A stretch of DNA of 64,000 bases, taken from the IMG/VR virus record IMGVR_UViG_3300009155_000035. One strand, given 5' to 3'. Source of the DNA: a virus (taxonomy: Duplodnaviria > Caudoviricetes). How positions within the stretch are numbered: the stretch's first letter is position 1; every line of letters begins with the position of its first letter. Below are positions 1 to 64,000 of the stretch, piece after piece. Below the pieces are notes generated by a model. That model was given only the letters and a program-made list of their open reading frames with translations. It was not told the origin of the DNA and ran no database searches. Both the position numbers and the translations under genes were made by a program.

Positions 1-459
1 CACACGATAGTATCCCCAGGCACGAGTTGTACGGGGCTTCTTCCAATCTTCTAGTATCCAGCTGGAACTGTTCTTTTTGTCTTCACCACCAACACCAAAC
101 ACAAACTCAATGTTAGAATCCTCTACGTCCATTTCTGGAATATTTTTTGCAGTGCGATCGCCACCGTTGGCAAACACCAGTTCAGCATCGGGATAGTGTG
201 CGCGAACTTGATGTATAAAGGCCTTGGCTGAACCGTCACTGTCATCAAAAGTATAGACTTCGTCTACCATGGAAAGATTGTTTATCACACACAAACGCTC
301 ATTCCATGGCATGAATGGCCGACCTTTTTTACGAGTCAGCCACTCATCGCTGTTGAGCCCTACAATTAACATGTCACCCAGAGTACGGGCAGTTTTGAAG
401 TAGGCAATATGCCCAGAATGTACGGGATCAAACCCGCCGGTTACAAGTACGATTTTCAT
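1..459 (-). CDS. Cytidylyltransferase-family (HIGH-motif) nucleotidyltransferase, 3' end runs off the window
   Basis: Hand translation from ATG at 459: MKIVLVTGGFDPVHSGHIAYFKTARTLGDMLIVGLNSDEWLTRKKGRPFMPWNER...FANGGDR...SSSWIL. Has the HxGH motif and the GGFDP/GxNSD/NGGDR signature. Not in the ORF track because it is truncated. Confidence 0.85.
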   Translation of the reverse strand, partial: MKIVLVTGGFDPVHSGHIAYFKTARTLGDMLIVGLNSDEWLTRKKGRPFMPWNERLCVINNLSMVDEVYTFDDSDGSAKAFIHQVRAHYPDAELVFANGGDRTAKNIPEMDVEDSNIEFVFGVGGEDKKNSSSWILEDWKKPRTTRAWGYYRV

Positions 460-464
460 AATGA

Positions 465-472
465 TATTTATA
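465..472 (-). promoter_or_regulatory. T4-late-like promoter TATAAATA
   Basis: Plus-strand tatttata at 465-472 reads TATAAATA on minus, 5 nt before the ATG at 459. Confidence 0.6.
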
Positions 473-486
473 TGCTAATTTAACGG

Positions 487-492
487 TAAATA
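487..492 (+). promoter_or_regulatory. Late-like promoter core TAAATA
   Basis: 8 nt upstream of ATG 501, divergent from the 465-472 site. Confidence 0.5.
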
Positions 493-500
493 TCAAAGTC

Positions 501-1226
501 ATGTCTACTACCCCTATGTCAATTGATTGTGCTTGTCTCATACACGGCGATGTTTATGACTGGAGCTATGTTGAAAAGTTGTATTCAATGTTGCAACGAA
601 ATTTTTCAGTGCCAGTTAACTTACATGTTTTTACCGAGGAGTCAAGATCAGTTCCGCCTCACATGATCAAACATGTATTGAAAGAATGGTCAGGCGTGGC
701 TGGACCAAAAAAGGCCTGGTGGTACAAAATGCAGATGTTTGATAGAAACAACTTTGCCGGGCAATTATTGTATTTTGATCTGGATGTTGTTATAGTCAAT
801 AGCCTAGATTGGATACTGCACCTGTCTCGCGATTATTTCTGGACCATACGCGATTTTCGATATTTGTGGAGACCAAATTGGGCTGGTATTAATTCCAGCG
901 CAATGTACTGGGACACCAACAAGTTTCATCACATATGGAGAAGTTTTTGCAAGCAAGATCTTGCTGAAATAATGCGCACACATCCGGGAGATCAGGATTT
1001 TTTAAGTAATACCATTGGGGGAGATCAGCGTAGATTCTTCAAGGAAAAAACAGTATCTAGCTGGCGCTGGCAAATATTTGATGGGGGAATGGATATGCAG
1101 TCTAGATCTTATCGTAAACCTGGAGCAGGAGCTATCGTACCTCCCGAAACAAGTATCATAGTATTTCACGGAAGACCCAAACCGCTGGATATTAAAGATC
1201 AGTACATAATTAACAATTGGGCATAG
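501..1226 (+). CDS. Glycosyltransferase, GT-A fold (GT8-like)
   Basis: YFDLDVV (DxD), GDQDFL and FHGRPKP motifs. Confidence 0.7.
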   Translation: MSTTPMSIDCACLIHGDVYDWSYVEKLYSMLQRNFSVPVNLHVFTEESRSVPPHMIKHVLKEWSGVAGPKKAWWYKMQMFDRNNFAGQLLYFDLDVVIVNSLDWILHLSRDYFWTIRDFRYLWRPNWAGINSSAMYWDTNKFHHIWRSFCKQDLAEIMRTHPGDQDFLSNTIGGDQRRFFKEKTVSSWRWQIFDGGMDMQSRSYRKPGAGAIVPPETSIIVFHGRPKPLDIKDQYIINNWA

Positions 1227-1271
1227 ATAATTGTTCTGTTGGATAAATAACAATATGAAAAGGACCCAATC

Positions 1272-1934
1272 ATGGCCACACGTACATATCAATTAAATTG
1301 TAAAATTTGGGGAAATTCCAGCAACCCCGCCACCGTCACAGTTAACTACAATGGAAATCAAGTGTTTTCAAACACAGTTAGTACCATAGATGGCCCGTTG
1401 AACCCAGAAACACCCGAGGGTTTAAGTCCGTTGATTTACTGGACCACAGATACTGCAACTGACGTCGGCGGAGTGTTCCCAGTCAGCGTTACTATCCAAA
1501 ACGGCAACATGCTATTGCGTGACATCGTAGTTAATCAAATGTGGGCTGTTGACATATTTGATTTAGTTGCTGGTACATTGTGGCCAGCGCATGTACCTCA
1601 GACAGCAATGGAAGTTATTTCCGATTGGATCCAACTAACAGACGCAGATTTTGAAACCAAATATGGATTAACTAAAGCTGTGGCATACTCAGTGCAACGT
1701 CCGGAAGATCCGCCAGATCCAACCAAGCGTCTGAGATATGTTACAACCCAAAAATCAATTGAAGACAACTACCAGGTGCCTATGTTAGGCGATCATCTTG
1801 GCCAGGATCCAAGAAGCAACATTGAAATTGACGGAGTTCCGCAAGTTGTTGCCGCGCCGGGCGGGTATATCGTTTTACAAAACGGCGATACAGTGACCAT
1901 GACTTACACGGTTGATCTTCCACCTAATAGATAA
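1272..1934 (+). CDS. Hypothetical protein, beta-rich, possibly virion-associated
   Basis: 220-aa ORF with AAGGA RBS, TAAATA at 1244-1249 and its own terminator. Confidence 0.6.
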   Translation: MATRTYQLNCKIWGNSSNPATVTVNYNGNQVFSNTVSTIDGPLNPETPEGLSPLIYWTTDTATDVGGVFPVSVTIQNGNMLLRDIVVNQMWAVDIFDLVAGTLWPAHVPQTAMEVISDWIQLTDADFETKYGLTKAVAYSVQRPEDPPDPTKRLRYVTTQKSIEDNYQVPMLGDHLGQDPRSNIEIDGVPQVVAAPGGYIVLQNGDTVTMTYTVDLPPNR

Positions 1935-1947
1935 TACCGAAATCTTC

Positions 1948-1977
1948 AAAAAACCCTACAAATCGTAGGGTTTTTTT
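1948..1977. terminator. Bidirectional-looking intrinsic terminator
   Basis: aaaaaaccctac-aaatc-gtagggttttttt. Confidence 0.8.
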
Positions 1978-2003
1978 GTGGCAAAAAAGCCACATTTTTA
2001 TGG

Positions 2004-2032
2004 TTGACCAGAAAATCCCAATTTGCTAAAAT
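2004..2032 (+). promoter_or_regulatory. Sigma70-type promoter
   Basis: TTGACC-17bp-TAAAAT with TGn extended -10. Confidence 0.75.
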
Positions 2033-2053
2033 TACAACATATTAGGAGTTAGC

Positions 2054-2188
2054 ATGTACAGATTAGATAATTCGTTGCTTTTTCGCAACATCCAAGCACT
2101 TGACAAATACCTGCAACAAAACCCTGGTAAAACTTTTGTAGTAGAGTACGTCACCAGTTACACACTAGGCGACCCCATGGAACAATAA
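2054..2188 (+). CDS. Small hypothetical protein (44 aa)
   Basis: MYRLDNSLLFRNIQALDKYLQQNPGKTFVVEYVTSYTLGDPMEQ; AGGAG RBS; fills the gap between two promoters; below the ORF-track cutoff. Confidence 0.65.
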   Translation: MYRLDNSLLFRNIQALDKYLQQNPGKTFVVEYVTSYTLGDPMEQ

Positions 2189-2190
2189 GG

Positions 2191-2219
2191 TTGACCAATA
2201 ATTCAACCCCTGCTATAAT
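2191..2219 (+). promoter_or_regulatory. Sigma70-type promoter
   Basis: TTGACC-17bp-TATAAT with TGC extended -10. Confidence 0.8.
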
Positions 2220-2248
2220 ACTTGTATAAACTAAAAAAGGAGCTAGCA

Positions 2249-3277
2249 ATGACTCAAGTTGTAATTCACAAAGGCACTTATCGCAATCAAAACGTGCGTG
2301 GTGTTGCATTTACTCTTGTTAAAGACTTTACAAAAGGCGCCCGTGGCGGCTTTGTAACTGTTAAAAGCGAGGGACATTTTGGTCCCGAATTTGACGTGGT
2401 GCGTGTCCGTGTTGACAGCATCGAGGATATTGAAATTGTTGGAGGAAACACTGTGACAGCCCAGACCAAGACTGTAGAGTTCAAGCACCCAGTACACATA
2501 GAGACTGAAGAAGAAGCCATGGATCGTATCCGTACTCGATTTGAAATACTAACAGAGATGACCAAGGCATGTACTGCCGGTGACATCCGTGCTATGATTG
2601 TGAGTGGCCCCCCTGGTGTGGGCAAGAGCTTTGGTGTAGAACAAGAAGTTGACAAGGCTTGCATGTTTGACAAAATTTCTGGCAAGCGTCTCCGCGCCGA
2701 AGTTGTTAAAGGTAGTGCCACCCCAATTGGCCTGTATCAAACTCTGTACAAGTATTCGGACCCTAACTGTGTCGTGGTATTTGACGACTGTGACAGCATC
2801 TTGCTGGATGACGTTGCACTAAACCTGCTCAAGGGTGCCTTGGATTCCGGCAAGAAGCGCAAGATTTCCTGGTTATCAGAGTCTAGTACTCTGCGCCGTG
2901 AAGGCATCCCGGATCAATTTGAGTTTAAAGGCAGTGTTATCTTTATTACAAACTTGAAGTTTGACACAATGAAGTCACAAAAATTGCGTGACCATTTGGA
3001 CGCTTTGCAAAGTCGTTGTCACTATCTGGATCTCACACTGGACACCATGCGTGACAAACTGTTGCGCATCAAACAAATTGCCCGGGATGGTGTGTTGTTC
3101 CAGGATTACGATTTTGAGCAGTATCAGCAAGATGCCATCTTGGAGTTTATGAACACCAACCAAGCTCGCTTGCGTGAGATGAGCCTGCGTATGGCTCTCA
3201 AGATTGCAGACCTAGTCAAGAGCTTCCCTGCAAAGTGGAGATTGATGGCTGAGACAACTTGCATGAAGAGTGCCTAA
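2249..3277 (+). CDS. P-loop AAA-type ATPase with a small N-terminal beta domain
   Basis: Walker A GPPGVGKS, Walker B-like VVFDDCD. Start moved to ATG 2249 behind an AAGGAG RBS. Confidence 0.75.
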   Translation: MTQVVIHKGTYRNQNVRGVAFTLVKDFTKGARGGFVTVKSEGHFGPEFDVVRVRVDSIEDIEIVGGNTVTAQTKTVEFKHPVHIETEEEAMDRIRTRFEILTEMTKACTAGDIRAMIVSGPPGVGKSFGVEQEVDKACMFDKISGKRLRAEVVKGSATPIGLYQTLYKYSDPNCVVVFDDCDSILLDDVALNLLKGALDSGKKRKISWLSESSTLRREGIPDQFEFKGSVIFITNLKFDTMKSQKLRDHLDALQSRCHYLDLTLDTMRDKLLRIKQIARDGVLFQDYDFEQYQQDAILEFMNTNQARLREMSLRMALKIADLVKSFPAKWRLMAETTCMKSA

Positions 3278-3280
3278 TCT

Positions 3281-3478
3281 ATGCTAAAAGATAGACGAGT
3301 GCTCTTAGAGCAAGAACTTACACAGGCCCACGCAGAGGCCGCCATGTTGTACCTGGACATTGTCACACACGATGGTGACGTGGCCGATGTCAAATATCAG
3401 GCTCTTAAAGAAAAGATTTTGAATTTGCAGTTTGATCTCAATGTAGTAAATCAATTAATACACAAAGGACACAAATGA
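3281..3478 (+). CDS. Hypothetical protein
   Basis: 65-aa helical ORF coupled to its neighbours. Confidence 0.6.
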   Translation: MLKDRRVLLEQELTQAHAEAAMLYLDIVTHDGDVADVKYQALKEKILNLQFDLNVVNQLIHKGHK

Positions 3479-3600
3479 TAAAATATATTGCAAATAGAGA
3501 TAACACAATTCTTTATCCATGGGAGCCGGGTCTTCTAGAATGGTTGCAGGAGAATTATCCTTATTCTGGGTACTGTATCCGGGAGTTGGAACATGTTTGA
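3475..3600 (+). CDS. Small hypothetical protein (41 aa)
   Basis: MIKYIANRDNTILYPWEPGLLEWLQENYPYSGYCIRELEHV; ATGA overlap with the upstream stop. Confidence 0.6.
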   Translation: MIKYIANRDNTILYPWEPGLLEWLQENYPYSGYCIRELEHV

Positions 3601-3700
3601 AATTTGGGATGGTCATGTTTATTTGTTTACAGTGACTACACAACATGAAGCTGACGAACAGGCAGCGGCAGGGTTTTTGGTCAAGCAAGTTGACATCTAG
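3593..3700 (+). CDS. Small hypothetical protein (35 aa)
   Basis: MFEIWDGHVYLFTVTTQHEADEQAAAGFLVKQVDI; overlaps the upstream stop. Confidence 0.55.
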   Translation: MFEIWDGHVYLFTVTTQHEADEQAAAGFLVKQVDI

Positions 3701-3716
3701 TAAGTAGTGTTATAGT

Positions 3717-3792
3717 TTCCGGATCATCGTTCTAAGTCTAGCTCCTAGATGATCCGTTTTAGAGGTACCTTTAAAAGGTACCTCTTTTTTTC
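3717..3792 (+). ncRNA. Candidate small structured RNA or 3'UTR element
   Basis: cggatca(tc)...(ga)tgatccg stem at 3720-3756 with inner tctag-ctc-ctaga; promoter-like TTGACA (3690) / TATAGT (3711) upstream; terminator downstream. Confidence 0.35.
3761..3791 (+). terminator. Intrinsic terminator
   Basis: agaggtacct-ttaaa-aggtacctct followed by a T-run. Confidence 0.8.
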
Positions 3793-3810
3793 TTGATTAA
3801 ATACAACATC

Positions 3811-4611
3811 ATGCACATCGTTTTTGCTGACGGCACTGACGTTGAAATTCATTTAACGTCCTCGCCAATACAGGTACCCATACAACGGATCTACAAGCAT
3901 CTACAGCACGTATCGTTGCCGTTTAGAGCTTGGGACGACCCTGCGTACCCGCACTCAATGCAGTACTCAGAATTAGTTGATTGCCTGTGCATCTATGCCA
4001 GCAAGGTTGGAATTCACGTTGACCGCCAACGTTGTTTGAAAAATGAGCAAGCGTATTTTAACCAACTACACCGGCTATATGAAATTGGTTATAATGGCAA
4101 CTCGGACTGGCTGGATTTTCATGAACACATACACATGTGTGAGCAGTACACGAAGGACAAAAAGCCCATGATGAGTTTGGACTACAGAGAAAAGTCTGGA
4201 CCATTAGAGCAAAAGTTCAAGTCAGACTGGACAGAGTTCATGGTCAATGTACTGCATCCTGGGGATGTATATGTGCCCTGGGCCGAGCTTGGCAAGAGCC
4301 CATATGACTACTGGGCTGATGGTGAACCCAACAACCTGTCTAGACTATGCGAGTTGGCCAAGCCTTGGCTTAAATTAAAACCCAAAATATGTGTTGCATT
4401 TGAACACATAGACAAAATGGAAAACGTTCGTGCAAATGAATTTGATTCATGGTGGAGTCATTATGAAAAACTCTGGTGCCAGCACTGGAATATCTCTGCC
4501 TGGACGGTGCAAAACATGCATGCATCAACCTTGATTGGGCGTACCGATCATGTAGCAATAAAGAACAAACTTTCACAAAAAATCTATCCAGTCAAAGTTG
4601 TACTAAAATGA
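3811..4611 (+). CDS. Hypothetical protein
   Basis: Long ORF; likely start ATG 3811, 7 nt after TAAATA at 3798-3803. Confidence 0.65.
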   Translation: MHIVFADGTDVEIHLTSSPIQVPIQRIYKHLQHVSLPFRAWDDPAYPHSMQYSELVDCLCIYASKVGIHVDRQRCLKNEQAYFNQLHRLYEIGYNGNSDWLDFHEHIHMCEQYTKDKKPMMSLDYREKSGPLEQKFKSDWTEFMVNVLHPGDVYVPWAELGKSPYDYWADGEPNNLSRLCELAKPWLKLKPKICVAFEHIDKMENVRANEFDSWWSHYEKLWCQHWNISAWTVQNMHASTLIGRTDHVAIKNKLSQKIYPVKVVLK

Positions 4612-5744
4612 AATGGACTGTGATTATCAAAAATGGTCAGCAGGTAAATCTAACATTGGCCACCGTACTTTACGATAAATTTGGCACTCTTACAAAACAA
4701 TCTTACGTTGTATGTGATACCTGGGCTGATGGATTCACACAGGCTCAACAACAAGGATATGAATATGCATTGTTTGTTGACAGCGGTACTACCTTTAGAG
4801 ATTGGACTGAATGGTGTGCGTTAATTGATCATTATCCACAGCAAGGCCTTGTTGCGCACATAATTTGGCACCCCAATGGCGAACCGTATTTGCATGACCA
4901 ATGTTGGTTTATGTGCTTACAGGACTTTGCGTTAGATGACCTTGACAACAGCATAGTTGAATATGTACAGCCAGTTAGAAGTAGCACAAACATACATGAT
5001 GATTATACGCCCACTTGGATCAAACCCGGTGTTGGCACAACAGCGACTACTGGATTATTTGGACAGCGTATGATAGCAAAACAAATCAACAGAGGTTGTG
5101 CTGTGGTAAACTGGAACAATCATGCTAGAGACCTAAAGAAGTTTACGTATTCCAAGTCGCCGGATCTAACACAGTTTGCAGACTACATTGCCTTGGCTGA
5201 AAATCAGTTATGGATATTAAACAATGAGCCAGTACAATCTGCTAGCGTAGCCAATTTGGTAACACCGGGTTCAGGAATGTTTTGGGTGCTTAATGCCATT
5301 GATCCAACAACTGTCACAATACAAATTGTGGACATTAGCAAGGTGCAAGTGGAGTTTTGCCGGGCTCTTTGGCACTCCTGGACCGGTGAAGATTATGGCA
5401 GTTTTGCATGGCAATATATCAAACAAAACAATCTAGCGCATTACGAGCTTGATATTGCAAACATGTCTGACATTGAACGTTTAAAACTACGCAGTCCTGC
5501 AAGATTTGTTGAGTATGTAAATACACGGTTTTATTCTGCTGTGCCGGCCAACTTTGTAGAGCTTTGGCAAGCAGCCAAACAACAAGTGCATGTTGAGTTT
5601 AAGTGTGGCAACCTGGTTGAGTGGATCTTGGCCGGAAACAAATACGACAATGTTTGGTCATCGAACATATTAAATTACAAGTGGACCATGTTACATTGTT
5701 CTCAAGAACAAACCAACAGATACAAGGAACTAGTCAAATGTTAA
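4608..5744 (+). CDS. Hypothetical protein, possibly glycosyltransferase-related
   Basis: ATGA-coupled start at 4608; FVDSG and HDDYTP segments; function weakly supported. Confidence 0.5.
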   Translation: MKWTVIIKNGQQVNLTLATVLYDKFGTLTKQSYVVCDTWADGFTQAQQQGYEYALFVDSGTTFRDWTEWCALIDHYPQQGLVAHIIWHPNGEPYLHDQCWFMCLQDFALDDLDNSIVEYVQPVRSSTNIHDDYTPTWIKPGVGTTATTGLFGQRMIAKQINRGCAVVNWNNHARDLKKFTYSKSPDLTQFADYIALAENQLWILNNEPVQSASVANLVTPGSGMFWVLNAIDPTTVTIQIVDISKVQVEFCRALWHSWTGEDYGSFAWQYIKQNNLAHYELDIANMSDIERLKLRSPARFVEYVNTRFYSAVPANFVELWQAAKQQVHVEFKCGNLVEWILAGNKYDNVWSSNILNYKWTMLHCSQEQTNRYKELVKC

Positions 5745-6445
5745 AGCAAGCCATAAGCGAAGTGATGATCAAACGCAATCGTGATTTGAAATTTCAACCC
5801 CCACCTTATAACAAAAATGCCTCATTTGATTGGATACAATGGCATTCAGGTTTGCCTTGGCTCAGGCTTGATATCCCAGTTCCCGCAGACACAATCTTAA
5901 AAGAAATTGCCAAAATTGAACCGTACTTGACAGTGCACCGTGAAGAGTATTCAGAACACGCAGGCTGGAAAAGCTTTTGTATTCATGGCAAAGCTTATGA
6001 TGCCACTCGCGAAGATACGCATTATAACGATCAACGGCCTTATACTTGGACCACAGAAGCATTGCAACACATGCCAGAAACAGTTGAGTACTTTAAAAAT
6101 CATTGGCCAGGATCTGGATACAGGCGTATTCGAGTTATGTTGCTGGAGCCTGGCGGGTACATTACCATACATGCAGACGCTACTTCACCGGGCATGCGAG
6201 CAGTCAACATATCAATTACTCAACCAGAACAATGCGACTTTATCATGTCTGGGCATGGCACTGTGCCATATCAGACAGGGTCTGCCATGTGGTTAGATAC
6301 ATCTAATTTGCACGTGGTGTATAATCACAGTACCAAACCCAGATGGCATATCATAGTACATCAACAGTTTGACAACATCAAGTTCCAAGACTTGGTTGTA
6401 AACAGTTACAAAATGTTGTATAATAACATTGATGCGCCCAGATAA
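5738..6445 (+). CDS. 2OG-Fe(II) oxygenase (aspartyl/asparaginyl beta-hydroxylase-like)
   Basis: RIRVMLLEPGGYITIHAD (HxD), distal H in HVVYN, R in PRWHIIV. Confidence 0.75.
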   Translation: MLKQAISEVMIKRNRDLKFQPPPYNKNASFDWIQWHSGLPWLRLDIPVPADTILKEIAKIEPYLTVHREEYSEHAGWKSFCIHGKAYDATREDTHYNDQRPYTWTTEALQHMPETVEYFKNHWPGSGYRRIRVMLLEPGGYITIHADATSPGMRAVNISITQPEQCDFIMSGHGTVPYQTGSAMWLDTSNLHVVYNHSTKPRWHIIVHQQFDNIKFQDLVVNSYKMLYNNIDAPR

Positions 6446-7559
6446 TTTTTGTTATGCACCCTGGTCCGGACTTGAGATCATGCAAAGTGGTAAGATATTG
6501 CCATGTTGTAAGTTCATGGACGAATACTATGACCGACGATACAACATAACACAAGACACAGTGGATGATTATCGTAACAGCAAGTACCTGGCCGAGATCA
6601 AACAAGAATTTTTAAATGGGCAATGGCCACGTGGTTGTGAACGTTGCAAGCTTGAAGAAGAATCACATATAAAAAGCAAACGTCAACTTGACTATGATCG
6701 TTGGCAAGACAAGTATGCAACCTATGACATCAACAGCAACGAATGTTTGTCACTGGGTATTGCATTTGGTAACACTTGCAATTTAAAATGCATCATCTGT
6801 CATCCATCTGCATCCAGCAAGTGGCAGAAAGAATATAGTGATTTATATGGTGTGACTTTTCCCATAATAGAAAGTTTCCGTAAGCCTGTTATTAATTCAA
6901 TTACAAGCCTAGCCCCCAATCTCATGCACATAGATATCTATGGTGGAGAACCATTTTTGTCCGGCATTGCAGAACATGAACAACTGCTTGACTACTACAT
7001 TGCATCAGGTCAAGCAAAAGAAATCACAATCCATTATACCACAAACGGCACACTATGGCCTGGCGAATCTTGGTTCAGTCGCTGGCAGCATTTCAAAGAG
7101 ATTGATTTGCAAATAAGCATAGATGGCATTGAAGAACGATTTGGCTATCTAAGATTCCCGGCCAAATGGAGCGACCTAGAACACAATGTACAACAATACA
7201 TAAGTCGCCAAAGTAGCAATTTTAGGCTAAGTGTGGCTCACACCGTGAGTGCATTTAATGTATACTACTTGGACGAATTTATTTCTTGGTGCCATGCCGT
7301 GGGCTTGCCAAAGCCCTGGTTAAGTCGATTACACAAACCCGAAGCCATGCGGGCCAACGTTTGGCCACGTGAAGTACGTGAAGTAATATCTCAGCACCTG
7401 CGCAAAAGCCGTTGGCCCGAAGTAAAGAACTGGGCTAGACTAATATTAGAAGATGGTCCTGACAGATTTGAGGAGTTTTGTGACCTTGTCAGCAAACATG
7501 ATCGGTATAGAAAGTTAGATTACAGGATAATTTTTCCCGAGATGGCACAGTACATATGA
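6429..7559 (+). CDS. Radical SAM protein with N-terminal twitch/SPASM-like Cys cluster
   Basis: CNLKCIIC, GGEP, N-terminal CYAPW...CC...CERC. Confidence 0.85.
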   Translation: MMRPDNFCYAPWSGLEIMQSGKILPCCKFMDEYYDRRYNITQDTVDDYRNSKYLAEIKQEFLNGQWPRGCERCKLEEESHIKSKRQLDYDRWQDKYATYDINSNECLSLGIAFGNTCNLKCIICHPSASSKWQKEYSDLYGVTFPIIESFRKPVINSITSLAPNLMHIDIYGGEPFLSGIAEHEQLLDYYIASGQAKEITIHYTTNGTLWPGESWFSRWQHFKEIDLQISIDGIEERFGYLRFPAKWSDLEHNVQQYISRQSSNFRLSVAHTVSAFNVYYLDEFISWCHAVGLPKPWLSRLHKPEAMRANVWPREVREVISQHLRKSRWPEVKNWARLILEDGPDRFEEFCDLVSKHDRYRKLDYRIIFPEMAQYI

Positions 7560-9025
7560 AGCGAGCAACATTAATTATACGTGACGAAGTCAACTTGAAG
7601 ATTGAAGGACTGGATCTTGACGCTCGCCGCACACTGGTCAATAAGTTCAAGTACGATGTTCCTTATGCACGTTATCTACCGGCAGTGAGATTGGGCAGAT
7701 GGGACGGCAAGGTCAGTTACTTCCAACTTGGCGGCAGTACCTACGTTAATTTGTTGCCAGAAATAATTCCTTTGCTTGAACAAATGAATTATGACATAGA
7801 GCTAGAGGACCAGCGAGAGTATTCAGTTACATTTGATTTCAAAGAAGTTGAAGAAAATTCTTGGTCACATAAAGTTTGGCCAAAAGGACATCCTGCAGAA
7901 GGTGCTCCTGTAATGTTACGTGATTACCAAGTATCAATTGTCAATAACTTTTTGCAAAATCCGCAATGCATCCAAGAAGTTGCCACCGGCGCCGGTAAAA
8001 CCATTATGACAGCCACGTTGAGTTCACGCATAGAACCTTACGGACGAAGCATTGTTATTGTACCCAACAAAAGCCTTGTTACACAAACAGAAAAAGATTA
8101 TGTGAATCTAGGTCTAGATGTTGGCGTGTACTATGGCGAGAGAAAAGAACACGGGCATCAGCACACTATTTGCACCTGGCAGAGTTTAAATGTATTGCTT
8201 AAAAATACCAAGTCAGGTGTGGGCAATGTTACTATACAAGACTTTATCGAAGGTGTGGTATGTATAATTGTTGACGAAGTACACATGGCCAAAGCTGATG
8301 CGCTCAAAACTTTGTTGACAGGTGTAATGAGTACCATACCTATTCGTTGGGGACTCACTGGAACAATCCCAAAAGAAAAATTTGAAAGCCAAGCACTAAT
8401 GGTAAGTCTTGGTCCAGTAATTGACCGCTTGACTGCCAACGAACTACAACAACAGGGCGTGTTGGCCAATTGCCATGTGAACATTGTTCAACTGGTTGAT
8501 CATGTAGAGTACAAAGACTATCAAAGCGAACTAAAGTATTTGTTAGAAGAGTCTGGTAGGTTGGACACAATCTCCAAGCTTGTACAGCAAGTTAATGAAA
8601 CCGGCAACACATTAGTGCTGGTAGATCGAGTAGCAGCCGGGCATGAGTTAGTTAGCCGTTTAGGTGATCGTGCAGTGTTTGTATCGGGTGCAACCAAAGC
8701 AAAGGCAAGACAAGATGAATATGATGAAGTGGCCGAGAGTACTGGAAAGATTATTGTGGCGACTTACGGTGTGGCCGCTGTGGGTATTAATATTCCAAGG
8801 ATTTTTAATCTGGTTCTTCTTGAACCCGGAAAGAGCTTTGTCCGCGTTATACAATCAATTGGACGCGGCATTAGAAAAGCAGAAGATAAAAACTTCGTAC
8901 AAATCTGGGACGTCACGTCAACGTGCAAATTCGCTAAACGTCACCTTACAAAACGCAAGCAGTTCTACAAAGAAGCCAACTATCCCTTTACGCAGGAACA
9001 GCTAGAATGGATGACACATGGGTAA
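7556..9025 (+). CDS. uvsW: SF2 DNA helicase, T4 UvsW-like
   Basis: ATGAGKT, DEVH, LTGT, QSIGRGIR. Confidence 0.85.
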   Translation: MKRATLIIRDEVNLKIEGLDLDARRTLVNKFKYDVPYARYLPAVRLGRWDGKVSYFQLGGSTYVNLLPEIIPLLEQMNYDIELEDQREYSVTFDFKEVEENSWSHKVWPKGHPAEGAPVMLRDYQVSIVNNFLQNPQCIQEVATGAGKTIMTATLSSRIEPYGRSIVIVPNKSLVTQTEKDYVNLGLDVGVYYGERKEHGHQHTICTWQSLNVLLKNTKSGVGNVTIQDFIEGVVCIIVDEVHMAKADALKTLLTGVMSTIPIRWGLTGTIPKEKFESQALMVSLGPVIDRLTANELQQQGVLANCHVNIVQLVDHVEYKDYQSELKYLLEESGRLDTISKLVQQVNETGNTLVLVDRVAAGHELVSRLGDRAVFVSGATKAKARQDEYDEVAESTGKIIVATYGVAAVGINIPRIFNLVLLEPGKSFVRVIQSIGRGIRKAEDKNFVQIWDVTSTCKFAKRHLTKRKQFYKEANYPFTQEQLEWMTHG

Positions 9026-9605
9026 AATTTTTCAACAAGTAAAAGAGTTCTTGCCGCCAGTTAGTGGCGATGAAGTATTTGTCGAGATCGGCAGTGATCG
9101 CTACGAAGGATCAACTGCTTACTTTGCAGAACTTGCCTTGGAACGAGGCACAGTATTACACACAGTTGACGTTATTAACGATGCTCAACAGCGACTACGT
9201 AAACTAGATGGGGTCGAGTGGCACCTTGGCACTGGCAGCGAATGGGCCAAGACAATGTATCCAACAATTAACCGACCAATCACTTGCTTGTATCTTGACA
9301 ACTTTGACTACATTTGGGAAGCATCGCCAAATCGTAAACTACGATACATCGAAGAACAAATCAAATTTTACAAAGACACATTCAATGTTGACATGAACAA
9401 TCAAAATTGTCAAATTGAACACTTCAAACAAATACAAGCATTGTATCCTTACCTAGCTGACCATTGTGTTGTGGTATGTGACGATACATACCCTGTTAAT
9501 GATTGTTGGATTGGCAAATGCGGTGCAGTGGTTATATTTTTGTTGGCCAATAGATTTTCCATTGTCAGTAGAACCGATGATTGCGGCATAATTTTAGTTA
9601 GATAA
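9018..9605 (+). CDS. Class I SAM-dependent methyltransferase-like protein
   Basis: FVEIGS motif I, LYLD, VVVCDD. Confidence 0.6.
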   Translation: MGKIFQQVKEFLPPVSGDEVFVEIGSDRYEGSTAYFAELALERGTVLHTVDVINDAQQRLRKLDGVEWHLGTGSEWAKTMYPTINRPITCLYLDNFDYIWEASPNRKLRYIEEQIKFYKDTFNVDMNNQNCQIEHFKQIQALYPYLADHCVVVCDDTYPVNDCWIGKCGAVVIFLLANRFSIVSRTDDCGIILVR

Positions 9606-9614
9606 ACAAATAGG

Positions 9615-9643
9615 TTGACTACACTTGCACAACCATTTATAAT
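9615..9643 (+). promoter_or_regulatory. Sigma70-type promoter
   Basis: GG-TTGACT-17bp-TATAAT, 7 nt before ATG 9651. Confidence 0.75.
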
Positions 9644-9650
9644 GTAATAT

Positions 9651-10151
9651 ATGAGAATACTAACACTTGACGATACGGCATATGATTTAAACACGTTGCC
9701 AGAAGAAGTAGATGACATGCGTTTTGCTATTTTAGATAATAGCGATCCCAACGCACCAGATTACTTTTACATACCTTTGATTTTTCTTGAAAGCTTTAAT
9801 AGCCCAGCTTTGGTATTGAAAATTGGAGAGCATACAATTCGAATGCCCATGGACTGGCAAGTACTAATTGGGGAACCAGACATAGGTGACTTAGAAGTAC
9901 TGCCACTCACAGCTATCAACGATCGTGGCTTCAGAGTATTTCAGTTCAATCCGCTAAGTAGTTTTAGGCCCAGCTTTCCAGACATTGAAATCGTGGATGT
10001 GTATCACGAAGTAACATGGTATGCCCCAAAGTTAAAAAATGGACAAATGCTAGCTGTGCCACTCACTGATGGGGACACCCCAGAATGTGTCTACTTTGTC
10101 AAAGATGTAAGCCGTAATTGCGAAGTAGTCAATTATAATTTGGCCTGGTAA
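9651..10151 (+). CDS. Hypothetical phage protein
   Basis: 166-aa ORF directly behind a promoter. Confidence 0.7.
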   Translation: MRILTLDDTAYDLNTLPEEVDDMRFAILDNSDPNAPDYFYIPLIFLESFNSPALVLKIGEHTIRMPMDWQVLIGEPDIGDLEVLPLTAINDRGFRVFQFNPLSSFRPSFPDIEIVDVYHEVTWYAPKLKNGQMLAVPLTDGDTPECVYFVKDVSRNCEVVNYNLAW

Positions 10152-10153
10152 TT

Positions 10154-10363
10154 ATGGATCAATACAAAGACGACGGAACTGACCGCAAGGTAGTTGCACT
10201 TCATAAAGATAAAACAGAACAAGAATTGCATACCAAGATTAGCGAACTAGCTCGCAAAGTTGAAGAACAAGATGCTAAAATACAGCGCATGCATCGCGAC
10301 ATTGTGCGTTTGCGAGAAGCCATTAACCAAGTAGCAATTAGATCAAACCCAAATGCTCGATAA
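10154..10363 (+). CDS. Small coiled-coil protein
   Basis: Heptad pattern; coupled to the next gene. Confidence 0.6.
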   Translation: MDQYKDDGTDRKVVALHKDKTEQELHTKISELARKVEEQDAKIQRMHRDIVRLREAINQVAIRSNPNAR

Positions 10364-10793
10364 ACTACACATTCGAAATGAGATGGCAAATCTTGATCGA
10401 AAGAATCGCGAGTTCTACGACAGCTTGACTGATGAGGAACGCAAGAAGTTCAGTCCTTATCTCATGATTCGCTGGAGCAGTGCAATTGATGGAGACAGAG
10501 AACTTCAAGAGTATTATGTAAGAAGTTGCAATCACTATCTTAATCGAGACTTCTTTGCAGTCAATCGTCATCCCAAACTGCAATGGCTCATGGCAACCGC
10601 AGTAAGCCCGGATCTGGGTACGCCTTCGCACTCTTGGATAAAGCCCAAACCAAAAGAAAAAGGTGACAATGAAGTTAAGAAAAAGTTGATGTCGTTATAC
10701 CCAAACATGAAGATGGACGAGATCGAATTGCTCAGTAAGCTAGTATCTAAAAAAGATATAGCTGCCTATATGCGTGAGATGGGTGATGATTGA
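10353..10793 (+). CDS. Possible clamp-loader small subunit (T4 gp62-like)
   Basis: FSPYLMIRWSS...QWL...SWIKPK pattern recalls gp62-type proteins; replication context. Confidence 0.45.
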   Translation: MLDKLHIRNEMANLDRKNREFYDSLTDEERKKFSPYLMIRWSSAIDGDRELQEYYVRSCNHYLNRDFFAVNRHPKLQWLMATAVSPDLGTPSHSWIKPKPKEKGDNEVKKKLMSLYPNMKMDEIELLSKLVSKKDIAAYMREMGDD

Positions 10794-11470
10794 ACATGTC
10801 TTATATTTGCCGATATTGTGACCGAGAGTTTGTTAAAGAAACCAGTTTACAAGTACATGTTTGCGAACACAAGAAGAGATATCTTGAACGTGAAGAAACA
10901 GGTGTACAAATTGGATTGCAAGCATACTTGACTTTCTATGAGATTACTCAAGGATCAGCTAAACTAAAATCCTGGGACGACTTTGTCAAGAGTCCGTACT
11001 ACAGGGCATTTGTTAAATTTGGTAGATACTGTCAAAGTATTCGCGCAATCAACATTTCACGTTTTATCGATTGGCTGCTCAAGAACAACAAAAAAATTGA
11101 CTACTGGTGTCGCGATACTGTGTATACAGAATATTTGGAAAGTTATCTCAAAGTAGAAGCAGTTACCGACGCACTGGCTAGAGCAATAGAATACAGCATT
11201 GCTTGGGCTGAGATCACAGACAGTCCGTCGCATGATTGTTTGAGATTTGGCAACGACAATGTTATTTGCCACAACATCATATCAGGTCGTATAAGCCCCT
11301 GGGTGGTGTACAATTGTGACTCGGGCATTGAGTTTTTGGGTCGTATCAATCAAGAACAACTTGCTATGATTTGGAACTTGGTAGACACAGATTTTTGGAG
11401 TAAAAAATTCCAGGATTATGTGGCCGATCAAGAATATGTCAAAGATATCTTAAAACAAGCAGGATGGTAA
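10790..11470 (+). CDS. Hypothetical protein with N-terminal zinc-finger-like motif
   Basis: CRYC...HVCEH. Confidence 0.6.
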   Translation: MNMSYICRYCDREFVKETSLQVHVCEHKKRYLEREETGVQIGLQAYLTFYEITQGSAKLKSWDDFVKSPYYRAFVKFGRYCQSIRAINISRFIDWLLKNNKKIDYWCRDTVYTEYLESYLKVEAVTDALARAIEYSIAWAEITDSPSHDCLRFGNDNVICHNIISGRISPWVVYNCDSGIEFLGRINQEQLAMIWNLVDTDFWSKKFQDYVADQEYVKDILKQAGW

Positions 11471-11737
11471 ATGCCAGCTGGTGTAATAGTGTTGAGCAAA
11501 GACACCTGGGAAGACTTGGAAGATCGCCTGCGAGATGAATATGCACATACACCAAGTGTGATGCTTATTAGAAGCCGCATGAGAGAAGTACTGGGATTTA
11601 CTCCGCGGGTTCACAGTCAATGGATTGAATTCACACCAGCCAACAGCACTGTTCCTAGAATCCGTCTGATTGAAGAAGTGCATTTAGATTTTTTCAATCC
11701 AGCACAAGAAACATTTTTTAGACTAAAATATCTATGA
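11471..11737 (+). CDS. Hypothetical protein
   Basis: 88-aa coupled ORF. Confidence 0.6.
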   Translation: MPAGVIVLSKDTWEDLEDRLRDEYAHTPSVMLIRSRMREVLGFTPRVHSQWIEFTPANSTVPRIRLIEEVHLDFFNPAQETFFRLKYL

Positions 11738-12723
11738 CACCAATTGATTTCATGGGCGGGTCTCATGGAAACTTCCTTGAATTTGTTTGCAACAAGTTTC
11801 TTGCCAAGGTACCTGTTGCCGCTGATATTCCGTTTAACTTATACGGCGCCAGTCATGGCAAACAATACTTGGGCAAGAAAGAATTTGTATGCGCTCACTA
11901 CTCGGTGTTTGGCGAACCAGTTCCAGCAGGCAAAGTGATATCAATACAAATTACGCAGGATGATTTACTTGCGTTACAATGTATCAGTCTACTTCGAGCC
12001 GGGGACTACGATATTAATCCAAATCAACTTGAAGTCAACACTTACAACAAGTTAAACAATCGAGACTATCGTTGGGTACTTGATAATTTGTGCAACAAAT
12101 ATTTTGATAACCAAGTAGCAGAAAGTTACCAAGCAATCGCCGACCCAAATTGGCCATGTGTTACCAGTGTTGATGAATACAATCAACTACCAGAACCAAT
12201 ACGTGTTGAATGTGAGCAGGTACACAGCCTACAATTATATCAGTTTAATTCTGAACATCCAGATTGTCCTAGATATATTTTACGAGAGTTTTTTAAATTT
12301 GGATTTGCTAATCCAGACAAGCATGGATTCATTGCTCATCAACAGTTAATGCAGTATACTAGTGAACATAGTGTTTACATATTTCCCTATTCAAGTTTTT
12401 ATGACACTGATGTTTTTGTAACCGAGGTAGTCAAGTTGTCAAACTGGATGGGATTGTCGTTTACGCCTGATGAGGAATTTGTAACTTTGCACCAAGAATT
12501 TTTAAAACGGCAAGTGTATAAAAATGTCAAACAGGATTGTGAGTCAATTGTTGAAAAAATCATGCTTGGTGAACAGTTTAGATTGCCAAGCTTGGATGTT
12601 ATTCAAGAAGCATATATTGAAGCCAGGATTGAACAGTTGACAGGAATACAGATGCCACTGAATCAACACAAGTGGTTTTTTAATTCAATAGAAATACAAA
12701 ATTTATATGAGCGCCGACGTTGA
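11734..12723 (+). CDS. Hypothetical protein carrying a D-x2-WP...LP module
   Basis: 329 aa; GGSHGNFL N-terminus; module at 12127-12225. Confidence 0.55.
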   Translation: MTPIDFMGGSHGNFLEFVCNKFLAKVPVAADIPFNLYGASHGKQYLGKKEFVCAHYSVFGEPVPAGKVISIQITQDDLLALQCISLLRAGDYDINPNQLEVNTYNKLNNRDYRWVLDNLCNKYFDNQVAESYQAIADPNWPCVTSVDEYNQLPEPIRVECEQVHSLQLYQFNSEHPDCPRYILREFFKFGFANPDKHGFIAHQQLMQYTSEHSVYIFPYSSFYDTDVFVTEVVKLSNWMGLSFTPDEEFVTLHQEFLKRQVYKNVKQDCESIVEKIMLGEQFRLPSLDVIQEAYIEARIEQLTGIQMPLNQHKWFFNSIEIQNLYERRR

Positions 12724-13285
12724 CATTGATTTGCCTGACAGGGATGTTTTATTACGTTTAATAAAGCATATACCAGCAAGGTTGGAACTTGGAACATCAG
12801 TACGCAAGCATAACTCGGGTGTGTACATCACTGATATCCCACAAGACCCAGTCAATGGGTGTGCGGCATTGGATTATGAATCTGCCGAACAACGTGGTTA
12901 TTTTAAAATTGACTTGCTGAACATGAGTGTGTACAGCTTGGTCAAAGATCCAGAACACTACAGGACAATGCTTGATGCAGAGCCACCTTGGTCTCGATCA
13001 TGGACTGATAAGGCCTGGGCTTCTCAACTGGTACATGTGGGCAATTATACTGACTTGTTAGCAGAAATGAAACCTGATTCTATACCACGCATGGCAGCTT
13101 TTATTTCTATAATTAGACCAGGCAAGGCCCACTTACAGCATAAGTCTTGGCAAGAAGTTTTTGCTACAGTATGGGATGGTGACAGCAGTAAGGGTTTTAC
13201 ATTTAAAAAATCACATGCTTTGAGTTATGCTCACTTGGTTGCATTGCACATGAATTTAATCAACTCTACGGACCAAAGTAATTGA
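12707..13285 (+). CDS. dnaE: Minimal DNA polymerase III alpha (C-family) catalytic fragment
   Basis: DVDID, HNSGV, GYFKIDLL, IIRPG and FTFKKSHA in DnaE order within 192 aa. Confidence 0.75.
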   Translation: MSADVDIDLPDRDVLLRLIKHIPARLELGTSVRKHNSGVYITDIPQDPVNGCAALDYESAEQRGYFKIDLLNMSVYSLVKDPEHYRTMLDAEPPWSRSWTDKAWASQLVHVGNYTDLLAEMKPDSIPRMAAFISIIRPGKAHLQHKSWQEVFATVWDGDSSKGFTFKKSHALSYAHLVALHMNLINSTDQSN

Positions 13286-13633
13286 TCTTCTCTTGCTTTT
13301 GCGTTTGGTGATATCATTTAAGCTACAAACAGGACCATGAATAATTTCCAAGTCCTTGTTGCTAAATGTACGTAGATAAACCTTGAAATCGTCCCACTCG
13401 CCTTTAAGGAAGATGTTGATTGGGATACTACGGTTGCTCTCCCACCACCAAACATTTGCAAGTTCTAAGAACTTTTGCTTGTGTTCATTGTTTGCTATAC
13501 TACCAAAATCGTAGATAGTTGTGACTGTATTGTCTTGATTTTGTATAATACCAACGTACTCTATCCCTGCATACACGCACAGCGTTATGAACGGATAGTG
13601 TTCGCTAAGAGTACTAAACATATTTTTACCCAT
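13256..13633 (-). CDS. Hypothetical phage protein
   Basis: 125-aa ORF, basic C-terminus, convergent with the dnaE fragment. Confidence 0.65.
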   Translation of the reverse strand: MGKNMFSTLSEHYPFITLCVYAGIEYVGIIQNQDNTVTTIYDFGSIANNEHKQKFLELANVWWWESNRSIPINIFLKGEWDDFKVYLRTFSNKDLEIIHGPVCSLNDITKRKSKRRSITLVRRVD

Positions 13634-13653
13634 AAATACTCCAGAGATTCCCT

Positions 13654-14439
13654 ATGTATTCGACCACAGCCTATTTATATCAGCAAATCCAACCGGTGAT
13701 TTTGGTAGACATCACGGGAGCCTATTTTGATCGGAGATGGCAACCAGTGTACGCAAAAAACTTAACACTTAATCTGGGTGTAGACAATGTAATATTGTTC
13801 CAGTTTCAGAATCAGGATCAGAAACCTGTAAATATTACAGGTGCAACCTTCACGTTTCGCATTATCAGCCAAAATGGTCAAGACCTGCTATTCTCCAAGG
13901 AACTAGTAAGTTTAAGCAATCAACTGGGTCGAGCCAAGGTAACTATCACTGCCGAAGAATCAATGCATTTCCAGGAGCAGCCAGCAAACTGGAGTATTGA
14001 AATAAGCTCGGGTGTACTGAACCAAGCAGTATACACTGATGATAAATGCAGTGCTCGCGGCGTAATTGACATTGTCAACTCGGTGTTCCCGGCGTTTGTT
14101 GCAAGCCGGATTTTGACGATTCCAAGTCAAGCACCTGACAGTTCAATTTACTATTCCAGCACAGTGACCACTGACGGGTCTCCTTTGACAACCTTCCAGT
14201 TAGATACTGCTAACTACACAGGTACTATTGCAGTACAAGGCGCAACTGATGCAACAGCAAATACCGTCGAGTGGTACAACATTGATTTTCAGGATCTAGC
14301 AACTGGTAACACAGTTAGTGAGTTAACAGTCACTAGTTCAACCTCAAGACGTGGTATTAATGTTCAAGGATATCATCCTTATCTAAGATTAGAATTTGGC
14401 ATCAGTAATGGAAATGTAGATCTAATTAGTTACAGATGA
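13654..14439 (+). CDS. Probable virion structural protein (Ig/BppU-N-like beta sandwich)
   Basis: GVDNVILFQFQNQDQKPVNITG pattern, beta-rich, TAAATA at 13633-13638. Confidence 0.5.
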   Translation: MYSTTAYLYQQIQPVILVDITGAYFDRRWQPVYAKNLTLNLGVDNVILFQFQNQDQKPVNITGATFTFRIISQNGQDLLFSKELVSLSNQLGRAKVTITAEESMHFQEQPANWSIEISSGVLNQAVYTDDKCSARGVIDIVNSVFPAFVASRILTIPSQAPDSSIYYSSTVTTDGSPLTTFQLDTANYTGTIAVQGATDATANTVEWYNIDFQDLATGNTVSELTVTSSTSRRGINVQGYHPYLRLEFGISNGNVDLISYR

Positions 14440-15173
14440 AGTTTAAAAAAATTGTAGGTTTTGGGGATAGCTGGGTTTGGGGCGACGAGTTACTGGACCC
14501 AGTTTTGCTTTCTAAAGACAAAAATGCACATCCAAGTTGGATGCAAAATACTCCTTACAGAGAAAGCAATTGCTTTTTGGGATTGCTAGGCAAACATTAC
14601 AACGTCCCAGCTGAAAACTTTGGAATCCCCGGTGGAAGTTTACAAAGTACCATTTGGACTTTTCTTTGGTGGCTGCATCACGAACCCAATCCATCAGAGT
14701 GCCTGGTACTAACCGGCTTAACTGAAGGTAGTAGAATGAGTTTTTTCAATCCCAACCATCAACGCATGAACAACGACCCACCGTGGAACAAATTTGTACA
14801 CAGTGCCTGGGTACATGCCGGGGTTGAAGACGGGCCTGTTACTCGAGACTGGTCCGATATGATCAAACGTTACATGGTATTAAGTGAAAGCGATCCACTG
14901 AGCTTGTTAAATTACCAACAAGCATTGTATACATTTGATGGCATTGCTGCCAGACGAAATATACCCATGCTAATTTGGGATATAAGTCCCCCACAAGAAG
15001 AATTATCAGTACCAACAAAAATTTGGACAGGCTTTAACTTTGTACATTGGCTAAGACGCCATCCAAATGAACTAGAGTTAACATTTCCGGGCGGCCACCC
15101 GAATGAAAAAGGGCACTTAATACTCCGAGATATGTTGCAAGATGAGATTGATCGTGTTATACTATCACAGTGA
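14436..15173 (+). CDS. SGNH/GDSL hydrolase-like protein
   Basis: GFGDSW block I and GGHPNEKGH block V. Confidence 0.7.
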   Translation: MKFKKIVGFGDSWVWGDELLDPVLLSKDKNAHPSWMQNTPYRESNCFLGLLGKHYNVPAENFGIPGGSLQSTIWTFLWWLHHEPNPSECLVLTGLTEGSRMSFFNPNHQRMNNDPPWNKFVHSAWVHAGVEDGPVTRDWSDMIKRYMVLSESDPLSLLNYQQALYTFDGIAARRNIPMLIWDISPPQEELSVPTKIWTGFNFVHWLRRHPNELELTFPGGHPNEKGHLILRDMLQDEIDRVILSQ

Positions 15174-16150
15174 TCAACGTATTCGATTATCTGCCAGGCA
15201 AACGCAAACAAACACCATCAGGATGGGTCAGCTTCAATGCGGTTTGTTGCACTCATAATGGCAACAGCTTAGACCGACGCCAGCGAGGTGGATTCAAAGC
15301 AACCGAACAAGGCTGGAGCTACCACTGCTTTAATTGTGGGTATACTGCTAGTTTTATTCTTGGAAGGCAGCTAACATTCAAAGCCCGTAAGCTATTGACC
15401 TGGCTAAACGTGCCAGATGCAGAGATTGAACATGTTAACTTAGAAAGTCTAAAGCATCGCAACATACACGGCATCATAGACGACAGGCAACAAATGTTTA
15501 ATACTCTTCAAGCCATTGAGTTTGAAGAACGAGATCTACCGCCCTTTGCAGAGTTGTTGACCGATGAAAATGCGGGGTACACAGAATATGTGAGATCCAG
15601 GTGCGTGCCAGAAGACTTTCCTGTGATGATACAAGAGCGCAACGACGGTGTTCATTGGGTGCGTCCGCACGTGGTAATTCCGTTTACACACAATGACAAA
15701 ATTGTGGGATGGACTTGTAGATTTTTAGACAACAAGCAACCCAAGTTTATCAGTGACAGCCAGCCAGGTTATGTATTTGGCACAGACTTGCAACACAGCG
15801 ATTGGCAGTATGTGATTGTTACTGAAGGAATTTTTGATGCACTCTCTATAGGCGGTCTAGCGTTAATGCACAATACTATAAGCGATGCTCAGGCAAGATT
15901 AATACGCAGTCTAGGAAAAGAAATTGTTGTAGTACCAGATCAAGACAAACCGGGTATGAAGTTGGTTGACCGCGCAGTAGAGCTTAACTGGGCAGTGAGT
16001 ATACCCAATTGGCCCGAGGACGTCAAAGATGTCAACGATGCAGTGATTAGATATGGCAAGTTGGCCACTTTGATGATGATTATGCAGGCAAAAGAAACAT
16101 CCAAGATCAAAATAGAGATGCAAAAGAAAAAGGTACTAAAGCGTGTCTAA
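15170..16150 (+). CDS. DNA primase (T4 gp61/DnaG-like: Zn finger + TOPRIM)
   Basis: CC..H...HCFNC, VTEGIFDAL, VPDQD, KDVND. Confidence 0.9.
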   Translation: MINVFDYLPGKRKQTPSGWVSFNAVCCTHNGNSLDRRQRGGFKATEQGWSYHCFNCGYTASFILGRQLTFKARKLLTWLNVPDAEIEHVNLESLKHRNIHGIIDDRQQMFNTLQAIEFEERDLPPFAELLTDENAGYTEYVRSRCVPEDFPVMIQERNDGVHWVRPHVVIPFTHNDKIVGWTCRFLDNKQPKFISDSQPGYVFGTDLQHSDWQYVIVTEGIFDALSIGGLALMHNTISDAQARLIRSLGKEIVVVPDQDKPGMKLVDRAVELNWAVSIPNWPEDVKDVNDAVIRYGKLATLMMIMQAKETSKIKIEMQKKKVLKRV

Positions 16151-17243
16151 TTCATGGTGCCCAGAAATATTTCGCAGTATCTATGTTGATAGATTTAATG
16201 ATGATCAAATACGATTTGCACCCTGCTGTCAAGCACTGCCAACAATAGAACCTTTGTCTACATTTGATTTTGCCACCAATCAATATCTAACTGGTCTAAG
16301 AGAACAAATAGCACAAGGCAAAAAACCCACTGAGTGTGATTCATGTTGGAAAGTAGAACGTGTAGGGCAAAAAAGTCGTAGACAAAGTGCTATTGAATTC
16401 TTTTCAATTGAGCCTAATATAGACGTGGTGTTAGAAAGTATTGATCACAGCGCCACATGGGCTTGCAATTCTGCTTGTGTAATGTGCAAACCACAGCATA
16501 GCAGTATGTGGGCCAGTGAGTTAAACTACAGTGCAGACGAATTGTACAAAGCTGGACGACGTTTTCAAAAAGCCAATAATTTTTTAGAGTACCTTGATAT
16601 TACAAACATTAAGAAAATACATTTCAATGGCGGAGAGCCGTTGTTAAACAACGATCAAGTTGAGTTGTTGGAAAAACTAAAGACCAACAACAAGTTGTCA
16701 TCTACATTTGTGAGCTATAATACAAACGGCACAGTTTATCCCTCACAAAAGATTTTGAATTTATGGGCAGAGACTCGTTTGGTAAAGTTGTTTTTTAGTT
16801 TAGATGCAATTGGCCCTGCATTTAACTACATACGTTGGCCAGGAGATTGGAACCAAGTGCGTGACAATATTTTGAGACTGCGTGATACTGCACCATCAAA
16901 TGTTATGTTTGGGATCAACGCCACAGTAGGTGCTCATAATTTATTAGAGATTGGTGCAATGTATCAGTGGTTTGACGCAAATTTAAAAACCAACCGAGAA
17001 GGTGACCCATCGGATTTTTGTTGGCAATTTGCCGATAACTTTCCAGTGTCTGCGGTGCCCGAGCAAGTTAAAAATAAAGCCATCGAACAATTGTCCAATG
17101 TTGATGTATTGACTCCATTGGCAGACCATGTTAAATATAACCCACCCAGCAGTTATCCGTGGACACAAACGTTAGATACAATTGATCAACGACGCGGAAC
17201 CGACTGGCGTACTGTGTTAGAAATTGGAAAATATGACTGTTAA
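16143..17243 (+). CDS. Radical SAM protein with N-terminal twitch-like Cys cluster
   Basis: CNSACVMC, FNGGEPL, N-terminal WCP...PCC...CDSC. Confidence 0.85.
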   Translation: MSNSWCPEIFRSIYVDRFNDDQIRFAPCCQALPTIEPLSTFDFATNQYLTGLREQIAQGKKPTECDSCWKVERVGQKSRRQSAIEFFSIEPNIDVVLESIDHSATWACNSACVMCKPQHSSMWASELNYSADELYKAGRRFQKANNFLEYLDITNIKKIHFNGGEPLLNNDQVELLEKLKTNNKLSSTFVSYNTNGTVYPSQKILNLWAETRLVKLFFSLDAIGPAFNYIRWPGDWNQVRDNILRLRDTAPSNVMFGINATVGAHNLLEIGAMYQWFDANLKTNREGDPSDFCWQFADNFPVSAVPEQVKNKAIEQLSNVDVLTPLADHVKYNPPSSYPWTQTLDTIDQRRGTDWRTVLEIGKYDC

Positions 17244-17958
17244 CTATCAATTTTACGAAACCACAACATGCAAGGCCGCCTGGGACAACTACATGGGCCT
17301 AGATACTAGTATGCGTCCATTGAATGGCTTGTGTTTGATTTACTACGTGATCAAACATTTTCAACCACAGAGCATTTTAGAAATTGGATTTAGAGAAGGC
17401 ATGACATTTGCCGCAATGCTAGAAGCATCCACGCCCGGTTGTCACTTAACTGGTATTGATATCAAACTCACAAGAGAACACTTTGACAAATACTTTAACA
17501 AGATACAACTTACACACGATAGGCGTATTGATTTGTTTGAAATACCCAGTCAAAACTTTATTCCAGATCGCAAATATGATTTTGTCAATGTTGATGGATG
17601 TCACGAGTACCCACAGGTATTGACTGACCTAGCGACAGTGAGTCGTGTTGTGGAAAACAATGCAATCATCATGCTTGATGATTATGCCACACCCGGAGTG
17701 GACCAAGCCATTGATGATTTTATGAAGCTAGACACAGGATTTGTGCCGTTTTTAAAAGATCGTCAAGCAGTGTTTTTTCATCACGAGAGTCACGATGCTT
17801 CGGAGTTTCTTGACAATGTATTAGACAAAACATTCTTTGACTTAGCATCACTTTATAATGTACAATACAAAGGACACAACACTAAAGAAGTAAACTTTTG
17901 GCCAGCCATAAAAGATAACAAAATATTTTGGCTCATGTGTAACCGACTAAAAATATAA
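17233..17958 (+). CDS. Class I SAM-dependent methyltransferase
   Basis: ILEIGFREG, FVNVDGCHEY, IMLDDY. Confidence 0.75.
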   Translation: MTVNYQFYETTTCKAAWDNYMGLDTSMRPLNGLCLIYYVIKHFQPQSILEIGFREGMTFAAMLEASTPGCHLTGIDIKLTREHFDKYFNKIQLTHDRRIDLFEIPSQNFIPDRKYDFVNVDGCHEYPQVLTDLATVSRVVENNAIIMLDDYATPGVDQAIDDFMKLDTGFVPFLKDRQAVFFHHESHDASEFLDNVLDKTFFDLASLYNVQYKGHNTKEVNFWPAIKDNKIFWLMCNRLKI

Positions 17959-17959
17959 T

Positions 17960-19396
17960 ATGCTTAAAGAATACACAGTTGATATACAAAGATTGTTTTT
18001 GGAGATGATGTTAGAGGACGCACAAAGTTATGTGCGTGTACAGAACATCTACAACCCACAGAACTTTGACAGGAGTTTACGTGCTGCCGCCGAGTTTATC
18101 AAAGAGCATACTGACAAGTTCAAGACCATGCCCGAGCGTACACAGATTGCAGCCGCAACCAGTGTAAAGCTTCAGCCGGTGCCAGATCTCAACGAAGGTC
18201 ACTTTGAATGGTTTATGCAAGAGTTTGAAAGTTTTACCAAGCGCCAAGAACTTGAAAGGGCTATTCTTAAAGCGGCAGACTTGCTGGAAAAAGGTGAGTT
18301 TGACCCCGTTGAGAAACTGATCAAAGATGCTGTTCAAATATCCCTGACCAAGGACCTGGGCACAGATTTTTGGCTAGATCCGGAATCCATGTTCAGTCGA
18401 TACTTTGATGCAGGTGGACAAGTAAGCACAGGATGGCCACAGCTGGACAAGTTGCTGTATGGTGGATTCAGTCGAGGTGAACTCAACATCTTTGCAGGTG
18501 GATCGGGATCAGGCAAGTCCTTGGTCATGATGAACATTGCGTTGAATTGGGTACAACTGGGACTGCATGGTGTTTATATCACGCTTGAACTTAGTGAAGA
18601 GCTCACAGGTCTGCGCACAGCGGCCATGTTGACTAACATGAGCACCAAGGACATTCGCAAAGACAAAGAAACTGCATCGTTAAAAATCAAATTGGTTGGT
18701 AAAAAAGCAGGTAGTTATCAAGTCAAGGCATTGCCAGCACAAAGCAATATCAATGATATTCGCGCATTCTTGAAAGAGTATCAAATCAAAACAGGACGCA
18801 AAGTAGACTTCATGATGATTGACTACTTGGACTTGTTGATGCCGGTTAGTGCCAAAGTCAGTCCCAACGACTTGTTTGTTAAAGACAAGTACGTGAGTGA
18901 GGAACTGCGTAACTTGGCCAAAGAGCTGGGTATCTTGATGGTAACAGCTTCGCAGTTGAACCGAAGTGCTGTGGAAGAAATTGAATTTGATCACTCGCAC
19001 ATTTCGGGCGGTATCTCCAAGATCAACACAGCAGACAACGTGTTCGGCATCTTTACCAGTCGTGCCATGAAAGAGCGTGGCAAGTATCAGATCCAGTGTA
19101 TGAAGAGTCGTAGTTCTACAGGTGTGGGACAAAAGATTGATTTAGACTACAACATGGAAACCATGCGTATTACAGACAGTGGTGACGCAGAAGGCGAGGG
19201 TTTCAGTAAAAAGCCTTCAATGAATATCATGGAAAGTATCAAGGCAAAGGCCAGTGTTAGTGCGAGTACCAGTGAAACAAGTTCAACATCCTGGGAAAGA
19301 GCCACAGGAACGCCAGCGTGGGAACAACCTCCCAAGGTAGAAGCTGAAGTTCAAAGTGCAAAACTAAAACAGTTGCTTGGACAAATTAAAAAATAA
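17960..19396 (+). CDS. dnaB: Replicative DNA helicase (DnaB/T4 gp41-like)
   Basis: GGSGSGKS, ITLEL, MIDYLDL, TASQLNR. Confidence 0.92.
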   Translation: MLKEYTVDIQRLFLEMMLEDAQSYVRVQNIYNPQNFDRSLRAAAEFIKEHTDKFKTMPERTQIAAATSVKLQPVPDLNEGHFEWFMQEFESFTKRQELERAILKAADLLEKGEFDPVEKLIKDAVQISLTKDLGTDFWLDPESMFSRYFDAGGQVSTGWPQLDKLLYGGFSRGELNIFAGGSGSGKSLVMMNIALNWVQLGLHGVYITLELSEELTGLRTAAMLTNMSTKDIRKDKETASLKIKLVGKKAGSYQVKALPAQSNINDIRAFLKEYQIKTGRKVDFMMIDYLDLLMPVSAKVSPNDLFVKDKYVSEELRNLAKELGILMVTASQLNRSAVEEIEFDHSHISGGISKINTADNVFGIFTSRAMKERGKYQIQCMKSRSSTGVGQKIDLDYNMETMRITDSGDAEGEGFSKKPSMNIMESIKAKASVSASTSETSSTSWERATGTPAWEQPPKVEAEVQSAKLKQLLGQIKK

Positions 19397-20406
19397 TGTA
19401 CGCATATCAAGATATACGTCATGTGCATTTAGAAATTTCTAGTCGGTGCAATGCAGAGTGCCCGCTGTGTCCTAGAAATTTTTATGGATATCCCTACAAT
19501 GATGGGTACATTGAGCATGATATGACATTGGGTGAAGCACAACGTATATTCTCGGTTGATTTTATCAAACAGTTGGGCGCAGTACAAATCAATGGTAACT
19601 TTGGCGACATCGTCATGAATCATGATGCTATCTCCATTGTTGAATATTTGCGTAGTCATAACAATGTCATGGACATCACTGTTACCACAAACGCTGGCGC
19701 CAGAGATAAAAAATTCTGGCGAGAACTGGCAAGATTACGATGCCGTGTTATTTTTTGTATTGAGGGGTTTGAAGACACTCATCATCTCTACAGACAAAAT
19801 ACACGCTATGAAGTCGTTATAAAAAACGCCAAGACATTTATTGACGCGGGCGGTACAGCTACCTGGAAAATGATAGACTTTGCGCATAACAAGCATCAGC
19901 AAGAACCAGCTCGCCAACTATCTAAAGACATGGGGTTTAAGAACTTTCTTTTGGTAGATTACGGACGAGATACTGCCCCAGTATTTGACCACAGTGGCAA
20001 TTTAAAACACGTCATTGGCAACCCCACAGAGACAAATTTTAAAAAAATGTTTTTTACGCGAACTGTCAACAGAGTATTTCTTAAAGATATCATTGATGAT
20101 AGAACCCCTGCTCCAATCAGTTGTGCAGTCAAGGGATCAAGTTCAGTGTACGTGTCCAGTACCGGTGATGCGTACCCATGTTGTTTCTTGGGATTTAATC
20201 CCAAAACATATGGGCATGGTAATTATCATGCCGCTGCCAACAAACAAATATCTGAATTAATTTACGAAAACAATGCTATTGAACATGGGCTAGAACATGC
20301 TATTAAATGGTTTGATAATATTGTAAAGGCCTGGGAAATACCCGACTTCCTCAGTGGCCGCCCAATCATTTGTCATGACTATTGTTCCAAAAACGGTAAA
20401 TATTGA
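19396..20406 (+). CDS. Radical SAM protein with C-terminal SPASM/twitch-like Cys residues
   Basis: CNAECPLC, GNFGD, YPCCF, CHDYC. Confidence 0.85.
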   Translation: MYAYQDIRHVHLEISSRCNAECPLCPRNFYGYPYNDGYIEHDMTLGEAQRIFSVDFIKQLGAVQINGNFGDIVMNHDAISIVEYLRSHNNVMDITVTTNAGARDKKFWRELARLRCRVIFCIEGFEDTHHLYRQNTRYEVVIKNAKTFIDAGGTATWKMIDFAHNKHQQEPARQLSKDMGFKNFLLVDYGRDTAPVFDHSGNLKHVIGNPTETNFKKMFFTRTVNRVFLKDIIDDRTPAPISCAVKGSSSVYVSSTGDAYPCCFLGFNPKTYGHGNYHAAANKQISELIYENNAIEHGLEHAIKWFDNIVKAWEIPDFLSGRPIICHDYCSKNGKY

Positions 20407-20422
20407 ACAAAGAGACGGTATC

Positions 20423-20680
20423 ATGCAAAAGAAAACTCGCAGTATTCTCGAAGAGCTAGACTCAATATATCAAGAACGTCAGCAGACCCGCGATCGACAA
20501 TACATTATTGAAAGTCGTGCTAGCAATGTCATTGCCAGTGCTATTCGTTTAATTGAACAAATTGAATCTACATTTACACCCGAGCAAGCAGATAATTTAA
20601 ATCGAAAATTGCTAAACGCAATTAGAGACCGAGATCCTGGTAAATTTATTAGAACCGTGAGACGTACCAATGCTGGCTGA
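20423..20680 (+). CDS. Hypothetical phage protein
   Basis: Likely start ATG 20423; coupled to the next gene. Confidence 0.6.
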   Translation: MQKKTRSILEELDSIYQERQQTRDRQYIIESRASNVIASAIRLIEQIESTFTPEQADNLNRKLLNAIRDRDPGKFIRTVRRTNAG

Positions 20681-22595
20681 AGGCGGTAATGTTTTTAAAG
20701 ATCCTGCCGGTAATCCAGCAACTCAGCGTATAAATCAAGCTGATGTTCCTGCGACTATCGCATTTGTAGAAAAAGTACTGGGGATGAAATTCCCACAAGA
20801 GCGTTGGCTAGGATCAACTGGCCGTAAGCCCACATCTGGTGACCTTGACCTTGGGGTAGATACTAGCGAAGTAACCAAAGATCAAATTGCTGACAAGTTA
20901 ACACAATGGGCACAGTCACAAAAACAAGATCCACGTGAATGGGTTAAAAAAGCAGGCGAAGTACATTTTAAAACACCCATTGCTGGTGATGCTAAAAAAG
21001 GTTTTGTGCAAACAGATTTTATGTTCTTTCCCAATCTTGATTGGGGAACATTTTTTTATGGCGGCGCCGAAGGATCTAACTACAAGGGCATGAACCGCAA
21101 TGTTCTAATGAGCAGTATTGCTAAATCCCTAGGACTCAAAGTGGGCGCCAATGGTATGTTCAGTCGTACTACAAATCAACTGGTCAAGGGCGGCATGGAC
21201 CCCGACTATGTGGCTCGAGTATTGCTAGGATCAAATGCAACTAAAGAAAATCTCAAGAATGTTGAAAGCATTTATGCCGCACTAGAAAATGATCCAGAGC
21301 GTGATGCCAAGCTGAAAGATTTTAGAGAATATCTTGCACGAGAAGGACTCACTGAACCTGGTGCACCTGTGCAAGAAAATGAAGTCAGCTTTATGTCTCG
21401 CTTACGTGATAGAATTGTAAATCAAGGCTATCACATTATCATTGAATCCGAAGCTCCGGCCAAGAAGAAAGATCCAAGGATCCCACATCCTGAAGACGCT
21501 TTCTTCTTAGGTGGTAGTGCAGCCGCATCAAAAGCCATACAAGGCATGGAAAATGCTATTGCCAATGCTGGTAAAACCACTATCAAGTGGGATGGTAAAC
21601 CTGCATTGATCTGGGGCAGATTGCCCAACGGCAAACTAGCAGTCATGGACAAATATATGTTTGACGCCAAGTATCCGGCACAAAGTCCCGAAGACTGGGT
21701 CAAGTATGATCAACAAAAAAAATCTGGTAATTTAAGAAGCGACTTGTATCCCAAGCTCAAAGCCATATGGCCAGGATTAGATGCTGCCACAATAGGCCCT
21801 GGCTTTTATTGGGGTGACTTGATGTGGGCCGGAGAACTACAACCACAAGGCGGTAAGTACACATTCAAACCTAATTTTGTACAGTATTCAATCCCAACCA
21901 ATAGCGAACTAGGTCAAACTATTCCCGGCAAAACTGGTGGCATTGTTGTTCATCAGCAGTTTGCTAATTTAGGCGATCAAGTAGCCCAGCCTTGGGATGG
22001 TCAGGGCTTGCAGAATGTTCGTGGAGGGGTTGATATTATCAAGCCCAATATTGGCATTACATTTAAACTAAAGCCACCTGCAAAATTAATTGCTGCCGCA
22101 AAACAAGCGGTTGGCACATACGGCGCAGCCGTGGATCAACTGTTGAATTCTCTACCGGCTAGCACACGAGCACAAATGCAGACCTATTTCAATCAACGCA
22201 TTATTGGCGCTACAAAATTCAGTATGCCCAACTGGTTGAAAACCAAGTCTAGTGCTCGTCAGTACAGTGAACTAGTAACTGGTAATCCAGACGTCAATGG
22301 ACAATACAATGCCAAAACTGGCAATATCCCCGGCAAACTCTACACACTTGACGCCAACAACAAACCAGTGCCCAGTCCGGCTCACCTGGGACTGCTGGCA
22401 ATTTGGAACTCAATATACAATTTAAAATTAAACCTGGCACAACAGCTTGAACAACAAGTACAAGGGCTAGAGCAAAGCACTGGTGGTCAAGCCGAGGGCG
22501 AAGGATTTGTTGTTCCTACACCAACTGGGCTAGTCAAGTTGGTGAATCGTGGGGTATTTTCAGCAGGAAATGCCGCACAAAATAATCCCAAGTAA
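20670..22595 (+). CDS. Two-domain protein: Pol-beta-type nucleotidyltransferase + ligase-like (KxDG) domain
   Basis: LGSTG..SGDLDL..QTDF at the N-terminus; KWDG, GDLM, EGFVV and VKLVNRGVFS at the C-terminus. Confidence 0.55.
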   Translation: MLAEGGNVFKDPAGNPATQRINQADVPATIAFVEKVLGMKFPQERWLGSTGRKPTSGDLDLGVDTSEVTKDQIADKLTQWAQSQKQDPREWVKKAGEVHFKTPIAGDAKKGFVQTDFMFFPNLDWGTFFYGGAEGSNYKGMNRNVLMSSIAKSLGLKVGANGMFSRTTNQLVKGGMDPDYVARVLLGSNATKENLKNVESIYAALENDPERDAKLKDFREYLAREGLTEPGAPVQENEVSFMSRLRDRIVNQGYHIIIESEAPAKKKDPRIPHPEDAFFLGGSAAASKAIQGMENAIANAGKTTIKWDGKPALIWGRLPNGKLAVMDKYMFDAKYPAQSPEDWVKYDQQKKSGNLRSDLYPKLKAIWPGLDAATIGPGFYWGDLMWAGELQPQGGKYTFKPNFVQYSIPTNSELGQTIPGKTGGIVVHQQFANLGDQVAQPWDGQGLQNVRGGVDIIKPNIGITFKLKPPAKLIAAAKQAVGTYGAAVDQLLNSLPASTRAQMQTYFNQRIIGATKFSMPNWLKTKSSARQYSELVTGNPDVNGQYNAKTGNIPGKLYTLDANNKPVPSPAHLGLLAIWNSIYNLKLNLAQQLEQQVQGLEQSTGGQAEGEGFVVPTPTGLVKLVNRGVFSAGNAAQNNPK

Positions 22596-22662
22596 CTGTT
22601 TTTTTAGAGATCGACTAAATAAAAGCAGACCCCAAGTGGTCATATATTAAGGAGATTTAAAA

Positions 22663-23133
22663 ATGGCATATTTTCCACCTTTCAATGGTGACGCACAACC
22701 AGTATTTGCGTTAGACGTTAACAACGGTCCTCAGACCGGTAACATTGGTTCTACTGATGCGTTAGTTCAGCCTCAAGGCCCCAAGCTAGACTTCTTCAAA
22801 GTTCTAGTTAAAAACGGTTCTGCAACAGCAATTGATCTTCGCGATCAGTTGGGTAACTACAGCGGCGGCGGTACAGTGTTTAACCCAGGTGTTGTTGTTC
22901 AGATCAACCAACGTGTTCAACAAACTGCTACCATCGCTATCTACCAAGTAGAAGGCGCAAGCACTGGCCAGATCAGCTACGCTATCTACCCACAAGATGC
23001 TTACACTGCTTCCACATTGCAGACAGCTATTCAAGCTCTTGGCAACATTCAGATCACAGCATCTGATGGTACTGTGACTGGTGTTGACGTTAGCGGCACA
23101 ATTGTTACTGAGCCTGGCTTCCAACTAGCTTAA
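22663..23133 (+). CDS. Probable abundant virion structural protein
   Basis: TAAATA at 22616, strong AAGGAG RBS, biased codon use, dedicated terminator. Confidence 0.55.
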   Translation: MAYFPPFNGDAQPVFALDVNNGPQTGNIGSTDALVQPQGPKLDFFKVLVKNGSATAIDLRDQLGNYSGGGTVFNPGVVVQINQRVQQTATIAIYQVEGASTGQISYAIYPQDAYTASTLQTAIQALGNIQITASDGTVTGVDVSGTIVTEPGFQLA

Positions 23134-23154
23134 TCGATTATACGTCGACCACAC

Positions 23155-23181
23155 AACCCTGGATTTATTCCAGGGTTTTTT
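23155..23181 (+). terminator. Intrinsic terminator
   Basis: aaccctgga-tttat-tccagggtt followed by a T-run. Confidence 0.8.
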
Positions 23182-23202
23182 CTTGTCCGTTAAATAACAG
23201 AC

Positions 23203-23634
23203 ATGACTTATCGTATCTTTTGCAAAACTAAATTTGACATCACAGCCACTGGAGTGCGCAGTCATTATAGATCTGCACGTATGCCTTTTAAGGACGAACA
23301 GGGACGGGATATTATTGACCAATCTACATGGAATCGCTCACGGAACAAACAACGTAATTGGGAAACTGTTAATCAAGTCATAAGCCTGCGCACATTGCCA
23401 GAGAATATCAATGCACCTAAGCAGGTGATTGTGGATGATGTATCGTTTTGGGAGTTTAGTTTTGATATTGACAATATTGAAACAACCACATTAGATGACA
23501 ACCCAGTTGGTGCGCTAGTACGAGACTGTCAGGGAGTACCAATGATACTAGGGCTTGACGAAACACCTGGACTAGCACCAATGCTTGATGCAAGCATTGA
23601 TTCTAATATATGGTTCTGGACCAACTTAGAATAA
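23203..23634 (+). CDS. Hypothetical phage protein
   Basis: ATG 6 nt after TAAATA at 23191-23196. Confidence 0.65.
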   Translation: MTYRIFCKTKFDITATGVRSHYRSARMPFKDEQGRDIIDQSTWNRSRNKQRNWETVNQVISLRTLPENINAPKQVIVDDVSFWEFSFDIDNIETTTLDDNPVGALVRDCQGVPMILGLDETPGLAPMLDASIDSNIWFWTNLE

Positions 23635-23642
23635 ATAATTCT

Positions 23643-23906
23643 ATGTCCGACACCACTGAAATTGAAAAAAAGAGCCTTGAAGCGCACGTTGAATTGTGTG
23701 CTGAAAGATACCGCCAATTAGAATTCACTATTTCTGATATCAAAGCAGATGTGGCCGAACTAAAAAACATACTAAATGTGGTGCGTGATAAATTGTCTGA
23801 GATGAGTGACAAGAGAAACAATCAACTTATTACCTGGGCCATTAGTATAATGAGTATTATGCTTGGTACCATTGGTTACTTGACTGTTAATTACGTTTTA
23901 AAATAA
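23643..23906 (+). CDS. Coiled-coil protein with C-terminal transmembrane helix
   Basis: Start ATG 23643, 5 nt after TAAATA; hydrophobic LITWAISIMSIMLGTIGYLTV. Confidence 0.6.
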   Translation: MSDTTEIEKKSLEAHVELCAERYRQLEFTISDIKADVAELKNILNVVRDKLSEMSDKRNNQLITWAISIMSIMLGTIGYLTVNYVLK

Positions 23907-23907
23907 C

Positions 23908-24438
23908 ATGAATATAACAGACAACACACTTCGACAATTAGAACAAGTGCTGTCGGCTGACTTTGAATCAGCCAAACAAAATTTAATTTTTAGTACTGAA
24001 AACGGTTATCAAGTTTTTGATCGTTATACCATATTAAAAAAACAAAATAATGTAACTGTTACAGAATACACTGGTGATCCTCTGCCTTTTACCAGCGTGA
24101 GAACAGCACTGAGCTGGTGCATAGCAGACAAATACAATCAGATTAAACTAGCCAACGAAATCAAACGATTAGATGAAAAGCGTTGGCGATTACGAAACGA
24201 CGTGAGCTTTTCTCAAAAGCTCACTAGTAGATTTAAGGACCCCGGCACTCGGGAAACCGCACTACTTAAATTAGAAACCAAACAAGCTTTGCTTAACAAT
24301 GTAGAAATTGGTTTAGAAAAATGTGCAAACTTAGCTAAATATTGGCAACTACGGGGATTCAACGATGAAATTGAACGAACTAAGCGCAGTGCGCAAAACA
24401 GAGACAATCGCTCGAGTATTCGAGTCTTACCTAGGTAA
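23908..24438 (+). CDS. Hypothetical phage protein
   Basis: 176-aa ORF in a coupled operon. Confidence 0.6.
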   Translation: MNITDNTLRQLEQVLSADFESAKQNLIFSTENGYQVFDRYTILKKQNNVTVTEYTGDPLPFTSVRTALSWCIADKYNQIKLANEIKRLDEKRWRLRNDVSFSQKLTSRFKDPGTRETALLKLETKQALLNNVEIGLEKCANLAKYWQLRGFNDEIERTKRSAQNRDNRSSIRVLPR

Positions 24439-25219
24439 GAAGGTAGACTTTCAGGCATTGTCAAACACACAGGCTCAACACATGTTACGCCGTGTTAGAT
24501 CTTTGATCAGTGAGCAGAGAAGTTCATCGGGCATTTACAAGAGCGAGAAAAATCCTGCTTACTTGAAATTAATGATGATGGAACAAGCTTTGGCCAGTCA
24601 TATCAATGAAGTTGGCACCACGCCAATGGCAATTGATGTCAACGATCCAAAGACCAAACAGATCATGCAAAAAGCCGGTAATGGTCAAACACTGAACCCT
24701 GAAGAACAAAAAACCATGAACGCTATTGCTCTCATGAAAAAAGAGGGCAAGAAAGCAGGCATGAAGCGCATGGTCAAAGAAAGCGAAATTCAACAAGCTC
24801 AAGTTGTTCTAGCAAGCCAAGACATGCTGGATCGTATTCAGAAAATGACCGAAGATATCAGCGAAATGCAATTCAAAGATCTACCAGCATTGACTGACAG
24901 TATCAAGAATGACATGGGAACCGAACAAGCCACTGCATATCAAGCACAAGCCAGTGCCGCATTGAGCACATTACTAAGTGCATTGCAACAAGGCAAAACT
25001 CAACTAGAAGCGGCTCAGGGTGCTATTACTGGCACTGGTACTGACCTTGCAGTGCCAGGCGCTGATGATGACCTGGGTGCTGATCTAGACGCTGACGTAG
25101 ATGCAGCCGCCTTGGCAGCACCAGACATGGGCGGAGATGAAGAAGATATATCAGTGGATGCTGATATTGACGCAGAAATTGAGCCAGCATCATCCCTGGG
25201 TAGAGAACGCAGAAAATGA
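24365..25219 (+). CDS. Probable head/scaffold-type protein with acidic C-terminal tail
   Basis: MKLNEL leader, helical body, D/A-rich tail ending LGRERRK. Confidence 0.5.
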   Translation: MKLNELSAVRKTETIARVFESYLGKKVDFQALSNTQAQHMLRRVRSLISEQRSSSGIYKSEKNPAYLKLMMMEQALASHINEVGTTPMAIDVNDPKTKQIMQKAGNGQTLNPEEQKTMNAIALMKKEGKKAGMKRMVKESEIQQAQVVLASQDMLDRIQKMTEDISEMQFKDLPALTDSIKNDMGTEQATAYQAQASAALSTLLSALQQGKTQLEAAQGAITGTGTDLAVPGADDDLGADLDADVDAAALAAPDMGGDEEDISVDADIDAEIEPASSLGRERRK

Positions 25220-25554
25220 GAATTGACGAAGTAGCTAGCCAGCCAGATACGGCCAGGCTGGCCGCTTTGGCAGAGTTCCTTCTAGGACGCAGTAATGATA
25301 CAAATGCGTCTAAAACAATTTCTACCGAAGCATTTATAAATTTAGCTGGCGACATGGGTATACCTTTGACTCATCAGCAATTGGTTAAATTTAGTCAAAT
25401 GCCTCCACTGAATGGCATCATTGCCAATGTTGAACCAAATCAGATAACTTTCAAAGGTGCCGAGCCCGATGTTGACGATTCAGACATGAGCATCGACCAA
25501 GCTCGCGCCACTGTTGATAAAATGGCCAAAAGAGCCGCCAGCAAAGGAATATAA
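25216..25554 (+). CDS. Hypothetical phage protein (MRIDEV leader)
   Basis: ATGA-coupled 112-aa ORF. Confidence 0.6.
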   Translation: MRIDEVASQPDTARLAALAEFLLGRSNDTNASKTISTEAFINLAGDMGIPLTHQQLVKFSQMPPLNGIIANVEPNQITFKGAEPDVDDSDMSIDQARATVDKMAKRAASKGI

Positions 25555-25555
25555 C

Positions 25556-25672
25556 ATGCTAGAAACTATTTTTTTAATAGCCATTGGTGCCTTCATTGGG
25601 TGGAATTTTCCTCAACCCGAGTTTGCTCGTAATATTCAGAAAAAAGCAGTTGACTTTTTTTCAAAAAAGTAG
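25556..25672 (+). CDS. Small membrane protein (38 aa)
   Basis: MLETIFLIAIGAFIGWNFPQPEFARNIQKKAVDFFSKK; follows the upstream stop by 1 nt. Confidence 0.6.
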   Translation: MLETIFLIAIGAFIGWNFPQPEFARNIQKKAVDFFSKK

Positions 25673-25678
25673 TATACT
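25650..25678 (+). promoter_or_regulatory. Sigma70-type promoter
   Basis: TTGACT-17bp-TATACT. Confidence 0.6.
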
Positions 25679-25735
25679 AAACTGCTAGGCAAGGCGTTAT
25701 ATAATAGTAACACCTACCTTAAAGGAGAGAGTACT

Positions 25736-26059
25736 ATGAAAAAAATATTTGTAAGCATGTTGTTAGCTGGGGTAATGATGCCAGCATTTGCACAGCATCA
25801 CCAACACCAACATGGACATGGACATGGACATGGATACTGGCACCACCGTGGGCATGGCAGTGGATGGAATTGGGTTGTCCCAGCTGTTATTGGCGGTGCA
25901 GTGGTTTATGGTGTAACACGCCCTGATCCAGTTATTGTACAGCAACCAGTTATTGTGCAACCTCCTGTACAGGTAATACAACGACAAAATTGCAGTCCCT
26001 GGACAGAAACAGAAAATTCTGATGGTACAATTACCCGAACAAGAACATGCGCACAATAA
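25736..26059 (+). CDS. Secreted His/Gly-rich protein
   Basis: Signal peptide ending AFA, QHHQHQHGHGHGHG, PV repeats, C-terminal Cys pair; AAGGAG RBS. Confidence 0.65.
   Translation: MKKIFVSMLLAGVMMPAFAQHHQHQHGHGHGHGYWHHRGHGSGWNWVVPAVIGGAVVYGVTRPDPVIVQQPVIVQPPVQVIQRQNCSPWTETENSDGTITRTRTCAQ
25811..25834 (+). repeat. 4 x 6-bp tandem repeat (catgga) encoding HG
   Basis: catggacatggacatggacatgga. Confidence 0.9.
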
Positions 26060-26163
26060 CATTAAACAAAATAACCATTGTACCTATCACAGTGATCTGC
26101 ACTTATCTATTGTATAAGATAGGTCTTGAGCTATGGTGTATATCCTACGGACTGTTAAATTAA
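26047..26163 (+). CDS. Small membrane protein (38 aa)
   Basis: MRTITLNKITIVPITVICTYLLYKIGLELWCISYGLLN; its stop abuts the iscU ATG. Confidence 0.5.
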   Translation: MRTITLNKITIVPITVICTYLLYKIGLELWCISYGLLN

Positions 26164-26556
26164 ATGGCTTACAGCGAAAAAGTTGTTGATCATTACGAAA
26201 ACCCCCGCAACGTGGGCTCCTTTGAAAAGGGCGACGAAGATGTGGGCACTGGCATGGTGGGTGCACCTGCCTGCGGCGATGTAATGAAACTACAAATAAA
26301 GGTGGATCATGATACAGGTATTATTACAGATGCAAAATTTAAAACGTATGGCTGCGGCTCAGCGATCGCGAGCTCGAGTTTGGTTACTGAATGGGTCAAA
26401 GGAAAAACTCTTGACGAAGCCGGGTCAATTAAAAACTCCGAAATCGCTCAAGAGCTAGCTCTTCCACCGGTCAAAATACATTGCAGTATCCTTGCCGAAG
26501 ATGCCATCAAGGCCGCAGTAGAGGACTACAGAAAGAAGCATGCTAACAGTCACTGA
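26164..26556 (+). CDS. iscU: Fe-S cluster scaffold IscU
   Basis: MAYSEKVVDHYENPRNVG, GAPACGD, FKTYGCGSAIAS, LPPVKIHCS. Confidence 0.97.
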   Translation: MAYSEKVVDHYENPRNVGSFEKGDEDVGTGMVGAPACGDVMKLQIKVDHDTGIITDAKFKTYGCGSAIASSSLVTEWVKGKTLDEAGSIKNSEIAQELALPPVKIHCSILAEDAIKAAVEDYRKKHANSH

Positions 26557-26860
26557 CAGTGCGGCAAAGAAGATTCAGCAAGTAATTGCCAAACGTGGCC
26601 GGGGTCTGGGCATTCGGCTAGGTGTTAGAACCACAGGTTGCTCGGGGCTAGCTTATGTGTTAGAATATGTAGATAGTCCACAAGAAACTGATCAAACTGT
26701 CGAATGCAATGGATGCAAGATATTCATTGATCCGAAAAGCTGTCCATATTTGCAAGGTGTAACTGTTGATTATGTACGCCAAGGTCTCAATGAAGGCTTT
26801 GAATTTAAAAATCCCAATGAACGTGACCGTTGCGGTTGCGGAGAAAGCTTTAGAATTTAA
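26540..26860 (+). CDS. iscA: A-type Fe-S carrier IscA
   Basis: GCSGLAY and NPN...CGCGESF. Confidence 0.95.
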   Translation: MLTVTDSAAKKIQQVIAKRGRGLGIRLGVRTTGCSGLAYVLEYVDSPQETDQTVECNGCKIFIDPKSCPYLQGVTVDYVRQGLNEGFEFKNPNERDRCGCGESFRI

Positions 26861-27570
26861 TGATAACTCAACGCTACAATTATGCACCCCTTGATAGAAC
26901 AACCATTCAAGGCAAGCGACATTATTGTTTGCCCGACGGCAGTAAAGTACCTAGTGTCACTACTATCCTTGATAAAACTAAACCGGCTGAAGCTCGACAG
27001 GCATTGGCTAATTGGAAAAAGCGTGTAGGTGAAACCAAGGCACAGGAAATTACTACAGAAGCCGCAAATCGAGGCACACGCATGCATTCCTACTTGGAAC
27101 ATTATGTATTGCAGGAAGACATGAAGCCCTTGCCAAATAATCCCTTTGCACAACCATCATGGTTCATGGCCGCAGAGGTTATTCTTAAAGGTCTATGTAA
27201 TGTGGATGAATTTTGGGGAGTAGAAGTTCCTGTTTACTACAGTGGCCTTTATGCTGGCACCAGTGACTGCGTTGGCGTCTGGAAGGGCCGTCCAGCCATC
27301 ATGGACTTTAAACAAACTAACAAACCCAAAAAGCGCGAATGGATCGAAGATTATTTCTTACAACTTGCGGCCTATGCTCAAGCACATGATAACATGCATG
27401 GCACAAGTATTGATCAGGGCGTAATTTTAATGGCCGCTCAGCCCAAACTCTTGGAAGATGGCACATATACCACGCCAGAATATCAAGAGTTTGTGGTAGA
27501 AAAAGAAGAATTTGCTCACTGGAAAGATCAGTGGAATCGGCGAGTTGAGTTCTACTATTTGTCTAGCTAA
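26860..27570 (+). CDS. PD-(D/E)xK exonuclease
   Basis: PSVTTIL, RGTRMH, AGTSDCVG, IMDFKQT, QLAAY. Confidence 0.85.
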   Translation: MITQRYNYAPLDRTTIQGKRHYCLPDGSKVPSVTTILDKTKPAEARQALANWKKRVGETKAQEITTEAANRGTRMHSYLEHYVLQEDMKPLPNNPFAQPSWFMAAEVILKGLCNVDEFWGVEVPVYYSGLYAGTSDCVGVWKGRPAIMDFKQTNKPKKREWIEDYFLQLAAYAQAHDNMHGTSIDQGVILMAAQPKLLEDGTYTTPEYQEFVVEKEEFAHWKDQWNRRVEFYYLSS

Positions 27571-27594
27571 ATACTGGCAAACGAGGATTTCAAC

Positions 27595-29169
27595 GTGGCC
27601 ATAGTACAGATTTCAAGAATAACCAATCGTAAGGGTGCAACCGATAATTTGCCACAGCTGGCAGGTGCTGAGCTTGGGTGGTGTATTGACAGTCGTCGAC
27701 TGTTCATTGGCAATGGTACTTTGCAAGAAGGTGCCCCGGTTATTGGGAACACAGAAATCCTTACAGAATTTTCTGATATTACAGTTTTAAGTAACTACAC
27801 ATATCAAGATGTAGCTGTTGGATATATTGCGGAAACTGGCCCAAGCGCCAGCGACCCCACAATACGAACAGTACAAGCCAAACTTGATGATCAAGCTTGT
27901 GTGCGCGATTTTGGTGCAGTAGGTGATGGCATAACCGATGACACCGCAGCCATTAATCGAGCACTGTACCAACTGTATTGCCGAGAGTCAAATCCACAAA
28001 TTAGAAGAAGTTTGTTTTTCCCAGCTGGTGTTTACTTGGTCACAGAATCTATTGTGATCCCAACTTATGCCAAGTTGATTGGCGAAGGTGCCGATTGCAG
28101 CGTTATTCTATTGTCTACTGATGACAGCTCAATACCGGACTATGTTGCACAATATGGAGATAGTAGACTACAAACAGGCGTTAACATTGGTACCAATGGA
28201 GCCACACCACCTAGAAACATTGAAATTAGCTCAATGTCATTTCAATCAACTAATGTCACTGATATATTCTTGGTCAACTCTGCCACACAATGTTGGTTTG
28301 ACAGTGTGAATTTTATTGGCCCAGTTACACAAACTGAAATTGAAGACAACGGATCAACCCCACTACCAGAAATTACTGGTGTGTCATTTGCTAGTAACGG
28401 AAGTCTTGTAACCAACGACATTACATTTGATAAATGCGGATTTAGCAACATCACCACCGGTATTGGTACCGGCAATGTTATTCGAGCAGTCACTGTAAGC
28501 AACAGCAAATTCAATATACTGTTTCAAGGCATTGTGCTAACCAATGACGGTGACGGCGGAGCAACTGGATTTAGATCAGTGCATAACATGTTTGACAATA
28601 TCTATGCTGAAGGTATTGTATATGATGACGTTAGTTTAAATGCATCGGCATATAACGTTTTTTACAATGTTGGTAATAGTATTGGTAGTGAAACACCCAC
28701 AGGCCCTGTGATTACTTTTACAAATGACATTTGTGTATCTATCAATGACTTATTTGAACGCAGTGATGCAGATGCGTTCACCTACCCTAGAATATCTATA
28801 AGTAACACTAGTTCTTCAACTGGTGGAACTCAATTAACGTTGGGTCGTTATACTCAAGAAAATGGTAAAACGTTTACACTTCAAAATGGTGTGTCCGGAC
28901 AACCAATTTTTAATGTGAACCTAACATACACGAAAGCATTTCAAATGGAATATACAATTACTCGAGACACTGATGTTCGTCATGGTGTATTTGTAGTGGT
29001 ACCATCTACAACAGGTACAGATCCCGCATACACAGATGACTTTACAGAATTTGGTAGCGTAGGGATTGAACTCTCAGCAATACAATCCGGAACACAAGTG
29101 TCCGTTGAATATGATTCAACAGTTAGCTTGCCCGGTACCTTAACTTATACCTTATCATATTTGGCCTGA
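27595..29169 (+). CDS. Tail fibre/spike-like protein with pectate-lyase-3-like beta-helix
   Basis: N-terminal GAELGWCIDSRRLFIGNG; VRDFGAVGDGITDDTAAINRAL; FFPAGVY; TAAATA at 27568. Confidence 0.7.
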   Translation: MAIVQISRITNRKGATDNLPQLAGAELGWCIDSRRLFIGNGTLQEGAPVIGNTEILTEFSDITVLSNYTYQDVAVGYIAETGPSASDPTIRTVQAKLDDQACVRDFGAVGDGITDDTAAINRALYQLYCRESNPQIRRSLFFPAGVYLVTESIVIPTYAKLIGEGADCSVILLSTDDSSIPDYVAQYGDSRLQTGVNIGTNGATPPRNIEISSMSFQSTNVTDIFLVNSATQCWFDSVNFIGPVTQTEIEDNGSTPLPEITGVSFASNGSLVTNDITFDKCGFSNITTGIGTGNVIRAVTVSNSKFNILFQGIVLTNDGDGGATGFRSVHNMFDNIYAEGIVYDDVSLNASAYNVFYNVGNSIGSETPTGPVITFTNDICVSINDLFERSDADAFTYPRISISNTSSSTGGTQLTLGRYTQENGKTFTLQNGVSGQPIFNVNLTYTKAFQMEYTITRDTDVRHGVFVVVPSTTGTDPAYTDDFTEFGSVGIELSAIQSGTQVSVEYDSTVSLPGTLTYTLSYLA

Positions 29170-29594
29170 TGTGGCCCGTTACTTTCGAAGAGCGCCTGCA
29201 AGAGTGGAATGACTTACGCAAGGAGCTCGGGTCCCTTACCTTAGAACAACAATTGCCAATTGTTAACGATTGGTGGTTTCGCGCACCCATGATCAATCAA
29301 CATCTTCAATGGGATTCTCATCGCAACTGGCCTGGCCCCTGGGATCTTTTGGCCGAAGACTGCTGGTGCGATGTTGCAAGAGCACTAGGAATAGTGTATA
29401 CTATTATGATGGTTCCTGCTAACAGCAATTGCAGTATTACTATGGCCTGTTGCGATATTGGCAATTTAGTCCTTGTGGAGCAAGGAAAATATATACTGAA
29501 TTGGGCGCCACAAACGATCTTAAATATCGATTCAACAAACATTCAGATACTGCGACAAGTTGACAGCAGTGAGCTACAACGACAATTAGGTTAA
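29169..29594 (+). CDS. Hypothetical phage protein
   Basis: Trp-rich 141-aa ORF overlapping the upstream stop. Confidence 0.6.
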   Translation: MWPVTFEERLQEWNDLRKELGSLTLEQQLPIVNDWWFRAPMINQHLQWDSHRNWPGPWDLLAEDCWCDVARALGIVYTIMMVPANSNCSITMACCDIGNLVLVEQGKYILNWAPQTILNIDSTNIQILRQVDSSELQRQLG

Positions 29595-29597
29595 TAA

Positions 29598-31916
29598 ATG
29601 ACACAAATACAAGTACAAAAACGTGGTGGGCGTAAAGAACCACTAGACCTTGAAAAATTACATAAAGTAGTGTTTTGGGCAACACAAGGAATCACAGGAG
29701 TATCAGCAAGCGAAGTAGAAATCAAAAGTCATTTACAGTTTTACAACGGAATTCCAACAGCAAGCATTCAAGAAACATTGATCAAGTCAGCCGCTGATTT
29801 AATCAGCGAAGAAACGCCAAACTATCAGTATGTTGCCGGGCGCTTAATTTGTTACCACATTCGTAAACAAGTCTACGGTGACTTTACCCCATGCCACATT
29901 CGAGAATTAGTTAAACGTAATGTAGCCAGTGGGTTCTACGATCATGAACTGTTAACAGCATACAGCACTGACGAGTGGGACAAGATCAATGCATTTATAC
30001 GCCATGATCGAGACGAGCAGTTGACATATGCTGCCATGGAACAGTTTCGCGGCAAATACCTAGTACAAAATCGCGTAACAAAAGAAATTTTTGAAACACC
30101 ACAAGTGACCTATGCATTGATTGCTGCCACATTGTTTGTTAACTATCCATCTGAAACAAGATTGCAATGGGTCAAAGACTACTATGACGCAATTAGCACA
30201 CATCAAATCAGTCTGCCTACACCTGTAATGTCTGGTGTTCGCACACCACAACGTCAGTTCTCCAGCTGTGTTCTAATCGAGACTGACGATAGCTTAGATT
30301 CAATCAATGCAACAACGTCTAGTATTGTAAAATATGTAAGTCAAAAGGCAGGTATTGGCATCGGCGCCGGTCGCATTCGTGCTCTTGGTTCACCTATTCG
30401 CAATGGTGATGCTTATCACACTGGTGTAATTCCCTTTTATAAAATGTTCCAGGCGGCTACACGCAGTTGCAGCCAAGGTGGAGTGCGCAATGGCGCGGCT
30501 ACGTTGTATTATCCGATCTGGCATCTTGAAGTTGAGGATCTGTTGGTCCTAAAAAATAACAAAGGCACCGACGACAACCGTGTACGTCATATGGACTACG
30601 GCGTACAGTTTAACAAAGTCATGTATGAACGTTTGCTGACCAATGGAAACATATCATTGTTCTCTCCCAATGATGTTCCCGAAATGTTTGATGCATTCTA
30701 CAAAGATGTTGACCGTTTCCGTGATCTATACGAAGCGGCTGAACGCAATACAAAAATACGCAAGAAAAAGATCAAGGCAATTGATTTGTTTACAATGTTC
30801 ATGCAAGAACGTAAAGACACTGGTCGTGTGTACTTGATGAATGTAGACCACGCCAACAATCATGGCGCATTTATTCCTGAACTAGCACCGATACGTCAAA
30901 GCAATCTGTGCTGTGAAATTAATTTGCCTACAAAACCACTAAACGATATTAATGACCCCAATGGAGAAATTGCATTATGCACACTCAGCGCATTGAACTG
31001 GGGAGTGTTTAAAGAGCCGCAAGACATGGAAAGTGCTTGCACATTGGCAGTGCGTGGACTTGATGCATTGTTGACTTATCAAGACTATCCAGTTCTCGCG
31101 GCAAAAATGGCCACAGACAATCGTCGACCCTTGGGGGTTGGCATCATTAACTTGGCCTACTGGTTGGCCAAGAATGATCTAAGCTACAGCGATCCAGCCG
31201 CATTGGCCAAGGTCGACGAGTGGGCTCAACACTGGAGCTATTACTTGATCAAAGCCAGTGCTGATCTTGCCCAAGAGTTTGGAGCATGCCCCAAGAGCAA
31301 CGAAACAAAATACCATAATGGCGTTCTCCCAGTAGACACATACAAGCAAGAAGTTGATGAGCTTGTACCACACCGTGATGTAGTTGACTGGGCCGGATTA
31401 CGTGAGCAACTTAAACGTACCGGAATTCGAAACAGTACACTGATGGCGTTAATGCCAGCAGAAACAAGTGCTCAAATTAGTAATGCCACCAATGGTATTG
31501 AACCACCACGTAGCTATGTTTCGATCAAACAAAGTAAAGATGGTGTGCTAAAACAAGTGGTGCCAGAGTATCGTAGATTAAAAAACAAATATGAACTTTT
31601 ATGGGATCAAAAATCTCCTGAAGGCTATTTGAAAATTTGTGCAGTTTTGCAAAAATATATTGATCAAGGTATCAGTGTCAATACCAGCTACAATCCACAA
31701 TTTTACGATGAAGAAAAAATTACCATGAGTGACATGCTCAAGCATTTGGTAATGTTCTACAAGTACGGCGGAAAGCAACTTTACTACTTCAATACCTATG
31801 ATGGATCCGGCGAAATTGATATCGACCGACTAGCACAATCCAAATCTATCTTAATTGAAAGCGTTGACACATCGTTAATAGCAGACGATGCAGATTGCGA
31901 CAGTTGTAAAATTTAA
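29598..31916 (+). CDS. nrdA: Class Ia ribonucleotide reductase alpha subunit with ATP cone
   Basis: VQKRGGRKE ATP cone, FSSC, SNLCCEI, YYFN, C-terminal CDSCKI. Confidence 0.97.
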   Translation: MTQIQVQKRGGRKEPLDLEKLHKVVFWATQGITGVSASEVEIKSHLQFYNGIPTASIQETLIKSAADLISEETPNYQYVAGRLICYHIRKQVYGDFTPCHIRELVKRNVASGFYDHELLTAYSTDEWDKINAFIRHDRDEQLTYAAMEQFRGKYLVQNRVTKEIFETPQVTYALIAATLFVNYPSETRLQWVKDYYDAISTHQISLPTPVMSGVRTPQRQFSSCVLIETDDSLDSINATTSSIVKYVSQKAGIGIGAGRIRALGSPIRNGDAYHTGVIPFYKMFQAATRSCSQGGVRNGAATLYYPIWHLEVEDLLVLKNNKGTDDNRVRHMDYGVQFNKVMYERLLTNGNISLFSPNDVPEMFDAFYKDVDRFRDLYEAAERNTKIRKKKIKAIDLFTMFMQERKDTGRVYLMNVDHANNHGAFIPELAPIRQSNLCCEINLPTKPLNDINDPNGEIALCTLSALNWGVFKEPQDMESACTLAVRGLDALLTYQDYPVLAAKMATDNRRPLGVGIINLAYWLAKNDLSYSDPAALAKVDEWAQHWSYYLIKASADLAQEFGACPKSNETKYHNGVLPVDTYKQEVDELVPHRDVVDWAGLREQLKRTGIRNSTLMALMPAETSAQISNATNGIEPPRSYVSIKQSKDGVLKQVVPEYRRLKNKYELLWDQKSPEGYLKICAVLQKYIDQGISVNTSYNPQFYDEEKITMSDMLKHLVMFYKYGGKQLYYFNTYDGSGEIDIDRLAQSKSILIESVDTSLIADDADCDSCKI

Positions 31917-31933
31917 AAAAAAAGGATAACAAC

Positions 31934-33061
31934 ATGACAGTATTCAACCCTTCCAAAAATCGCGACCACACCACTTCCTTGGCGTTTTTAGATCCACAAG
32001 GATCACTGGGGATTCAACGATATGAAACCTTAAAATACAAACAGTTTGACAAACTAACCGACAAACAACTGGGATTCTTTTGGCGTCCCGAAGAAGTGGA
32101 TGTGCTTCGTGATGCCAAAGATTTTAAAGATCTAACAGACCACGAACGACACATTTTTACGTCAAATCTAAAACGCCAAATTTTGTTAGACAGCGTTCAA
32201 GGTCGTGGTCCCAACTTGGCATTATTGCCATTGGCAACAATACCAGAACTAGAAACTTGGATCGAAACCTGGGCCTTTAGCGAAACTGTGCATAGCCGCA
32301 GTTATACACACATTATTAGAAACATTTATTCTAACCCTAGTCAAGTGTTTGACGAGTTATTAGACATTGAAGAAATTGTTCAATGTGCCAAATCTATCAG
32401 CAAGTATTATGATGACTTATATGACGCTAGCCTAGCATATCAATATCTAGGCGTAGGCAAGCATGTAATCAATGGTAACACAGTTGTAGTTGACAGATAC
32501 GAACTTAAGAAGAAACTATGGCTGGCCATTAACAGTGTCAATGCACTCGAAGGTATTCGTTTTTATGTGAGCTTTGCTTGCTCATGGGCATTTGCTGAAC
32601 TCAAGAAGATGGAAGGCAACGCCAAGATTATCAAACTGATCTGCCGCGATGAAAACATACACCTAGGTAGTACACAAACTCTGATCAAGTTGTTGCCACA
32701 AGATGATCCAGACTACGTTAAGATCAAAGAAGAATGTCAGGCCGATGTTGTTGCCTTGTTTGCCGAAGTGGTGCAACAAGAAAAAAATTGGGCACAGTAT
32801 TTGTTCAAAGATGGCAGCATGATTGGTTTGAACAAACAACTACTTGATGACTATGTTGAATGGATTGCGCATAAACGCATGACTGCTCTTGGATTGCCCA
32901 GTCCCTATCGCGGTGGAAGTAATCCATTGCCTTGGACTGCCAAGTGGATTGCCGGTGCCGATGTACAAGTTGCACCCCAAGAAACTGAAATTACCAGTTA
33001 CGTGATTGGTGGTACCAAACAAGACGTTGATCAAAATACATTTTCTGGACTAAGTTTATAA
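31934..33061 (+). CDS. nrdB: Class Ia ribonucleotide reductase beta subunit
   Basis: FWRPEEV, ETVHSRSY, EGIRFYVSF, DENIH, VAPQE. Confidence 0.97.
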   Translation: MTVFNPSKNRDHTTSLAFLDPQGSLGIQRYETLKYKQFDKLTDKQLGFFWRPEEVDVLRDAKDFKDLTDHERHIFTSNLKRQILLDSVQGRGPNLALLPLATIPELETWIETWAFSETVHSRSYTHIIRNIYSNPSQVFDELLDIEEIVQCAKSISKYYDDLYDASLAYQYLGVGKHVINGNTVVVDRYELKKKLWLAINSVNALEGIRFYVSFACSWAFAELKKMEGNAKIIKLICRDENIHLGSTQTLIKLLPQDDPDYVKIKEECQADVVALFAEVVQQEKNWAQYLFKDGSMIGLNKQLLDDYVEWIAHKRMTALGLPSPYRGGSNPLPWTAKWIAGADVQVAPQETEITSYVIGGTKQDVDQNTFSGLSL

Positions 33062-33327
33062 TGTTAACAGTATATTCTAAAAATCATTGCCCGTTTTGTG
33101 ATCAAGCAAAAGCCCTGCTTGAAAAATGGGAAATACCTTTTGAAGAAGTAAAAATCGATGCTGATGATTCTGCTCGAGAATTCATAGTCGGTGCCGGGCA
33201 CCGAACAGTCCCACAAATTTACCATGAAGGCAAATTATTTGTTGACGGTGGGTTTCAAGGTTTAAGTAAGCTGACTGCAGACAATGTCAAAGAACGTCTG
33301 GGACTTACTAACTTAGGAACTCTATGA
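33061..33327 (+). CDS. Glutaredoxin
   Basis: CPFC and HRTVPQI; follows nrdB. Confidence 0.92.
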   Translation: MLTVYSKNHCPFCDQAKALLEKWEIPFEEVKIDADDSAREFIVGAGHRTVPQIYHEGKLFVDGGFQGLSKLTADNVKERLGLTNLGTL

Positions 33328-33626
33328 ATATCGAATCAAACAAAGTTTTTATTTTTAAACTAATCACCAGCGAAGAAATTGTAGCTCGAGTTGAAGAACA
33401 ACACCAGGACTTTTTAGTACTTTCACATCCCATTACCATGGTTGTAACACAACAAGGGTTACAAATGATACCTAGTTTATTTTCCGCAAATATTGAAGCA
33501 AATGTACAGCTAAATAAAAGCAGTATTTCAATGGTAACTGAACCCAGGGAAGATATTGCTGACAGTTATCGTCAAGCAACAACTGGTATTTCAGTACCGC
33601 CAAGAAAACAAATTATTACAGGATAA
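33324..33626 (+). CDS. Hypothetical phage protein (possible Sm-like fold)
   Basis: FKLITSEEIVARV pattern. Confidence 0.55.
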   Translation: MNIESNKVFIFKLITSEEIVARVEEQHQDFLVLSHPITMVVTQQGLQMIPSLFSANIEANVQLNKSSISMVTEPREDIADSYRQATTGISVPPRKQIITG

Positions 33627-33631
33627 CTTTA

Positions 33632-33901
33632 ATGCCAGCAGTGTGCAGACTTGGCGATCCAGACAACGGCAAGGGTCGAATTCTTGAGGGTGTAAATTCC
33701 GTGTATGTCAATGGCAAACCCATTGCCGTCGTTGGAGCCAAGGTAAGTCCTCATGGTAAAGGTAAGCATCGATCTGCTAAAGTACAACAGGGAAGTGGCA
33801 CGGTATTTGCCGGTGGCAAAGCAGTAACTTTTGTTGGCGCCATGGACAATTGCGGACATACTAGAAGCTCTGGCAGTGGCGATGTATTTGTGGGCGGTTG
33901 A
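33632..33901 (+). CDS. PAAR-like spike tip protein
   Basis: PAVCRLGD, VYVNGKPIAVVG, PHG...H, DNCGH...GSGDVFVG. Confidence 0.85.
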   Translation: MPAVCRLGDPDNGKGRILEGVNSVYVNGKPIAVVGAKVSPHGKGKHRSAKVQQGSGTVFAGGKAVTFVGAMDNCGHTRSSGSGDVFVGG

Positions 33902-36900
33902 CCATGGGTGCATTGTCATCAGTGATGGCCACTGCTGGTGCAGGTTTATTACCTAATCCCCCTCAGGATGTTGGCACCACAATAATCGCACCAAACAACA
34001 TTGCAAATGCTGTGGCAACATATGGCAATGTTTCAATTATATCAACATTTCAAAGTATTTGCTCTACTGCACTAGGTGCAGTAAGTGGCGGAAATCTATC
34101 TCAAACAAACTTATTAGGCTTGTTGGCCCTGGGCTCCAACACATTCCCTGCACTAACCAGTGTGTTACCGGAAAATACCGCACCCACTAGTGTACTGGTT
34201 TCTGGTTTAGCTAGCCCCTGGGACAGTTCTATTTCTTACATAGCCGGCGACGTAGTTTCCTATAATGGCAATGTGTTTATTGCCAAGGTTGCAAGCAAAA
34301 ATCAAACACCCACAACTGGCACATACTGGAATCTTTACATTGTATGTTATAGCTTACCAACGGTTGTTGGAATTGATTCAACAACAGTGTCCGGCAACGG
34401 GGACCAGTCAAAATTTTGTCAAGCTTTTATGGCTGCTCAGGGATATATTTCCCAGGCCAATGCAACTATTAATTCAGTAAAAAACAGTGCGATCTTGGCC
34501 GAAACATTTACACCAGCAAATGGTGGCATGGACAATTTGACCACTGGTGGGTTGAATCAAGTAACCAGCGACATTGCCGGGCTTGGTGCAGATTTAAAGA
34601 AACTGGGAAACTTGATTAATCTAGCACAGTTGGATTATTGGGGACTGCCTGGAGAGTTGTTGGCACAACTTGGGCGTGTGGGCAATGGTATATTACCAGG
34701 GCTGGCCACTCCATTAACCACTGCCGGTATAACAACACAACAAATTTCCAGTTTGTCCAAAGGGTCAAACACACTAGATGCGCAAGCAGAAAAAACTGCA
34801 TATACAGTAATGACAAAAATCACTGGGTCGGTTCTTTCCCAGGTACTAGCTGTGTTTGGGGTTACAACTAGTAACATAGCCAACATGGCACAGTTGTTGA
34901 ATCCAAAAGTTATAATGCCAACTGCTTACAGCAAATTGTTGTGTCCAACAAAAGATGGACTTGTGCCAATCTATGTCAACGGCGCCACAAATCAAAATCT
35001 AATTACCACAGTAGACGATGCCAACATCGTTGCTTACTCGGGACAAACTGGTACCAATGGTTACAACACACTTAAATTAATTACTCCACCAGATCAAGCC
35101 CTGGCAAACAAAGCATTTGCCCAAGCAATGCAACAGGTAAAAAATGTTTCAACATCGTTGTTGCCTGGTATTAGCACAGCAATGTTGGCGGTAGAATCAA
35201 ACACTGGATTGACTGCGGTTAAGAATTTGACCAAACCAGTTCCGGCCACTGTGATTACTGCATACCAACAACAATTAGGTCAAGGATCGGGTCCTAACGG
35301 CACACTGGTTATTGGTGACATTTTGGGAGTAGCATATAAAGAATCTATTTCCACTAGCCTTACCACTATTGCCAACGCAGTTTCTTCCATTAGCGCATCT
35401 TCTCTCAACAGTGTTTATACCAATATGTCAGATACCTTGGCTGGTACATTTGGGCCATCAACTGGTCCTGTGATTATCCCCAGTGGTCCCGGAGCTGGTA
35501 CGTACACTACCTGGAACGAAGCATTTAGTACAGCATTGACACCAGCGGCTGCCTCGGCAATTTCTACTATTGCATCCAGTAATGCCAGCAAGGTGACTGC
35601 AACCAATACCCAGTATACTTCAATTATAACCGAAATCGTTAAAGAAATAACAAATCAAAACCGAGCACAAATTGATTTTACTGCGTTCGAAGCTAATTCA
35701 ACTTCGAGCACAATGAGTTTTTCAACAAACTTACATGAGTATGGAAACGATCCAGACGCAAATGATGTTTTGCTCAAGTTTACTAACACCGCTACACTAG
35801 GTGGTCAGTCGTTGATTAGTAGTTTGCGCGAAGGCAGAAACATCGAAGCATTGCAAAATGCTGGAATCAAGCTTGACACACAACTAGACTCTGCTCCGGG
35901 ACCGGTGATTAGCAACACAACAACATCTGCAACACCTTGGTCTCGGGCATCACAGTATTGGAGCAGAAGCTCCACGCTATCAAACACTTTTCGAAACTGG
36001 GGCATTTTACGCTCGTGGAAAGGGCAACAGATTCCAAATTGGGGATCAGACGGCACCACAGAACAGACTGGCACAGTATCCGTAAAGGCCAGTGGTACCA
36101 ATGTGGATGTTGTTATTGTTGATGCAGTGCTTGATCCTGCACATCCTGAGTTTGCAGTAAATGCAGATGGTACAGGTGGATCACGAGTAAAATACTACAA
36201 CTGGTTTGATGCAAATATACCGGGCGATCCCTCTGCTGGTAGTCGATATAACCCACCCATAACAACCAATGCACCGAGTTCTGCTGATGACAGCAGGCAT
36301 GCTTGCCATGTAGCCGGCATCGCAGTCGGAAACACACAAGGGTGGGCACCAAAGGCAAACATTTTTAACATATCACCCCAGTATGTAACTGGTGGTGTTC
36401 CTTATTTGTATTTGTATCAGTACATATTGGCCTGGCACAACAAAAAGAAAGCCACTGGCAACACCAATCCAACTATTCTCAACAACAGTTGGTACAGTCG
36501 TTACACAATTCCTTATACCAGCATTACTTCCTTGACATATCGAGGAGTAACTTACGCAGGGCCGTTTACTCTTGTTCAACTGTTGGGCTATGGCATTACC
36601 AATGATGGGGCTGGTAACTGTATTGTTGCCCTGCAAAATTCAACTATGGATGCACAAATAAAAGCATGTATCAACGCCGGTATTATTTTTGTAGGATGTG
36701 CTGGCAATAACGATACAAGAATTGCAACATCCAGTGATGCAGACTTTAATAACACATTGACTGCCACCGGCTTCAATGGCGGCAGTCCAATTTATTATGC
36801 TCGTGGTAGTTCGCCAGTTGCCACACAAAATGTTATATGTGTTGGCGCAATTCGCGCACCAAAGAATGATGGCAAGGCTAGTTCAAGTAACTGTGGTCCT

Positions 36901-37236
36901 CGTGTTGATTTGTTTGCACCTGGTGCATTCATTACCAGCGCCTGGCTGACTGCCAATGGTGCATCCGGACAACCTACTCCGGTACCAGATCCAAGAAACA
37001 CAGCTTATTACATTGGCAAGGATACTGGAACCAGCATGGCAGCTCCGCAGGTCACTGGCATACTTGCCGCGGCATTGGAGGTCAACCCAACCATGACACA
37101 AGCACAAGCATTGGCATACATTCAAAATGCGGCTGCACCAAATCAAATCCCGGATACTGCAGGCGGATATGCTGATACATTCAGTTTACAAGGAGCACCA
37201 AACAAATATCTTGCACTACCATCTGATTTAAAGTAA
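33898..37236 (+). CDS. Large virion-type protein with CBM5/12-like module and C-terminal subtilisin (S8) domain
   Basis: WDSSISYIAGDVVSYNG...YW module; IVDA, HACHVAG, GCAGN, GTSMAAPQVTG; start may be ATG 33904. Confidence 0.75.
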   Translation: MTMGALSSVMATAGAGLLPNPPQDVGTTIIAPNNIANAVATYGNVSIISTFQSICSTALGAVSGGNLSQTNLLGLLALGSNTFPALTSVLPENTAPTSVLVSGLASPWDSSISYIAGDVVSYNGNVFIAKVASKNQTPTTGTYWNLYIVCYSLPTVVGIDSTTVSGNGDQSKFCQAFMAAQGYISQANATINSVKNSAILAETFTPANGGMDNLTTGGLNQVTSDIAGLGADLKKLGNLINLAQLDYWGLPGELLAQLGRVGNGILPGLATPLTTAGITTQQISSLSKGSNTLDAQAEKTAYTVMTKITGSVLSQVLAVFGVTTSNIANMAQLLNPKVIMPTAYSKLLCPTKDGLVPIYVNGATNQNLITTVDDANIVAYSGQTGTNGYNTLKLITPPDQALANKAFAQAMQQVKNVSTSLLPGISTAMLAVESNTGLTAVKNLTKPVPATVITAYQQQLGQGSGPNGTLVIGDILGVAYKESISTSLTTIANAVSSISASSLNSVYTNMSDTLAGTFGPSTGPVIIPSGPGAGTYTTWNEAFSTALTPAAASAISTIASSNASKVTATNTQYTSIITEIVKEITNQNRAQIDFTAFEANSTSSTMSFSTNLHEYGNDPDANDVLLKFTNTATLGGQSLISSLREGRNIEALQNAGIKLDTQLDSAPGPVISNTTTSATPWSRASQYWSRSSTLSNTFRNWGILRSWKGQQIPNWGSDGTTEQTGTVSVKASGTNVDVVIVDAVLDPAHPEFAVNADGTGGSRVKYYNWFDANIPGDPSAGSRYNPPITTNAPSSADDSRHACHVAGIAVGNTQGWAPKANIFNISPQYVTGGVPYLYLYQYILAWHNKKKATGNTNPTILNNSWYSRYTIPYTSITSLTYRGVTYAGPFTLVQLLGYGITNDGAGNCIVALQNSTMDAQIKACINAGIIFVGCAGNNDTRIATSSDADFNNTLTATGFNGGSPIYYARGSSPVATQNVICVGAIRAPKNDGKASSSNCGPRVDLFAPGAFITSAWLTANGASGQPTPVPDPRNTAYYIGKDTGTSMAAPQVTGILAAALEVNPTMTQAQALAYIQNAAAPNQIPDTAGGYADTFSLQGAPNKYLALPSDLK

Positions 37237-37258
37237 TACTGTTGTACTACTTTAACGG

Positions 37259-37287
37259 TTGACAACTAATTCTAATTTCCGTATAAT
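37259..37287 (+). promoter_or_regulatory. Sigma70-type promoter
   Basis: GG-TTGACA-17bp-TATAAT, perfect consensus. Confidence 0.85.
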
Positions 37288-37315
37288 ACTAATACTTAAC
37301 TAAATGGAGATTTAG

Positions 37316-38695
37316 ATGGATGTGCTAGTGCTCAGCGATACTAAGTTTGATGGACAAAAATTGGCCGCAGGCTGGATTTACGACCTTGAAAGCAGTGACA
37401 GTCGAATTCACAAAGAAAAGGTGATTGAAAAAGCCTTGATGGCCGCAAAGTTAGGCAGTGCAGATGCACAATGTTTTTTGTTTAACTGTTACCAAGCATA
37501 CAATCCATTTTATACTTTTAATGTTAAAAAAGTGCCTGACAGCAAAGGTAGAACCGGATGCTTTAATCCTTGGACAAAATTTTGGGCCTTACTAGAAAGC
37601 CTTCGCACTCGCAGTGTCACTGGCGGCAATGCACGATCTGCCATTGCTGAACTCATGGAAGAGTTTGATAGTGATGAGTGGAATGATGTATGTGCCAGAG
37701 TAATCAAAAAAGACCTGCGCTGTGGCATTAGCGAAAAAACACTTAACAAAGTCCTGGGCAAAACCGAGTGGAAGATTCCCACATTCAGCTGTCAGCTCGC
37801 ACAAGACAGTACAGACCAACCCAAAAAGCTTCGTGGCATCAAACGATTAGAAGTCAAGCTTGACGGTGTTCGTGTGATTGCAGTAGTTTCTGGTACCAGT
37901 ATTGCACTGTATAGTCGCAATGGCAAAGTATTTGAAAACTTTCCACAAATTGAAGATGCTATTCGTGAACAACGCCGAGCATTTCAACATGGTCGAGGTA
38001 CCGGCGGCAACTTTGTACTAGATGGCGAGATTGTGGGCGAAACTTTTCAACAGCTCATGCGCCAAGCACATCGTAAATCAGATGCTCAAACTGATGGTAT
38101 GGTATATCATATTTTTGATATTATTCCGTTTGAAGCACTCAAAGAAGGCCATTGTAATTTACAACAACACAAACGAATTGAGTGGCTCGAAAGTGCTCGA
38201 AACGCACTAGCAGAAGAGACTAGTTGTTTGCGCATCATGAATGGGCTTAATGTAGATTTAGACACTGGCGAAGGGCATGACATCATGCGGCGTTTTGCTG
38301 ACGATGCTGTAGCCCAAGGCTTTGAAGGAATCATGATCAAAAGCATGGATGCACCGTATGAATGCAAACGCAGTGATTTTTGGATGAAATGGAAGCCCAC
38401 CATTACAGTGGACTTAAATATCATTGGCGTTGAAGAAGGCACAGGTCGTAACCTGGGCCGATTAGGTGCAATTGTTTGTGAAGGAGTTGATAATGGACGT
38501 CGTATTAATGTTAATGTTGGCAGTGGTTTGTCTGATAGCGATCGTGATGAATATTGGACCAACCGGGATGACTTACTTGGCCACATTGTGGAAGTCCAAG
38601 CAGACGCAGTCACCCAAAACCAAGACGGAACATACTCATTGAGATTTCCACGCTTTTTGAGATTCCGTGATTTTGATCCAGGAGATAAAATTTGA
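37316..38695 (+). CDS. ATP-dependent DNA ligase
   Basis: EVKLDGVR, LDGEI, FDII, EGIMIK, WMKWK, SLRFPRF. Confidence 0.93.
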   Translation: MDVLVLSDTKFDGQKLAAGWIYDLESSDSRIHKEKVIEKALMAAKLGSADAQCFLFNCYQAYNPFYTFNVKKVPDSKGRTGCFNPWTKFWALLESLRTRSVTGGNARSAIAELMEEFDSDEWNDVCARVIKKDLRCGISEKTLNKVLGKTEWKIPTFSCQLAQDSTDQPKKLRGIKRLEVKLDGVRVIAVVSGTSIALYSRNGKVFENFPQIEDAIREQRRAFQHGRGTGGNFVLDGEIVGETFQQLMRQAHRKSDAQTDGMVYHIFDIIPFEALKEGHCNLQQHKRIEWLESARNALAEETSCLRIMNGLNVDLDTGEGHDIMRRFADDAVAQGFEGIMIKSMDAPYECKRSDFWMKWKPTITVDLNIIGVEEGTGRNLGRLGAIVCEGVDNGRRINVNVGSGLSDSDRDEYWTNRDDLLGHIVEVQADAVTQNQDGTYSLRFPRFLRFRDFDPGDKI

Positions 38696-38937
38696 ACCAA
38701 GTATTTGTTAACACACTAAAAAATATACTGACCGAAAAGCTCACTAAAGAAGAATTCTTGGCCGAGCTTGAGCGCAGTCCCGATGAGTTTTGTTCTTTAC
38801 GACTCAACGAGCTTGATGATTATTCCAAAGAAATTGTCTGGGAATGTATCAAGGTTATTGATAAAGAAAACTTCAATGGCACTGACGTTGAGTCCAAGTA
38901 TAGCCGTTTAATAAGAGAACACTTTGGATTAGCATGA
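38692..38937 (+). CDS. Hypothetical protein
   Basis: 81-aa coupled ORF. Confidence 0.5.
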   Translation: MNQVFVNTLKNILTEKLTKEEFLAELERSPDEFCSLRLNELDDYSKEIVWECIKVIDKENFNGTDVESKYSRLIREHFGLA

Positions 38938-39209
38938 ACATTTGGATAGCAGTCCGTAATCCTCTACGTCATCGGCCATTCCGTAATCTTTGGGTACGGA
39001 GTAAACAAGTTACCCAACACAAAGTTTGGGAAATTCAACTAAGTCAATATGCATATAACTGCTTGGAGTTCCAAGCCAATCTTGCTTGGTGGGGAGAAGA
39101 CCATGCCGGCCCCAGAATTACTATTAATATCTTTGGGTTAACTCTGGACATTTGCATGTACGACACACGACACTGGAATGATGAAACCAACAGTTGGGCT
39201 ACTCTCTGA
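38934..39209 (+). CDS. Hypothetical protein
   Basis: 91-aa coupled ORF. Confidence 0.55.
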   Translation: MNIWIAVRNPLRHRPFRNLWVRSKQVTQHKVWEIQLSQYAYNCLEFQANLAWWGEDHAGPRITINIFGLTLDICMYDTRHWNDETNSWATL

Positions 39210-40068
39210 TTTTGAACTGTCATCGTACAAGCATCGTCAAGAAGATTTTCTTTTACCAGATACGCCAAGCACATGTTTGAATCGTAAACATTTTAAAACA
39301 TATCCTCACAAAGTCAACTATACTTTTAACAGTCGTGGATATCGTGATAATGAATGGCCTGACTCTGCAAAAGAATTAACCGAGGCATTTTGGTGTATTG
39401 GTGATAGTTCAGTAATGGGCGTTGGTGCGCCTATTAGCCATTCATGGCCAGTTGTGCTGTCAGAGATGACTAATAAACGTTGTATCAACATAAGCATGCT
39501 CGGTGCCAGTAACGAATGGATTGCTCGGCAGGTCAATAAATTACTTGACCAACTAGAAGTTGATACTGTTGTGATATGTTGGAGTTATGTACATCGTCGT
39601 GAACAGGCGCTCCAACACGCACTTGAAGACTTGTGGGAAACTTTCTATGCATCTGTTAAAGATGCAACTTGGCCTGTTGTTGGTTTTAAAGAGTTTGACA
39701 CATTGCCGGATAATATCAAACTTGAAATTAAACAACAGCATGACTTTGTTGGCTTTAGAGTAGAATCGCACTTGATGGATGAACATAGAATACTTGGTGG
39801 TGTTTGTGTAGATGAAGAACTGAATTTAATATTAACATTAAAGTTGATTCAAGAGATAGAACTACGCAAAGGTAATACCAAGATACTGCATACGTTTGTT
39901 CCAAATTTTATAAACAAGGAATATCACAGCAAGTTTGCGCAAATGTTTGAACGCATTACTTCACAGTCAGTATTAGAAATTAAAAAAATAGATTTTGCCC
40001 GGGACTATCATCACTTTGATATTAAAACTTCTAGACAGTTTGCAAAGCAAATCGTGGGGAGACTCTAA
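39178..40068 (+). CDS. SGNH-like protein with inserted D-x2-WP...LP module
   Basis: FNSRGYRD, CIGDSS, GASNEWI, ARDYHH. Confidence 0.6.
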   Translation: MMKPTVGLLSDFELSSYKHRQEDFLLPDTPSTCLNRKHFKTYPHKVNYTFNSRGYRDNEWPDSAKELTEAFWCIGDSSVMGVGAPISHSWPVVLSEMTNKRCINISMLGASNEWIARQVNKLLDQLEVDTVVICWSYVHRREQALQHALEDLWETFYASVKDATWPVVGFKEFDTLPDNIKLEIKQQHDFVGFRVESHLMDEHRILGGVCVDEELNLILTLKLIQEIELRKGNTKILHTFVPNFINKEYHSKFAQMFERITSQSVLEIKKIDFARDYHHFDIKTSRQFAKQIVGRL

Positions 40069-40679
40069 TGAAAATACTAATAGTAGGTGACAGTTTTGCA
40101 TCTGATTGGTCTATAAAGTACAAAGACTATCCGGGCTGGACAAACTTAATAGCAAATGATTACGATGTAACTATTTTAAGCCAGCCTGGATGCGGGGAAT
40201 ACAAAATTCTCAAACAATTACAATCAGTTAACATTGATCGGTATGACTTGATTATAATTTCTCATACAAGCCCTGGTAGAATTCACACACCAAAACATCC
40301 TGTACATAGTCAAGACCTGTTGCATAAAAATTCAGATTTAATCTATACAGACCTTGAGTATCATGCATTAAAATTTACAAATTTATTCAATAGCTCGTTG
40401 TCCACAGCACACGATTTCTTTGTGTATCACTACGATGAAGAGTATTATGATCACGTTTATCAGTTACTACGTGACGAAATTACTAAATTGGTTGCATCCC
40501 GATCAACGCTGATAGTTAACCACCTGCCTTGCTTGTCCACTTACACCGGCAGCAACGTCTTGGATTTTTCCCCGATGCTTGAGACCCATCGAGGTATCAT
40601 CAATCACTTTTCTCAACCTGGCAATCAAATAATTTATCAGGCTGTAAAAAAATACATAGAGCAATATTGTGCAACCTAA
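40068..40679 (+). CDS. SGNH-like protein
   Basis: IVGDSF, PGCGEY, INHFSQPGN. Confidence 0.6.
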   Translation: MKILIVGDSFASDWSIKYKDYPGWTNLIANDYDVTILSQPGCGEYKILKQLQSVNIDRYDLIIISHTSPGRIHTPKHPVHSQDLLHKNSDLIYTDLEYHALKFTNLFNSSLSTAHDFFVYHYDEEYYDHVYQLLRDEITKLVASRSTLIVNHLPCLSTYTGSNVLDFSPMLETHRGIINHFSQPGNQIIYQAVKKYIEQYCAT

Positions 40680-41529
40680 AGATATAAAGTGGATCCATGT
40701 CGAAGCAAGTTCTAGGTGCAATGCCAGTTGCCCGGGTTGCTCACGAAACAACAATGGATACGGCACGAACCCAGCACTGATTGAAAAAGATATTGACATT
40801 GATCAGTACACTGATTTTATAAAACAGTTTCCCAGCCTTGAAGGCATACAGTTTTGTGGTAATTTGGGCGACCCCATTGCTCATCATGATTTTTTAAAAT
40901 TAGTAGAAGTTTCAAAACCACTCTGTAAAAAAATACAAATACATTCCAATGGTGGTCTAAAATCAGCAACTTGGTGGGGCAAGTTGGCCGCATTACTGTC
41001 GGGCATAGAACATGACGTTTGGTTTGGGCTTGATGGGATCGGGGAAGTACATCAGCAGTATCGTCAAGGAACCAACTTTGATCGTGTTATTGCCAATGCC
41101 ACTGCATTTATCAATGCCGGTGGTTACGCCACTTGGCAATTTATACCATTCAAACACAACGAACATCAGATCAAAGATTGCATGCGAATGAGCCAACGGC
41201 TTAAATTTAAAAAATTCAAGTTGATACGTTCGTTTAGGTCGGATCTTACCATGGTTAGAGACTGGCGTACCGGTGAGTATCTATACGACTTAGAGCCGTC
41301 TACTGTAACACAAAAAATATTTTTCAATCCAAAGAAACACCTGGTTGAGTTTGACCGTTGTATGCACTTGTCAATGCCCAGCATTTACTTGTCATCCACA
41401 GGAAAAGCTAGCACATGTTGTTATTTTGTTAACCATGTGTCATTTGATCAAGTTGATAAACTGTTTGACAGCGTACAAATTGATCTGGCCAACCCTGACC
41501 CTGTGTGTTTGAGCAACTGTGGCTCTTGA
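40669..41529 (+). CDS. Radical SAM protein
   Basis: CNASCPGC, FCGNLGDP, C-terminal C..TCC..CLSNC; paralog of 19396-20406. Confidence 0.85.
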   Translation: MQPKDIKWIHVEASSRCNASCPGCSRNNNGYGTNPALIEKDIDIDQYTDFIKQFPSLEGIQFCGNLGDPIAHHDFLKLVEVSKPLCKKIQIHSNGGLKSATWWGKLAALLSGIEHDVWFGLDGIGEVHQQYRQGTNFDRVIANATAFINAGGYATWQFIPFKHNEHQIKDCMRMSQRLKFKKFKLIRSFRSDLTMVRDWRTGEYLYDLEPSTVTQKIFFNPKKHLVEFDRCMHLSMPSIYLSSTGKASTCCYFVNHVSFDQVDKLFDSVQIDLANPDPVCLSNCGS

Positions 41530-41553
41530 CATAGCAAAATTTCTGTGTATAAT
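41526..41553 (+). promoter_or_regulatory. Sigma70-type promoter
   Basis: TTGACA-16bp-TATAAT, 6 nt before ATG 41560. Confidence 0.65.
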
Positions 41554-41559
41554 GTTGAC

Positions 41560-41817
41560 ATGGCTACATTGCACAGATTTAGAATTTATGTAAATTCAAC
41601 CGCACAGTGGTATTCTGTTATGAATGAATGCCGTGATTGGTTTGGAAAAAATTGGAAAACCCAGCCAAAAGTTCGCAAAAAATTAGAGACATGGCGCCGC
41701 CACAGTGGAGAGCCTATATGTGTGTGGTTTGAGGTTCCCGATGAACGATGGGCCACCTGGGTGTCGACTAAATTTGCACTAGAAGTTGTATCCGAAACAC
41801 GCTTCAAGGACCGCTAA
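41560..41817 (+). CDS. Hypothetical Trp-rich phage protein
   Basis: ORF directly behind a promoter. Confidence 0.6.
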   Translation: MATLHRFRIYVNSTAQWYSVMNECRDWFGKNWKTQPKVRKKLETWRRHSGEPICVWFEVPDERWATWVSTKFALEVVSETRFKDR

Positions 41818-41825
41818 ATAATTTA

Positions 41826-43337
41826 ATGATCTTGACTATACTAATGTTTGTGGTGGCACTATGTCTAAGCGCAGTGGCCGCTTTTTATTCCATTGTGGGC
41901 TTGACCGCAATCTTTGCCGCCGCTGTCATGCCCATTGTTCTCATGGGCAGTATCCTTGAAGTAGCCAAACTCACAGTCACAGTGTGGTTACACGAGCACT
42001 GGGATCGAGCTCGCTGGTTAATGAAGATTTATCTGAGCACAGCAGTGGTAGTGCTGATGGTAATCACCAGCATGGGCATCTTTGGCTTCTTAAGCAAAGC
42101 TCACAGCGATCAAAGCATGGTGTCGGGAGATGTGCAAGCAAAAATTGCAGTTTACGATGAGAAAATTAAAACATCACGAGAGAACATAGATGCAAACCGC
42201 AAAGCACTTAAACAAATGGATGAGGCAGTGGACCAAGTCATGGCAAGAAGCACTTCAGAAACGGGTGCAGATAAAGCCGTGGCTCTCCGTAGGACGCAAC
42301 AAAAGGAACGTCAGCGTCTCCTTGCTGAAATTGAAGCCGAACAGAAAAGAGTTAGCGTACTTGCTGAAGAGCGAGCGCCGATTGCCGCCGAGGTTAGAAA
42401 AGTAGAAGCCGAAGTAGGACCAATAAAATATATCGCCGCATTAATTTACGGTGATAACACTGATACTAACATGCTTGAAGCCGCGGTTCGTTGGGTCATT
42501 ATATTATTGGTCATTGTGTTTGACCCTTTGGCTGTGATGATGTTGTTGGCCGCAACTGAAAGTCGTAAATGGTTGCGTCAAGATCAAACAAAACCTAAAT
42601 ATGAACAAGATGATGGCCCGTTGACTCAAGAGCAAGTTGAACAAATAAAAGAATCCACTAAAGAAGATTTGCCCATTGGTGAACTAGTAATCAAGGATGA
42701 ACTATTTCCATCAGACCCATCACCCCCGGGATGGATGTACAACACTACCACAACAACATACCCATCCACTGAAGAAGAAGTTGAAGAATTAAAAACCGAA
42801 TTTGATCGTAGCAAACATGCATACCTTGATCAACAATTTCAACCCTTTGAAAACTTACAGCCAATGGCACATCGTCCTGAATCAGAAAATGAATCAGATA
42901 CTGTAACAGACGATGAACATGATTTAGAAGATAATGACGCAGTCAAGCAAGCCAAGTCACAGTGGAAGATAGATAATCCGGGTGAAACTTTAAAAGAACA
43001 GCGTCGATTATTTGAGCGTGGAATCATTGATCGACTGCCTTGGGAAGACTACTTGCCAAACCCAGCAGTTGGTAATGTGCCGTTTGGTGAGAAATTCCCA
43101 ACTGCGCCTGCACGTGGAGATATGTTTACACACGTTGGTTATGTACCTTCTAAGTTGTACAAATTCAATGGTGAAAAGTGGATTGAAATTATCAAAGACA
43201 CTACAGATCAATATACATACAATCAGTCTTATATTGATTATTTGATCAATGCTGTTAGCAGTGGCCATTATGATGCAGACCTTTTAACCGAGGGCGAACA
43301 AGCCCAAATTGAATCTCGTTTACAACAGGACAATTAA
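41826..43337 (+). CDS. Multi-pass membrane protein with coiled coil and acidic C-terminal region
   Basis: Three N-terminal TM segments, long coiled coil, TM ending FDPLAV; TAAATA at 41815. Confidence 0.65.
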   Translation: MILTILMFVVALCLSAVAAFYSIVGLTAIFAAAVMPIVLMGSILEVAKLTVTVWLHEHWDRARWLMKIYLSTAVVVLMVITSMGIFGFLSKAHSDQSMVSGDVQAKIAVYDEKIKTSRENIDANRKALKQMDEAVDQVMARSTSETGADKAVALRRTQQKERQRLLAEIEAEQKRVSVLAEERAPIAAEVRKVEAEVGPIKYIAALIYGDNTDTNMLEAAVRWVIILLVIVFDPLAVMMLLAATESRKWLRQDQTKPKYEQDDGPLTQEQVEQIKESTKEDLPIGELVIKDELFPSDPSPPGWMYNTTTTTYPSTEEEVEELKTEFDRSKHAYLDQQFQPFENLQPMAHRPESENESDTVTDDEHDLEDNDAVKQAKSQWKIDNPGETLKEQRRLFERGIIDRLPWEDYLPNPAVGNVPFGEKFPTAPARGDMFTHVGYVPSKLYKFNGEKWIEIIKDTTDQYTYNQSYIDYLINAVSSGHYDADLLTEGEQAQIESRLQQDN

Positions 43338-44524
43338 TGATATCTCCCATTGATATTTGCAGTTTTTGCGGCAAACACAAGGACAGTGTACAAAAATTAA
43401 TAGTCAGTGACACCGTGGCCATTTGCAATGAATGTGTTGACTTGTGCCGGGACCTTCTCAAAGATATTGTACCCACAGAAGAAGTTGAATCTGCCATTGA
43501 TCGTTCAGATCCCAGGATACTAAAAAAATATCTAGATGAATATGTTATTGGGCAAGACTCGGCCAAGGTTGTTCTTGCAGTAGCAGTCATTAATCATTAC
43601 AAGCGACTACAACGCAAAGAAACAGATCCCGAAGTTACAAAAGCCAATATTCTCATGCTTGGCCCCACTGGTTCGGGCAAAACATTGTTGGCACGTACAG
43701 TGGCCAAATATCTTGATGTACCTTTTGTTATTGCCGACGCCACAAGTATTACTGAAGCAGGCTACGTGGGCGATGACGTTGAAATGCTTATTGCTCGTTT
43801 GTATGCGGCATCGGGTAACAGTGTAGAAAAAACACAACGTGGAATTGTGTTTGTTGATGAAATTGATAAAATTGCTCGCAAAGGCGAAAGCGCAAGTATT
43901 ACCCGTGATGTGTCGGGTGAAGGCGTGCAACAAGCATTGCTCAAGCTAGTTGAAGGTACTGTTTGCCGTATTCCGGCAACAGGCAACCGTAAGCATCCCA
44001 ATAGTGACATGATTGAAATTGACACAGCTAATATTTTGTTCATTGCCGGCGGTGCATTTGTTGGGCTAGATTCAGTGATTCGCAGTCGAGTACATGGATC
44101 ATCTATTGGGTTTAGTAGTCTGGTAACTAAAAATATCGAAGTTAACCTTGCCGACGTTAGCCCCGACGACTTGGTTAAATTTGGCATGATCCCTGAGTTT
44201 GTAGGACGTTTTCCGGTTGTGGTAAGTCTCAATGAGCTTGATCGTGCTGACTTGAATCGAATACTAGTAGAGGTAAAGAACAATTATATTGAGCAATATC
44301 GATGGTTATTTCAGCAAGACAACGTGGACTTTGAAATTACAGAAGATGCACGTTTTGCCTTGGTTGATCGAGCTATGACCACTGGCACTGGAGCTCGAGC
44401 ATTGCATAGTGAATTGGAGAGAGTTCTATTACCGCACATGTTTGATCTAGCACGTTATCGCAATGATGGTATCAAGACCCTGGTCATTGATCAGCAGTTG
44501 GTAAATAATCCTAAAGCACTTTAA
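43337..44524 (+). CDS. clpX: ATP-dependent Clp protease ATPase subunit ClpX
   Basis: CSFCGK..CNEC Zn domain, GPTGSGKT, TEAGYVGDDVE, DEIDK, RDVSGEGVQQALLK, IGF loop, GARAL. Confidence 0.95.
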   Translation: MISPIDICSFCGKHKDSVQKLIVSDTVAICNECVDLCRDLLKDIVPTEEVESAIDRSDPRILKKYLDEYVIGQDSAKVVLAVAVINHYKRLQRKETDPEVTKANILMLGPTGSGKTLLARTVAKYLDVPFVIADATSITEAGYVGDDVEMLIARLYAASGNSVEKTQRGIVFVDEIDKIARKGESASITRDVSGEGVQQALLKLVEGTVCRIPATGNRKHPNSDMIEIDTANILFIAGGAFVGLDSVIRSRVHGSSIGFSSLVTKNIEVNLADVSPDDLVKFGMIPEFVGRFPVVVSLNELDRADLNRILVEVKNNYIEQYRWLFQQDNVDFEITEDARFALVDRAMTTGTGARALHSELERVLLPHMFDLARYRNDGIKTLVIDQQLVNNPKAL

Positions 44525-44538
44525 CGAAAGGATATATC

Positions 44539-44760
44539 TTGAAATTACATGGTAGAGCTGTAATAGTTTCAGACGGTAATGTAGAAAAAGCACTGCGCAA
44601 GTTTAAAAAGAAGATTGCAACTTCTGGGTTGTTGCAAGATCTAAGGGACAAAGAATTTTATGTAAAACCCACGACACGCCGTAAAACACAAAAAAGTCTT
44701 GCTAAAAAACGTTGGGAACGCTATGTCAACGGCCAACAACTCCCGCCAAAATTGTTTTAA
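44539..44760 (+). CDS. rpsU: Ribosomal protein bS21
   Basis: NVEKALRKFKKK...EFYVKPTTRRK. Confidence 0.88.
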   Translation: MKLHGRAVIVSDGNVEKALRKFKKKIATSGLLQDLRDKEFYVKPTTRRKTQKSLAKKRWERYVNGQQLPPKLF

Positions 44761-45014
44761 TGTATATTGAGTTTGAATTGCCCAACAGCAATGTGTCAAC
44801 TTACGTAGCAGACCAACAATTATCTCGGGCACTAGTTGAGTGGTCAGAAAAATACAATATTCCTTACACTACCAAATTGGTCAAACTCAAAAAAAGAGTA
44901 ACATTTAACGAAGATCGTTACTATGAGTTTTTTATACTAACTTGGGTACCAAAAACAAAACATAGTTTTTGGCTAAACTACCGAGTGATACGTGACCTAA
45001 ATAACAAACTTTAA
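44760..45014 (+). CDS. Hypothetical protein
   Basis: Likely start ATG 44760 overlapping the rpsU stop. Confidence 0.55.
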   Translation: MYIEFELPNSNVSTYVADQQLSRALVEWSEKYNIPYTTKLVKLKKRVTFNEDRYYEFFILTWVPKTKHSFWLNYRVIRDLNNKL

Positions 45015-45042
45015 CATAGTTTTCGCGTATAATAAATAACAA

Positions 45043-45104
45043 TGTAGCGCCGATGGTCGGGCTACACTTATAGTCAACTTGCTTATTAAAGGAGAAATGA
45101 CATG
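45043..45104 (+). promoter_or_regulatory. Structured 5'UTR, ROSE-like RNA thermometer candidate
   Basis: 5' hairpin tgtagc-g-ccga-tgg-tcgg-gctaca; then CTTGCTT pairs with AAGGAG leaving a bulged G; TAAATA at 45033. Confidence 0.55.
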
Positions 45105-45548
45105 ACTAAAATCACATCTTTTGATCTAACCCCCTTCTACCGTACATCAATTGGCGTAGACCGCTTGTTTGATCGTATTATCAACCAAATTGATAATACG
45201 GCTACAGCAGGCACTAACTATCCCCCATACAATATTGTAAAAACTGGTGAGCATACCTTTGAACTACAATTAGCATTGGCTGGGTTTACACAAGGCGAAG
45301 TTGAAATCACTGTCAAAGATGGTGTAATTTCAATCACGGGCGAGAAGAAAACTTCAAGTCTGCCCGAAGGACATGAGTACTACTACCAGGGTATCAGTGC
45401 TCGTAAGTTCTTCCGTAGTTGGCCTTTGGGTGATTACGTGGAAGTTGTTGACGCTTTGATGCGTGATGGTATTTTAACTGTTCGTCTTGAACAACGAGTA
45501 CCCGATGCCATGAAACCGAAAACAATTGAGATCGCATATCAAAACTAA
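45102..45548 (+). CDS. hsp20: Small heat-shock protein Hsp20 (IbpA-like)
   Basis: NYPPYNI, LALAGF, YYYQGISARKF, DGILTV, KPKTIEI. Confidence 0.95.
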   Translation: MTKITSFDLTPFYRTSIGVDRLFDRIINQIDNTATAGTNYPPYNIVKTGEHTFELQLALAGFTQGEVEITVKDGVISITGEKKTSSLPEGHEYYYQGISARKFFRSWPLGDYVEVVDALMRDGILTVRLEQRVPDAMKPKTIEIAYQN

Positions 45549-45566
45549 ACTTTAACGTAAATACAC

Positions 45567-45586
45567 GGGGGCTTCGGCCCCCATTT
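45567..45586 (+). terminator. GC hairpin with C(UUCG)G loop (terminator or 5' stabiliser)
   Basis: gggggc-ttcg-gccccc-attt; short T tail; TAAATA at 45558 just upstream. Confidence 0.55.
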
Positions 45587-45599
45587 AAAAGGATTCGAA

Positions 45600-45914
45600 A
45601 TGTCGCAAGCTGAACCAAAAACACGCACACGACTTAGCCCAAATGTTGATATCAAAGAACCACCGTTGTATCGTGTGATTTATATAAATGACAACAAAAC
45701 CACTGTGGATTTTGTAATTGGAAGTCTGATAGAGTTTTTTGATTATAACGAAAACACTGCTGAACAAATTACTATAAACATTCATGAAGCAGGATCGGCT
45801 ATTGTTGCAGTTCTTCCTTATGAAATTGCTGAACAAAAAGGTATAGAAGTAACTGTGAGTGCTCGTGGTCGAGGATACCCGCTACAGATCAAGCTGGAAC
45901 CCGATACAGCTTAA
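45600..45914 (+). CDS. clpS: N-end-rule adaptor ClpS
   Basis: PPLYRVIYINDNKTTVDFVI, IHEAG, EIAEQK, YPLQIKLE. Confidence 0.9.
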   Translation: MSQAEPKTRTRLSPNVDIKEPPLYRVIYINDNKTTVDFVIGSLIEFFDYNENTAEQITINIHEAGSAIVAVLPYEIAEQKGIEVTVSARGRGYPLQIKLEPDTA

Positions 45915-46696
45915 AGTTCTACTCGTCGTGGATAGTAGGCTACTTGGCGAAACTCTGTGTCTCCCCTACCGCGGCAGTTGTTGACATATCGTACCCCATC
46001 AATAACTGAGTCAATTACACCATGGTAGTGGCCTATGCACCATGTTTTGATTTTGTTTTCGGTGTCAGCAGAAAATATGTTTTGCAGTCGTGTGTTGCCC
46101 ATGATATTCATTCTGTAGGTGCCATCAAGTAAAGTATCATGTTCAACTAACTTAAACATTGGAATCGTATGAGTTACAATTACAATTTCTTTAATATCGG
46201 GGTGCATTTGTAATCTTGACACTGATCTACACAAGTATTCGGCCTCGGAAGTGGCTAGTCCGTCAATGATATATGGAACAATTTCGTTACACTTGTATTG
46301 ATCGCAGAACCATTTAAAACTTTGATACGTGTCAATGCTGGGATCAAAGTTCCAGTCCCACCAACCATTTGTGCCTAAAAACGCCACACCATTGTATACT
46401 ACAACATTATCATGCAAGTAAACACATCCATCGACACTGTTGACTATTTCATGAATACGTTCGGGACCATGAGCTAAATCATCCCAGTTATGTTTGTGTT
46501 CTTCGTTGCCATCTATAAAAATAGTAAGTTTATAGCACTTGCTAATTTTTTCAAGTGTGGTTTTCAGCACTGTGGGGTCACGAGCAACATCACCTGCAAC
46601 AACGCATATTGGACTAGTGGCTTGCCCACTCCACTCAAACTCAGTGTCCCAAGTTTCGATATGCAAATCAGAAATAAGATCAAACGCAATTTTCAT
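45911..46696 (-). CDS. Calcineurin-like metallophosphoesterase
   Basis: SDLH, AGDV, GNEEH, VTHT, GHYH; TAAATA on minus at 46703-46708. Confidence 0.8.
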   Translation of the reverse strand: MKIAFDLISDLHIETWDTEFEWSGQATSPICVVAGDVARDPTVLKTTLEKISKCYKLTIFIDGNEEHKHNWDDLAHGPERIHEIVNSVDGCVYLHDNVVVYNGVAFLGTNGWWDWNFDPSIDTYQSFKWFCDQYKCNEIVPYIIDGLATSEAEYLCRSVSRLQMHPDIKEIVIVTHTIPMFKLVEHDTLLDGTYRMNIMGNTRLQNIFSADTENKIKTWCIGHYHGVIDSVIDGVRYVNNCRGRGDTEFRQVAYYPRRVEL

Positions 46697-46722
46697 CATA
46701 CATATTTAAAAGGAATTTAAAC

Positions 46723-47103
46723 ATGAACATAATATTTGGCAAAGACGCCACTGTCGCAGTAAGCGAGAAGTATATTGTATTAGAACTAGACTCAGTTAAG
46801 ATACCAGGACTGTCAGAAGTTATTCCAGCATACTGTTTGTTAGATGCACAAAAAATTCCACTGACTGAAGTAGTAACATTGGACCAATTTCGTGACCTGC
46901 ATGTTAACTTGATTAAAAATTATCGACTACAAAACTGGAAGTATTGCACTGATGCGATTGATCATCTCAAAGGTAAATGGTCAGGCGAGTTGGATAGCTT
47001 TTATACTATGTTACTTGAAAGAATTGAAGACTTTAAAATCAACCCGCCTGGCGACACCTGGGATTGGACTATTTCCGGCGGCATGTCAACAGCATCTGTC
47101 TAA
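46723..47103 (+). CDS. Hypothetical phage protein
   Basis: 126-aa ORF with AAGGA RBS. Confidence 0.65.
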   Translation: MNIIFGKDATVAVSEKYIVLELDSVKIPGLSEVIPAYCLLDAQKIPLTEVVTLDQFRDLHVNLIKNYRLQNWKYCTDAIDHLKGKWSGELDSFYTMLLERIEDFKINPPGDTWDWTISGGMSTASV

Positions 47104-48382
47104 GTTGTTGTTGGGTATTCTGATCGTGGAACTTCATCAGTAACACATCTTGTAAATTTGGATCCTTGCTGGCCAGTTTTCTAAATTCAATCCACCTTTG
47201 ACCTTGCTTGTGTTGTTGGCAGTGTGTTTTTGCAATTGCATAATTGTCTAAAAACTCTTGAATAATTGATTTTGAAAACTCTTCAGAGAAAAACAAGTCT
47301 CGGTTATGCTTGGTTATTTTGTTAAGTTCCAAGTCAAGAGACTGTTTTTGTTCGGCAGTTAGACTTGTAATGTCTTTCATGACCTTGACAATTTTATGTA
47401 AACGTTTGACCGGGTCAATTTCTAGATCATAAGATTCGTCAATCAAGTCACCAAATGTTTTAAATCCGTATCTGCGCAGATAGTCAAGACTGGCATGTGT
47501 GGCAGCAAGTATAAACGGTTTCCCGCATGCTATTGGACGTAGTATTTTTTCAGTTAGCTGTAATCTTGGATCATCATACAATGTTTCAAGCACAACATCA
47601 AACCAACATTCATTGTAATCTAGACTAGAGTAATCGGCACTGGATGTTGCAAATGATAAGTTTTGTTCTAATACTTCAAGGTCTCTAGTGGAACGAAAGT
47701 CTGTGTTACGGTACTGATGATCATGATAATGTACACCGTTGTCGATTGGATTAAATTTAATTTTGCTTGTGGTGTCAAGCCTGTTCTCTAACACCAAGCT
47801 TGTAAACAACAACCGATACTCTCTAGTACCAGACCAAGCACGATTGTAAATGTTAAAATCATACTGGTAACTGCTGTTGCTACGATCAAGCTTTGAGTCA
47901 TGTTGTGCATATCGATACCAGTCTCGGGCAATTATTGCATGAGCCCACCAGTAGACACCTACTAGACCCACAGCTTCGTACTTTGCGACTTCGGGGCTTC
48001 TAAGCTCGCTGTGTAGCAGTATGTTTTTATCATAGAGTGTGCTATTTCGGTGCATGAACCCAATGTTTAACTGGCTCCAGTTATCAATAACCCTGGGACT
48101 TTTTAAAAATGTATTATTAGCACTTGGTGAGAAACGATCAAACCAGGCCGGCATGTGTTTGGCAACGTACTCGGGGGTATAAAAATCAAAATTAAGAGGT
48201 TCTTGATCATGCACGACTACCAACAACGAATTCATCCATTCTGCCCAAGTTTGAGTAGGCAATTCAACAACATCAATATCTTCAAGATTTCTACTGCCTG
48301 GTGGATTAAAGTGATAAATTATCGTATAGTGGTCTAATTGATCACTAAGATAATCATACATTTGACTAAAAGGAATATTCAT
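47069..48382 (-). CDS. GT10-like putative glycosyltransferase (paralog 1)
   Basis: FDVVLET...LTEKILRPIACGKPFIL...YGFKTFGDLIDESYD; start placed at ATG 48382. Confidence 0.55.
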   Translation of the reverse strand: MNIPFSQMYDYLSDQLDHYTIIYHFNPPGSRNLEDIDVVELPTQTWAEWMNSLLVVVHDQEPLNFDFYTPEYVAKHMPAWFDRFSPSANNTFLKSPRVIDNWSQLNIGFMHRNSTLYDKNILLHSELRSPEVAKYEAVGLVGVYWWAHAIIARDWYRYAQHDSKLDRSNSSYQYDFNIYNRAWSGTREYRLLFTSLVLENRLDTTSKIKFNPIDNGVHYHDHQYRNTDFRSTRDLEVLEQNLSFATSSADYSSLDYNECWFDVVLETLYDDPRLQLTEKILRPIACGKPFILAATHASLDYLRRYGFKTFGDLIDESYDLEIDPVKRLHKIVKVMKDITSLTAEQKQSLDLELNKITKHNRDLFFSEEFSKSIIQEFLDNYAIAKTHCQQHKQGQRWIEFRKLASKDPNLQDVLLMKFHDQNTQQQLRQMLLTCRRK

Positions 48383-49625
48383 GAATAACAATGTAATTGG
48401 TTTCGTTGGACTCGGTAAATTGGGTCTTGATTGCGCCGAAGTTTTCGCCGAGCACTACACTACAGTAGGCTATGATATTTACCCACGCATGAGCGACAGT
48501 GTCAGAGTTTTAGACACCATTGGTGATGTAACTCGCGAGTCCGATTGGATATTCATCGCAGTACCAACACCGCACACAGAAGGCTATGACGGAAGTGTTC
48601 CAAGTAGTCACATGGAACCAAAAGATTTTGGGCATGAAGCAGTGGAATCAGTATTGATTGAAATCAACAAGCATGCCGACAAGCCCAAAAATATTGTTTT
48701 AATTTCTACAGTATTGCCAGGAACCACATCACGATACTTTGAAAAGCTCATTGATAAACAACACAACTTTTTCTACAATCCTTATCTAATTGCCATGGGC
48801 AGTGTAAAGTGGGACATGGTCAACCCAGAAATGGTCATGATTGGTACACGTAACGACAACAAAGAGCTGGCACAACAACTCATTGACATTTACAAACCAC
48901 TGATGAAAAACAATCCACGATATATCACAGGAACGTGGGAAGAGTGTGAAGCTATTAAAATTTTCTACAACACATTCATCAGCGCCAAAGTGGGCTTGGT
49001 TAACATGATCCAAGACTTTGCACTCAAAATTGGCAATATCAATGTTGACGTAGTTACTGACGCATTGGCACAGAGCAACATGCGTATCATGGGACCCAAA
49101 TACATGACTGCTGGCATGGGAGATGCAGGTGCATGTCATCCACGAGACAACATTGCCTTGCGTTGGCTTGCACAAGAGTATGACATTGGTTATGACTTGT
49201 TTGACACCATCATGCATGCTCGCGAAATTCAAGCCAAAAATCTTGCTCTGTTCTTGGTTAACCAAGCCAAGGAACACAACTTGCCAATAGTGATACACGG
49301 TAAGGCATATAAACCAAATGTTCCTTATTGCATTGGTAGCTATAGTACCTTGGTTGGTTACTATGTGAAAGAAGCCGGGCAGGGTGTGGTATATGTTGAC
49401 CCGCTAGCGGACGACCCAACTGAAGTTGTCAGCGACATTAACGGCCCAGCAGTTATTTTGATGGCACACAATCGTACCATCACCTTTGGCTACACCGGAG
49501 AACAAGCATCTGATCCTGATTATTTCCAATTCAAGGCCGGATCTGTCATTGTTGATCCATTCCGTCGAGAATCTGATCGAGTAGGGATGACTGTGATTCA
49601 TTATGGCAACACACGAAATACGTAA
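48381..49625 (+). CDS. ugd: UDP-glucose/GDP-mannose 6-dehydrogenase family
   Basis: GLGKLG, IAVPTP, STVLPGT, EAIKIFYN, GACHPRD, GKAYK. Confidence 0.88.
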   Translation: MNNNVIGFVGLGKLGLDCAEVFAEHYTTVGYDIYPRMSDSVRVLDTIGDVTRESDWIFIAVPTPHTEGYDGSVPSSHMEPKDFGHEAVESVLIEINKHADKPKNIVLISTVLPGTTSRYFEKLIDKQHNFFYNPYLIAMGSVKWDMVNPEMVMIGTRNDNKELAQQLIDIYKPLMKNNPRYITGTWEECEAIKIFYNTFISAKVGLVNMIQDFALKIGNINVDVVTDALAQSNMRIMGPKYMTAGMGDAGACHPRDNIALRWLAQEYDIGYDLFDTIMHAREIQAKNLALFLVNQAKEHNLPIVIHGKAYKPNVPYCIGSYSTLVGYYVKEAGQGVVYVDPLADDPTEVVSDINGPAVILMAHNRTITFGYTGEQASDPDYFQFKAGSVIVDPFRRESDRVGMTVIHYGNTRNT

Positions 49626-50121
49626 GTTAAAAATTAACAAGTTCTGGGATGATGAATTTAAATCTCTTGACTATGTAAACGAAGAGTTCAATGATCTTGA
49701 CAGTGTAAAAAATTGGATTGACATTGGGTATCCCAACAAGTTTACTGGGGACATGTGTGACATGCGCAGTCCCCAACCAAGTTGGAATTCAACTTTTATC
49801 AAATACTTTGAAGAACTTGGCTGGAAAGACATTGGAACTAGTTACTATCGCATGATGCCCGGTACTGTGTTGCCAACACACAGTGATTTGTATATCAAGT
49901 ACATAGATTTGTTTAACTTACATGGCAAAGAAAGTACCATACACAGAGCCATTGTATTTTTAGAAGATTGGAAACCGGGTCATTACTTTGAAGGATGCGG
50001 CAAACCAACAGTTGAATGGGCAGCCGGGGATGGTGTAGTGTGGGCATATGATGCTCCTCATCTGGCCGCCAACATTGGTCTTGAACCTCGATATACATTG
50101 CAAATTACTGGACACATATGA
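49603..50121 (+). CDS. 2OG-Fe(II) oxygenase/cupin-like protein
   Basis: MMPGTVLPTHSD (HxD), PHLAAN, RYTLQITG. Confidence 0.7.
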   Translation: MATHEIRKLKINKFWDDEFKSLDYVNEEFNDLDSVKNWIDIGYPNKFTGDMCDMRSPQPSWNSTFIKYFEELGWKDIGTSYYRMMPGTVLPTHSDLYIKYIDLFNLHGKESTIHRAIVFLEDWKPGHYFEGCGKPTVEWAAGDGVVWAYDAPHLAANIGLEPRYTLQITGHI

Positions 50122-51035
50122 TTTCAAGCTATAACGAATGGGATCGTCTTAAACGAATAGTTGTTGGCTCGGCGACTGATGCAAACTGGCCTGTGTATGA
50201 TCCCGTGTTTGCCAAAGAGGCTGAAAAAACTACTTGGAAAGAATCCCCAGTTCCGCGTGGGCCAGTATCACAATACATAATCGATGAAGCCAACGAAGAT
50301 TTAGATAATCTGGCAAGCACTCTGACAAGCTTGGGAGTAGATGTTGTGCGGCCTGATCCACTTAACTTTCAATCGCATGATGGCATGTACAATTATTGTC
50401 CACGTGACAGACTGCTTGTACATGGATCAACTATAGTTGATCCTGCTATGATGTATCCTTGTAGGGATATGGAATTGCAATGCTATCATGACATTGTGGA
50501 CGAAGCAGAACACTATTACTTTATGCCTAGAAATGAAGGCTTTGTTTTAGATGCAGCCAACGTGTGTCGGTTGGACGATAAGATGTTGTTCCTAGAATCA
50601 GCCAGTGGTAATCGCAAAGCCTACGAATGGTTGTGCGACGTGTTTCCAAATGTTGAAATTGAAATATGCAATTTTTATGCAGGAGTACACATTGACTCAA
50701 CCATTGTGCCCTTGCGCGAAGGGGTGGTCATGCTCAATGCCAGTCGTGTAAATTTTGATACGGTGCCCCGAGTATTTGATGGATGGCACAAAATTTGGGT
50801 AAACGATGTAGTAGCACAAGAGTTTCACAAGTATCCATATGCGTCAAAATGGATAGCAATGAACATGTTGGTAGTTGATCCTCACACAATTATTTGTGAT
50901 CAGCACCAAACTGAATTGATCAAAACACTTAAAAGTTATCGATTTGAAGTTATACCAATGGAATTGCGTCATAGTCGTACCCTGGGCGGTGGATTTCATT
51001 GTGTTACACTAGATTTATGGAGAGAGCATGTTTGA
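50118..51035 (+). CDS. Amidinotransferase (glycine/inosamine-phosphate amidinotransferase family)
   Basis: SYNEWDRLKRIVVG, YCPRD, HIDST, GGGFHCVTLD (Asp-His-Cys triad). Confidence 0.88.
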   Translation: MISSYNEWDRLKRIVVGSATDANWPVYDPVFAKEAEKTTWKESPVPRGPVSQYIIDEANEDLDNLASTLTSLGVDVVRPDPLNFQSHDGMYNYCPRDRLLVHGSTIVDPAMMYPCRDMELQCYHDIVDEAEHYYFMPRNEGFVLDAANVCRLDDKMLFLESASGNRKAYEWLCDVFPNVEIEICNFYAGVHIDSTIVPLREGVVMLNASRVNFDTVPRVFDGWHKIWVNDVVAQEFHKYPYASKWIAMNMLVVDPHTIICDQHQTELIKTLKSYRFEVIPMELRHSRTLGGGFHCVTLDLWREHV

Positions 51036-52083
51036 TACAAATCAACTAGAAAAATTAATCGAAACTGAAATAAAAAAAGCAGTTGATCAAATAATAATTC
51101 GTACACTAGATAATTTGTCGGTGGATCCAAACTGGATTGCTAGACTTGAAAAAATTATAGCGCAAAGTTACAAACAAAAAGTTTCAGAGCATCTGAGCGG
51201 TATAGACATTGACTCACAAATTGTTGACTATATTGAAACTGGAGTAGATCGCTGGGCTCATAAATTTCGACAAAATTTTCAAACAAATGGCATCACTGAT
51301 ACCGCAACCAGTACACAACTTTCAGTTGAAGATGGGTTGGTTGTTGTTGAGAACCAACTGGCTGCCACTGGATTGCACGTTGGCAACGATGCCAGTATAA
51401 ATGGCACATTGGATGTCAATAACCTTATTCTTCGTGGGACTGTAAACGTTGATAATCATTCATGGAATGAATTATCAACTAAAGCAGCCAACAAAACATT
51501 GGCATTACTAACCGCGCAATGGAAAACAGAGTTAGCGCAAGCCACTCTAGAACATGCAAAAACTTCGGGTATTAATTTTAAATCAGTTTTTATAGATGAC
51601 AAGCCGCTGGTCAAAGATGACACTTTAAATGCAGGGATTAGAAAGACCAACATTGAGACTGTTGGTACTTTGAATAATTTGAGAACTAGCGGGACTACAA
51701 ATTTAAGCAACACTCTCACTGTGGTTGATAACCGTATTGGCGTAAATACTGAACATCCCGAAATGGCGTTGAGTGTATGGGATGAGGAAGTGGCATTGGT
51801 GGCTGGTAAACTCAGCAAGGATCATGCATACATTGGTACCAGCAGACCACAAACGTTATCCATTGGTGTAAATCGTAACAAGAGTATTGACATCAACAGC
51901 GATGGGTTGGTTACTGTACAGCAATTTAGAATTGACCGTTGGCAAATTGGACATACAAATCAAGCGCCGAGCTGGAGTGGTACTCGAGGTGATATCATGT
52001 TTAACAACGATCCCAAACCAGAACAGCCACCAGGCTGGGTGTGTTTGGGTGGATTTCGTTGGCAATCTTTATGGAATAAGTAA
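51028..52083 (+). CDS. Hypothetical, probably virion fibre-like protein
   Basis: Beta repeats; C-terminal GTRGDIMFN..P....GWVC. Confidence 0.5.
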   Translation: MFDTNQLEKLIETEIKKAVDQIIIRTLDNLSVDPNWIARLEKIIAQSYKQKVSEHLSGIDIDSQIVDYIETGVDRWAHKFRQNFQTNGITDTATSTQLSVEDGLVVVENQLAATGLHVGNDASINGTLDVNNLILRGTVNVDNHSWNELSTKAANKTLALLTAQWKTELAQATLEHAKTSGINFKSVFIDDKPLVKDDTLNAGIRKTNIETVGTLNNLRTSGTTNLSNTLTVVDNRIGVNTEHPEMALSVWDEEVALVAGKLSKDHAYIGTSRPQTLSIGVNRNKSIDINSDGLVTVQQFRIDRWQIGHTNQAPSWSGTRGDIMFNNDPKPEQPPGWVCLGGFRWQSLWNK

Positions 52084-52637
52084 TGAGAATTAATTGGGTT
52101 TTTTCAGCATCATATAACCCCGAACCCGGTGTTGACCTTGAAGCAATAAAACAAACCGGACCAACTTGGGGTTCCTGGCGCAGTTGGAGAGCATGTAACA
52201 CCGATAATGTTATTTGTCATAATAGACCTAAAACAATAGATCTAGTAGATCGTCAATTTCACAAATCGTGCAATTTCTACATACCTCGAAAACATTTTCA
52301 AGAGATAGGGCGCCCAGTTGGTGTAAAATTTTATGATGGTGAATTTTTAGAGTTAGTTGATGACCTAGAAGATATTGTTACCATGCACTTAGTAGCACCA
52401 AAATCAGACATCGTGTTATTAACTGGGTTTGATCTATCAACTCAAGCCACTCCACAAGATCGGTACGCACAACATCGACTCAAAAATCGTCTGGGTTTGA
52501 TGCGTAGTGCATTTGTAAATAACCCAGAAATACAGTGGGTTTTAGTAGATCACAACAAAGAAGTAGACAAGGCTTTTTCAGATTTGTCAAATTTAACTTG
52601 CGATGTAATGAAAAATGTGTTAAACTTATTGAAGTAA
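52083..52637 (+). CDS. Hypothetical phage protein
   Basis: 184 aa; TWGSWR and LLTGFDL segments. Confidence 0.6.
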   Translation: MRINWVFSASYNPEPGVDLEAIKQTGPTWGSWRSWRACNTDNVICHNRPKTIDLVDRQFHKSCNFYIPRKHFQEIGRPVGVKFYDGEFLELVDDLEDIVTMHLVAPKSDIVLLTGFDLSTQATPQDRYAQHRLKNRLGLMRSAFVNNPEIQWVLVDHNKEVDKAFSDLSNLTCDVMKNVLNLLK

Positions 52638-52655
52638 TATACTTCAAGGATTGAC

Positions 52656-53666
52656 ATGACTCGTATTGGCTTCTGTTGCAAATGGCTTAATGATCCTGCA
52701 GAATGCGGTGGCATGAAAGTCAATGCTGTAGACCGTGAGCTAAACGGCCGATCAACCACAATGCGTTGGTTGCGTGAACATCCGGACGAAGCCGAACAGC
52801 GGCAATGGGACATCATGAATCACAACACTGCGGCAGCGATCAAAATGATCGAACGTGTGGCTACCTTGCCTGCGGGCCGCAGAATGGTTCGTTTGGGCAG
52901 TGAAATGCTACAGGGCTACACTGAACCCAGTTGGATTGACTGGTGGCAACAGCCGGACGTGCAACGACATTTAGAACGTATCTTTGCACCCATTGGCGAA
53001 ACTGCTCGTAGGCTGGATGTTAGATTGAGTTTTCACCCAGGACAGTTCTGTGTTTTGGCCAGTGAGAATCCCGGCATCGTAAATAGAAGTATACAGGAGT
53101 TTGAATATCATGCAGATATGGTTCGCTGGATGGGATACGGCAAGACTTTCCAGGACTTTAAAATTAACGTCCACATCTCGGGTAAACAAGGTCCCGCCGG
53201 GATTCGCTCTGCCCTTCAGCGACTCAGCCCCGAAGCAAGAAACTGCATCACCATCGAAAACGACGAAAACGCCTGGGGAATTGACTCAAGCCTTGAACTT
53301 GCCCGAGACTGTGCCCTCGTGCTTGATCTACACCATCACTGGATCCGTACAGGAGACTACATTCAAGCCTCCGACGATCGAGTTAAAGGCATAATTGATA
53401 GCTGGCGCGGAATAAGACCTGCCTTGCACTACAGTGTCAGTCGGGAAGACTATCTGGTCGGACATGCCCCAGATACATTGCCGGACATGTCTGTATTGTT
53501 GGCTCAGGGCTGTAAAAAGCAAAAACTGCGAGCACACAGCGACTTCTATTGGAATTCGGCAGTGACTGATTGGGCATTGACCTTTGCTGATCAATTTGAC
53601 ATCCAATGCGAAGCAAAAGGCAAGAATCTAGCCAGCGAACAGGTGTATGAACGATATATTTCTTAA
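52656..53666 (+). CDS. uvsE: UV damage endonuclease UvsE/UvdE
   Basis: RLSFHPGQF, NVHISG, ITIEND, DLHHHW, HYS, RAHSD, CEAKGK. Confidence 0.93.
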   Translation: MTRIGFCCKWLNDPAECGGMKVNAVDRELNGRSTTMRWLREHPDEAEQRQWDIMNHNTAAAIKMIERVATLPAGRRMVRLGSEMLQGYTEPSWIDWWQQPDVQRHLERIFAPIGETARRLDVRLSFHPGQFCVLASENPGIVNRSIQEFEYHADMVRWMGYGKTFQDFKINVHISGKQGPAGIRSALQRLSPEARNCITIENDENAWGIDSSLELARDCALVLDLHHHWIRTGDYIQASDDRVKGIIDSWRGIRPALHYSVSREDYLVGHAPDTLPDMSVLLAQGCKKQKLRAHSDFYWNSAVTDWALTFADQFDIQCEAKGKNLASEQVYERYIS

Positions 53667-53934
53667 CACATTTGCATGGATCCAAGATGACTTTAAATCT
53701 AACCGAGTTCGCTTTGTTGTTGAGCTTGTTGCTTGGGCTGTTAGTATTGGTTGCAGTATTACTATGGCACTCACAGTCCCTAATCCTCCGCTTCTCGCTC
53801 TCTATCCTATTTGGATCTCTGGCTGTGCTATGTATGCTTGGGCTAGTTGGACTAGGAAATCTTTTGGTATGTTGGCTAACTATTGTTTGCTGACCACCAT
53901 CGACAGTGTTGGATTAATTCGTATGCTCACCTAA
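53647..53934 (+). CDS. Small multi-pass membrane protein
   Basis: Three hydrophobic segments. Confidence 0.65.
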   Translation: MNDIFLNTFAWIQDDFKSNRVRFVVELVAWAVSIGCSITMALTVPNPPLLALYPIWISGCAMYAWASWTRKSFGMLANYCLLTTIDSVGLIRMLT

Positions 53935-53951
53935 GCACTGCTATAATTGAC

Positions 53952-53959
53952 TATAAATA
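53952..53959 (+). promoter_or_regulatory. T4-late-like promoter TATAAATA
   Basis: Perfect octamer 6 nt before ATG 53966. Confidence 0.65.
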
Positions 53960-53965
53960 GGAACG

Positions 53966-54607
53966 ATGAAAACCATTGCTTTATTTGTACACCAACCAAA
54001 ATGCTCAATTCAAAGTGGTAACGGGATAATACAAGCACTGACTCCATATTACCGTTTTAAAATTTTTACCCGCTACGAAGTTGAGCGGGATTTTTTTGAT
54101 GATGTAGATTGTGTTTGTATTCCAGGTGGTATTGGCGATGCAAGTAGCTTTGAATACTTGCTGAGAGACAACGGCTCGCGTATTCAAGACTTTGTCGGCC
54201 AAGGTGGTGCATACCTGGGAATCTGCATGGGTGCTTATTGGGCTGGTAGTAATTATCTTGACATTCTTCAAGATGTTGATGCCGAACAGTACATGACAAG
54301 ACCCGGAACCGACACACATAGACCACATGCTAAAAACGTCAGTATAACCTGGAATAATCAAGCCATGAAAATGTTTTGGTATGATGGTTGTGCTCTTGTA
54401 GGCAACGAGTCAAAATTTACAACAATAGCTCGATATGTTGGAAACAACGATCCCATGGCCATTGTGCAAAATCGTGTGGGATTAATTGGTTGCCATCCCG
54501 AAAGCACTGCACATTGGTATTCTTCGTATAGTTGGATGCATGGTCAGTATCATCACGGCAAACATCATCAACTGTTGTTGAAGTTTGTCGACGAACTTTT
54601 ATTGTAA
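53966..54607 (+). CDS. Class I glutamine-amidotransferase-like protein (BPL_N-like)
   Basis: IPGGIG, YLGICMGAY (nucleophile Cys), GCHPE. Confidence 0.75.
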   Translation: MKTIALFVHQPKCSIQSGNGIIQALTPYYRFKIFTRYEVERDFFDDVDCVCIPGGIGDASSFEYLLRDNGSRIQDFVGQGGAYLGICMGAYWAGSNYLDILQDVDAEQYMTRPGTDTHRPHAKNVSITWNNQAMKMFWYDGCALVGNESKFTTIARYVGNNDPMAIVQNRVGLIGCHPESTAHWYSSYSWMHGQYHHGKHHQLLLKFVDELLL

Positions 54608-54619
54608 CATAATTTTAAC
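54602..54619 (+). promoter_or_regulatory. Pho-box-like 7-4-7 direct repeat
   Basis: TTGTAAC-ATAA-TTTTAAC versus E. coli-type CTGTCAT-AWAW-CTGTMAY; 21 nt before ATG 54641. Confidence 0.35.
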
Positions 54620-54640
54620 TGTTTTTGTCTTAAATACTAG

Positions 54641-55435
54641 ATGAAGACATACCGCAGTATCTTTGTCAGTGATGTACATCTTGGCACCAAAGATAGTCAG
54701 GCAAGCCGTCTTAACAATTTTCTCAAACACAACACTTGTGATACCCTATACCTAATAGGAGATATCATTGACGCCTGGCGTATACAACAAAACAAGTGGC
54801 GTTGGAAGCAGAGTCACACCAATTTGGTTCGCCGTGTTCTGGGACATGCCAAGCGCGGCACCAGGGTCGTGTATGTTGCTGGTAATCATGATGAATTTTT
54901 AAGACCCATGATTCCTTATGGGTTCAGTTTTGGACTTATTGAAATAACAAATCAAACAACTCATATAGGTGCCGATGGCCGACGTTACTTAGTCACGCAC
55001 GGTGACTTGTTTGATGGCATTACCAGATTGGCACCTTGGATAGCATTTTTAGGAGACAAAGCATATGATATCATTCTTTCGCTTAATAGCAAATTCAATT
55101 GGATACGTCATCGTCTTGGTTTTGGGTACTTTAGTCTTAGTCAGTACCTTAAAAGGCGAGTAAAAAAGGCTGTTGATTTTATCTTTCACTTTGAAAGGAA
55201 TCTAGCAGGCTATTGTAAGAAGCGTGGATTCGATGGTGTAATATGCGGACATATACATCATGCTGAAATAAAAACAATAGACGGTGTCGCATATATGAAC
55301 GACGGAGACTGGGTTGAATCATGCACGGCACTTGTAGAACACTGGGATGGTCGATGGGAAATCGTAACTTGGACCAAGGAGAGTGATGATGTGGGTACTG
55401 ATAATACTGGCAGTTCATATAAACAATTCAGATGA
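54641..55435 (+). CDS. Metallophosphoesterase of the LpxH/PlcP (phospholipase C) group
   Basis: SDVHLG, GDIID.W, GNHD, THGDLFD, LGDKAY, DGVICGHIH, NDGDWVESCTAL.E. Confidence 0.8.
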   Translation: MKTYRSIFVSDVHLGTKDSQASRLNNFLKHNTCDTLYLIGDIIDAWRIQQNKWRWKQSHTNLVRRVLGHAKRGTRVVYVAGNHDEFLRPMIPYGFSFGLIEITNQTTHIGADGRRYLVTHGDLFDGITRLAPWIAFLGDKAYDIILSLNSKFNWIRHRLGFGYFSLSQYLKRRVKKAVDFIFHFERNLAGYCKKRGFDGVICGHIHHAEIKTIDGVAYMNDGDWVESCTALVEHWDGRWEIVTWTKESDDVGTDNTGSSYKQFR

Positions 55436-55562
55436 CGTGCCAGGGCGGGTGGAGCTGACATTCCAGGATCAGCAAACTTGCCAACAGGTTTTAAGTACAA
55501 TCAAGTACAAATTGAAGTTTAATAATTTCAAGGTGGTGGCAGAATGCAAGAAACAAAACTAA
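55386..55562 (+). CDS. Small hypothetical protein (58 aa, signal/TM N-terminus, Cys pair)
   Basis: MMWVLIILAVHINNSDDVPGRVELTFQDQQTCQQVLSTIKYKLKFNNFKVVAECKKQN; fills the gap and overlaps both neighbours. Confidence 0.5.
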   Translation: MMWVLIILAVHINNSDDVPGRVELTFQDQQTCQQVLSTIKYKLKFNNFKVVAECKKQN

Positions 55563-56263
55563 GTGAAAAAATTACCATCGTAGTGCCATGCAAGAATGAG
55601 GAAAACTATATTCATTACTTGTTAGAATCACTAAGACAACAAAATATTGGCAATACCAAGGTGATCATTGCCGACTGCTCTACTGACAATACTAGACAAG
55701 TCATACATGACAACAGTGCAGGATTAAATGTCGAAGTCATTGAAGGCGGCCCGGTTTCTATTGCCAAGAATCGCGGTGCCCGATTAGTCACCACACCCTA
55801 TATCTTGTTCATCGACGCCGATGTACGTTTTTTTAAGAATACTGTGATACAAGATGCTGTAAGTGAGATTGAATCAAAGAATTTAGATCTTGTTGGATTG
55901 AATATTAAATGCTATGACCGAGACTCAAGAGCCGCGCTTGGATTTATGCTTTTTAATACTATAAATCACACACTGAAATTCTTCTCTCCATTTGCTGTAG
56001 GTGCATTCATGTTAACTCGTAGAGATCGCTTTGAAGAATTTGGTGGATTTCCTGAGAAGTTCTCAACATCCGAGGACTACTTCTTGTCAAGAAAGTACAG
56101 CCCTAAAAAGTTTAAGATTGTCCGACATCACTTTGGACAAGATAGTCGTAGATTCAAGAAGATGGGTTACCTTGGTATGGGCAAGTATCTAATAAAGAAT
56201 TTTATCAATCGCAACAATCGAGCATATTGGGACAAGCTAGATTCAACAAAATATTGGAATTAA
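55544..56263 (+). CDS. Glycosyltransferase family 2
   Basis: IVVPCKNEE, IADCSTDNT, LFIDADV, GGF...SED. Confidence 0.88.
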   Translation: MQETKLSEKITIVVPCKNEENYIHYLLESLRQQNIGNTKVIIADCSTDNTRQVIHDNSAGLNVEVIEGGPVSIAKNRGARLVTTPYILFIDADVRFFKNTVIQDAVSEIESKNLDLVGLNIKCYDRDSRAALGFMLFNTINHTLKFFSPFAVGAFMLTRRDRFEEFGGFPEKFSTSEDYFLSRKYSPKKFKIVRHHFGQDSRRFKKMGYLGMGKYLIKNFINRNNRAYWDKLDSTKYWN

Positions 56264-56310
56264 AATTCGGACACAGGATAGCATGTCGCTGGATTTGCGT
56301 AACCAGTAAA

Positions 56311-56333
56311 GTGCCCCTTGCGGGGCATTTTTT
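56311..56333. terminator. Bidirectional-looking intrinsic terminator between convergent genes
   Basis: gtgcccc-ttgc-ggggcat + ttttt. Confidence 0.75.
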
Positions 56334-56646
56334 ATTTTTCATTAGTCTTTTTAGTAGCCCGAGGCTTAGACGATGTCTTTTTAGCAACAGGTGTCTTTTT
56401 AGCAACAGGTTTTTTTTCTGCTGTGATGGCAGGCTTTTCTTCTACCACTGGCTTTTCTTCTACCACTGGCTTTTCTTCTACCACTGGCTTTTCTTCTACC
56501 ACTGGCGTTACTGCCGGCGTAGTTTCAACTACCAACGGTGCTAGTGTTGTGGGCACAGGCGCTTCAACCTTGTAAGGCGCTGGTTCCTGCGTTGCTTCTG
56601 TTTGCACTGGCTTGCCAAACAAGAATTCTTTGATTTTCGTAAACAT
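56332..56646 (-). CDS. Low-complexity Pro/Lys/Glu-rich protein
   Basis: VVEEKP x4, PVAKKT x2, basic tail; AGGAG RBS and TAAATA at 56664-56669. Confidence 0.65.
   Translation of the reverse strand: MFTKIKEFLFGKPVQTEATQEPAPYKVEAPVPTTLAPLVVETTPAVTPVVEEKPVVEEKPVVEEKPVVEEKPAITAEKKPVAKKTPVAKKTSSKPRATKKTNEK
56374..56409. repeat. 2 x 18-bp tandem repeat
   Basis: tgtctttttagcaacagg x2. Confidence 0.9.
56432..56503. repeat. 4 x 18-bp perfect tandem repeat
   Basis: ggcttttcttctaccact x4. Confidence 0.95.
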
Positions 56647-56655
56647 AATGTTCTC

Positions 56656-57690
56656 CTATAAAGTATTTACACAAGATGCAATATCTTTGCACATTTCAAC
56701 CTGCCAATTAAAATTCATGACATGATTGAAATTGTGCTCAACGACCGGGGCAATTTTTTGCTGTATCACAGCAGGATCTTGTGTGTGCAAATATGCAACC
56801 TGGTCCAGCATCATGTTCATTCGTTTTCCTGCATCGGGCTCTAAATCATATGATTCGTCAACAACATCATTGAATGTTTTAAAACCCAGCAGTTTTAGAT
56901 TTTGCAAATAGCGTTGGCCACCTTCAACTAAAAACAGCCTACGAGCCAACATGGGTTTGATTATTTTTTCTGTAAAAAAGCTCCAGTTATTGTTGTTTGT
57001 AGTTTCCGCCACAATTGAATAGTGGGTTTGATTATATATGTCTACTGGTATAATTTGACTCAAACTAACTATCACACCGTTTACTGTTACTTCTTGTACA
57101 GTAAAGTTTATTTCGGTGTTGGGACGATCAATTATTTCAACAGGCCAAGAAAATTCTTCATCATGGTATTTTGTTAAGTCTAAGTCTTGTGCTGTGGGGA
57201 AATATTTTACTATGTTATAGTCATGACTGATATTGTTAAAAATATAATCTCGATAGGGTTTTTTTCTTCCCAATAGCACGTCAAAACACCGCGACTTTTT
57301 AGAATCACTTAACCGAGACAGAATTTCTGGAAATTGCTTGTAAAAGTGTACAGTGCTCCAAAACCAATACGAACAGAACTTGGCCCTGGCGTTTTGCAAT
57401 GAATAATTTAGTTTGCCCCCAAGAAAGAATACCACGTTGTTAAAATCAAACTTTTTGCAAATTTCATCGTCAAATAGTTCAAACATCATGATGATTACCA
57501 ATTTGGATTCGCGTACTGCCGCTGACACAAGCTCATCTGCGGCTTTGTCAAATACCATGAGTTCAATGATGCTGATTTTGTTTGATTGTTGCAACCAAGA
57601 GTCCCAGTCTGTGTGAGTGGTATAGTTAGCTAACCCTGATTCTTTGAGCCACCATTGGCCTTGGTCACCGTGGAGGTAAATGTTATGCAT
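56656..57690 (-). CDS. GT10-like putative glycosyltransferase (paralog 2)
   Basis: YSIVAET...FFTEKIIKPMLARRLF...GFKTFNDVVDESYD; start ATG 57690. Confidence 0.55.
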   Translation of the reverse strand: MHNIYLHGDQGQWWLKESGLANYTTHTDWDSWLQQSNKISIIELMVFDKAADELVSAAVRESKLVIIMMFELFDDEICKKFDFNNVVFFLGGKLNYSLQNARAKFCSYWFWSTVHFYKQFPEILSRLSDSKKSRCFDVLLGRKKPYRDYIFNNISHDYNIVKYFPTAQDLDLTKYHDEEFSWPVEIIDRPNTEINFTVQEVTVNGVIVSLSQIIPVDIYNQTHYSIVAETTNNNNWSFFTEKIIKPMLARRLFLVEGGQRYLQNLKLLGFKTFNDVVDESYDLEPDAGKRMNMMLDQVAYLHTQDPAVIQQKIAPVVEHNFNHVMNFNWQVEMCKDIASCVNTL

Positions 57691-57695
57691 AATGA

Positions 57696-57708
57696 TATTT
57701 ACTAAATA
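57696..57708. promoter_or_regulatory. Back-to-back divergent TAAATA promoters
   Basis: TATTTA-C-TAAATA, 5 and 6 nt from the divergent ATGs. Confidence 0.6.
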
Positions 57709-57714
57709 TAACAT

Positions 57715-58416
57715 ATGAGTGAAATTGTTTACACACTTGTAGTGACACATATTACTATACTGTGTGTGACACTATTCTTGCACCGTGGTCAAGCACATAG
57801 AGCAGTGACCTTCCACCCGGCAATAGAGCATTTTATGCGTTTCTGGTTATGGATGACAACCGGACAAATTACCAAGCAGTGGGTCGCTGTGCATCGCAAG
57901 CATCATAGATTCACTGAACAACCGGGCGACCCGCACAGCCCGCACGTATTTGGATTTTGGAGAGTGCTGTTCAAGGGTGCTTTCTTGTATCATTCGGCAA
58001 CCAAAGATTCTAAAATGGTCGCACAGTACGGGTCGGGTACTCCGGATGATTGGATGGAACGTAATGTCTACACTCCACATAGTCGACTGGGAATTATTCT
58101 GTTATTGTTGATAAATTTACTTTGTTTTTCCTGGTGGGGGTTATTGATATGGGGTATGCAAATGATTTGGATACCATTCTGGGCCGCTGGTGTTGTCAAC
58201 GGTGTTGGTCATTGGTTGGGTTATAGAAACGGCGAAACCCGAGATCACAGTACTAACTTCAGTCCTTGGGGTATTATTATAGGTGGTGAGGAATTACACA
58301 ACAATCATCACTTGGATCCTGCCAGTGCTAAATTAAGCCGCAAGTGGTGGGAATTTGATATTGGGTGGACATGGATTTGTCTACTAGAACGATTTGAACT
58401 AGCCACAGTTCGGTAA
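57715..58416 (+). CDS. Acyl-lipid/acyl-CoA (delta-9-type) fatty acid desaturase
   Basis: His boxes HRGQAH, HRKHH and HNNHH; TM segments; GEELH. Confidence 0.9.
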   Translation: MSEIVYTLVVTHITILCVTLFLHRGQAHRAVTFHPAIEHFMRFWLWMTTGQITKQWVAVHRKHHRFTEQPGDPHSPHVFGFWRVLFKGAFLYHSATKDSKMVAQYGSGTPDDWMERNVYTPHSRLGIILLLLINLLCFSWWGLLIWGMQMIWIPFWAAGVVNGVGHWLGYRNGETRDHSTNFSPWGIIIGGEELHNNHHLDPASAKLSRKWWEFDIGWTWICLLERFELATVR

Positions 58417-58490
58417 AAATTAGTGCCCGTTTACTAATAAAAATTGTGATTTATATTGCAATGCAACATAAATAAGTGTACAATAGAAAT

Positions 58491-58547
58491 ACAAGATGCC
58501 TGTATTGGGTCTTGTTCGTAAACTTGCTTAATAAGGAGAAAACTATG
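58491..58547 (+). promoter_or_regulatory. Second ROSE-like structured leader
   Basis: acaagat-g-cc-tgtatt-gg-gtcttgt hairpin, then AACTTGCTTA-ATAAGGAGAA. Confidence 0.5.
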
Positions 58548-58814
58548 TTTACAGCCGACACACTTATCGATACCGTACAAACCGGTAAAAAAACTTTGGT
58601 GAACACTTTTATCACCAACGAAACAGCCAAAGACGCAATGATCAAATTCATTGACGCTCAGTCAGACTACACCAAAAAGGCCGCCAAAGTTAGCATGGAC
58701 ACATTTACTACACTATCTAGTGAAATGGTCAAAGCCAGTCAAAACGCCATGAAATTTGATTACGTCAAATTTGGTGAAGGCATTATGAAGGCTTACACCG
58801 CCAAAGCCAATTAA
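58545..58814 (+). CDS. Small all-helical amphipathic protein (phasin-like, tentative)
   Basis: 89 aa from ATG 58545 with AAGGAG RBS; Ala/Thr/Lys-rich amphipathic helices. Confidence 0.4.
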   Translation: MFTADTLIDTVQTGKKTLVNTFITNETAKDAMIKFIDAQSDYTKKAAKVSMDTFTTLSSEMVKASQNAMKFDYVKFGEGIMKAYTAKAN

Positions 58815-58831
58815 ATCTGACCAAAATCAGG

Positions 58832-58860
58832 TTGACCAGTAATCCTGTTCATGTTATATT
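58832..58860 (+). promoter_or_regulatory. Sigma70-type promoter
   Basis: GG-TTGACC-17bp-TATATT with TGn, 5 nt before ATG 58866. Confidence 0.7.
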
Positions 58861-58865
58861 ACAGC

Positions 58866-59078
58866 ATGAGCAGGATTTTTATTATTGTCTCTATATTGAT
58901 AGCAGGGTGCGCACAGGCTCCAAAAGTACCTGTTGATGTTGCCCTAATTCCCAACGATTGTGCGAACCGGCATGCCATTATTCGATGGCTTGAATCGGTG
59001 CTTGAAACGGATAAAAGCAATGAAAGTGCTATTAAAGCCCGCATTTGGACTTTGCGTTATAGCTGTCAGCCTGTTTAA
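58866..59078 (+). CDS. Putative lipoprotein
   Basis: Lipobox LIAGC. Confidence 0.6.
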   Translation: MSRIFIIVSILIAGCAQAPKVPVDVALIPNDCANRHAIIRWLESVLETDKSNESAIKARIWTLRYSCQPV

Positions 59079-59355
59079 TACTGGATGCGCAACTGGGCAA
59101 TATCAACCCATGGCAGTAGACGACCTTGATCGATTTCAAATTGATTGTCGCATCAAAGAACAACAAATCCGTTTCCTTCAAGGCATGAGAGCCACGCAGG
59201 ATGATAGATTTCTTGCAGGCGCAAACAATTTGGTTCGTCCCTGGGCCATAGCAACTAATTTCCCAGAATACAAACACCGTGTGTTAGTCAACAACGGATA
59301 TACTAACTGGAGCATCAATCAACTGTTGATGCGCATATCGCACGATTGCCCATGA
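59020..59355 (+). CDS. Putative lipoprotein
   Basis: Hydrophobic leader ending FNTGC. Confidence 0.55.
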   Translation: MKVLLKPAFGLCVIAVSLFNTGCATGQYQPMAVDDLDRFQIDCRIKEQQIRFLQGMRATQDDRFLAGANNLVRPWAIATNFPEYKHRVLVNNGYTNWSINQLLMRISHDCP

Positions 59356-59915
59356 AAAAAATTATACCTTTGATGCTGTTGGCTTCTACAGCCCTGGCTG
59401 ATGATAACTGTGTGTTACAAGAACGCACAGTAACCACAAACTCCACTGTGATTTTGGAACGTAGCACTATTCGTCGTGATGTTGTGCCGTACGGTGCCAA
59501 CCAAAAGAAATGCATAGTTGATTTTCGTGTGAGAATCAAAGGGGAGTGGTACACTGCATTTGGTGAACACATTTGGTCGGGCGACACTCCCAGTTCACAA
59601 GCCTGTGCTGTTGCAGTCAATCGTGCAGAAGCAGATGCCATTTCCAGAGTTGCCCGCAGTAGTGTCACAAACGAACGAACCTTGGTGTGCAAGGATAGAC
59701 CAGAATTAAAAACTCTACGTAACAGTCAAATTGGCACAGTTGGTGATGCTGGACAGTTTAGGCCACACCCAGACTATCCAAAACGATTTTACCATAATGG
59801 TGTCCAGTGTCGCTGGTTCGTAGAACCCTCATTCACTGGCAATGATGTGCGCATGTTCCAGGGAGTGGTTTGTGAAGTCCAAGATCAGAAATGGGTAGTT
59901 GTGGACAAATTTTAA
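59352..59915 (+). CDS. Secreted Cys-rich protein
   Basis: Signal peptide MKKIIPLMLLASTALA; six Cys. Confidence 0.65.
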   Translation: MKKIIPLMLLASTALADDNCVLQERTVTTNSTVILERSTIRRDVVPYGANQKKCIVDFRVRIKGEWYTAFGEHIWSGDTPSSQACAVAVNRAEADAISRVARSSVTNERTLVCKDRPELKTLRNSQIGTVGDAGQFRPHPDYPKRFYHNGVQCRWFVEPSFTGNDVRMFQGVVCEVQDQKWVVVDKF

Positions 59916-59916
59916 C

Positions 59917-59945
59917 TTGACTGGATATTGCGTTTCTTGTACAAT
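59917..59945 (+). promoter_or_regulatory. Sigma70-type promoter
   Basis: TTGACT-17bp-TACAAT. Confidence 0.65.
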
Positions 59946-59976
59946 TGTGTTATGTTAAAATTACCAGGAGGTAAAA

Positions 59977-60105
59977 ATGGGCAAATTTATAGCAGGCACA
60001 ATTTTTGGAATTGCGCTAGCCACAGTGGGATTCAGTGGCATCGCTAGAATCATGGATCGAGGTGTTGACACTGTAAAAACACAAACTCAGGAAATTGCAC
60101 GATGA
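59977..60105 (+). CDS. Small membrane protein (42 aa)
   Basis: MGKFIAGTIFGIALATVGFSGIARIMDRGVDTVKTQTQEIAR; AGGAGG RBS. Confidence 0.7.
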   Translation: MGKFIAGTIFGIALATVGFSGIARIMDRGVDTVKTQTQEIAR

Positions 60106-60224
60106 AACATTTGATTATGATTGCTGTATTAGCAGTGCTCACAGGATGTGGAACTATGGGCGGTATGGTCGGTGGTGCAGGCGACGACCTTAAAAAAGCC
60201 GGCGATTGGATTAAAACTCGTTAA
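60102..60224 (+). CDS. Entericidin (EcnA/B)-like lipoprotein (40 aa)
   Basis: MKHLIMIAVLAVLTG-CGTMGGMVGGAGDDLKKAGDWIKTR; ATGA-coupled. Confidence 0.55.
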   Translation: MKHLIMIAVLAVLTGCGTMGGMVGGAGDDLKKAGDWIKTR

Positions 60225-60232
60225 GGATAATC

Positions 60233-60808
60233 ATGAAAAACTTTATTGTATTGGCTGTTGTATCAACGCTGGCAGCTTGTAGTTCTGCTCCCAAAGACAC
60301 GTTTGAACGCAGGGCTTACGAAGAACAACGACAGCAAGAGAAGAACGTTGAACGTGCAATTGATCAAGCACCCAAGTGGATGACTGAACTTCCCAAGTCA
60401 GCTTCTGCGGTGTACCAAAATGGTACCTCTGTTAGCCCCGATATGAGCATGAGCGTTAGCAAGGCCAAGACTGTGGCCTTTGGTAAAATTTGTATGGCAG
60501 CAGGCGGCAAAGTAAATCAGCAAAGCAAAATTTATCGCACCGACAGTGACAATGCCAGCACTGAATTTTCTGAACTGGCTATCAAGAGCTTTTGTCCCAA
60601 TGTGGACATCACTGGAGTAGAGGTAGTAGAAACCAAGATGGTATCTGAGGGCAGTCGATTTAGAACTTACGTACTGATTGCATTGCCCACCGGACCGGCC
60701 AATCCCATGGCACGTGAGCGAGATGCACGAGAACAACGCAGGATCGCTGAAACACGCAGTCGTGAAGCATTTAAAGAGATGGAACAAACATCCAAACAGC
60801 CACAGTGA
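60233..60808 (+). CDS. Putative lipoprotein
   Basis: Lipobox LAAC, APKWM segment, AAGGA RBS. Confidence 0.7.
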   Translation: MKNFIVLAVVSTLAACSSAPKDTFERRAYEEQRQQEKNVERAIDQAPKWMTELPKSASAVYQNGTSVSPDMSMSVSKAKTVAFGKICMAAGGKVNQQSKIYRTDSDNASTEFSELAIKSFCPNVDITGVEVVETKMVSEGSRFRTYVLIALPTGPANPMARERDAREQRRIAETRSREAFKEMEQTSKQPQ

Positions 60809-60825
60809 GTTAAGTGGTGCATGAC

Positions 60826-60849
60826 AAAACCGGGCATTGCCCGGTTTTT
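60826..60849. terminator. Bidirectional intrinsic terminator
   Basis: aaaaccgggc-att-gcccggttttt between convergent genes. Confidence 0.8.
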
Positions 60850-60852
60850 CTC

Positions 60853-61584
60853 TTAATAAGTTAAGTGTTCATTTGTTTTGAAAGGCTTGCCCAAGCAGGC
60901 ATTGTCAAGCTGACACATCACTTTGTGTCTTAGGCGCCGAATAATTTTGTGTTTGGTGTCCCAGTTGAATGCTTTTAAGTATCGATAATAAGATGTGCGT
61001 TTGTGACGTCGTGCATTACAGCTTGCCAGGTACTGACCAATGGTGTCGGGATCGTACCCAAATCTCTCAATCATTTCGCAGGCAATGTTAAAACTAAATG
61101 CGCCCATTTCATCAGTGTCACCGTAGTACTCTTGTTCTCGACGATCTTTAGCACGTTCAGCTGTGCTCAGATATCCAGGTATGGCTTTGAACTTTCTTGC
61201 TCGATATTGCCGCATGTGTACAACTTCGTGCAATATAGTATCAGCAAACAAACGACACATCCGTTGAAATCGATATTTTGTTAGATATATCTTTTCGTCA
61301 AGAATGTTGTAGTTGAAGTTGACCTCTATGGGTCTTGACTGGTGCTTGCAATCGATATTGCTATAGTACATGCCACCAATGTAAATCCAACCTGGGTCGG
61401 TGGTTGTGTCTTTGAGATTCTTTACACGGATGGGAAGATTACGCCGAATATGGCTGCTCAAGATTTTTTGAATTTGTGCCACAGGTATTTCGCGATTGGT
61501 CACTTGGTTGCATATTGAATACAACAAGCTATACAAATTATCACGAGTTAACAAAGCCCAATTATACGGTTTTCGATTTGACAC
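60853..61584 (-). CDS. HExxH zincin-like protein
   Basis: ILHEVVHMRQ with downstream YYGDTDEMGAF. Confidence 0.55.
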   Translation of the reverse strand: MSNRKPYNWALLTRDNLYSLLYSICNQVTNREIPVAQIQKILSSHIRRNLPIRVKNLKDTTTDPGWIYIGGMYYSNIDCKHQSRPIEVNFNYNILDEKIYLTKYRFQRMCRLFADTILHEVVHMRQYRARKFKAIPGYLSTAERAKDRREQEYYGDTDEMGAFSFNIACEMIERFGYDPDTIGQYLASCNARRHKRTSYYRYLKAFNWDTKHKIIRRLRHKVMCQLDNACLGKPFKTNEHLTY

Positions 61585-61611
61585 AGTTATCTCCCACGTA
61601 CATTATTACTT

Positions 61612-61640
61612 AGTGTACTAGAAGATTTGGGCATAGTCAA
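61612..61640 (-). promoter_or_regulatory. Sigma70-type promoter
   Basis: On minus: TTGACT-17bp-TACACT before GTG 61584. Confidence 0.65.
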
Positions 61641-63002
61641 TTAATCGCTGACCTGATAACCAATTTTGCCCTTGTCTTCTTGAGCCGAGCTCTTGGTTCT
61701 AAGCTTGACTTGGCCGTCAATTTGAGCAGGCCAGAACGCTTTGGTAACAAGTTTGCCATTCTTGATGTTACTGTAAATCTGCACAAAGTTAAATCCCAAA
61801 CTGGTTAGAATAGCTTCGCGGAAGTTAGGCACAGCACCTGCATTGACCAGTTTCATTACGTCGTTAATCACAGCATAAAATACCTTGCCGCCATCGGTGG
61901 CATTGCCATTTGCCACTTGCGGGCTTAGTCTAGAAGCAGTGGCTTTCATTAATTTCGGAGGTAACTTTCCTCCGTTGTGCTTAAAGCTAGTGACAATGTC
62001 TTGCACTTCGTCTGGCTGCCAGGGCAAATATGGGCGCCAGGCTTCGGGCACTAATTCGGGCTGATATTGATAAAACCAGTTCATCAGCGCAAATGGTTGC
62101 GTTACACCACTGAGTCCTGGTTCTTGTGCTTTCTTGATAAAGCTATAGGCTTCGGGATATTTTTTCTTTAAAAAATCCGGTACCTTGAGTGATGTCAGTG
62201 CTGGTGGTGCGCCTTTTCCAGCAGCCTTGCTGGACATGGCAAGAGCATTACCTGTTGCACGATTTAACAATCCATAACTGTCAGCAATGGGGTTATTGCT
62301 GGCCTTGGGAAAATACAACAACAAGCTTCCTAGATCTTGACCAACCCACTCTAAAAATGATTCTCGCTTGGGAAAGTCAGCAACACCATTCAACACACTC
62401 ATTACACCCAAGAATTCACTTGCGTACAATTCAATGGCTTTTTGTTCTTGTGCGCTGAGATTGGGTGGTACTGTTGGTACTTGACCTTGCGTGATTTGTT
62501 TGGCCATGGCAATAACAGCATCGCCTACTTGACCCAGGTCTTTTAAATGAGAGCTAGCAATTTTATTGTAGATATCACTGGCAGGAAAACCACCAAAGTC
62601 CAAAATGGTTTGTACGCCAGACTCTAACTTTTCAGGGTCTACGTCAGTGCTGGGGAAAACATCTGACGGCTTGATAGGAATGCCTTCACTTTCTTTGCTG
62701 CCAAATTCTACAGTTTTTTGCAGTTCAGTATTCTTAACTGGAGTACCATCAATGGTTTGCATGTTAATCACACCCGACGGCCCGCTTTTTAACCAAGCAG
62801 TTACATTTTTTGCTTCTTTGGGATCAATGGTTACTTCATCACCACTGACAGTGGTAAATGGCAGTTTATTGATGACCTTGTAAAGAAATAACTCTTGACG
62901 AGTGAATGGCTTTCCAGTCTTGGGATTTTTGACCCCACTTAGCTTGTTAGCCGGTATTTCGTTTGCCCCTAGCTTGGCCTCGGTTAAATCTTGTAATCGC
63001 AT
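61641..63002 (-). CDS. Probable head-packaged protein (MRLQDLTEA leader)
   Basis: Start ATG 63002, 4 nt after TAAATA; D...SSK segment. Confidence 0.55.
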   Translation of the reverse strand: MRLQDLTEAKLGANEIPANKLSGVKNPKTGKPFTRQELFLYKVINKLPFTTVSGDEVTIDPKEAKNVTAWLKSGPSGVINMQTIDGTPVKNTELQKTVEFGSKESEGIPIKPSDVFPSTDVDPEKLESGVQTILDFGGFPASDIYNKIASSHLKDLGQVGDAVIAMAKQITQGQVPTVPPNLSAQEQKAIELYASEFLGVMSVLNGVADFPKRESFLEWVGQDLGSLLLYFPKASNNPIADSYGLLNRATGNALAMSSKAAGKGAPPALTSLKVPDFLKKKYPEAYSFIKKAQEPGLSGVTQPFALMNWFYQYQPELVPEAWRPYLPWQPDEVQDIVTSFKHNGGKLPPKLMKATASRLSPQVANGNATDGGKVFYAVINDVMKLVNAGAVPNFREAILTSLGFNFVQIYSNIKNGKLVTKAFWPAQIDGQVKLRTKSSAQEDKGKIGYQVSD

Positions 63003-63006
63003 GGTG

Positions 63007-63024
63007 TATTTATTACAATAAATA
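63007..63024. promoter_or_regulatory. Divergent pair of TAAATA promoters
   Basis: tattta at 63007-63012 (minus) and taaata at 63019-63024 (plus). Confidence 0.55.
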
Positions 63025-63033
63025 GATGCCACT

Positions 63034-64000
63034 ATGATAACAATTCCTATTAGAACCTGTGGAGATCACTGGATCAACGTTGAAGAAGTTAAAACACAGC
63101 TTGAAAACGCTGGTAGCGCAAGTGCTATTGAATTAGACTTTTTTTGCGAAGGCAGTAGTCTCGACGCCCTGGGCATCACACCAGTGGTATTAGATCATTG
63201 CTTGAAACACAACATAAGTCCTGACAAAATAATCATTGCCAACTGGCCTAACTCAGTTGAAGACATACCTTTCCAGCGCAAATATATGCCCTTGATGAGT
63301 CACTTTTTTTGGCTCAGCGAGCGTTACTGGTGCGACATTGTACCTTCAACACATCAGTACAGATTTGGTTATTTTGTCGGAAGGCGGACTCCGTCACGAG
63401 CCACAATGTTGTACGAACTCTATCATCAACATCGTGACAATTTCCTGTTCAGTGTTATGGGTCAGTTGCCACCCATGCCCTGGGATACAGCGCCAGATGG
63501 CAACTATGCTGAACAACTAGACCAGTGGGTCAACCCTAATAAACAAGAACAATTTGTACAGTGGTGGCGTAACTGTCCCGTGCCCAGTATCGACAGCACA
63601 TTTATCAATCATCAATATGATCCAAGGTTTAATACCAATCAGAGTTTGATATCTCATTACGACCAGTTTGATATTGAACTGGTTGCTGAAACATTTACCC
63701 TGGGCACAGCATTCTTTCCCACAGAAAAAACAATACGTCCCTTGGTGACCGGGAAGCCCATAATTGTATACGGGCCTGCAAATTATTTGTCCCGACTAAA
63801 AAATCTTGGATTTAAAACATTTAACAGTGCATGGGACGAAAGTTATGATCAATATCAAGGTCCTGAGAGATGGCATAAAATACACAATGTGATTAGCACA
63901 TTCTTGAGTAACCCTCAAGATGAACAGCTAGACATAGTTGCCAGTGTGCAACCAATTGTTGAACACAATCGTCGTAATTTAATAAAAATAATTGGAAAAT
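63034..64000 (+). CDS. GT10-like putative glycosyltransferase (paralog 3), 3' end runs off the window
   Basis: Hand translation MITIPIRTCGDHW...FDIELVAETFTLGTAFFPTEKTIRPLVTGKPIIVYG...GFKTFNSAWDESYD; not in the ORF track. Confidence 0.6.
   Translation, partial: MITIPIRTCGDHWINVEEVKTQLENAGSASAIELDFFCEGSSLDALGITPVVLDHCLKHNISPDKIIIANWPNSVEDIPFQRKYMPLMSHFFWLSERYWCDIVPSTHQYRFGYFVGRRTPSRATMLYELYHQHRDNFLFSVMGQLPPMPWDTAPDGNYAEQLDQWVNPNKQEQFVQWWRNCPVPSIDSTFINHQYDPRFNTNQSLISHYDQFDIELVAETFTLGTAFFPTEKTIRPLVTGKPIIVYGPANYLSRLKNLGFKTFNSAWDESYDQYQGPERWHKIHNVISTFLSNPQDEQLDIVASVQPIVEHNRRNLIKIIGK

What the first reader, a model, noticed from the sequence alone, without database searches (positions are those of the whole stretch)
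12707..13285. 192-aa minimal C-family (DnaE) polymerase core, probably one piece of a split enzyme
Seen: DVDID (residues 4-8), HNSG, KID, RPG and FKKSH occur in DnaE order, and the ORF is cleanly overlapped at both ends. Established: DnaE (about 1100 aa) uses Asp residues in PDxDxD and KxD; the dNTP-binding GRGS loop lies just upstream of PDxDxD, and PHP, HhH and OB domains flank the core. All of those are absent and the protein starts right at the catalytic motif. Inference: a naturally split, extremely reduced polymerase or NTase. A partner ORF with GRGS...EF should exist elsewhere in the genome.
Basis: partly seen in the sequence, partly recalled or inferred. Interest (0 to 1): 0.75.

Follow-up and report, generated by a model that had tools for sequence, protein, structure and literature searches.

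The report
C-terminal half of split phage mini-DnaE
This 192-residue jumbo-phage gene is the metal-binding half of a stripped-down, two-piece relative of the bacterial replicative DNA polymerase (Pol III alpha/DnaE); the kind was already predicted by comparative genomics in 2021, has never been tested at the bench, and the other half lies outside this contig.

Summary
ORF 12707-13285 (+) encodes 192 aa with DVDID, HNSG, KID, RPG and FKKSH exactly where stated, and it overlaps both neighbours. The resemblance to DnaE is real homology. The evidence is a full-length phrog_11778 match (E 4.6e-51), a profile search that hits only Pol III alpha chains in the PDB (E 5.6e-6), and an AlphaFold model (pLDDT 95) that aligns over all 192 residues to E. 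coli alpha 399-784. D4/D6/D69 align with catalytic D401/D403/D555. They are invariant in 79 diverse homologs, and dN/dS is about 0.08.

The predicted partner exists. It is a stand-alone ~175-aa protein (phrog_11127, PF07733) that ends ...GVGRGSS...EFL[KR]. In close relatives it lies about 100 kb downstream. By synteny it should lie roughly 15-18 kb beyond the end of this 92.7-kb contig fragment, so it was not found here. Rare natural fusions (375-376 aa) join the two halves, and their model matches DnaE at Z 21.8.

Iyer et al. 2021 (PMC7824862) described this split minimal Pol III alpha in group 2.2 jumbo phages. The scan has also noted stand-alone N-halves in at least eight other genomes. Activity and role remain untested. 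No PolB was found in the fragments, which is inconclusive.

The parts
12707..13285 (+). Gene for the C-terminal unit (192 aa) of the split minimal Pol III alpha-like enzyme (phrog_11778)
   Evidence: ORF. phrog_11778 at E 4.6e-51. The PDB profile search hits only DnaE. The AF2 model has pLDDT 95.4 and aligns to DnaE and PolC at Z 6.2-9.7 over residues 1-192. dN/dS is 0.083.
12716..12730 (+). Codons for D4-V-D6-I-D8, the metal-binding strand equivalent to E. coli alpha P400-D401-F-D403-V-D405
   Evidence: D4 and D6 are invariant and D8 is at least 90% conserved in 79 homologs. The profile aligns DiDiD with MPDFDVDF 399-406, in a weak domain. Model strand E5-9.
12809..12820 (+). Codons for H35-N-S-G38, on the beta-hairpin of the palm
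   Evidence: H35 and G38 are at least 90% conserved and invariant in 79 close relatives. Model strands E22-28 and E31-40. Equivalence to the DnaE 'HAGGVVI' strand is my own recollection and was not tested residue by residue.
12905..12913 (+). Codons for K67-I-D69, equivalent to E. coli alpha K553-F-D555 (third catalytic carboxylate)
   Evidence: K67 and D69 are invariant. They align to VKFDFLGL of E. coli alpha. Model strand E68-72.
13115..13123 (+). Codons for R137-P138-G139, equivalent to E. coli alpha R639-P640-G641 in the fingers
   Evidence: P138 is invariant and R137 at least 90% conserved. They align to ALFRPG 636-641.
13202..13216 (+). Codons for F166-K-K-S-H170, equivalent to E. coli alpha F756-N-K-S-H760 in the fingers
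   Evidence: K167 and H170 are at least 90% conserved. They align to GFNKSHSAAYAL.
10790..11470 (+). Context: C2H2 zinc-finger protein (phrog_11058), a conserved upstream neighbour of the C-unit
   Evidence: PHROG at E 1.7e-51 and a weak zf-C2H2 match. Homologs lie upstream of the C-unit in PAC2, Serratia BF, Phosso, Atu_ph07, Vibrio 2.275.O and a 343-kb JGI contig.
13256..13633 (-). Context: conserved convergent 125-aa gene (phrog_11637) that overlaps the 3' end of the C-unit gene
   Evidence: PHROG at E 1.2e-34. It holds the same position and orientation in all six genomes compared.
15170..16150 (+). Context: DnaG-type primase (Toprim) of the same conserved replication block
   Evidence: phrog_47 at E 2.4e-34 and Toprim_2. 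Syntenic in relatives.
17960..19396 (+). Context: DnaB-like replicative helicase
   Evidence: phrog_19 at E 1.7e-65.
7556..9025 (+). Context: UvsW-like helicase at the start of the conserved block
   Evidence: phrog_16 at E 2.1e-75, plus ResIII, DEAD and Helicase_C. The PAC2 homolog is annotated UvsW.

Best explanation
The ORF encodes the C-terminal unit of the two-piece 'minimal DNA polymerase III alpha' of group 2.2 (Rak2/PA5oct/Atu_ph07-type) jumbo phages.

Shown here. It is homologous to DnaE and PolC from the metal-binding strand of the Pol-beta-type palm through a shortened fingers region (E. coli alpha 399 to about 784). The thumb and about 100 residues of the fingers are deleted. PHP, clamp-binding, HhH and OB domains are absent. 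The ORF carries the three catalytic carboxylates (D4, D6, D69) and the conserved basic and His residues of the dNTP/template pocket (K67, R137, K167/K168, H170). It is under strong purifying selection and sits in a deeply conserved replication block (UvsW ... C2H2 protein - C-unit - convergent small gene ... primase - DnaB).

Inferred. On its own it is an incomplete nucleotidyltransferase fold. It should pair non-covalently, without inteins, with a separately encoded ~175-aa N-unit (phrog_11127/PF07733). That unit supplies the preceding helices, the first palm strand and the GVGRGSS triphosphate-binding loop, and it ends at EFL[KR], precisely where this protein begins. The heterodimer would carry out two-metal nucleotidyl transfer. 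The most likely role is short-patch or primer-extension DNA synthesis that assists the phage replisome. It is less likely to be the processive replicase, because every DNA-clamping and clamp-binding domain is missing.

In this phage the N-unit gene is expected roughly 15-18 kb past the 3' end of the available contig.
For: Family identity: phrog_11778 at E 4.6e-51 over the full length, and a weak match to the DnaE-like phrog_405 at profile positions 578-681.

Homology to DnaE: the profile of A1 hits 9 distinct PDB sequences, all Pol III alpha, best E 5.6e-6, with KiD aligned to KFD555, RPG to RPG641 and FKKSH to FNKSH760. The AF2 model has pLDDT 95.4 and pTM 0.88. In VIA-align the top 7 hits are all C-family polymerases: 5lew Z 9.7, 3f2b PolC Z 9.5, 2hpi Z 9.4, and E. 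coli 5m1s/5fku Z 7.5/7.0 over 399-781/784. The next, unrelated hit is at Z 4.3. The top 14 Foldseek hits are all DnaE.

Conservation and selection: D4, D6, K67, D69 and P138 are invariant in 79 diverse homologs. Median pairwise dN/dS is 0.083 over 1060 pairs, range 0.04-0.19.

Partner: stand-alone 163-186-aa proteins with PF07733, an invariant GVGRGSS and an EFL[KR] end. P0391 matches phrog_11127 at E 1.7e-40 and phrog_405 at positions 390-431. The N-unit lies 98.8 kb downstream of the C-unit in relative G001 and 106.8 kb in G002, and 43.6 kb downstream in PAC2.

Co-occurrence: 96 phage records hold the C-unit, and 92 or 103 hold the N-unit depending on the probe. Genus counts are nearly identical.

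Fusion evidence: three independent clusters of 375-376-aa proteins join N and C through a ~10-residue linker and keep all motifs. The fused model (pLDDT 87.9, pTM 0.86) matches DnaE at Z 21.8, 18.8 and 15.9 and PolC at Z 17.7. Generic Pol-beta-fold NTases align only across the N/C junction, residues ~103-275.

Synteny: the replication block around the C-unit is conserved in six distant genomes.

Literature: Iyer et al. 2021 describe exactly this split enzyme.
Against: No N-unit was found in the window's own 92.7-kb contig by PF07733, phrog_405, phrog_11127, a custom HMM on the six-frame translation, tblastn or a motif search. The pairing is therefore inferred from relatives and synteny.

No biochemical or genetic data on any member were found in the searchable literature.

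Physical association of the separate halves was not modelled, because only the natural fusion could be folded, and AlphaFold may simply reproduce the DnaE arrangement.

The loss of thumb, duplex-binding and clamp-binding domains leaves it unclear whether the enzyme can hold a primer-template at all.

No family B polymerase was detected in this contig or in the 212-kb and 148-kb relatives. The 'accessory to PolB' part therefore rests on cultured relatives such as PAC2 and on the literature.
Confidence: 0.85

Rival explanations
1. The two-piece enzyme is catalytically active but is not a templated DNA polymerase of the replisome. It would be a specialised nucleotidyltransferase, for example one doing terminal or untemplated addition, making a nucleotide-derived signal or primer, or handling modified nucleotides.
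For: All domains that grip duplex DNA or the sliding clamp in DnaE (thumb, beta-binding, HhH, OB) are missing. After the C-family polymerases, the next structural neighbours of the fused core are small Pol-beta-fold NTases such as ANT(2''), CCA-adding enzyme, MenT and OAS, at Z 3.5-4.9. The gene block is interleaved with radical-SAM, methyltransferase-like and other modification-type genes (scan note e1-5318844).
Against: Similarity to C-family polymerases is far stronger (Z 12-22) than to any other NTase (Z 4.9 or less). The fingers motifs RPG and FKKSH, which are typical of DnaE and are not general NTase features, are conserved. The gene sits between UvsW and primase/DnaB in every genome examined.
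Confidence: 0.12
2. The ORF is a decaying or inactive remnant of dnaE, either a pseudo-enzyme or a purely structural replisome component, with no catalytic role and no need for a partner.
For: It lacks half of the NTase fold and most DnaE domains. Pfam does not recognise it. The partner was not found in this contig.
Against: All three catalytic Asp residues and the pocket residues are invariant across homologs with only about 30% overall identity. dN/dS is 0.083. There are 6720 homologs, nearly all of the same ~190-aa length. The N-unit, with an equally invariant GRGS loop, co-occurs with it. Fused forms keep every motif.
Confidence: 0.02
3. The short ORF is an artefact: an assembly error, frameshift or intein-type arrangement that truncates a full-length dnaE, with the halves joined by trans-splicing as in cyanobacterial split DnaE.
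For: DnaE is naturally split by a split intein in cyanobacteria (my own knowledge). The PolB of related phages carries an intein.
Against: The same start at the DxD strand and the same ~190-aa length are seen in 96 phage genomes and 79 independent metagenomic loci. The frame upstream contains a stop, and the upstream ORF is unrelated. The N-unit ends at EFL[KR]-stop and the C-unit starts M-x-x-D, which leaves no room for the ~100-aa and ~35-aa intein halves. The two genes lie 34-107 kb apart.
Confidence: 0.01

Closest known systems
Split minimal DNA polymerase III alpha of group 2.2 jumbo phages (Iyer, Anantharaman, Krishnan, Burroughs & Aravind 2021, Viruses 13:63; PHROGs 11778 and 11127)
   Same: It is the same family, with a full-length phrog_11778 match. 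It has the same architecture: a C-terminal Mg2+/template-binding unit that starts at the DxD strand, and an N-terminal NTP-binding unit encoded far away. It has the same kind of host genome, a jumbo myovirus with UvsW, DnaG-type primase and DnaB. It shares synteny with PA5oct-type, Rak2-type, Atu_ph07 and Phosso phages.
   Different: This copy comes from an uncultured lineage that is only 36-44% identical to the cultured members. Its clade places the two genes about 100 kb apart, against 34-44 kb in cultured members. A lineage-specific 88-aa plus 329-aa insertion sits immediately upstream. The N-unit and PolB could not be shown in this fragment.
Bacterial Pol III alpha (DnaE), e.g. E. coli (PDB 2hnh, 5fku), Thermus aquaticus (2hpi), M. 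tuberculosis DnaE1 (5lew)
   Same: It shares the Pol-beta-type palm with the PDxDxD and KxD carboxylates, and the RPG and (N/K)KSH fingers motifs. The fold of residues 1-192 superposes on E. coli alpha 399-784.
   Different: It is about 1160 aa against 192 aa (about 370 aa for both units together). PHP, thumb, about 100 residues of the fingers, the clamp-binding motif, HhH, OB and the tau-binding domain are all absent. The GRGS loop lies on a separate polypeptide. Activity is untested.
Gram-positive PolC (Geobacillus kaustophilus, PDB 3f2b)
   Same: The structural match is as good as for DnaE: Z 9.5 for the C-unit and 17.7 for the fused form.
   Different: PolC has an inserted proofreading exonuclease, a permuted OB domain and a full set of DNA-binding domains.
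Cyanobacterial intein-split DnaE (DnaE-n/DnaE-c)
   Same: The catalytic subunit of a C-family polymerase is encoded by two distant genes.
   Different: In cyanobacteria the split lies elsewhere in the protein and the halves are joined by a split intein (my own knowledge). Here no intein sequence is present, the break lies inside the palm between the GRGS loop and the DxD strand, and assembly must be non-covalent.
Unsplit PHP-less 'mini-DnaE' (558 aa) on viral contig G003 (L085:514-2190, minus strand)
   Same: It is a phage-associated, reduced C-family polymerase without a PHP domain. It carries RGSAGSS, PDIDLDF, KIDIL and RP motifs.
   Different: It is a single polypeptide with a full PF07733 match (E 9.9e-39) and retains the region between the DxD and KxD strands. 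It is a different and larger lineage.

Membership tests
Split minimal Pol III alpha of group 2.2 jumbo phages, C-terminal unit (phrog_11778) | Full-length sequence match to the family profile | tested here: met
   phrog_11778 at E 4.6e-51, residues 3-187 on profile positions 7-193 of 197. 96 phage records hold homologs at 36-44% identity.
Split minimal Pol III alpha of group 2.2 jumbo phages, C-terminal unit (phrog_11778) | A stand-alone ~190-aa protein that begins at the DxDxD metal-binding strand | tested here: met
   The ORF is 192 aa with DVDID at residues 4-8. Homologs start 0-17 residues before the motif.
Split minimal Pol III alpha of group 2.2 jumbo phages, C-terminal unit (phrog_11778) | A separately encoded N-terminal NTP-binding unit (GRGS loop; phrog_11127/PF07733) in the same genome | tested here: inconclusive
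   It is absent from the 92.7-kb, 27%-complete contig. It is present in close relatives G001 and G002 at E 1.6e-41 and 5e-43, 99-107 kb downstream. Synteny puts it about 15-18 kb beyond this contig's end.
Split minimal Pol III alpha of group 2.2 jumbo phages, C-terminal unit (phrog_11778) | A jumbo-phage genome with a T4-like replication module, including a family B polymerase | tested here: inconclusive
   UvsW, primase, DnaB, RNR, ATP-dependent ligase and a clamp-loader-like ATPase are present. PolB was not detected in G000, G001 or G002. It is present in PAC2 and is reported for the group.
C-family DNA polymerase catalytic subunit (DnaE/PolC) | Three catalytic carboxylates in PDxDxD and KxD on a Pol-beta-type palm | tested here: met
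   D4, D6 and D69 are invariant. They align with E. coli D401, D403 and D555. That these E. coli residues are catalytic is established knowledge (Pritchard & McHenry 1999; Lamers et al. 2006), cited from memory.
C-family DNA polymerase catalytic subunit (DnaE/PolC) | The GS (GRGS) triphosphate-binding loop on the same polypeptide | tested here: not met
   The protein starts after that loop. In relatives the loop is on a separate protein. No G.G[RK]G[SA] motif occurs in any frame of the contig.
C-family DNA polymerase catalytic subunit (DnaE/PolC) | Palm plus fingers fold | tested here: met
   The model has pLDDT 95.4. VIA-align gives Z 6.2-9.7 to seven DnaE/PolC entries over residues 1-192, and the next hit is at Z 4.3. 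The fused relative reaches Z 12.1-21.8.
C-family DNA polymerase catalytic subunit (DnaE/PolC) | PHP domain, thumb, clamp-binding, HhH and OB domains | tested here: not met
   192 aa cover E. coli 399-784 with only 187-189 aligned residues. The profile alignment skips about 420-538 and 642-738. No PF02811 is found in G000, G001 or G002.
C-family DNA polymerase catalytic subunit (DnaE/PolC) | Template-directed DNA synthesis | not testable with these tools
   This needs a biochemical assay. No published assay was found.
Intein-split DnaE (cyanobacterial type) | Split-intein halves at the break point | tested here: not met
   The N-unit ends EFL[KR]-stop and the C-unit begins M-S-A-D. Neither has extra residues that could form intein halves.

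The most novel reading that the evidence does not exclude
In this uncultured freshwater or marine clade the two-piece, ~370-residue mini Pol III could be the main replicative DNA polymerase rather than an accessory. No family B polymerase was detectable in this 92.7-kb contig, nor in 212 kb (61% complete) and 148 kb of two close relatives, although PAC2's PolB is readily found by the same search. If so, it would be the smallest known C-family replicase. It would be assembled from two polypeptides that complete one nucleotidyltransferase fold, and it could serve as a living model of the ancestral DnaE.
Probability: 0.08. Interest if true: 0.85.

Novelty: new member of a known kind. Interest (0 to 1): 0.4.

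Why it matters
The split mini Pol III is an intriguing and still uncharacterised enzyme. Its catalytic fold is cut through the middle of the active site, between the triphosphate-binding loop and the metal-binding strand, and the two halves are encoded tens of kilobases apart. Even so, both halves are widespread (thousands of metagenomic homologs) and strongly conserved.

It bears on how small a C-family polymerase can be, on the origin of bacterial DnaE, and on why T4-like jumbo-phage replisomes would need a second polymerase.

This window adds no new principle, but the follow-up does add some support:
- It documents strong purifying selection on the C-unit.
- It shows recurrent natural N+C fusions that act as a Rosetta stone.
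- It provides a confident model of the fused core.
- It shows a conserved gene neighbourhood (C2H2 protein - C-unit - convergent 125-aa gene) that suggests candidate additional subunits.

Together these make the published prediction easier to take to the bench.

Tried and rejected
On the ORF itself:
- Pfam gave no family, even at E 1.
- Single-sequence phmmer against the PDB gave nothing. Only the profile worked.
- Megablast of 11 kb around the gene against cultured phages gave no match.

Searching this contig for the partner all failed: phrog_405, PF07733, phrog_11127, a custom HMM from 115 N-units on the six-frame translation, tblastn with P0170, PAC2 and P0391 N-units, and a G.G[RK]G[SA] regex. 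I first suspected the overlapping upstream 329-aa ORF might be the partner. I rejected that because it has no GRGS, no PHROG or Pfam match, and no homolog in relatives.

Reaching a longer assembly of the same virus also failed. The exact protein is not on record for the look-up of encoding contigs. The 343-kb JGI contig of a 76%-identical relative cannot be searched. The scan's notes list no N-half in this genome.

The PolB searches were all negative in the three fragments, which is inconclusive. They used PF00136 on G000, G001 and G002, PAC2 PolB as a protein probe, local tblastn, and Pfam and PHROGs on the large G001 ORFs.

Alignment A2 (fused protein plus 54 N-units plus 64 C-units) was discarded because MAFFT stacked the C-units on the N-half. 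A4 was designed after local tests.

The promoter and terminator scan showed nothing above shuffled expectation.

Model coordinates are not exposed, so I could not measure distances between the GRGS loop and the Asp triad.

The PA5oct omics paper and the 2024 polymerase-swapping paper do not mention the split enzyme.
Full report
**1. The observation**

One search lists an ATG ORF at 12707-13285 (+) of 192 aa. Its translation carries DVDID (residues 4-8), HNSG (35-38), KID (67-69), RPG (137-139) and FKKSH (166-170). The upstream ORF 11734-12723 overlaps it by 17 nt. A convergent ORF at 13256-13633 (-) overlaps its 3' end by 30 nt.

**2. The setting**

The window lies in a 92,746-bp IMG/VR viral contig (window = 13042-77041) that CheckV rates 27% complete. 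Around the ORF are these genes:
- a UvsW-like helicase (7556-9025);
- a DnaG-type primase (15170-16150);
- a DnaB-like helicase (17960-19396);
- an exonuclease, class I RNR subunits and an ATP-dependent DNA ligase.

tblastn finds homologs of the ORF in 96 cultured phage records. All are jumbo myoviruses of the PA5oct, RaK2/121Q, Eneladusvirus, Atu_ph07, Phosso and XacN1 types, at 36-44% identity, and in 95 of them the match covers at least 80% of the ~190-aa query. Some are annotated 'DNA polymerase III alpha'. Gene order around the ORF matches Pseudomonas phage PAC2. The large protein database holds 6720 homologs of similar length.

**3. Homology to DnaE**

Pfam and single-sequence phmmer against the PDB find nothing. 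Three other lines of evidence agree.

- phrog_11778 ('DNA polymerase') matches end to end at E 4.6e-51. The DnaE-like phrog_405 matches weakly at profile positions 578-681.
- A profile of 79 representatives (A1, 28-58% identical to the window protein) hits nine distinct PDB sequences, all Pol III alpha (E. coli, Thermus, M. tuberculosis), with best E 5.6e-6. The motifs align in register: KiD with K553-F-D555, RPG with R639-P-G641, FKKSH with F756-N-K-S-H760, and more weakly DiDiD with P400-D401-F-D403-V-D405.
- The AlphaFold model is very confident (pLDDT 95.4, pTM 0.88). In an exhaustive structural comparison the seven best chains are all C-family polymerases: 5lew Z 9.7, PolC 3f2b Z 9.5, 2hpi Z 9.4, and E. 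coli 5m1s/5fku Z 7.5/7.0. Model residues 1-192 span E. coli 399-781/784. The next hit drops to Z 4.3. The top 14 Foldseek hits are also all DnaE.

Because 187-189 model residues cover about 385 residues of DnaE, the thumb and roughly 100 residues of the fingers are deleted. Everything N-terminal (PHP, first half of the palm) and C-terminal (clamp-binding, HhH, OB) is missing. No PHP domain is encoded in this contig or in two long relatives.

**4. The gene is functional**

In A1, D4, D6, K67, D69 and P138 are invariant, and D8, H35, G38, R137, K167 and H170 are at least 90% conserved. D401, D403 and D555 are the catalytic carboxylates of E. coli alpha. That is established knowledge, cited from memory.

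Among 79 related genes taken from IMG/VR loci, the median pairwise Nei-Gojobori dN/dS is 0.083, from 1060 pairs with 0.05<dS<1.5 and a range of 0.04-0.19. All motif residues are invariant apart from K168 and S169.

**5. The partner**

The representative search (359 hits at E<=1e-3) returned one 375-aa protein, P0170, that matches the ORF only over its residues 190-372. Its N-half reads ...GVGRGSSSASLLLFLL...DPIKYKLNIKEFIK, followed after ten residues by DFDID. This is the DnaE order.

Using that half as a probe gave these results:
- 92 cultured phage records hold a match, with almost the same genus counts as for the C-unit. Many are annotated 'DNA polymerase III alpha'.
- The protein database holds stand-alone 163-186-aa proteins that carry PF07733.
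- In their alignment GVGRGSS is invariant and all sequences end at EFL[KR].
- A probe from the window's own clade (P0391) also recovers the Agrobacterium phages. Genus counts then match those of the C-unit except for one Klebsiella record.
- P0391 belongs to phrog_11127 (E 1.7e-40) and matches phrog_405 at positions 390-431, just upstream of where the C-unit matches.

The break therefore falls exactly between the triphosphate-binding loop and the metal-binding strand. Neither end has any intein-like extension.

**6. Where the partner lies for this phage**

No N-unit is detectable in the contig by six different searches.

| Genome | C-unit position | N-unit position | Distance |
|---|---|---|---|
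| G001 (212.6 kb, C-unit 75% identical) | 73,442 | 172,231 | 98.8 kb |
| G002 (148 kb) | about 2.8 kb | 109.6 kb | 106.8 kb |
| PAC2 | 129,268 | 172,846 | 43.6 kb |

My contig is collinear with G001. Contig positions 0-92.7 kb correspond to G001 47.4-154.4 kb, so the contig stops about 15-18 kb short of the N-unit's position. The partner is thus expected just beyond the contig end, but this is an inference. A longer assembly of the same virus could not be reached.

**7. Evidence that the halves work together**

- The two genes co-occur in cultured phages, as described in section 5.
- Natural fusions exist. Three distinct clusters of 375-376 aa, 78-81% identical to one another and from independent ENA and Logan assemblies, keep GVGRGS, EFIK, DxDxD, HxxG, KIDxL, RPG and YKKTH.
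- The fused protein was folded with an alignment in which N-units and C-units are separate rows (A4). The model has pLDDT 87.9 and pTM 0.86, and both cores are above 90. It matches DnaE and PolC far better than the C-unit alone does: Z 21.8, 18.8, 17.7, 16.4, 15.9, 14.6 and 12.1. The next hits (Z 4.9 or less) are generic Pol-beta-fold nucleotidyltransferases, and they align across the junction at residues ~103-275.

The NTase fold is therefore complete only when both halves are present. One caveat applies: AlphaFold may reproduce the DnaE arrangement from training, and the separate chains could not be co-folded with these tools.

**8. Conserved neighbourhood**

The block p166 - p146 - C2H2 zinc-finger protein (phrog_11058) - C-unit - convergent 125-aa gene (phrog_11637) - ... 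- primase is conserved in six genomes: PAC2, Serratia BF, Sinorhizobium Phosso, Agrobacterium Atu_ph07, Vibrio 2.275.O and a 343-kb uncultured contig. The 88-aa and 329-aa ORFs directly upstream of the C-unit in this window have no counterpart in any of them.

**9. Comparison with the literature**

Iyer et al. [quoted passage not shown] It accompanies a family B polymerase, and the authors suggest that it cooperates in synthesis of one strand or in repair. The window's ORF is a member of the C-terminal unit. PolB, split by an intein, is reported for MIJ3/PA5oct, and I found it in PAC2. I found no experimental work on the split enzyme. The scan has also noted stand-alone N-halves in at least eight other genomes. 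Those are unchecked first-reader notes, and they agree with what I verified in relatives.

**10. Mechanism, with what is shown and what is inferred**

Shown:
- homology to DnaE, and the fold;
- which DnaE parts are kept and which are lost;
- conservation of the catalytic and pocket residues, and purifying selection;
- the existence, complementarity and co-occurrence of the N-unit;
- natural fusions.

Inferred:
- non-covalent assembly of the two units into one active site;
- two-metal nucleotidyl transfer;
- a role in phage DNA synthesis, probably short-patch or primer-extension synthesis and not processive replication, because all duplex- and clamp-binding domains are absent.

PolB was not detected in this contig or in 212 kb and 148 kb of relatives. 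That is inconclusive for fragments. It leaves a small chance that this clade relies on the mini Pol III more heavily than cultured relatives do.

**11. Verdict**

The feature is a new member, from an uncultured lineage, of a kind already described computationally in 2021. It remains biochemically uncharacterised, which keeps moderate interest.

Noticed in passing
window 11471-11737 (+) and 11734-12723 (+): An 88-aa and a 329-aa ORF are inserted between the conserved C2H2 gene and the C-unit, and the 329-aa ORF overlaps the C-unit start by 17 nt. Neither has a homolog at this position, or anywhere, in G001, PAC2, Serratia BF, Phosso, Atu_ph07, Vibrio 2.275.O or the 343-kb JGI contig. There is no Pfam or PHROG match. 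The ESM Atlas places the 329-aa protein in phage-only clusters with weak sulfotransferase-like leads.
   Followed up: partly
window 13256-13633 (-): A convergent 125-aa gene (phrog_11637, function unknown) overlaps the 3' end of the C-unit gene. It holds the same position and orientation in all six distant genomes compared, so it may be a functional partner. There was no usable Atlas hit.
   Followed up: partly
window 10790-11470 (+): A C2H2 zinc-finger protein (phrog_11058) is conserved upstream of the C-unit across the whole phage group. It could supply the nucleic-acid binding that the mini polymerase lacks. This is speculation.
   Followed up: partly
L085:514-2190 (-), contig G003 (IMGVR_UViG_3300042868_006771, 54 kb): A viral contig that carries a C-unit also encodes an unsplit, PHP-less 558-aa mini-DnaE with a full PF07733 match (E 9.9e-39), next to a porin-like ORF. 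Either this phage has two C-family systems, or the contig is chimeric or carries host DNA.
   Followed up: no
P0170, P0392, P0393 (L088:1066-2193 for P0170): A small lineage has the N- and C-units fused into one 375-376-aa protein through a ~10-residue linker. It is seen only on short metagenomic contigs.
   Followed up: yes
L105:502-3279 (-), G001 about 159.0-161.8 kb: A 926-aa ORF in the close relative combines a weak major-head-protein match (phrog_773) with a Hint/homing-endonuclease-associated domain. It may be an intein inside a structural gene.
   Followed up: no
window 6429-7559, 16143-17243, 19396-20406 (radical SAM); 17224-17958 (methyltransferase-like); 14436-15173: Three radical-SAM ORFs, a methyltransferase-like ORF and other accessory genes are interleaved one by one between the core replication genes, mostly with overlapping stops and starts. 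An earlier scan note reads this as a dispersed modification pathway (e1-5318844).
   Followed up: no
window 20670-22595 (+): A 641-aa ORF matches only phrog_455 (function unknown) in my scan. An earlier follow-up in this scan reads it as a PolX-like polymerase fused to a ligase-fold domain. If so, it is a second Pol-beta-fold enzyme in the same replication region (e1-5318860).
   Followed up: no
contig G000 87105-88034 (outside the window, about 10 kb past its end): A 309-aa ORF is 44% identical to the AAA-type gene that lies 2 kb downstream of the N-unit in G001 (174,806-175,720). No N-unit is near it in this contig, so it is probably a paralogue.
   Followed up: partly

What the first reader, a model, noticed from the sequence alone, without database searches (positions are those of the whole stretch)
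20670..22595. Probable virion-packaged polyprotein joining a Pol-beta nucleotidyltransferase to an RNA-ligase-like domain
Seen: the N-domain has LGS(48-49)...GDLD (D58, D60)...QTD (D116), the hG[GS]x-DxD...D signature. The C-domain has KWDG (K306), GDLMW, EGFVV (E611) and VKLVNRGVFS (K623), matching motifs I, III, IV and V of covalent nucleotidyltransferases, with motif V resembling Rnl2-type K..N..FS. The leader (MLAE) and the linker (LTE, VQE, IIE) carry Glu sites like prohead-protease cuts. Established: phage RNA ligases repair tRNAs cut by host anticodon nucleases, and Pol-beta NTases include CCA-adding and cyclic-oligonucleotide synthases. Inference: two enzymes packaged as one chain and injected for RNA repair or anti-defence. 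Caveat: the motif III-IV spacing is unusually long.
Basis: partly seen in the sequence, partly recalled or inferred. Interest (0 to 1): 0.85.

Follow-up and report, generated by a model that had tools for sequence, protein, structure and literature searches.

The report
Phage PolX-like polymerase fused to ligase
This jumbo-phage gene joins a stripped-down family-X-type DNA polymerase to a previously unnamed ligase-fold enzyme (Pfam DUF6267), most likely a fill-and-seal repair protein for broken nucleic acid, and its domain borders look like head-protease cut sites.

Summary
Both AlphaFold2 domain models are confident (pLDDT 92 and 94).

- **N-terminal half:** it is not a generic Pol-beta nucleotidyltransferase. 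Its ten best structural matches are all family X DNA polymerases, covering palm plus thumb, like the minimal ASFV PolX.
- **C-terminal half (DUF6267):** it has the ligase/capping nucleotidyltransferase fold. RNA ligases match best and DNA ligases tie with them. It has no OB domain, and a ~125-residue helical insert explains the long motif III-IV spacing.
- **Pairing:** the two modules are fused in thousands of metagenomic phage proteins and are adjacent genes in Atu_ph07 and Phosso. They lie a few genes downstream of the replicative helicase.
- **Function:** most likely a fill-in/tailing plus sealing repair enzyme. DNA versus RNA as substrate is unresolved.
- **Virion cargo:** the evidence is mixed. 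All four hydrophobic-x-Glu tripeptides lie at the leader and linker and none in the domain cores (about 4.4 expected). [LI]-x-E precedes nearly every copy of either module. Against this, homologues were not reported in PA5oct or cyanophage virion proteomes.

Other first-stage readers of this scan flagged the same fusion on other genomes.

The parts
20423..20680 (+). Upstream 85-aa ORF whose stop overlaps the target's start codon (ATGCTGGCTGA), so the two are probably translationally coupled. It is conserved in this position in relatives.
   Evidence: It hits phrog_11854 'virion structural protein'. It has homologues directly after the DnaB helicase in PA5oct and Phosso. The same gene order is seen in L055 and L008.
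20670..22595 (+). Whole gene, 641 aa: PolX-like domain, linker, DUF6267 ligase-fold domain.
20670..20681 (+). Four-residue leader MLAE ([LI]-x-E directly before the invariant GGNVF). Candidate propeptide.
   Evidence: E at P1 and L/I at P3 in 186 of 193 N-terminal copies and in 29 of 29 internal copies (P3 is L, I, V or F there). Four relatives start M|GGN with no leader.
20697..21266 (+). Family-X-polymerase-like palm plus thumb (residues ~10-199).
   Evidence: AF2 model pLDDT 92.3. Foldseek finds PolX, Pol mu, Pol lambda and Pol beta at E~1e-4, probability 1.0. VIA gives Pol beta 139-335 at Z 10.6 over 165 aa and the whole ASFV PolX chain at Z 9.5 over 158 aa.
20811..20849 (+). G48-S49 ... 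D58-x-D60: nucleotide-binding loop and first two catalytic carboxylates.
   Evidence: Positions. Invariant or nearly invariant.
21015..21017 (+). D116, third catalytic carboxylate (VQTDF).
   Evidence: Invariant.
21345..21455 (+). Inter-domain linker (residues 226-262). It holds LTE 227-229, VQE 234-236, IIE 257-259 and a conserved helix (RLRDRIVNQG).
   Evidence: pLDDT is low here. The sites are conserved in 27, 31 and 31 of 32 relatives. R244 and R246 are invariant.
21456..22592 (+). DUF6267 domain (residues 263-641): covalent-nucleotidyltransferase (ligase) fold without an OB domain.
   Evidence: Pfam PF19782, E 4e-27. AF2 pLDDT 94.4. VIA top matches are RNA ligases then DNA ligases, Z 5-7.2. 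After DUF6267 relatives, BFVD lists viral RNA ligases.
21486..21497 (+). H273-P-E275-D276, an invariant motif at the start of the long N-terminal helix of the ligase domain.
   Evidence: The cyanophage proteins begin at this motif.
21585..21596 (+). Motif I, K306-W-D-G: candidate AMP-accepting lysine.
   Evidence: Invariant. hhalign pairs it with KLDG of the Atu_ph07 ligase-like protein.
21813..21827 (+). Motif III-like GDLMW (D383 invariant).
22080..22451 (+). Helical module (~residues 471-594) inserted between motif IIIa and motif IV.
   Evidence: Secondary structure of the model.
22500..22562 (+). Motif IV (E611-G612) and motif V (K623 ... R627 ... F630) on adjacent strands.
   Evidence: Invariant. 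Strands 350-355 and 358-362 of the model. This stretch aligns to PA5oct gp256.

Best explanation
The gene encodes a two-enzyme nucleic-acid end-repair protein. Residues ~5-225 are a minimal family-X-type polymerase (palm plus thumb, no 8-kDa or fingers domains, like ASFV PolX). It would add nucleotides to a 3'-OH using D58, D60 and D116. Residues ~263-641 (DUF6267) are an OB-less member of the ligase/capping nucleotidyltransferase fold. It would be adenylylated on K306 and seal the resulting nick. The two work in series: fill or tail, then seal. The domain folds, the invariant residues and the repeated pairing of the two modules are shown here. Catalysis, the substrate (I lean about 55:45 to DNA nicks and gaps over broken RNA) and the cofactor are inferred. 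A secondary claim, at about 45%, is that a gp21-type Glu-specific head protease cuts the chain at [LI]-x-E sites after E4 and in the linker, and that the pieces travel in the capsid. The confidence given is for the core claim (PolX-like polymerase plus ligase-fold enzyme acting in series on polynucleotide ends), not for the substrate or the cargo part.
For: - **Fold of the N-half:** the ten best VIA matches are all PolX enzymes covering palm plus thumb (Z 7.5-10.6, 148-171 aa). Other Pol-beta nucleotidyltransferases reach Z<=7 over ~85 aa only. Foldseek gives probability 1.0.
- **Fold of the C-half:** ligases make up most of the top 35 VIA rows. They are also enriched among the weak Foldseek PDB and Swiss-Prot rows. 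Motifs I, III, IV and V are invariant.
- **Pairing:** more than 3700 relatives were found, and all 120 listed span 78-100% of the query. In Atu_ph07 and Phosso a separate ligase-like gene sits directly upstream of a standalone N-domain gene.
- **Context:** the gene or its modules lie 1-5 genes after the replicative helicase in this window, L055, L008, PA5oct, Atu_ph07, Phosso, Melnitz, P-HM1 and S-WAM1.
- **Precedent:** PgVPolX is a proven PolX-ligase fusion for base excision repair (PMC5537341).
- **Processing:** all 4 h-x-E tripeptides lie at the leader or linker and 0 in 600 core residues, against 4.4 expected. In the 16 closest relatives the cores hold 15 against 64.7 expected, while 12 other window proteins hold 90 against about 68.
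- **Boundary motifs:**
- **Protease:** PF03420 is present in all 5 complete genomes that carry a module.
- **Partner protein:** the cytidylyltransferase-like partner (T4-GC190) is a mass-spectrometry-detected virion protein (PMC3037559).
Against: - The ligase-fold matches are only Z 5-7.2 and Foldseek E>0.09, below the level at which a match alone is convincing.
- Neither half has sequence-level membership in any Pfam polymerase or ligase family.
- There is no OB domain or motif VI, and D replaces the usual E in motif III.
- The phage already has a canonical ATP-dependent DNA ligase at 37316-38695.
- RNA ligases rank first structurally.
- Against packaging: the leader is 4 aa, whereas the T4 targeting sequence is 10 aa (PMC9026906).
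- PA5oct gp256 has no ESI-MS/MS note although its neighbours do.
- Cyanophage T4-GC71 is not flagged as structural.
- No head protease was found on the 27%-complete contig or on 5 related fragments.
- The relatives share ancestry, so the depletion counts are not independent.
Confidence: 0.62

Rival explanations
1. RNA repair. The N-half restores nucleotides lost from cleaved tRNA or mRNA ends, and the C-half is an RNA ligase that rejoins them. This would counter host anticodon nucleases, like the RlaP plus Rnl systems of jumbo phages.
For: RNA ligases head both structure lists: NgrRnl Z 7.2, T4 Rnl1 6.6, Trl1, REL1 and Rnl2, and viral RNA ligases in BFVD. The domain lacks the OB fold of DNA ligases. 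The Atu_ph07 neighbour has a weak PF09414 RNA_ligase match and is named RNA ligase in UniProt. RlaP-with-ligase is a described pairing (PMC7824862). A canonical DNA ligase already exists in the window.
Against: The N-half resembles template-reading PolX enzymes including the thumb, not RlaP or CCA-adding enzymes. The window has no tRNA genes, and none of the roughly 45 window ORFs scanned against PHROGs or Pfam matched a polynucleotide kinase, 2H or RtcB family. The gene is consistently linked to the replicative helicase. Z values for RNA and DNA ligases differ by less than 1.
Confidence: 0.27
2. A replication or repair enzyme made during infection that is never packaged. The [LI]-x-E elements are simply structural parts of the domain borders.
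For: The gene sits in the replication module between DnaB and exonuclease/RNR. Homologues are not flagged in four virion proteomes. The L-x-E-GGN element is equally conserved inside long proteins, which fits a folded element. Cyanophage copies have no leader.
Against: Four relatives start M|GGN, so L-x-E is dispensable for the domain. The h-x-E depletion of the cores is specific to this clade and absent from the non-packaged homologues PA5oct gp256, the Atu N-domain protein and the cyanophage proteins. Standalone relatives carry 9-13-aa leaders of T4-CTS style. Relatives are fused to ART-PolyVal and Tad3 in polyvalent proteins.
Confidence: 0.5
3. Not a polynucleotide enzyme. The ligase-fold domain, with the often-linked cytidylyltransferase-like (HIGH-motif) enzyme, acts on nucleotides or NAD-related small molecules as a counter-defence. 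The N-half would be a small-molecule or protein nucleotidyltransferase.
For: DUF6267 is adjacent to, or fused with, CTP_transf_like domains in cyanophages, Melnitz, S-PM2 and many metagenomic proteins. Relatives of the N-half are fused to ART-PolyVal, Tad3, NT5C and Amidoligase_2.
Against: Domains of polyvalent proteins need not cooperate (PMC5512222). The PolX thumb and the full ligase motif set point to polynucleotide substrates. No ligase-fold enzyme with a small-molecule acceptor is known to me (from memory). In this genome the CTP_transf_like gene lies 20 kb away on the other strand.
Confidence: 0.08

Closest known systems
PgVPolX of Phaeocystis globosa virus (PolX core fused to a ligase; PMC5537341)
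   Same: [quoted passage not shown] It has been shown to fill a gap and seal it.
   Different: Its ligase half is of the NAD+-dependent type and its polymerase has dRP-lyase activity. Here the ligase half is DUF6267, with no sequence relation to known ligase families, and the polymerase lacks the 8-kDa and fingers domains. The host is a bacteriophage rather than a giant virus.
ASFV PolX (minimal 174-aa family X polymerase)
   Same: Palm plus thumb only. The whole chain aligns to residues 18-198 (Z 9.5, 158 aa).
   Different: About 13% identity. The phage domain has an extra invariant N-terminal GGNVF...T..R segment and a helical C-terminal extension, and it is fused to a ligase.
ATP-dependent RNA ligases (NgrRnl/Rnl5, T4 Rnl1, Rnl2, Trl1) and DNA ligases
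   Same: Nucleotidyltransferase fold. KxDG, EG and a downstream Lys in the canonical order. No OB domain, as in RNA ligases.
   Different: Z is only 5-7.2. A ~125-residue helical insert lies between motifs IIIa and IV. There is an invariant HxED motif in an N-terminal helix. Motif V reads K-x-V-x-R. No Pfam ligase family is matched.
RlaP NTase plus RNA ligase repair systems (Burroughs and Aravind, cited in PMC7824862)
   Same: A Pol-beta-superfamily nucleotidyltransferase partnered with a ligase in jumbo phages.
   Different: PF10127 is not among the 20 families listed for the 42 N-domain members at E<=5. The fold is PolX-like with a thumb.
T4 internal proteins and Alt (capsid-targeted, cut by gp21), and polyvalent proteins (PMC9026906, PMC5512222)
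   Same: [LI]-x-E directly at the domain borders. Relatives have ~10-aa leaders or sit in multi-domain chains with ART-PolyVal.
   Different: This protein's leader is 4 aa. No proteomic evidence exists. The gene is in the replication module.

Membership tests
Family X DNA polymerases | Pol-beta palm with hG[GS]...DxD...D | tested here: met
   G48, S49, D58, D60 and D116 are invariant or nearly so. The palm aligns to PolX enzymes.
Family X DNA polymerases | Thumb subdomain following the palm | tested here: met
   Alignments run through Pol beta 139-335 and the whole of ASFV PolX. Non-PolX nucleotidyltransferases align over ~85 aa only.
Family X DNA polymerases | 8-kDa (dRP lyase) and fingers/HhH domains | tested here: not met
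   The domain starts at the palm and nothing lies upstream but a 4-aa leader. ASFV PolX also lacks these domains.
Family X DNA polymerases | Sequence membership (Pfam DNA_pol_B_palm / DNA_pol_B_thumb) | tested here: not met
   No hit for this protein. Among 42 relatives there are only 3 sub-threshold hits, E 0.016-0.15.
Family X DNA polymerases | Template-directed polymerase activity | not testable with these tools
   Needs a biochemical assay.
Covalent nucleotidyltransferases (ATP/NAD ligases, capping enzymes) | Motif I KxDG lysine | tested here: met
   K306, D308 and G309 are invariant in 32 and in 39 sequences.
Covalent nucleotidyltransferases (ATP/NAD ligases, capping enzymes) | Motifs III, IIIa, IV and V in order on the nucleotidyltransferase fold | tested here: inconclusive
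   D383, F399/Y406, E611-G612 and K623 are invariant and lie on strands in the right order. A residue-by-residue superposition could not be made, and Z is only 5-7.2.
Covalent nucleotidyltransferases (ATP/NAD ligases, capping enzymes) | OB domain with motif VI (DNA ligases, capping enzymes) | tested here: not met
   The model ends 10 residues after motif V, with no OB domain.
Covalent nucleotidyltransferases (ATP/NAD ligases, capping enzymes) | Lysyl-AMP formation | not testable with these tools
   Needs labelled ATP or NAD+.
RlaP (PF10127) | Profile match | tested here: not met
gp21-type prohead-protease substrates / capsid-targeted proteins | [LI]-x-E at the cut site | tested here: met
   Sites at 2-4, 227-229 and 257-259 (and V-x-E at 234-236) are conserved.
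gp21-type prohead-protease substrates / capsid-targeted proteins | About 10-residue N-terminal targeting sequence | tested here: not met
   The leader is 4 aa. Relatives have 9-13-aa leaders. The T4 requirement is taken from PMC9026906.
gp21-type prohead-protease substrates / capsid-targeted proteins | Cognate Peptidase_S77 protease in the same genome | tested here: inconclusive
   Absent from the 92.7-kb, 27%-complete contig and from 5 related fragments. Present in 5 of 5 complete genomes that carry a module.
gp21-type prohead-protease substrates / capsid-targeted proteins | Presence in virions | tested here: inconclusive
   There are no data for this phage. Homologues PA5oct gp256 and cyanophage T4-GC71 are not flagged. 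The partner T4-GC190 is flagged.

The most novel reading that the evidence does not exclude
DUF6267 is an unrecognised family of polynucleotide ligases. It would be the 'missing' ligase of T4-like cyanophages. It is core in 16 of 16 cyanomyovirus genomes, and the three Kyanoviridae-type genomes checked here have no ATP- or NAD-dependent ligase. In jumbo phages it is fused to a minimal PolX, cut out by the head protease and injected with the DNA, so that nicks and gaps in the incoming genome can be repaired before any phage gene is expressed.
Probability: 0.2. Interest if true: 0.85.

Novelty: new variant of a known kind. Interest (0 to 1): 0.62.

Why it matters
- **A function for DUF6267.** The family is very abundant: more than 3700 relatives in one search, and it is core in marine T4-like cyanophages.
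- **Minimal PolX enzymes in phages.** It would show that minimal PolX enzymes, so far known from ASFV, are common in bacteriophages.
- **The cyanophage ligase question.** It would make the old question of how cyanomyoviruses seal Okazaki fragments without gp30 directly testable (PMC2984593).
- **Injected repair enzymes.** If the capsid-cargo reading holds, phages would join ASFV-like viruses in carrying their own DNA-repair enzymes into the cell (the ASFV comparison is from memory).

Tried and rejected
- **PDB by sequence.** Sequence and profile searches found nothing meaningful for either half.
- **Own DNA ligase.** hhalign of the C-domain profile against the window's own DNA ligase gave nothing.
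- **PA5oct gp258 and gp257.** These are the mass-spectrometry-positive proteins at the syntenic position. They are not detectable homologues of the two halves. The true PA5oct homologue is gp256.
- **Cyanophage upstream gene.** The gene upstream of DUF6267 in cyanophages is not an N-domain relative.
- **Window ORF 24365-25219.** It is unrelated to the P-HM1 'virion structural protein'.
- **T4 late-promoter motif.** TATAAATA is not enriched, with 3 matches against 3.0 expected.
- **tRNA genes.** None in the window.
- **Head protease and gp23.** Searches on the own and related fragments found no protease. The only gp23 signal was a short N-terminal-region match on one fragment.
- **Literature.** No paper mentions DUF6267, and none of the listed results of the phage PolX searches describes a phage PolX.
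- **CCA-adding and CD-NTase readings of the N-half.** Rejected, because those enzymes align only over the core at low Z.
Full report
**1. Observation**

The window holds an uninterrupted ORF at 20670-22595 (+) of 641 aa. A script located every motif at the stated residue:
- LGS 47-49, GDLD 57-60, QTD 114-116
- KWDG 306-309, GDLMW 382-386
- EGFVV 611-615, VKLVNRGVFS 622-631

The only curated family hit is Pfam DUF6267 on residues 272-634 (E 4e-27). PHROGs gives an unnamed family. A PDB sequence search gives nothing.

The protein is not an orphan.
- One word-indexed search returned more than 3700 relatives. All 120 listed span 78-100% of the query, and some lie on contigs of up to 361 kb.
- An exhaustive search returned 1139 cluster representatives.
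- In 32 full-length relatives (50-86% identity) all proposed catalytic residues are invariant.
- In wider single-domain alignments, D58, D60, D116, K306, D308, G309, D383, E611, G612 and K623 remain invariant.

**2. The N-terminal half**

An AlphaFold2 model built from 42 sequences is confident (pLDDT 92.3).
- Foldseek against the PDB returns only family X polymerases at the top: Thermus PolX, Pol mu, Pol lambda and Pol beta, at E about 1e-4 and probability 1.0.
- The Foldseek-independent VIA search gives the same answer. Its ten best chains are all PolX enzymes.
- Examples are Pol beta residues 139-335 (Z 10.6, 165 aa) and the entire 174-aa ASFV PolX (Z 9.5, 158 aa).
- TUTases, CD-NTases, MenT and CCA-adding enzymes follow at Z<=7 and align only about 85 residues of the shared core.

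So the domain is palm plus thumb of a PolX, without the 8-kDa and fingers domains. This is the ASFV PolX architecture.

At sequence level it belongs to no Pfam family. Only 3 of 42 relatives give sub-threshold DNA_pol_B_palm or DNA_pol_B_thumb hits, and RlaP and NTP_transf_2 are not among the listed families.

Residues 5-22 (GGNVF...T18..R20) are a family-specific and nearly invariant N-terminal addition. Residues about 200-262 are a helical extension and linker.

**3. The C-terminal half**

The model from 39 sequences is very confident (pLDDT 94.4, pTM 0.91).
- Foldseek matches are weak (E>0.1 against the PDB, E>0.09 against Swiss-Prot), but they are enriched in DNA ligases I and IV, the ASFV ligase, Trl1 and an archaeal RNA ligase.
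- In the VIA search over 48,161 chains the top rows are Naegleria RNA ligase (Z 7.2, 180 aa) and T4 Rnl1 (6.6). Trl1, REL1 and T4 Rnl2 follow, and then many ATP-dependent DNA ligases and a capping enzyme. Ligases make up most of the top 35 rows.
- These Z values are below the level at which a match alone is convincing. What makes the assignment credible is the combination with invariant KxDG, an acidic residue on the next core strand, aromatic residues F399 and Y406, EG and a downstream Lys. All lie on strands in the canonical order.
- The 'unusually long' motif III-IV spacing is a helical module at about residues 471-594 inserted into the fold.
- There is no OB domain.
- Against viral models, the best hits after DUF6267 relatives are viral RNA ligases. 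A 446-aa PA5oct protein and the Atu_ph07 'RNA ligase' also appear.

RNA and DNA ligases cannot be separated on this evidence.

**4. The two modules belong together**

They occur separately (N-domain about 230-290 aa, DUF6267 about 360-400 aa), fused, and inside longer chains.

In Atu_ph07 a 324-aa protein sits directly upstream of a standalone N-domain gene.
- It carries KLDGS, EGVVFE and KTKIF motifs and a weak PF09414 match.
- Foldseek links it to the DUF6267 model (E 3e-3).
- Phosso has the same arrangement.

The pairing therefore recurs with a second, different ligase-like protein.

The position is also conserved, a few genes after the replicative helicase:
- this window: primase 15170-16150, DnaB 17960-19396, small ORF 20423-20680, then the target
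- the related contigs L055 and L008
- PA5oct, Atu_ph07 and Phosso
- the T4-like phages Melnitz, P-HM1 and S-WAM1

**5. Likely mechanism**

The most economical reading is fill-or-tail followed by sealing of broken polynucleotide ends. [quoted passage not shown] It performs gap filling, dRP lyase and ligation in base excision repair (PMC5537341).

The RNA alternative also has a precedent, the RlaP nucleotidyltransferase with RNA ligases in jumbo phages (PMC7824862).

For DNA:
- the resemblance to PolX includes the thumb
- the gene is linked to the helicase in many lineages

For RNA:
- RNA ligases rank first and the domain has no OB fold
- the window already encodes a canonical ATP-dependent DNA ligase at 37316-38695

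The window holds no tRNA genes. I lean slightly towards DNA.

**6. A side result on cyanophages**

The Pfam family is built around cyanomyovirus proteins; P-HM1 gp161 matches at E 6e-137.
- In the supplementary table of Sullivan et al. 2010 this gene cluster (T4-GC71) has coordinates in all 16 cyanophage genomes.
- Cyanomyoviruses are reported to lack gp30 ligase and mostly RNase H, and the authors left open that distant homologues might exist (PMC2984593).
- I found neither PF01068 nor PF01653 in the complete genomes of P-HM1, S-WAM1 and Melnitz. PA5oct has an ATP-dependent ligase and Atu_ph07 an NAD-dependent one.

DUF6267 is thus a candidate for the missing ligase in those phages. In this jumbo phage it is an additional enzyme.

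**7. The virion-cargo idea: evidence for**

- The protein has only four [LIVM]-x-E tripeptides. They lie at residues 2-4, 227-229, 234-236 and 257-259, that is, at the leader and the linker. None lies in the 600 core residues, where shuffling predicts 4.4.
- In the 16 closest relatives the cores hold 15 against 64.7 expected. Twelve replication and metabolic proteins of the same window hold 90 against about 68.
- [LI]-x-E directly precedes GGN in 186 of 193 N-terminal copies. All 29 internal copies have E at the same place, with L, I, V or F two residues before it. Four relatives start M|GGN, so the tripeptide is not needed by the domain.
- 197 of 198 DUF6267 domains have h-x-E 3-17 residues before the HxED motif.
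- Standalone relatives, and four consecutive Melnitz genes, carry 9-13-residue leaders that end in [LI]-x-E. In T4 a 10-residue targeting sequence is processed through its residues 8 and 10 (PMC9026906).
- All five complete genomes that carry a module encode a gp21-type protease.
- Relatives of the N-domain sit in polyvalent proteins with ART-PolyVal, Tad3, DUF5661 and NT5C. That class is predicted to be packaged (PMC5512222).
- The cytidylyltransferase-like protein that is adjacent to, or fused with, DUF6267 was detected in S-SM1 virions.

**8. The virion-cargo idea: evidence against**

- The leader here is only 4 aa.
- The gene lies in the replication module.
- PA5oct gp256 carries no ESI-MS/MS note although ten neighbours do, and it shows no h-x-E depletion.
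- Cyanophage T4-GC71 is not flagged as structural, and those proteins have no leader.
- No protease was found on this 27%-complete contig or on five related fragments.
- The depletion counts come from related sequences and are not independent.

I put processing and packaging of this particular protein at about 45%.

**9. Novelty**

No paper in the searchable library mentions DUF6267, and none of the listed results of the phage PolX searches describes a phage PolX.

Polymerase-plus-ligase repair fusions and nucleotidyltransferase-plus-ligase pairings are known kinds. This one is a new variant, built from a minimal PolX and an unrecognised ligase-fold family, and it is widespread in phages.

Other first-stage readers of this scan flagged the same fusion on other genomes, two of them also calling it PolX-like. 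I reached that reading independently.

**10. Limits**

- No full-length model was made.
- Nothing here tests activity.

Noticed in passing
window 6429-7559, 16143-17243, 19396-20406 (radical SAM); 17224-17958 (methyltransferase); 26164-26556 (NifU_N/IscU-like); 26540-26860 (IscA-like): Three radical-SAM/SPASM enzymes and a methyltransferase are interleaved with the primase and helicase genes. The phage also carries its own Fe-S scaffold and carrier genes. This could be a nucleotide or DNA hypermodification or peptide-modification pathway.
   Followed up: partly
window 25736-26059: A 107-aa ORF with a signal-peptide-like start followed by a His/Gln/Gly-rich run (HHQHQHGHGHGHG). It has no family match.
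   Followed up: no
window 33898-37236: A 1112-aa protein with a C-terminal subtilase (Peptidase_S8) domain and a weak CBM_5_12 match, placed between the RNR genes and the DNA ligase.
   Followed up: no
window 1-459 (-), continuing beyond the window start: The contig's only CTP_transf_like gene is here (E 4e-15), about 20 kb from the target. In cyanophages the same family is the immediate neighbour or a fusion partner of DUF6267.
   Followed up: partly
L002 (Melnitz) 2881-7544: Four consecutive genes after the helicase start with T4-CTS-style leaders ending in [LI]-x-E. The four are a hypothetical protein, DUF6267, a 130-aa protein and a cytidylyltransferase-like protein. This may be a block of capsid-targeted proteins.
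   Followed up: partly
P-HM1, S-WAM1 and Melnitz complete genomes: None has a PF01068 or PF01653 ligase. Each has DUF6267, which is present in 16 of 16 cyanomyoviruses in Sullivan et al. 2010.
   Followed up: partly
L083 = G005:C1:74028-77156: A 117-aa ORF matches only positions 2-44 of the Gp23 profile, the N-terminal region of the major capsid protein (E 6e-10).
   Followed up: no
residues 238-250 of the target (window ~21381-21419): A strongly conserved linker helix (RLRDRIVNQG; R244 and R246 invariant). It is also found at the C-terminus of some standalone N-domain proteins and at the N-terminus of one standalone DUF6267 protein. It may be a docking element between the two enzymes.
   Followed up: no

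What the first reader, a model, noticed from the sequence alone, without database searches (positions are those of the whole stretch)
33632..37236. PAAR spike tip coupled to a 1112-aa CBM + subtilisin fusion: a protease-armed baseplate?
Seen: the PAAR gene overlaps a giant ORF with a CBM5/12-like aromatic module (34213-34332), about 550 aa of Thr/Ala/Ser-rich structural-looking sequence, a linker (DSAPGPVISNTTTSATP), and an intact S8 set: Asp 36121, His 36298, Asn 36706, Ser 37033. Established: PAAR caps gp5/VgrG spikes, and in T6SS carries effectors; T4-like spikes usually carry lysozyme, not protease. Inference: a virion-bound protease for crossing an S-layer or protein sheath, or for maturation.
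Basis: partly seen in the sequence, partly recalled or inferred. Interest (0 to 1): 0.75.

Follow-up and report, generated by a model that had tools for sequence, protein, structure and literature searches.

The report
Phage spike-tip partner carrying a protease
A very large T4-like freshwater phage pairs its only spike-tip (PAAR) gene with a previously undescribed helical protein that here carries a sugar-binding module and an intact subtilisin-type protease, suggesting a protease-armed puncturing device; virion location and target are still untested.

Summary
A PAAR gene (33632-33901) is followed after 2 nt by an 1110/1112-aa ORF. That ORF has a CBM5/12-like module, a linker and an S8 subtilase with Asp742, His801, Asn937 and Ser1046 intact.

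The fusion is not an artefact. At least 24 homologues at 40-89% identity from other samples share the architecture.

The conserved unit is not the protease. It is PAAR plus a ~630-aa helical protein of unknown fold: no Pfam or PHROG family covers it, and no PDB or AlphaFold DB fold matches it. PAAR lies directly upstream of it in 85 of 85 related loci.

The helical core is a carrier for swappable outside-type modules:
- 0-2 or more CBM5/12 copies.
- A TIG domain.
- S8, either at the C-terminus or inserted in a surface loop.

S8 presence needs at least 9 gains or losses on the family tree. A 99%-complete relative has no S8 at all.

The closest S8 relatives (57-61% identity) are fused to a T4 gp5 OB domain at the gp5 position of other T4-like phages. 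More distant ones (about 40%) sit in cyanophage baseplate clusters.

A T4-late-like ATAAATA motif precedes the pair in 36 of 62 non-redundant relatives, but not exactly in the window.

Virion location, binding to PAAR and the substrate remain untested.

The parts
33324..33626 (+). 100-aa conserved protein (phrog_527, function unknown) between glutaredoxin and PAAR. It is syntenic in relatives. It is context only; membership of the unit is uncertain.
33510..33516 (+). CTAAATA, a one-mismatch version of the ATAAATA late-promoter-like motif, 122 nt before the PAAR ATG. A weak candidate.
   Evidence: Relatives have exact ATAAATA at about -118 to -122 (nominal, ORF starts approximate) or other positions upstream of PAAR.
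33632..33901 (+). PAAR spike-tip protein gene (89 aa).
   Evidence: Pfam PF05488 at 44.5 bits and phrog_281. It is the only PAAR match in the 92.7-kb record.
33904..37236 (+). Gene for the PAAR-partner protein with CBM5/12-like and S8 modules. 1110 aa from ATG 33904; the alternative TTG start at 33898 gives 1112 aa. Residue numbers in this report count from 33898.
33904..35892 (+). Conserved helical core (residues 3-665) with no match to any known fold. It ends at the family-wide motif ...REGRN...LDTQL.
   Evidence: Alignments A1 and A2. Model pLDDT 92. No fold match beyond chance level.
34210..34338 (+). CBM5/12-like beta module (residues 105-147), an optional insertion in the core.
35893..35943 (+). 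Flexible linker (residues 666-682).
   Evidence: Low pLDDT at 668-675. Homologues without S8 stop 0-5 (a few 12-28) residues after residue 665.
35923..37233 (+). S8 subtilase module (residues 676-1112). Catalytic codons: Asp 36121-36123, His 36298-36300, oxyanion Asn 36706-36708, Ser 37033-37035.

Best explanation
The window comes from a T4-like jumbo phage, a fragment of a genome of roughly 340 kb.

Shown:
- Its single PAAR gene is tightly coupled to the gene for a ~630-aa helical protein, which forms a large, unnamed family.
- Different members of that family carry different modules at one loop near residue 100-150, at a loop near residue 376-384, or at the C-terminus. These are CBM5/12 copies, TIG, possibly PA14, and the S8 protease.
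- In this phage the protein carries one CBM5/12-like module and a C-terminal S8 protease with all catalytic residues intact.

Inferred:
- The helical protein is made late and rides on the PAAR tip of the central spike as a one-per-virion carrier.
- This places its binding and enzymatic heads at the first point of contact with the host envelope.
- The S8 head cuts envelope protein at the puncture site (surface layer, outer-membrane or periplasmic proteins), either before contraction or after the spike is driven into the periplasm. This would be analogous to the lysozyme on T4 gp5 and to effectors loaded on PAAR in type VI secretion.
- The protease is an accessory, probably host-adaptive, that is gained and lost often.
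For: - PAAR lies directly upstream of the partner gene, with 0-5 nt between them, in 85 of 85 loci once a PAAR profile is used. This also holds for distant forms and where other genes have moved in (L009).
- A 345-kb, 99%-complete relative has only one PAAR gene, and it is the one next to the partner gene.
- The clade has a T4 gp23-type capsid protein and the gene order gp5-like, gp25, gp6, gp7.
- The add-on modules are all of extracellular type and sit at surface loops or the C-terminus.
- CBM5/12-like modules of this kind occur in solved phage fibre and baseplate structures 8fqc, 9rkv, 8kec and 9b45.
- All 24 C-terminal and 2 inserted S8 forms keep the Asp, His, Asn and Ser residues.
- The inserted forms have S8 58-68% identical to the window's, while their cores are only 31-38% identical. 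This points to transfer of the module between lineages.
- The nearest stand-alone S8 relatives (57-61% identity) carry the T4 gp5 OB domain (E 8e-11 against 1K28) and occupy the gp5 slot before gp25-gp6-gp7-gp8.
- More distant S8 relatives lie in baseplate or fibre clusters.
- ATAAATA precedes gp25 and gp6 in the relative. Its density is 43-fold higher in the 260 nt before the PAAR ORF than elsewhere in the same loci, and 36 of 62 non-redundant loci have it there.
- In bacteria, effectors carried by PAAR are preferentially encoded just downstream of the PAAR gene (PMC8651086).
Against: - There is no direct evidence that the partner protein is in the virion or touches PAAR.
- The pair sits among nucleotide-metabolism genes, about 120 kb from the spike gene in the complete relative.
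- The window itself has no exact ATAAATA before PAAR.
- No PAAR-partner fusion protein was seen among the 383 proteins collected.
- The related loci are not phylogenetically independent.
- The S8 part lacks a recognisable propeptide, and its model is only of moderate confidence.
- The host, and therefore the substrate, are unknown.
Confidence: 0.5

Rival explanations
1. The partner protein is a virion protein located elsewhere, for example at the baseplate periphery or on a fibre. The gene linkage to PAAR would then reflect only co-expression or an assembly role, not attachment to the tip.
For: CBM5/12, TIG and S8 modules also occur in peripheral baseplate and fibre proteins. The cyanophage S8 genes follow wedge or tail-pin genes.
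Against: Perfect adjacency to the sole PAAR gene in 85 of 85 loci, far from all other tail genes, would be left unexplained. The closest S8 relatives are fused to the central spike protein, not to wedge proteins.
Confidence: 0.2
2. The protein is non-structural. It would be an intracellular or lysis-released protease/adhesin that acts on host proteins or the surroundings, encoded next to PAAR for historical reasons.
For: Its neighbours are replication and nucleotide-metabolism genes. The window has no exact late motif upstream.
Against: - PAAR is itself a structural tip protein, and the linkage is invariant.
- The late-type motif is strongly enriched upstream in relatives.
- The modules are of extracellular type.
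- S8 relatives lie in baseplate clusters or are fused to gp5.
Confidence: 0.12
3. The S8 domain acts on the phage itself, either as a maturation protease or as a self-cleaving folding aid that is removed after assembly. The known model is the S74 C-terminal chaperone of tailspikes.
For: It sits at the C-terminus behind a flexible linker, and it has no propeptide.
Against: - In some relatives S8 is inserted inside the core, so removing it would cut the core in two.
- Most family members, and one complete genome, lack S8 altogether, so neither folding nor maturation needs it.
- It also occurs as a separate gene.
Confidence: 0.08
4. The fusion is an assembly or frameshift artefact that joins two separate genes.
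For: None found.
Against: 24 homologues from JGI, ENA, NCBI and Logan data share the architecture at 40-89% identity. Nine of the fetched loci contain the fusion (L006 and L012-L018). A second assembly covers the junction without any difference.
Confidence: 0.01

Closest known systems
T4 central spike: gp5 (OB domain, lysozyme, beta-helix) capped by gp5.4 (PAAR)
   Same: It is a contractile-tail phage of the T4 type, with a gp5-like hub/spike gene and a small stand-alone PAAR protein. It places an enzyme at the puncturing device. gp5.4 is the tip protein, and it matters for infection rather than for assembly (PMC12407873).
   Different: - The enzyme is a serine protease, not a lysozyme.
- It sits on a separate 1110-aa protein encoded next to PAAR, not on gp5.
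- The PAAR gene is about 120 kb from the spike gene in the complete relative, not beside it.
- The gp5-like protein of the relative has no Pfam lysozyme hit.
Type VI secretion: stand-alone PAAR with an effector gene immediately downstream. General pattern in PMC8651086. V. cholerae PAAR2-TseH is cited from my own recollection, not checked here.
   Same: The gene order is small PAAR followed by a large enzyme-bearing protein. The heads are modular and swappable. Peptidase effectors are known in this setting.
   Different: This is a virus, not a bacterial weapon. There is no immunity gene. The conserved helical carrier domain has no counterpart in effector families. Binding to PAAR has not been shown.
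gp5(OB)-S8 fusion proteins of uncultured T4-like phages (P0126-P0142, about 645 aa), found here
   Same: It is the same S8 subfamily, at 57-61% identity. The module starts at the same conserved motif, and the catalytic residues are kept in 13 of 15 representatives; two show Glu at the Asp column.
   Different: There the S8 module is fused directly to the spike protein's OB domain at the gp5 locus. Here it is fused to the PAAR partner.
'Subtilisin-like serine protease' genes of T4-like cyanophages: S-H38 QPB07966.1, Sf-FR1 XYM58789.1, S-CREM1 UYA57622.1, and the S8 region of S-SCSM1 ORF228
   Same: They are homologous over the whole S8 module (28-44% identity), with the catalytic residues invariant. 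They lie in the tail or baseplate region. The S-SCSM1 record notes ORF228 as a virion protein.
   Different: They are stand-alone proteins of 550-570 aa with their own ~75-aa N-terminal segment, or are embedded in a 1411-aa structural protein. There is no helical core and no PAAR neighbour. Their function is also untested.
Subtilisin genes in staphylococcal phage tail-tip modules
   Same: An S8 protease gene next to the central tail spike gene of a phage, with an untested role.
   Different: Those are classical pro-subtilisins with an I9 propeptide, in phages of Gram-positive hosts. They are unrelated in architecture.

Membership tests
PAAR (Pfam PF05488), spike-tip proteins | Sequence match above the curated cut-off, in a small stand-alone protein | tested here: met
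   44.5 bits against a cut-off of 27; 89 aa. phrog_281 at E 6e-17.
PAAR (Pfam PF05488), spike-tip proteins | Binds the blunt end of the trimeric spike beta-helix | not testable with these tools
   Only single chains can be folded here. A gp5-like gene exists in the complete relative.
Peptidase S8 (subtilases) | Family match and subtilisin fold | tested here: met
   Pfam 87.5 bits against a cut-off of 21.8. Foldseek probability 1.0 to subtilisin BPN' and proteinase K.
Peptidase S8 (subtilases) | Asp-His-Ser triad in that order, plus the oxyanion Asn | tested here: met
   D742, H801, N937 and S1046 align with the catalytic motifs of proteinase K and aqualysin. They are invariant in 24 + 2 homologues and in the cyanophage forms.
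Peptidase S8 (subtilases) | I9-type propeptide that guides folding (typical of the family, not universal) | tested here: not met
   No Pfam hit ahead of the S8 domain. The helical core and a linker stand in that position.
Peptidase S8 (subtilases) | Proteolytic activity | not testable with these tools
   Needs an enzyme assay.
CBM5/12 carbohydrate-binding module | Sequence match above the cut-off | tested here: inconclusive
   22.6 bits against a cut-off of 26.2, E 1e-4. Some homologues do have a precomputed PF02839 hit.
CBM5/12 carbohydrate-binding module | Small three-stranded beta fold of chitin-binding type 3 domains | tested here: met
   Residues 105-147 match 2d49 and AlphaFold DB chitin-binding domains at rmsd 1.1-2.3 A, TM by target 0.69-0.80.
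PAAR-loaded cargo (type VI style) | Encoded immediately downstream of a stand-alone PAAR gene | tested here: met
   85 of 85 loci.
PAAR-loaded cargo (type VI style) | Physical binding to PAAR and delivery with the spike | not testable with these tools
   Needs pull-down, cryo-EM or a multimer prediction.
T4 gp5-type spike protein | N-terminal gp5 OB domain | tested here: not met
   The window protein has no Gp5_OB or Phage_base_V hit. The OB domain is found only in the ~645-aa S8 relatives.

The most novel reading that the evidence does not exclude
Phages may have their own version of PAAR-mediated cargo delivery. In this reading, a conserved helical carrier of a so far unmatched fold docks on the spike tip and presents interchangeable heads (protease, sugar-binding, Ig-like), which are pushed into or against the host envelope at contraction. 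Together with the gp5(OB)-S8 fusions found here, this would make protease-armed spikes a widespread and undescribed alternative to the lysozyme-armed T4 spike.
Probability: 0.35. Interest if true: 0.8.

Novelty: new variant of a known kind. Interest (0 to 1): 0.7.

Why it matters
Spike tips of contractile phages are thought to be bare, sharp points. Enzymes on the spike are known mainly as peptidoglycan hydrolases.

A conserved, family-wide partner of PAAR with swappable heads would show three things:
- Phages load cargo on the tip, as type VI secretion systems do.
- Some phages attack envelope protein rather than, or as well as, peptidoglycan.
- There is a new modular locus likely to be tied to host range.

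The helical core is a large family: 2218 cluster representatives at E up to 0.001. It has no name, no known fold and no cultured representative in the phage collection searched. The gp5(OB)-S8 fusion gives a second, independent and directly testable case of a protease at the central spike.

Tried and rejected
- Megablast of the locus against isolated phages found no match. tblastn matched only the S8 part, so the core has no relative among the isolated phages searched.
- The helical core gave no usable match anywhere. ESM Atlas by features returned nothing. phmmer of a core-only homologue against PDB returned nothing even at E 10. Foldseek against PDB and AlphaFold DB clusters matched only the CBM module. 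The Atlas structure search gave TM of 0.23 or less.
- VIA-align wide gave a best Z of 6.5. The hits were helical bundles such as MLKL, CC-NLR, SPECT and YaxB. This is below the chance level stated for helical proteins, so I make no pore-former claim.
- BFVD returned only uncharacterised 'uncultured Caudovirales' proteins.
- Exact TATAAATA and ATAAATA are not enriched in the window as a whole.
- No RNA holder was listed for the stretch.
- Loci from the look-up of encoding contigs could not be searched as whole records. The Gp5_OB family search rang nowhere, including the controls, so it says nothing.
- No psbA was found in five records, including the 99%-complete one, so a cyanobacterial host is not supported, despite haem oxygenase and bilin reductase genes in L009.
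- The I9-propeptide look of the cyanophage N-terminal segment was not confirmed by Pfam.
- No PAAR-partner fusion protein was seen among the 383 proteins collected.
- The 'moraphage' paper describes a different lineage.
- The text and supplement of PMC9602691 do not state explicitly that S-SCSM1 ORF228 was among the 45 proteins detected by mass spectrometry. Only the GenBank note says 'virion protein'.
- I considered a lytic transglycosylase reading of the all-helical core and dropped it, because there was no fold or motif support.
Full report
**What is in the window**

ORF listing and translation show an 89-aa ORF at 33632-33901, followed by a long ORF that ends at 37236.

The DNA reads ...GGCGGTTGACCATGGGT.... 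The PAAR stop codon TGA is at 33899-33901. A TTG at 33898 would overlap it by 4 nt, while an ATG at 33904 leaves a 2-nt gap. The closest homologue (89% identity) is 1110 aa long, so the ATG start is the likelier one.

Pfam gives:
- PAAR_motif for the small protein, 44.5 bits against a cut-off of 27.
- Peptidase_S8 for residues 733-1087 of the large protein, 87.5 bits.
- A sub-threshold CBM_5_12 hit at residues 108-142, 22.6 bits against a cut-off of 26.2.

PHROGs gives phrog_281 (PAAR) and phrog_9158 (unknown function) for the S8 part. It gives nothing for the first 680 residues except a weak tail-fibre hit on the CBM region.

Asp742, His801, Asn937 and Ser1046 align with the catalytic motifs of proteinase K and aqualysin.

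**Genomic setting**

The window is part of a 92.7-kb viral contig judged about 27% complete. Complete relatives are about 345 kb.

The neighbours are, in order: IscU/IscA, an exonuclease, a pectate-lyase-like tailspike-type protein, NrdA, NrdB, glutaredoxin, a 100-aa phrog_527 protein, then PAAR and the large ORF, then ATP-dependent DNA ligase, and further on ClpX, Hsp20 and ClpS. This order is kept in relatives at 34-60% identity.

The clade is T4-like:
- A 99%-complete relative (G001) has a gp23-type capsid protein at E 3e-100.
- It also has the gene order gp5-like (746 aa, Phage_base_V OB domain, no Pfam lysozyme hit), gp25, gp6-sized protein, gp7-sized protein.

That baseplate block lies near 222-224 kb in G001. 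The only PAAR gene of that genome lies near 102 kb, next to the partner gene. So the PAAR pair is not in the baseplate module.

**The fusion is real, and the protease is optional**

A search with residues 1-690 found 148 proteins. They fall into two groups:
- About two dozen proteins of 1077-1168 aa carry S8.
- Many proteins of 614-800 aa do not.

The proteins without S8 stop 0-5 residues (a few 12-28) after the family-wide end motif at residue 665. All 24 C-terminal S8 forms keep Asp, His, Asn and Ser.

Two proteins (P0097, P0106) carry the S8 module inside the core, between residues about 355 and 389. That position corresponds to the low-confidence surface loop at 376-384 in the model. Their S8 is 58-68% identical to the window's, while their cores are only 31-38% identical. 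The module has therefore moved between lineages.

On a maximum-likelihood tree of the core (71 rows), S8 presence needs at least 9 changes, 7 of them forced by well-supported branches. The 99%-complete G001 has no S8 homologue.

A second assembly of the probable source run spans 33500-37400 with no difference. It may be the same sample, so the homologues are the stronger evidence.

**The conserved unit is PAAR plus a helical protein of unknown fold**

In 85 loci (5 from exact-protein look-ups, 80 from the viral collection), a PAAR ORF ends 0-5 nt before the partner gene. phmmer found it in 82 loci, and a PAAR profile found it in the remaining 3. The pairing also holds where unrelated genes have been inserted upstream (L009) and for divergent architectures.

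A profile of the core finds 2218 cluster representatives at E up to 0.001 in 1.84 billion proteins.

AlphaFold2 models the core with pLDDT 92.2 and pTM 0.79, as a mostly alpha-helical globule. Searches with this model gave:
- Foldseek against PDB and AlphaFold DB clusters, and the Atlas search, matched only residues 105-147. These superpose on chitin-binding (CBM5/12) domains, and on such domains in phage fibre and baseplate structures.
- The best whole-library structural Z for the helical body is 6.5, which is within the chance range for helical proteins.
- BFVD holds only uncharacterised metagenomic phage proteins with this fold.

**The core is a carrier of swappable modules**

- The CBM5/12-like module is absent, single or double in different members. 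The ~800-aa forms have a further ~90-aa insertion just before it.
- Other members carry a C-terminal TIG domain, a weak PA14 hit in the loop, or long extensions without any family match.
- All recognisable add-ons are of the kind found on extracellular or surface-binding proteins.

**Where else the S8 module lives**

More than 1200 proteins match residues 676-1112 at E up to 1e-10.

The closest group is about 645 aa long and 57-61% identical. Its members begin with a T4 gp5 OB domain:
- phmmer against 1K28_A gives E 8e-11 over residues 8-98.
- In a 37-kb contig the gene lies exactly at the gp5 position, just before gp25, gp6, a gp7-sized gene and gp8.
- Thirteen of 15 such cluster representatives keep Asp, His, Asn and Ser. 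Two show Glu at the Asp column.

Forms of about 540 aa lie in baseplate or fibre clusters of other large phages, next to gp9/10-like, Laminin_G_3 and CBM5/12 + He_PIG proteins.

In isolated phages only T4-like cyanophages match, and only in the S8 part. There the gene follows 'baseplate wedge subunit and tail pin', or the domain is embedded in the 1411-aa ORF228 of S-SCSM1. The GenBank record notes ORF228 as a virion protein. The paper reports a 45-protein virion proteome, but I could not confirm ORF228's inclusion from the text.

So the S8 module is tied to the tail tip or baseplate in at least three other architectures. One of them is a direct fusion to the central spike protein.

**Timing hint**

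ATAAATA resembles the core of the T4 late promoter TATAAATA.
- In G001 it lies 12 nt before gp25 and 25 nt before gp6.
- In the window its + strand copies sit 8-70 nt before ORF starts at six of seven sites.
- In 36 of 62 non-redundant related loci it occurs within 260 nt upstream of the PAAR ORF. The density there is 2.23 per kb, against 0.052 per kb in the rest of those loci.

The loci are related to each other, so this is not a probability. The positions do differ between lineages, however. The window itself has only a one-mismatch copy, CTAAATA at 33510, which is 122 nt before PAAR.

**Interpretation**

Shown:
- Gene identities.
- The invariant PAAR-partner pairing.
- The modular architecture.
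- Intact catalytic residues.
- The company the S8 module keeps.

Inferred:
- The partner is a late virion protein that docks on PAAR.
- It cuts host envelope protein.

Three points make this the most economical reading. In bacteria, cargo carried by PAAR tends to be encoded directly downstream of the PAAR gene (PMC8651086). T4 gp5.4 is the tip protein and affects infection rather than assembly (PMC12407873). The closest S8 relatives are fused to the spike protein itself.

I put it at about 0.5. The rivals are a virion protein located elsewhere (0.2), a non-structural protein (0.12), a self-acting or maturation protease (0.08) and an artefact (0.01).

A maturation or chaperone role fits poorly with the inserted forms and with the many S8-less members. 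The S-layer idea cannot be judged, because the host is unknown: there is no psbA in the complete relative, although one relative carries haem oxygenase and bilin reductase genes.

**Novelty**

I found no paper in the held library that describes a PAAR-linked partner family in phages, a subtilase at a phage central spike, or a function for the cyanophage 'subtilisin-like' baseplate genes.

Earlier notes of this scan report subtilisin genes beside the tail spike gene of staphylococcal phages. Those have a different architecture and are also untested.

I class the finding as a new variant of a known kind. The known kind is an enzyme-armed spike, or cargo loaded on PAAR. What is new is an unnamed carrier fold and a protease in place of the lysozyme.

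Noticed in passing
L095:7128-9059 (uncultured T4-like phage contig); proteins P0126-P0142: A ~645-aa protein joins a T4 gp5 OB domain, a short repeat and coiled-coil stretch, and an S8 protease. It occupies the gp5 slot directly before gp25-gp6-gp7-gp8. This looks like a spike protein with a protease in place of the lysozyme.
   Followed up: partly
window 1243, 13632, 45032, 53953, 58468, 63018 (+ strand): ATAAATA lies 8-70 nt upstream of ORF starts at six of its seven + strand occurrences. The same motif precedes gp25 and gp6 in a relative, so it is probably the late-promoter core of this clade.
   Followed up: partly
window 27595-29169 (+): A 524-aa pectate-lyase-like protein (PF12708, weak Mtd_N, tailspike PHROGs) sits upstream of nrdA, with a 141-aa ORF between them, and is syntenic in all relatives seen. 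It is a second structural-looking gene inside the nucleotide-metabolism block.
   Followed up: no
window 33324-33626 (+); L005:9516-9728: A conserved 100-aa protein (phrog_527, unknown function) follows glutaredoxin. In many relatives an extra ~70-aa ORF lies between it and PAAR, and the ATAAATA motif often sits just before that small ORF.
   Followed up: partly
L092 (G001:C1:193317-194306, - strand): The gp23-type major capsid match in the 99%-complete relative contains one in-frame TAA and is split into two ORFs. This could be an intron, an intein-free split or a sequencing error.
   Followed up: no
L035:5957-8074 and L042:5989-8106: In these two loci the partner gene is split into two consecutive ORFs (about 353 and 347 aa).
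   Followed up: no
L094:10654-13545: In another large phage, a 963-aa protein with He_PIG, two CBM5/12 and Ig-like domains lies directly after a stand-alone S8 gene in the baseplate/fibre cluster.
   Followed up: no
contig carrying P0340 (no DNA fetched): A partner-family member with a C-terminal TIG domain is preceded by PAAR and followed by a Hydrolase_2 (SleB-like cell-wall hydrolase) gene.
   Followed up: no
L009:16650-17868: A relative of this jumbo-phage clade carries haem oxygenase and ferredoxin-dependent bilin reductase genes. No psbA was found in five related records.
   Followed up: partly
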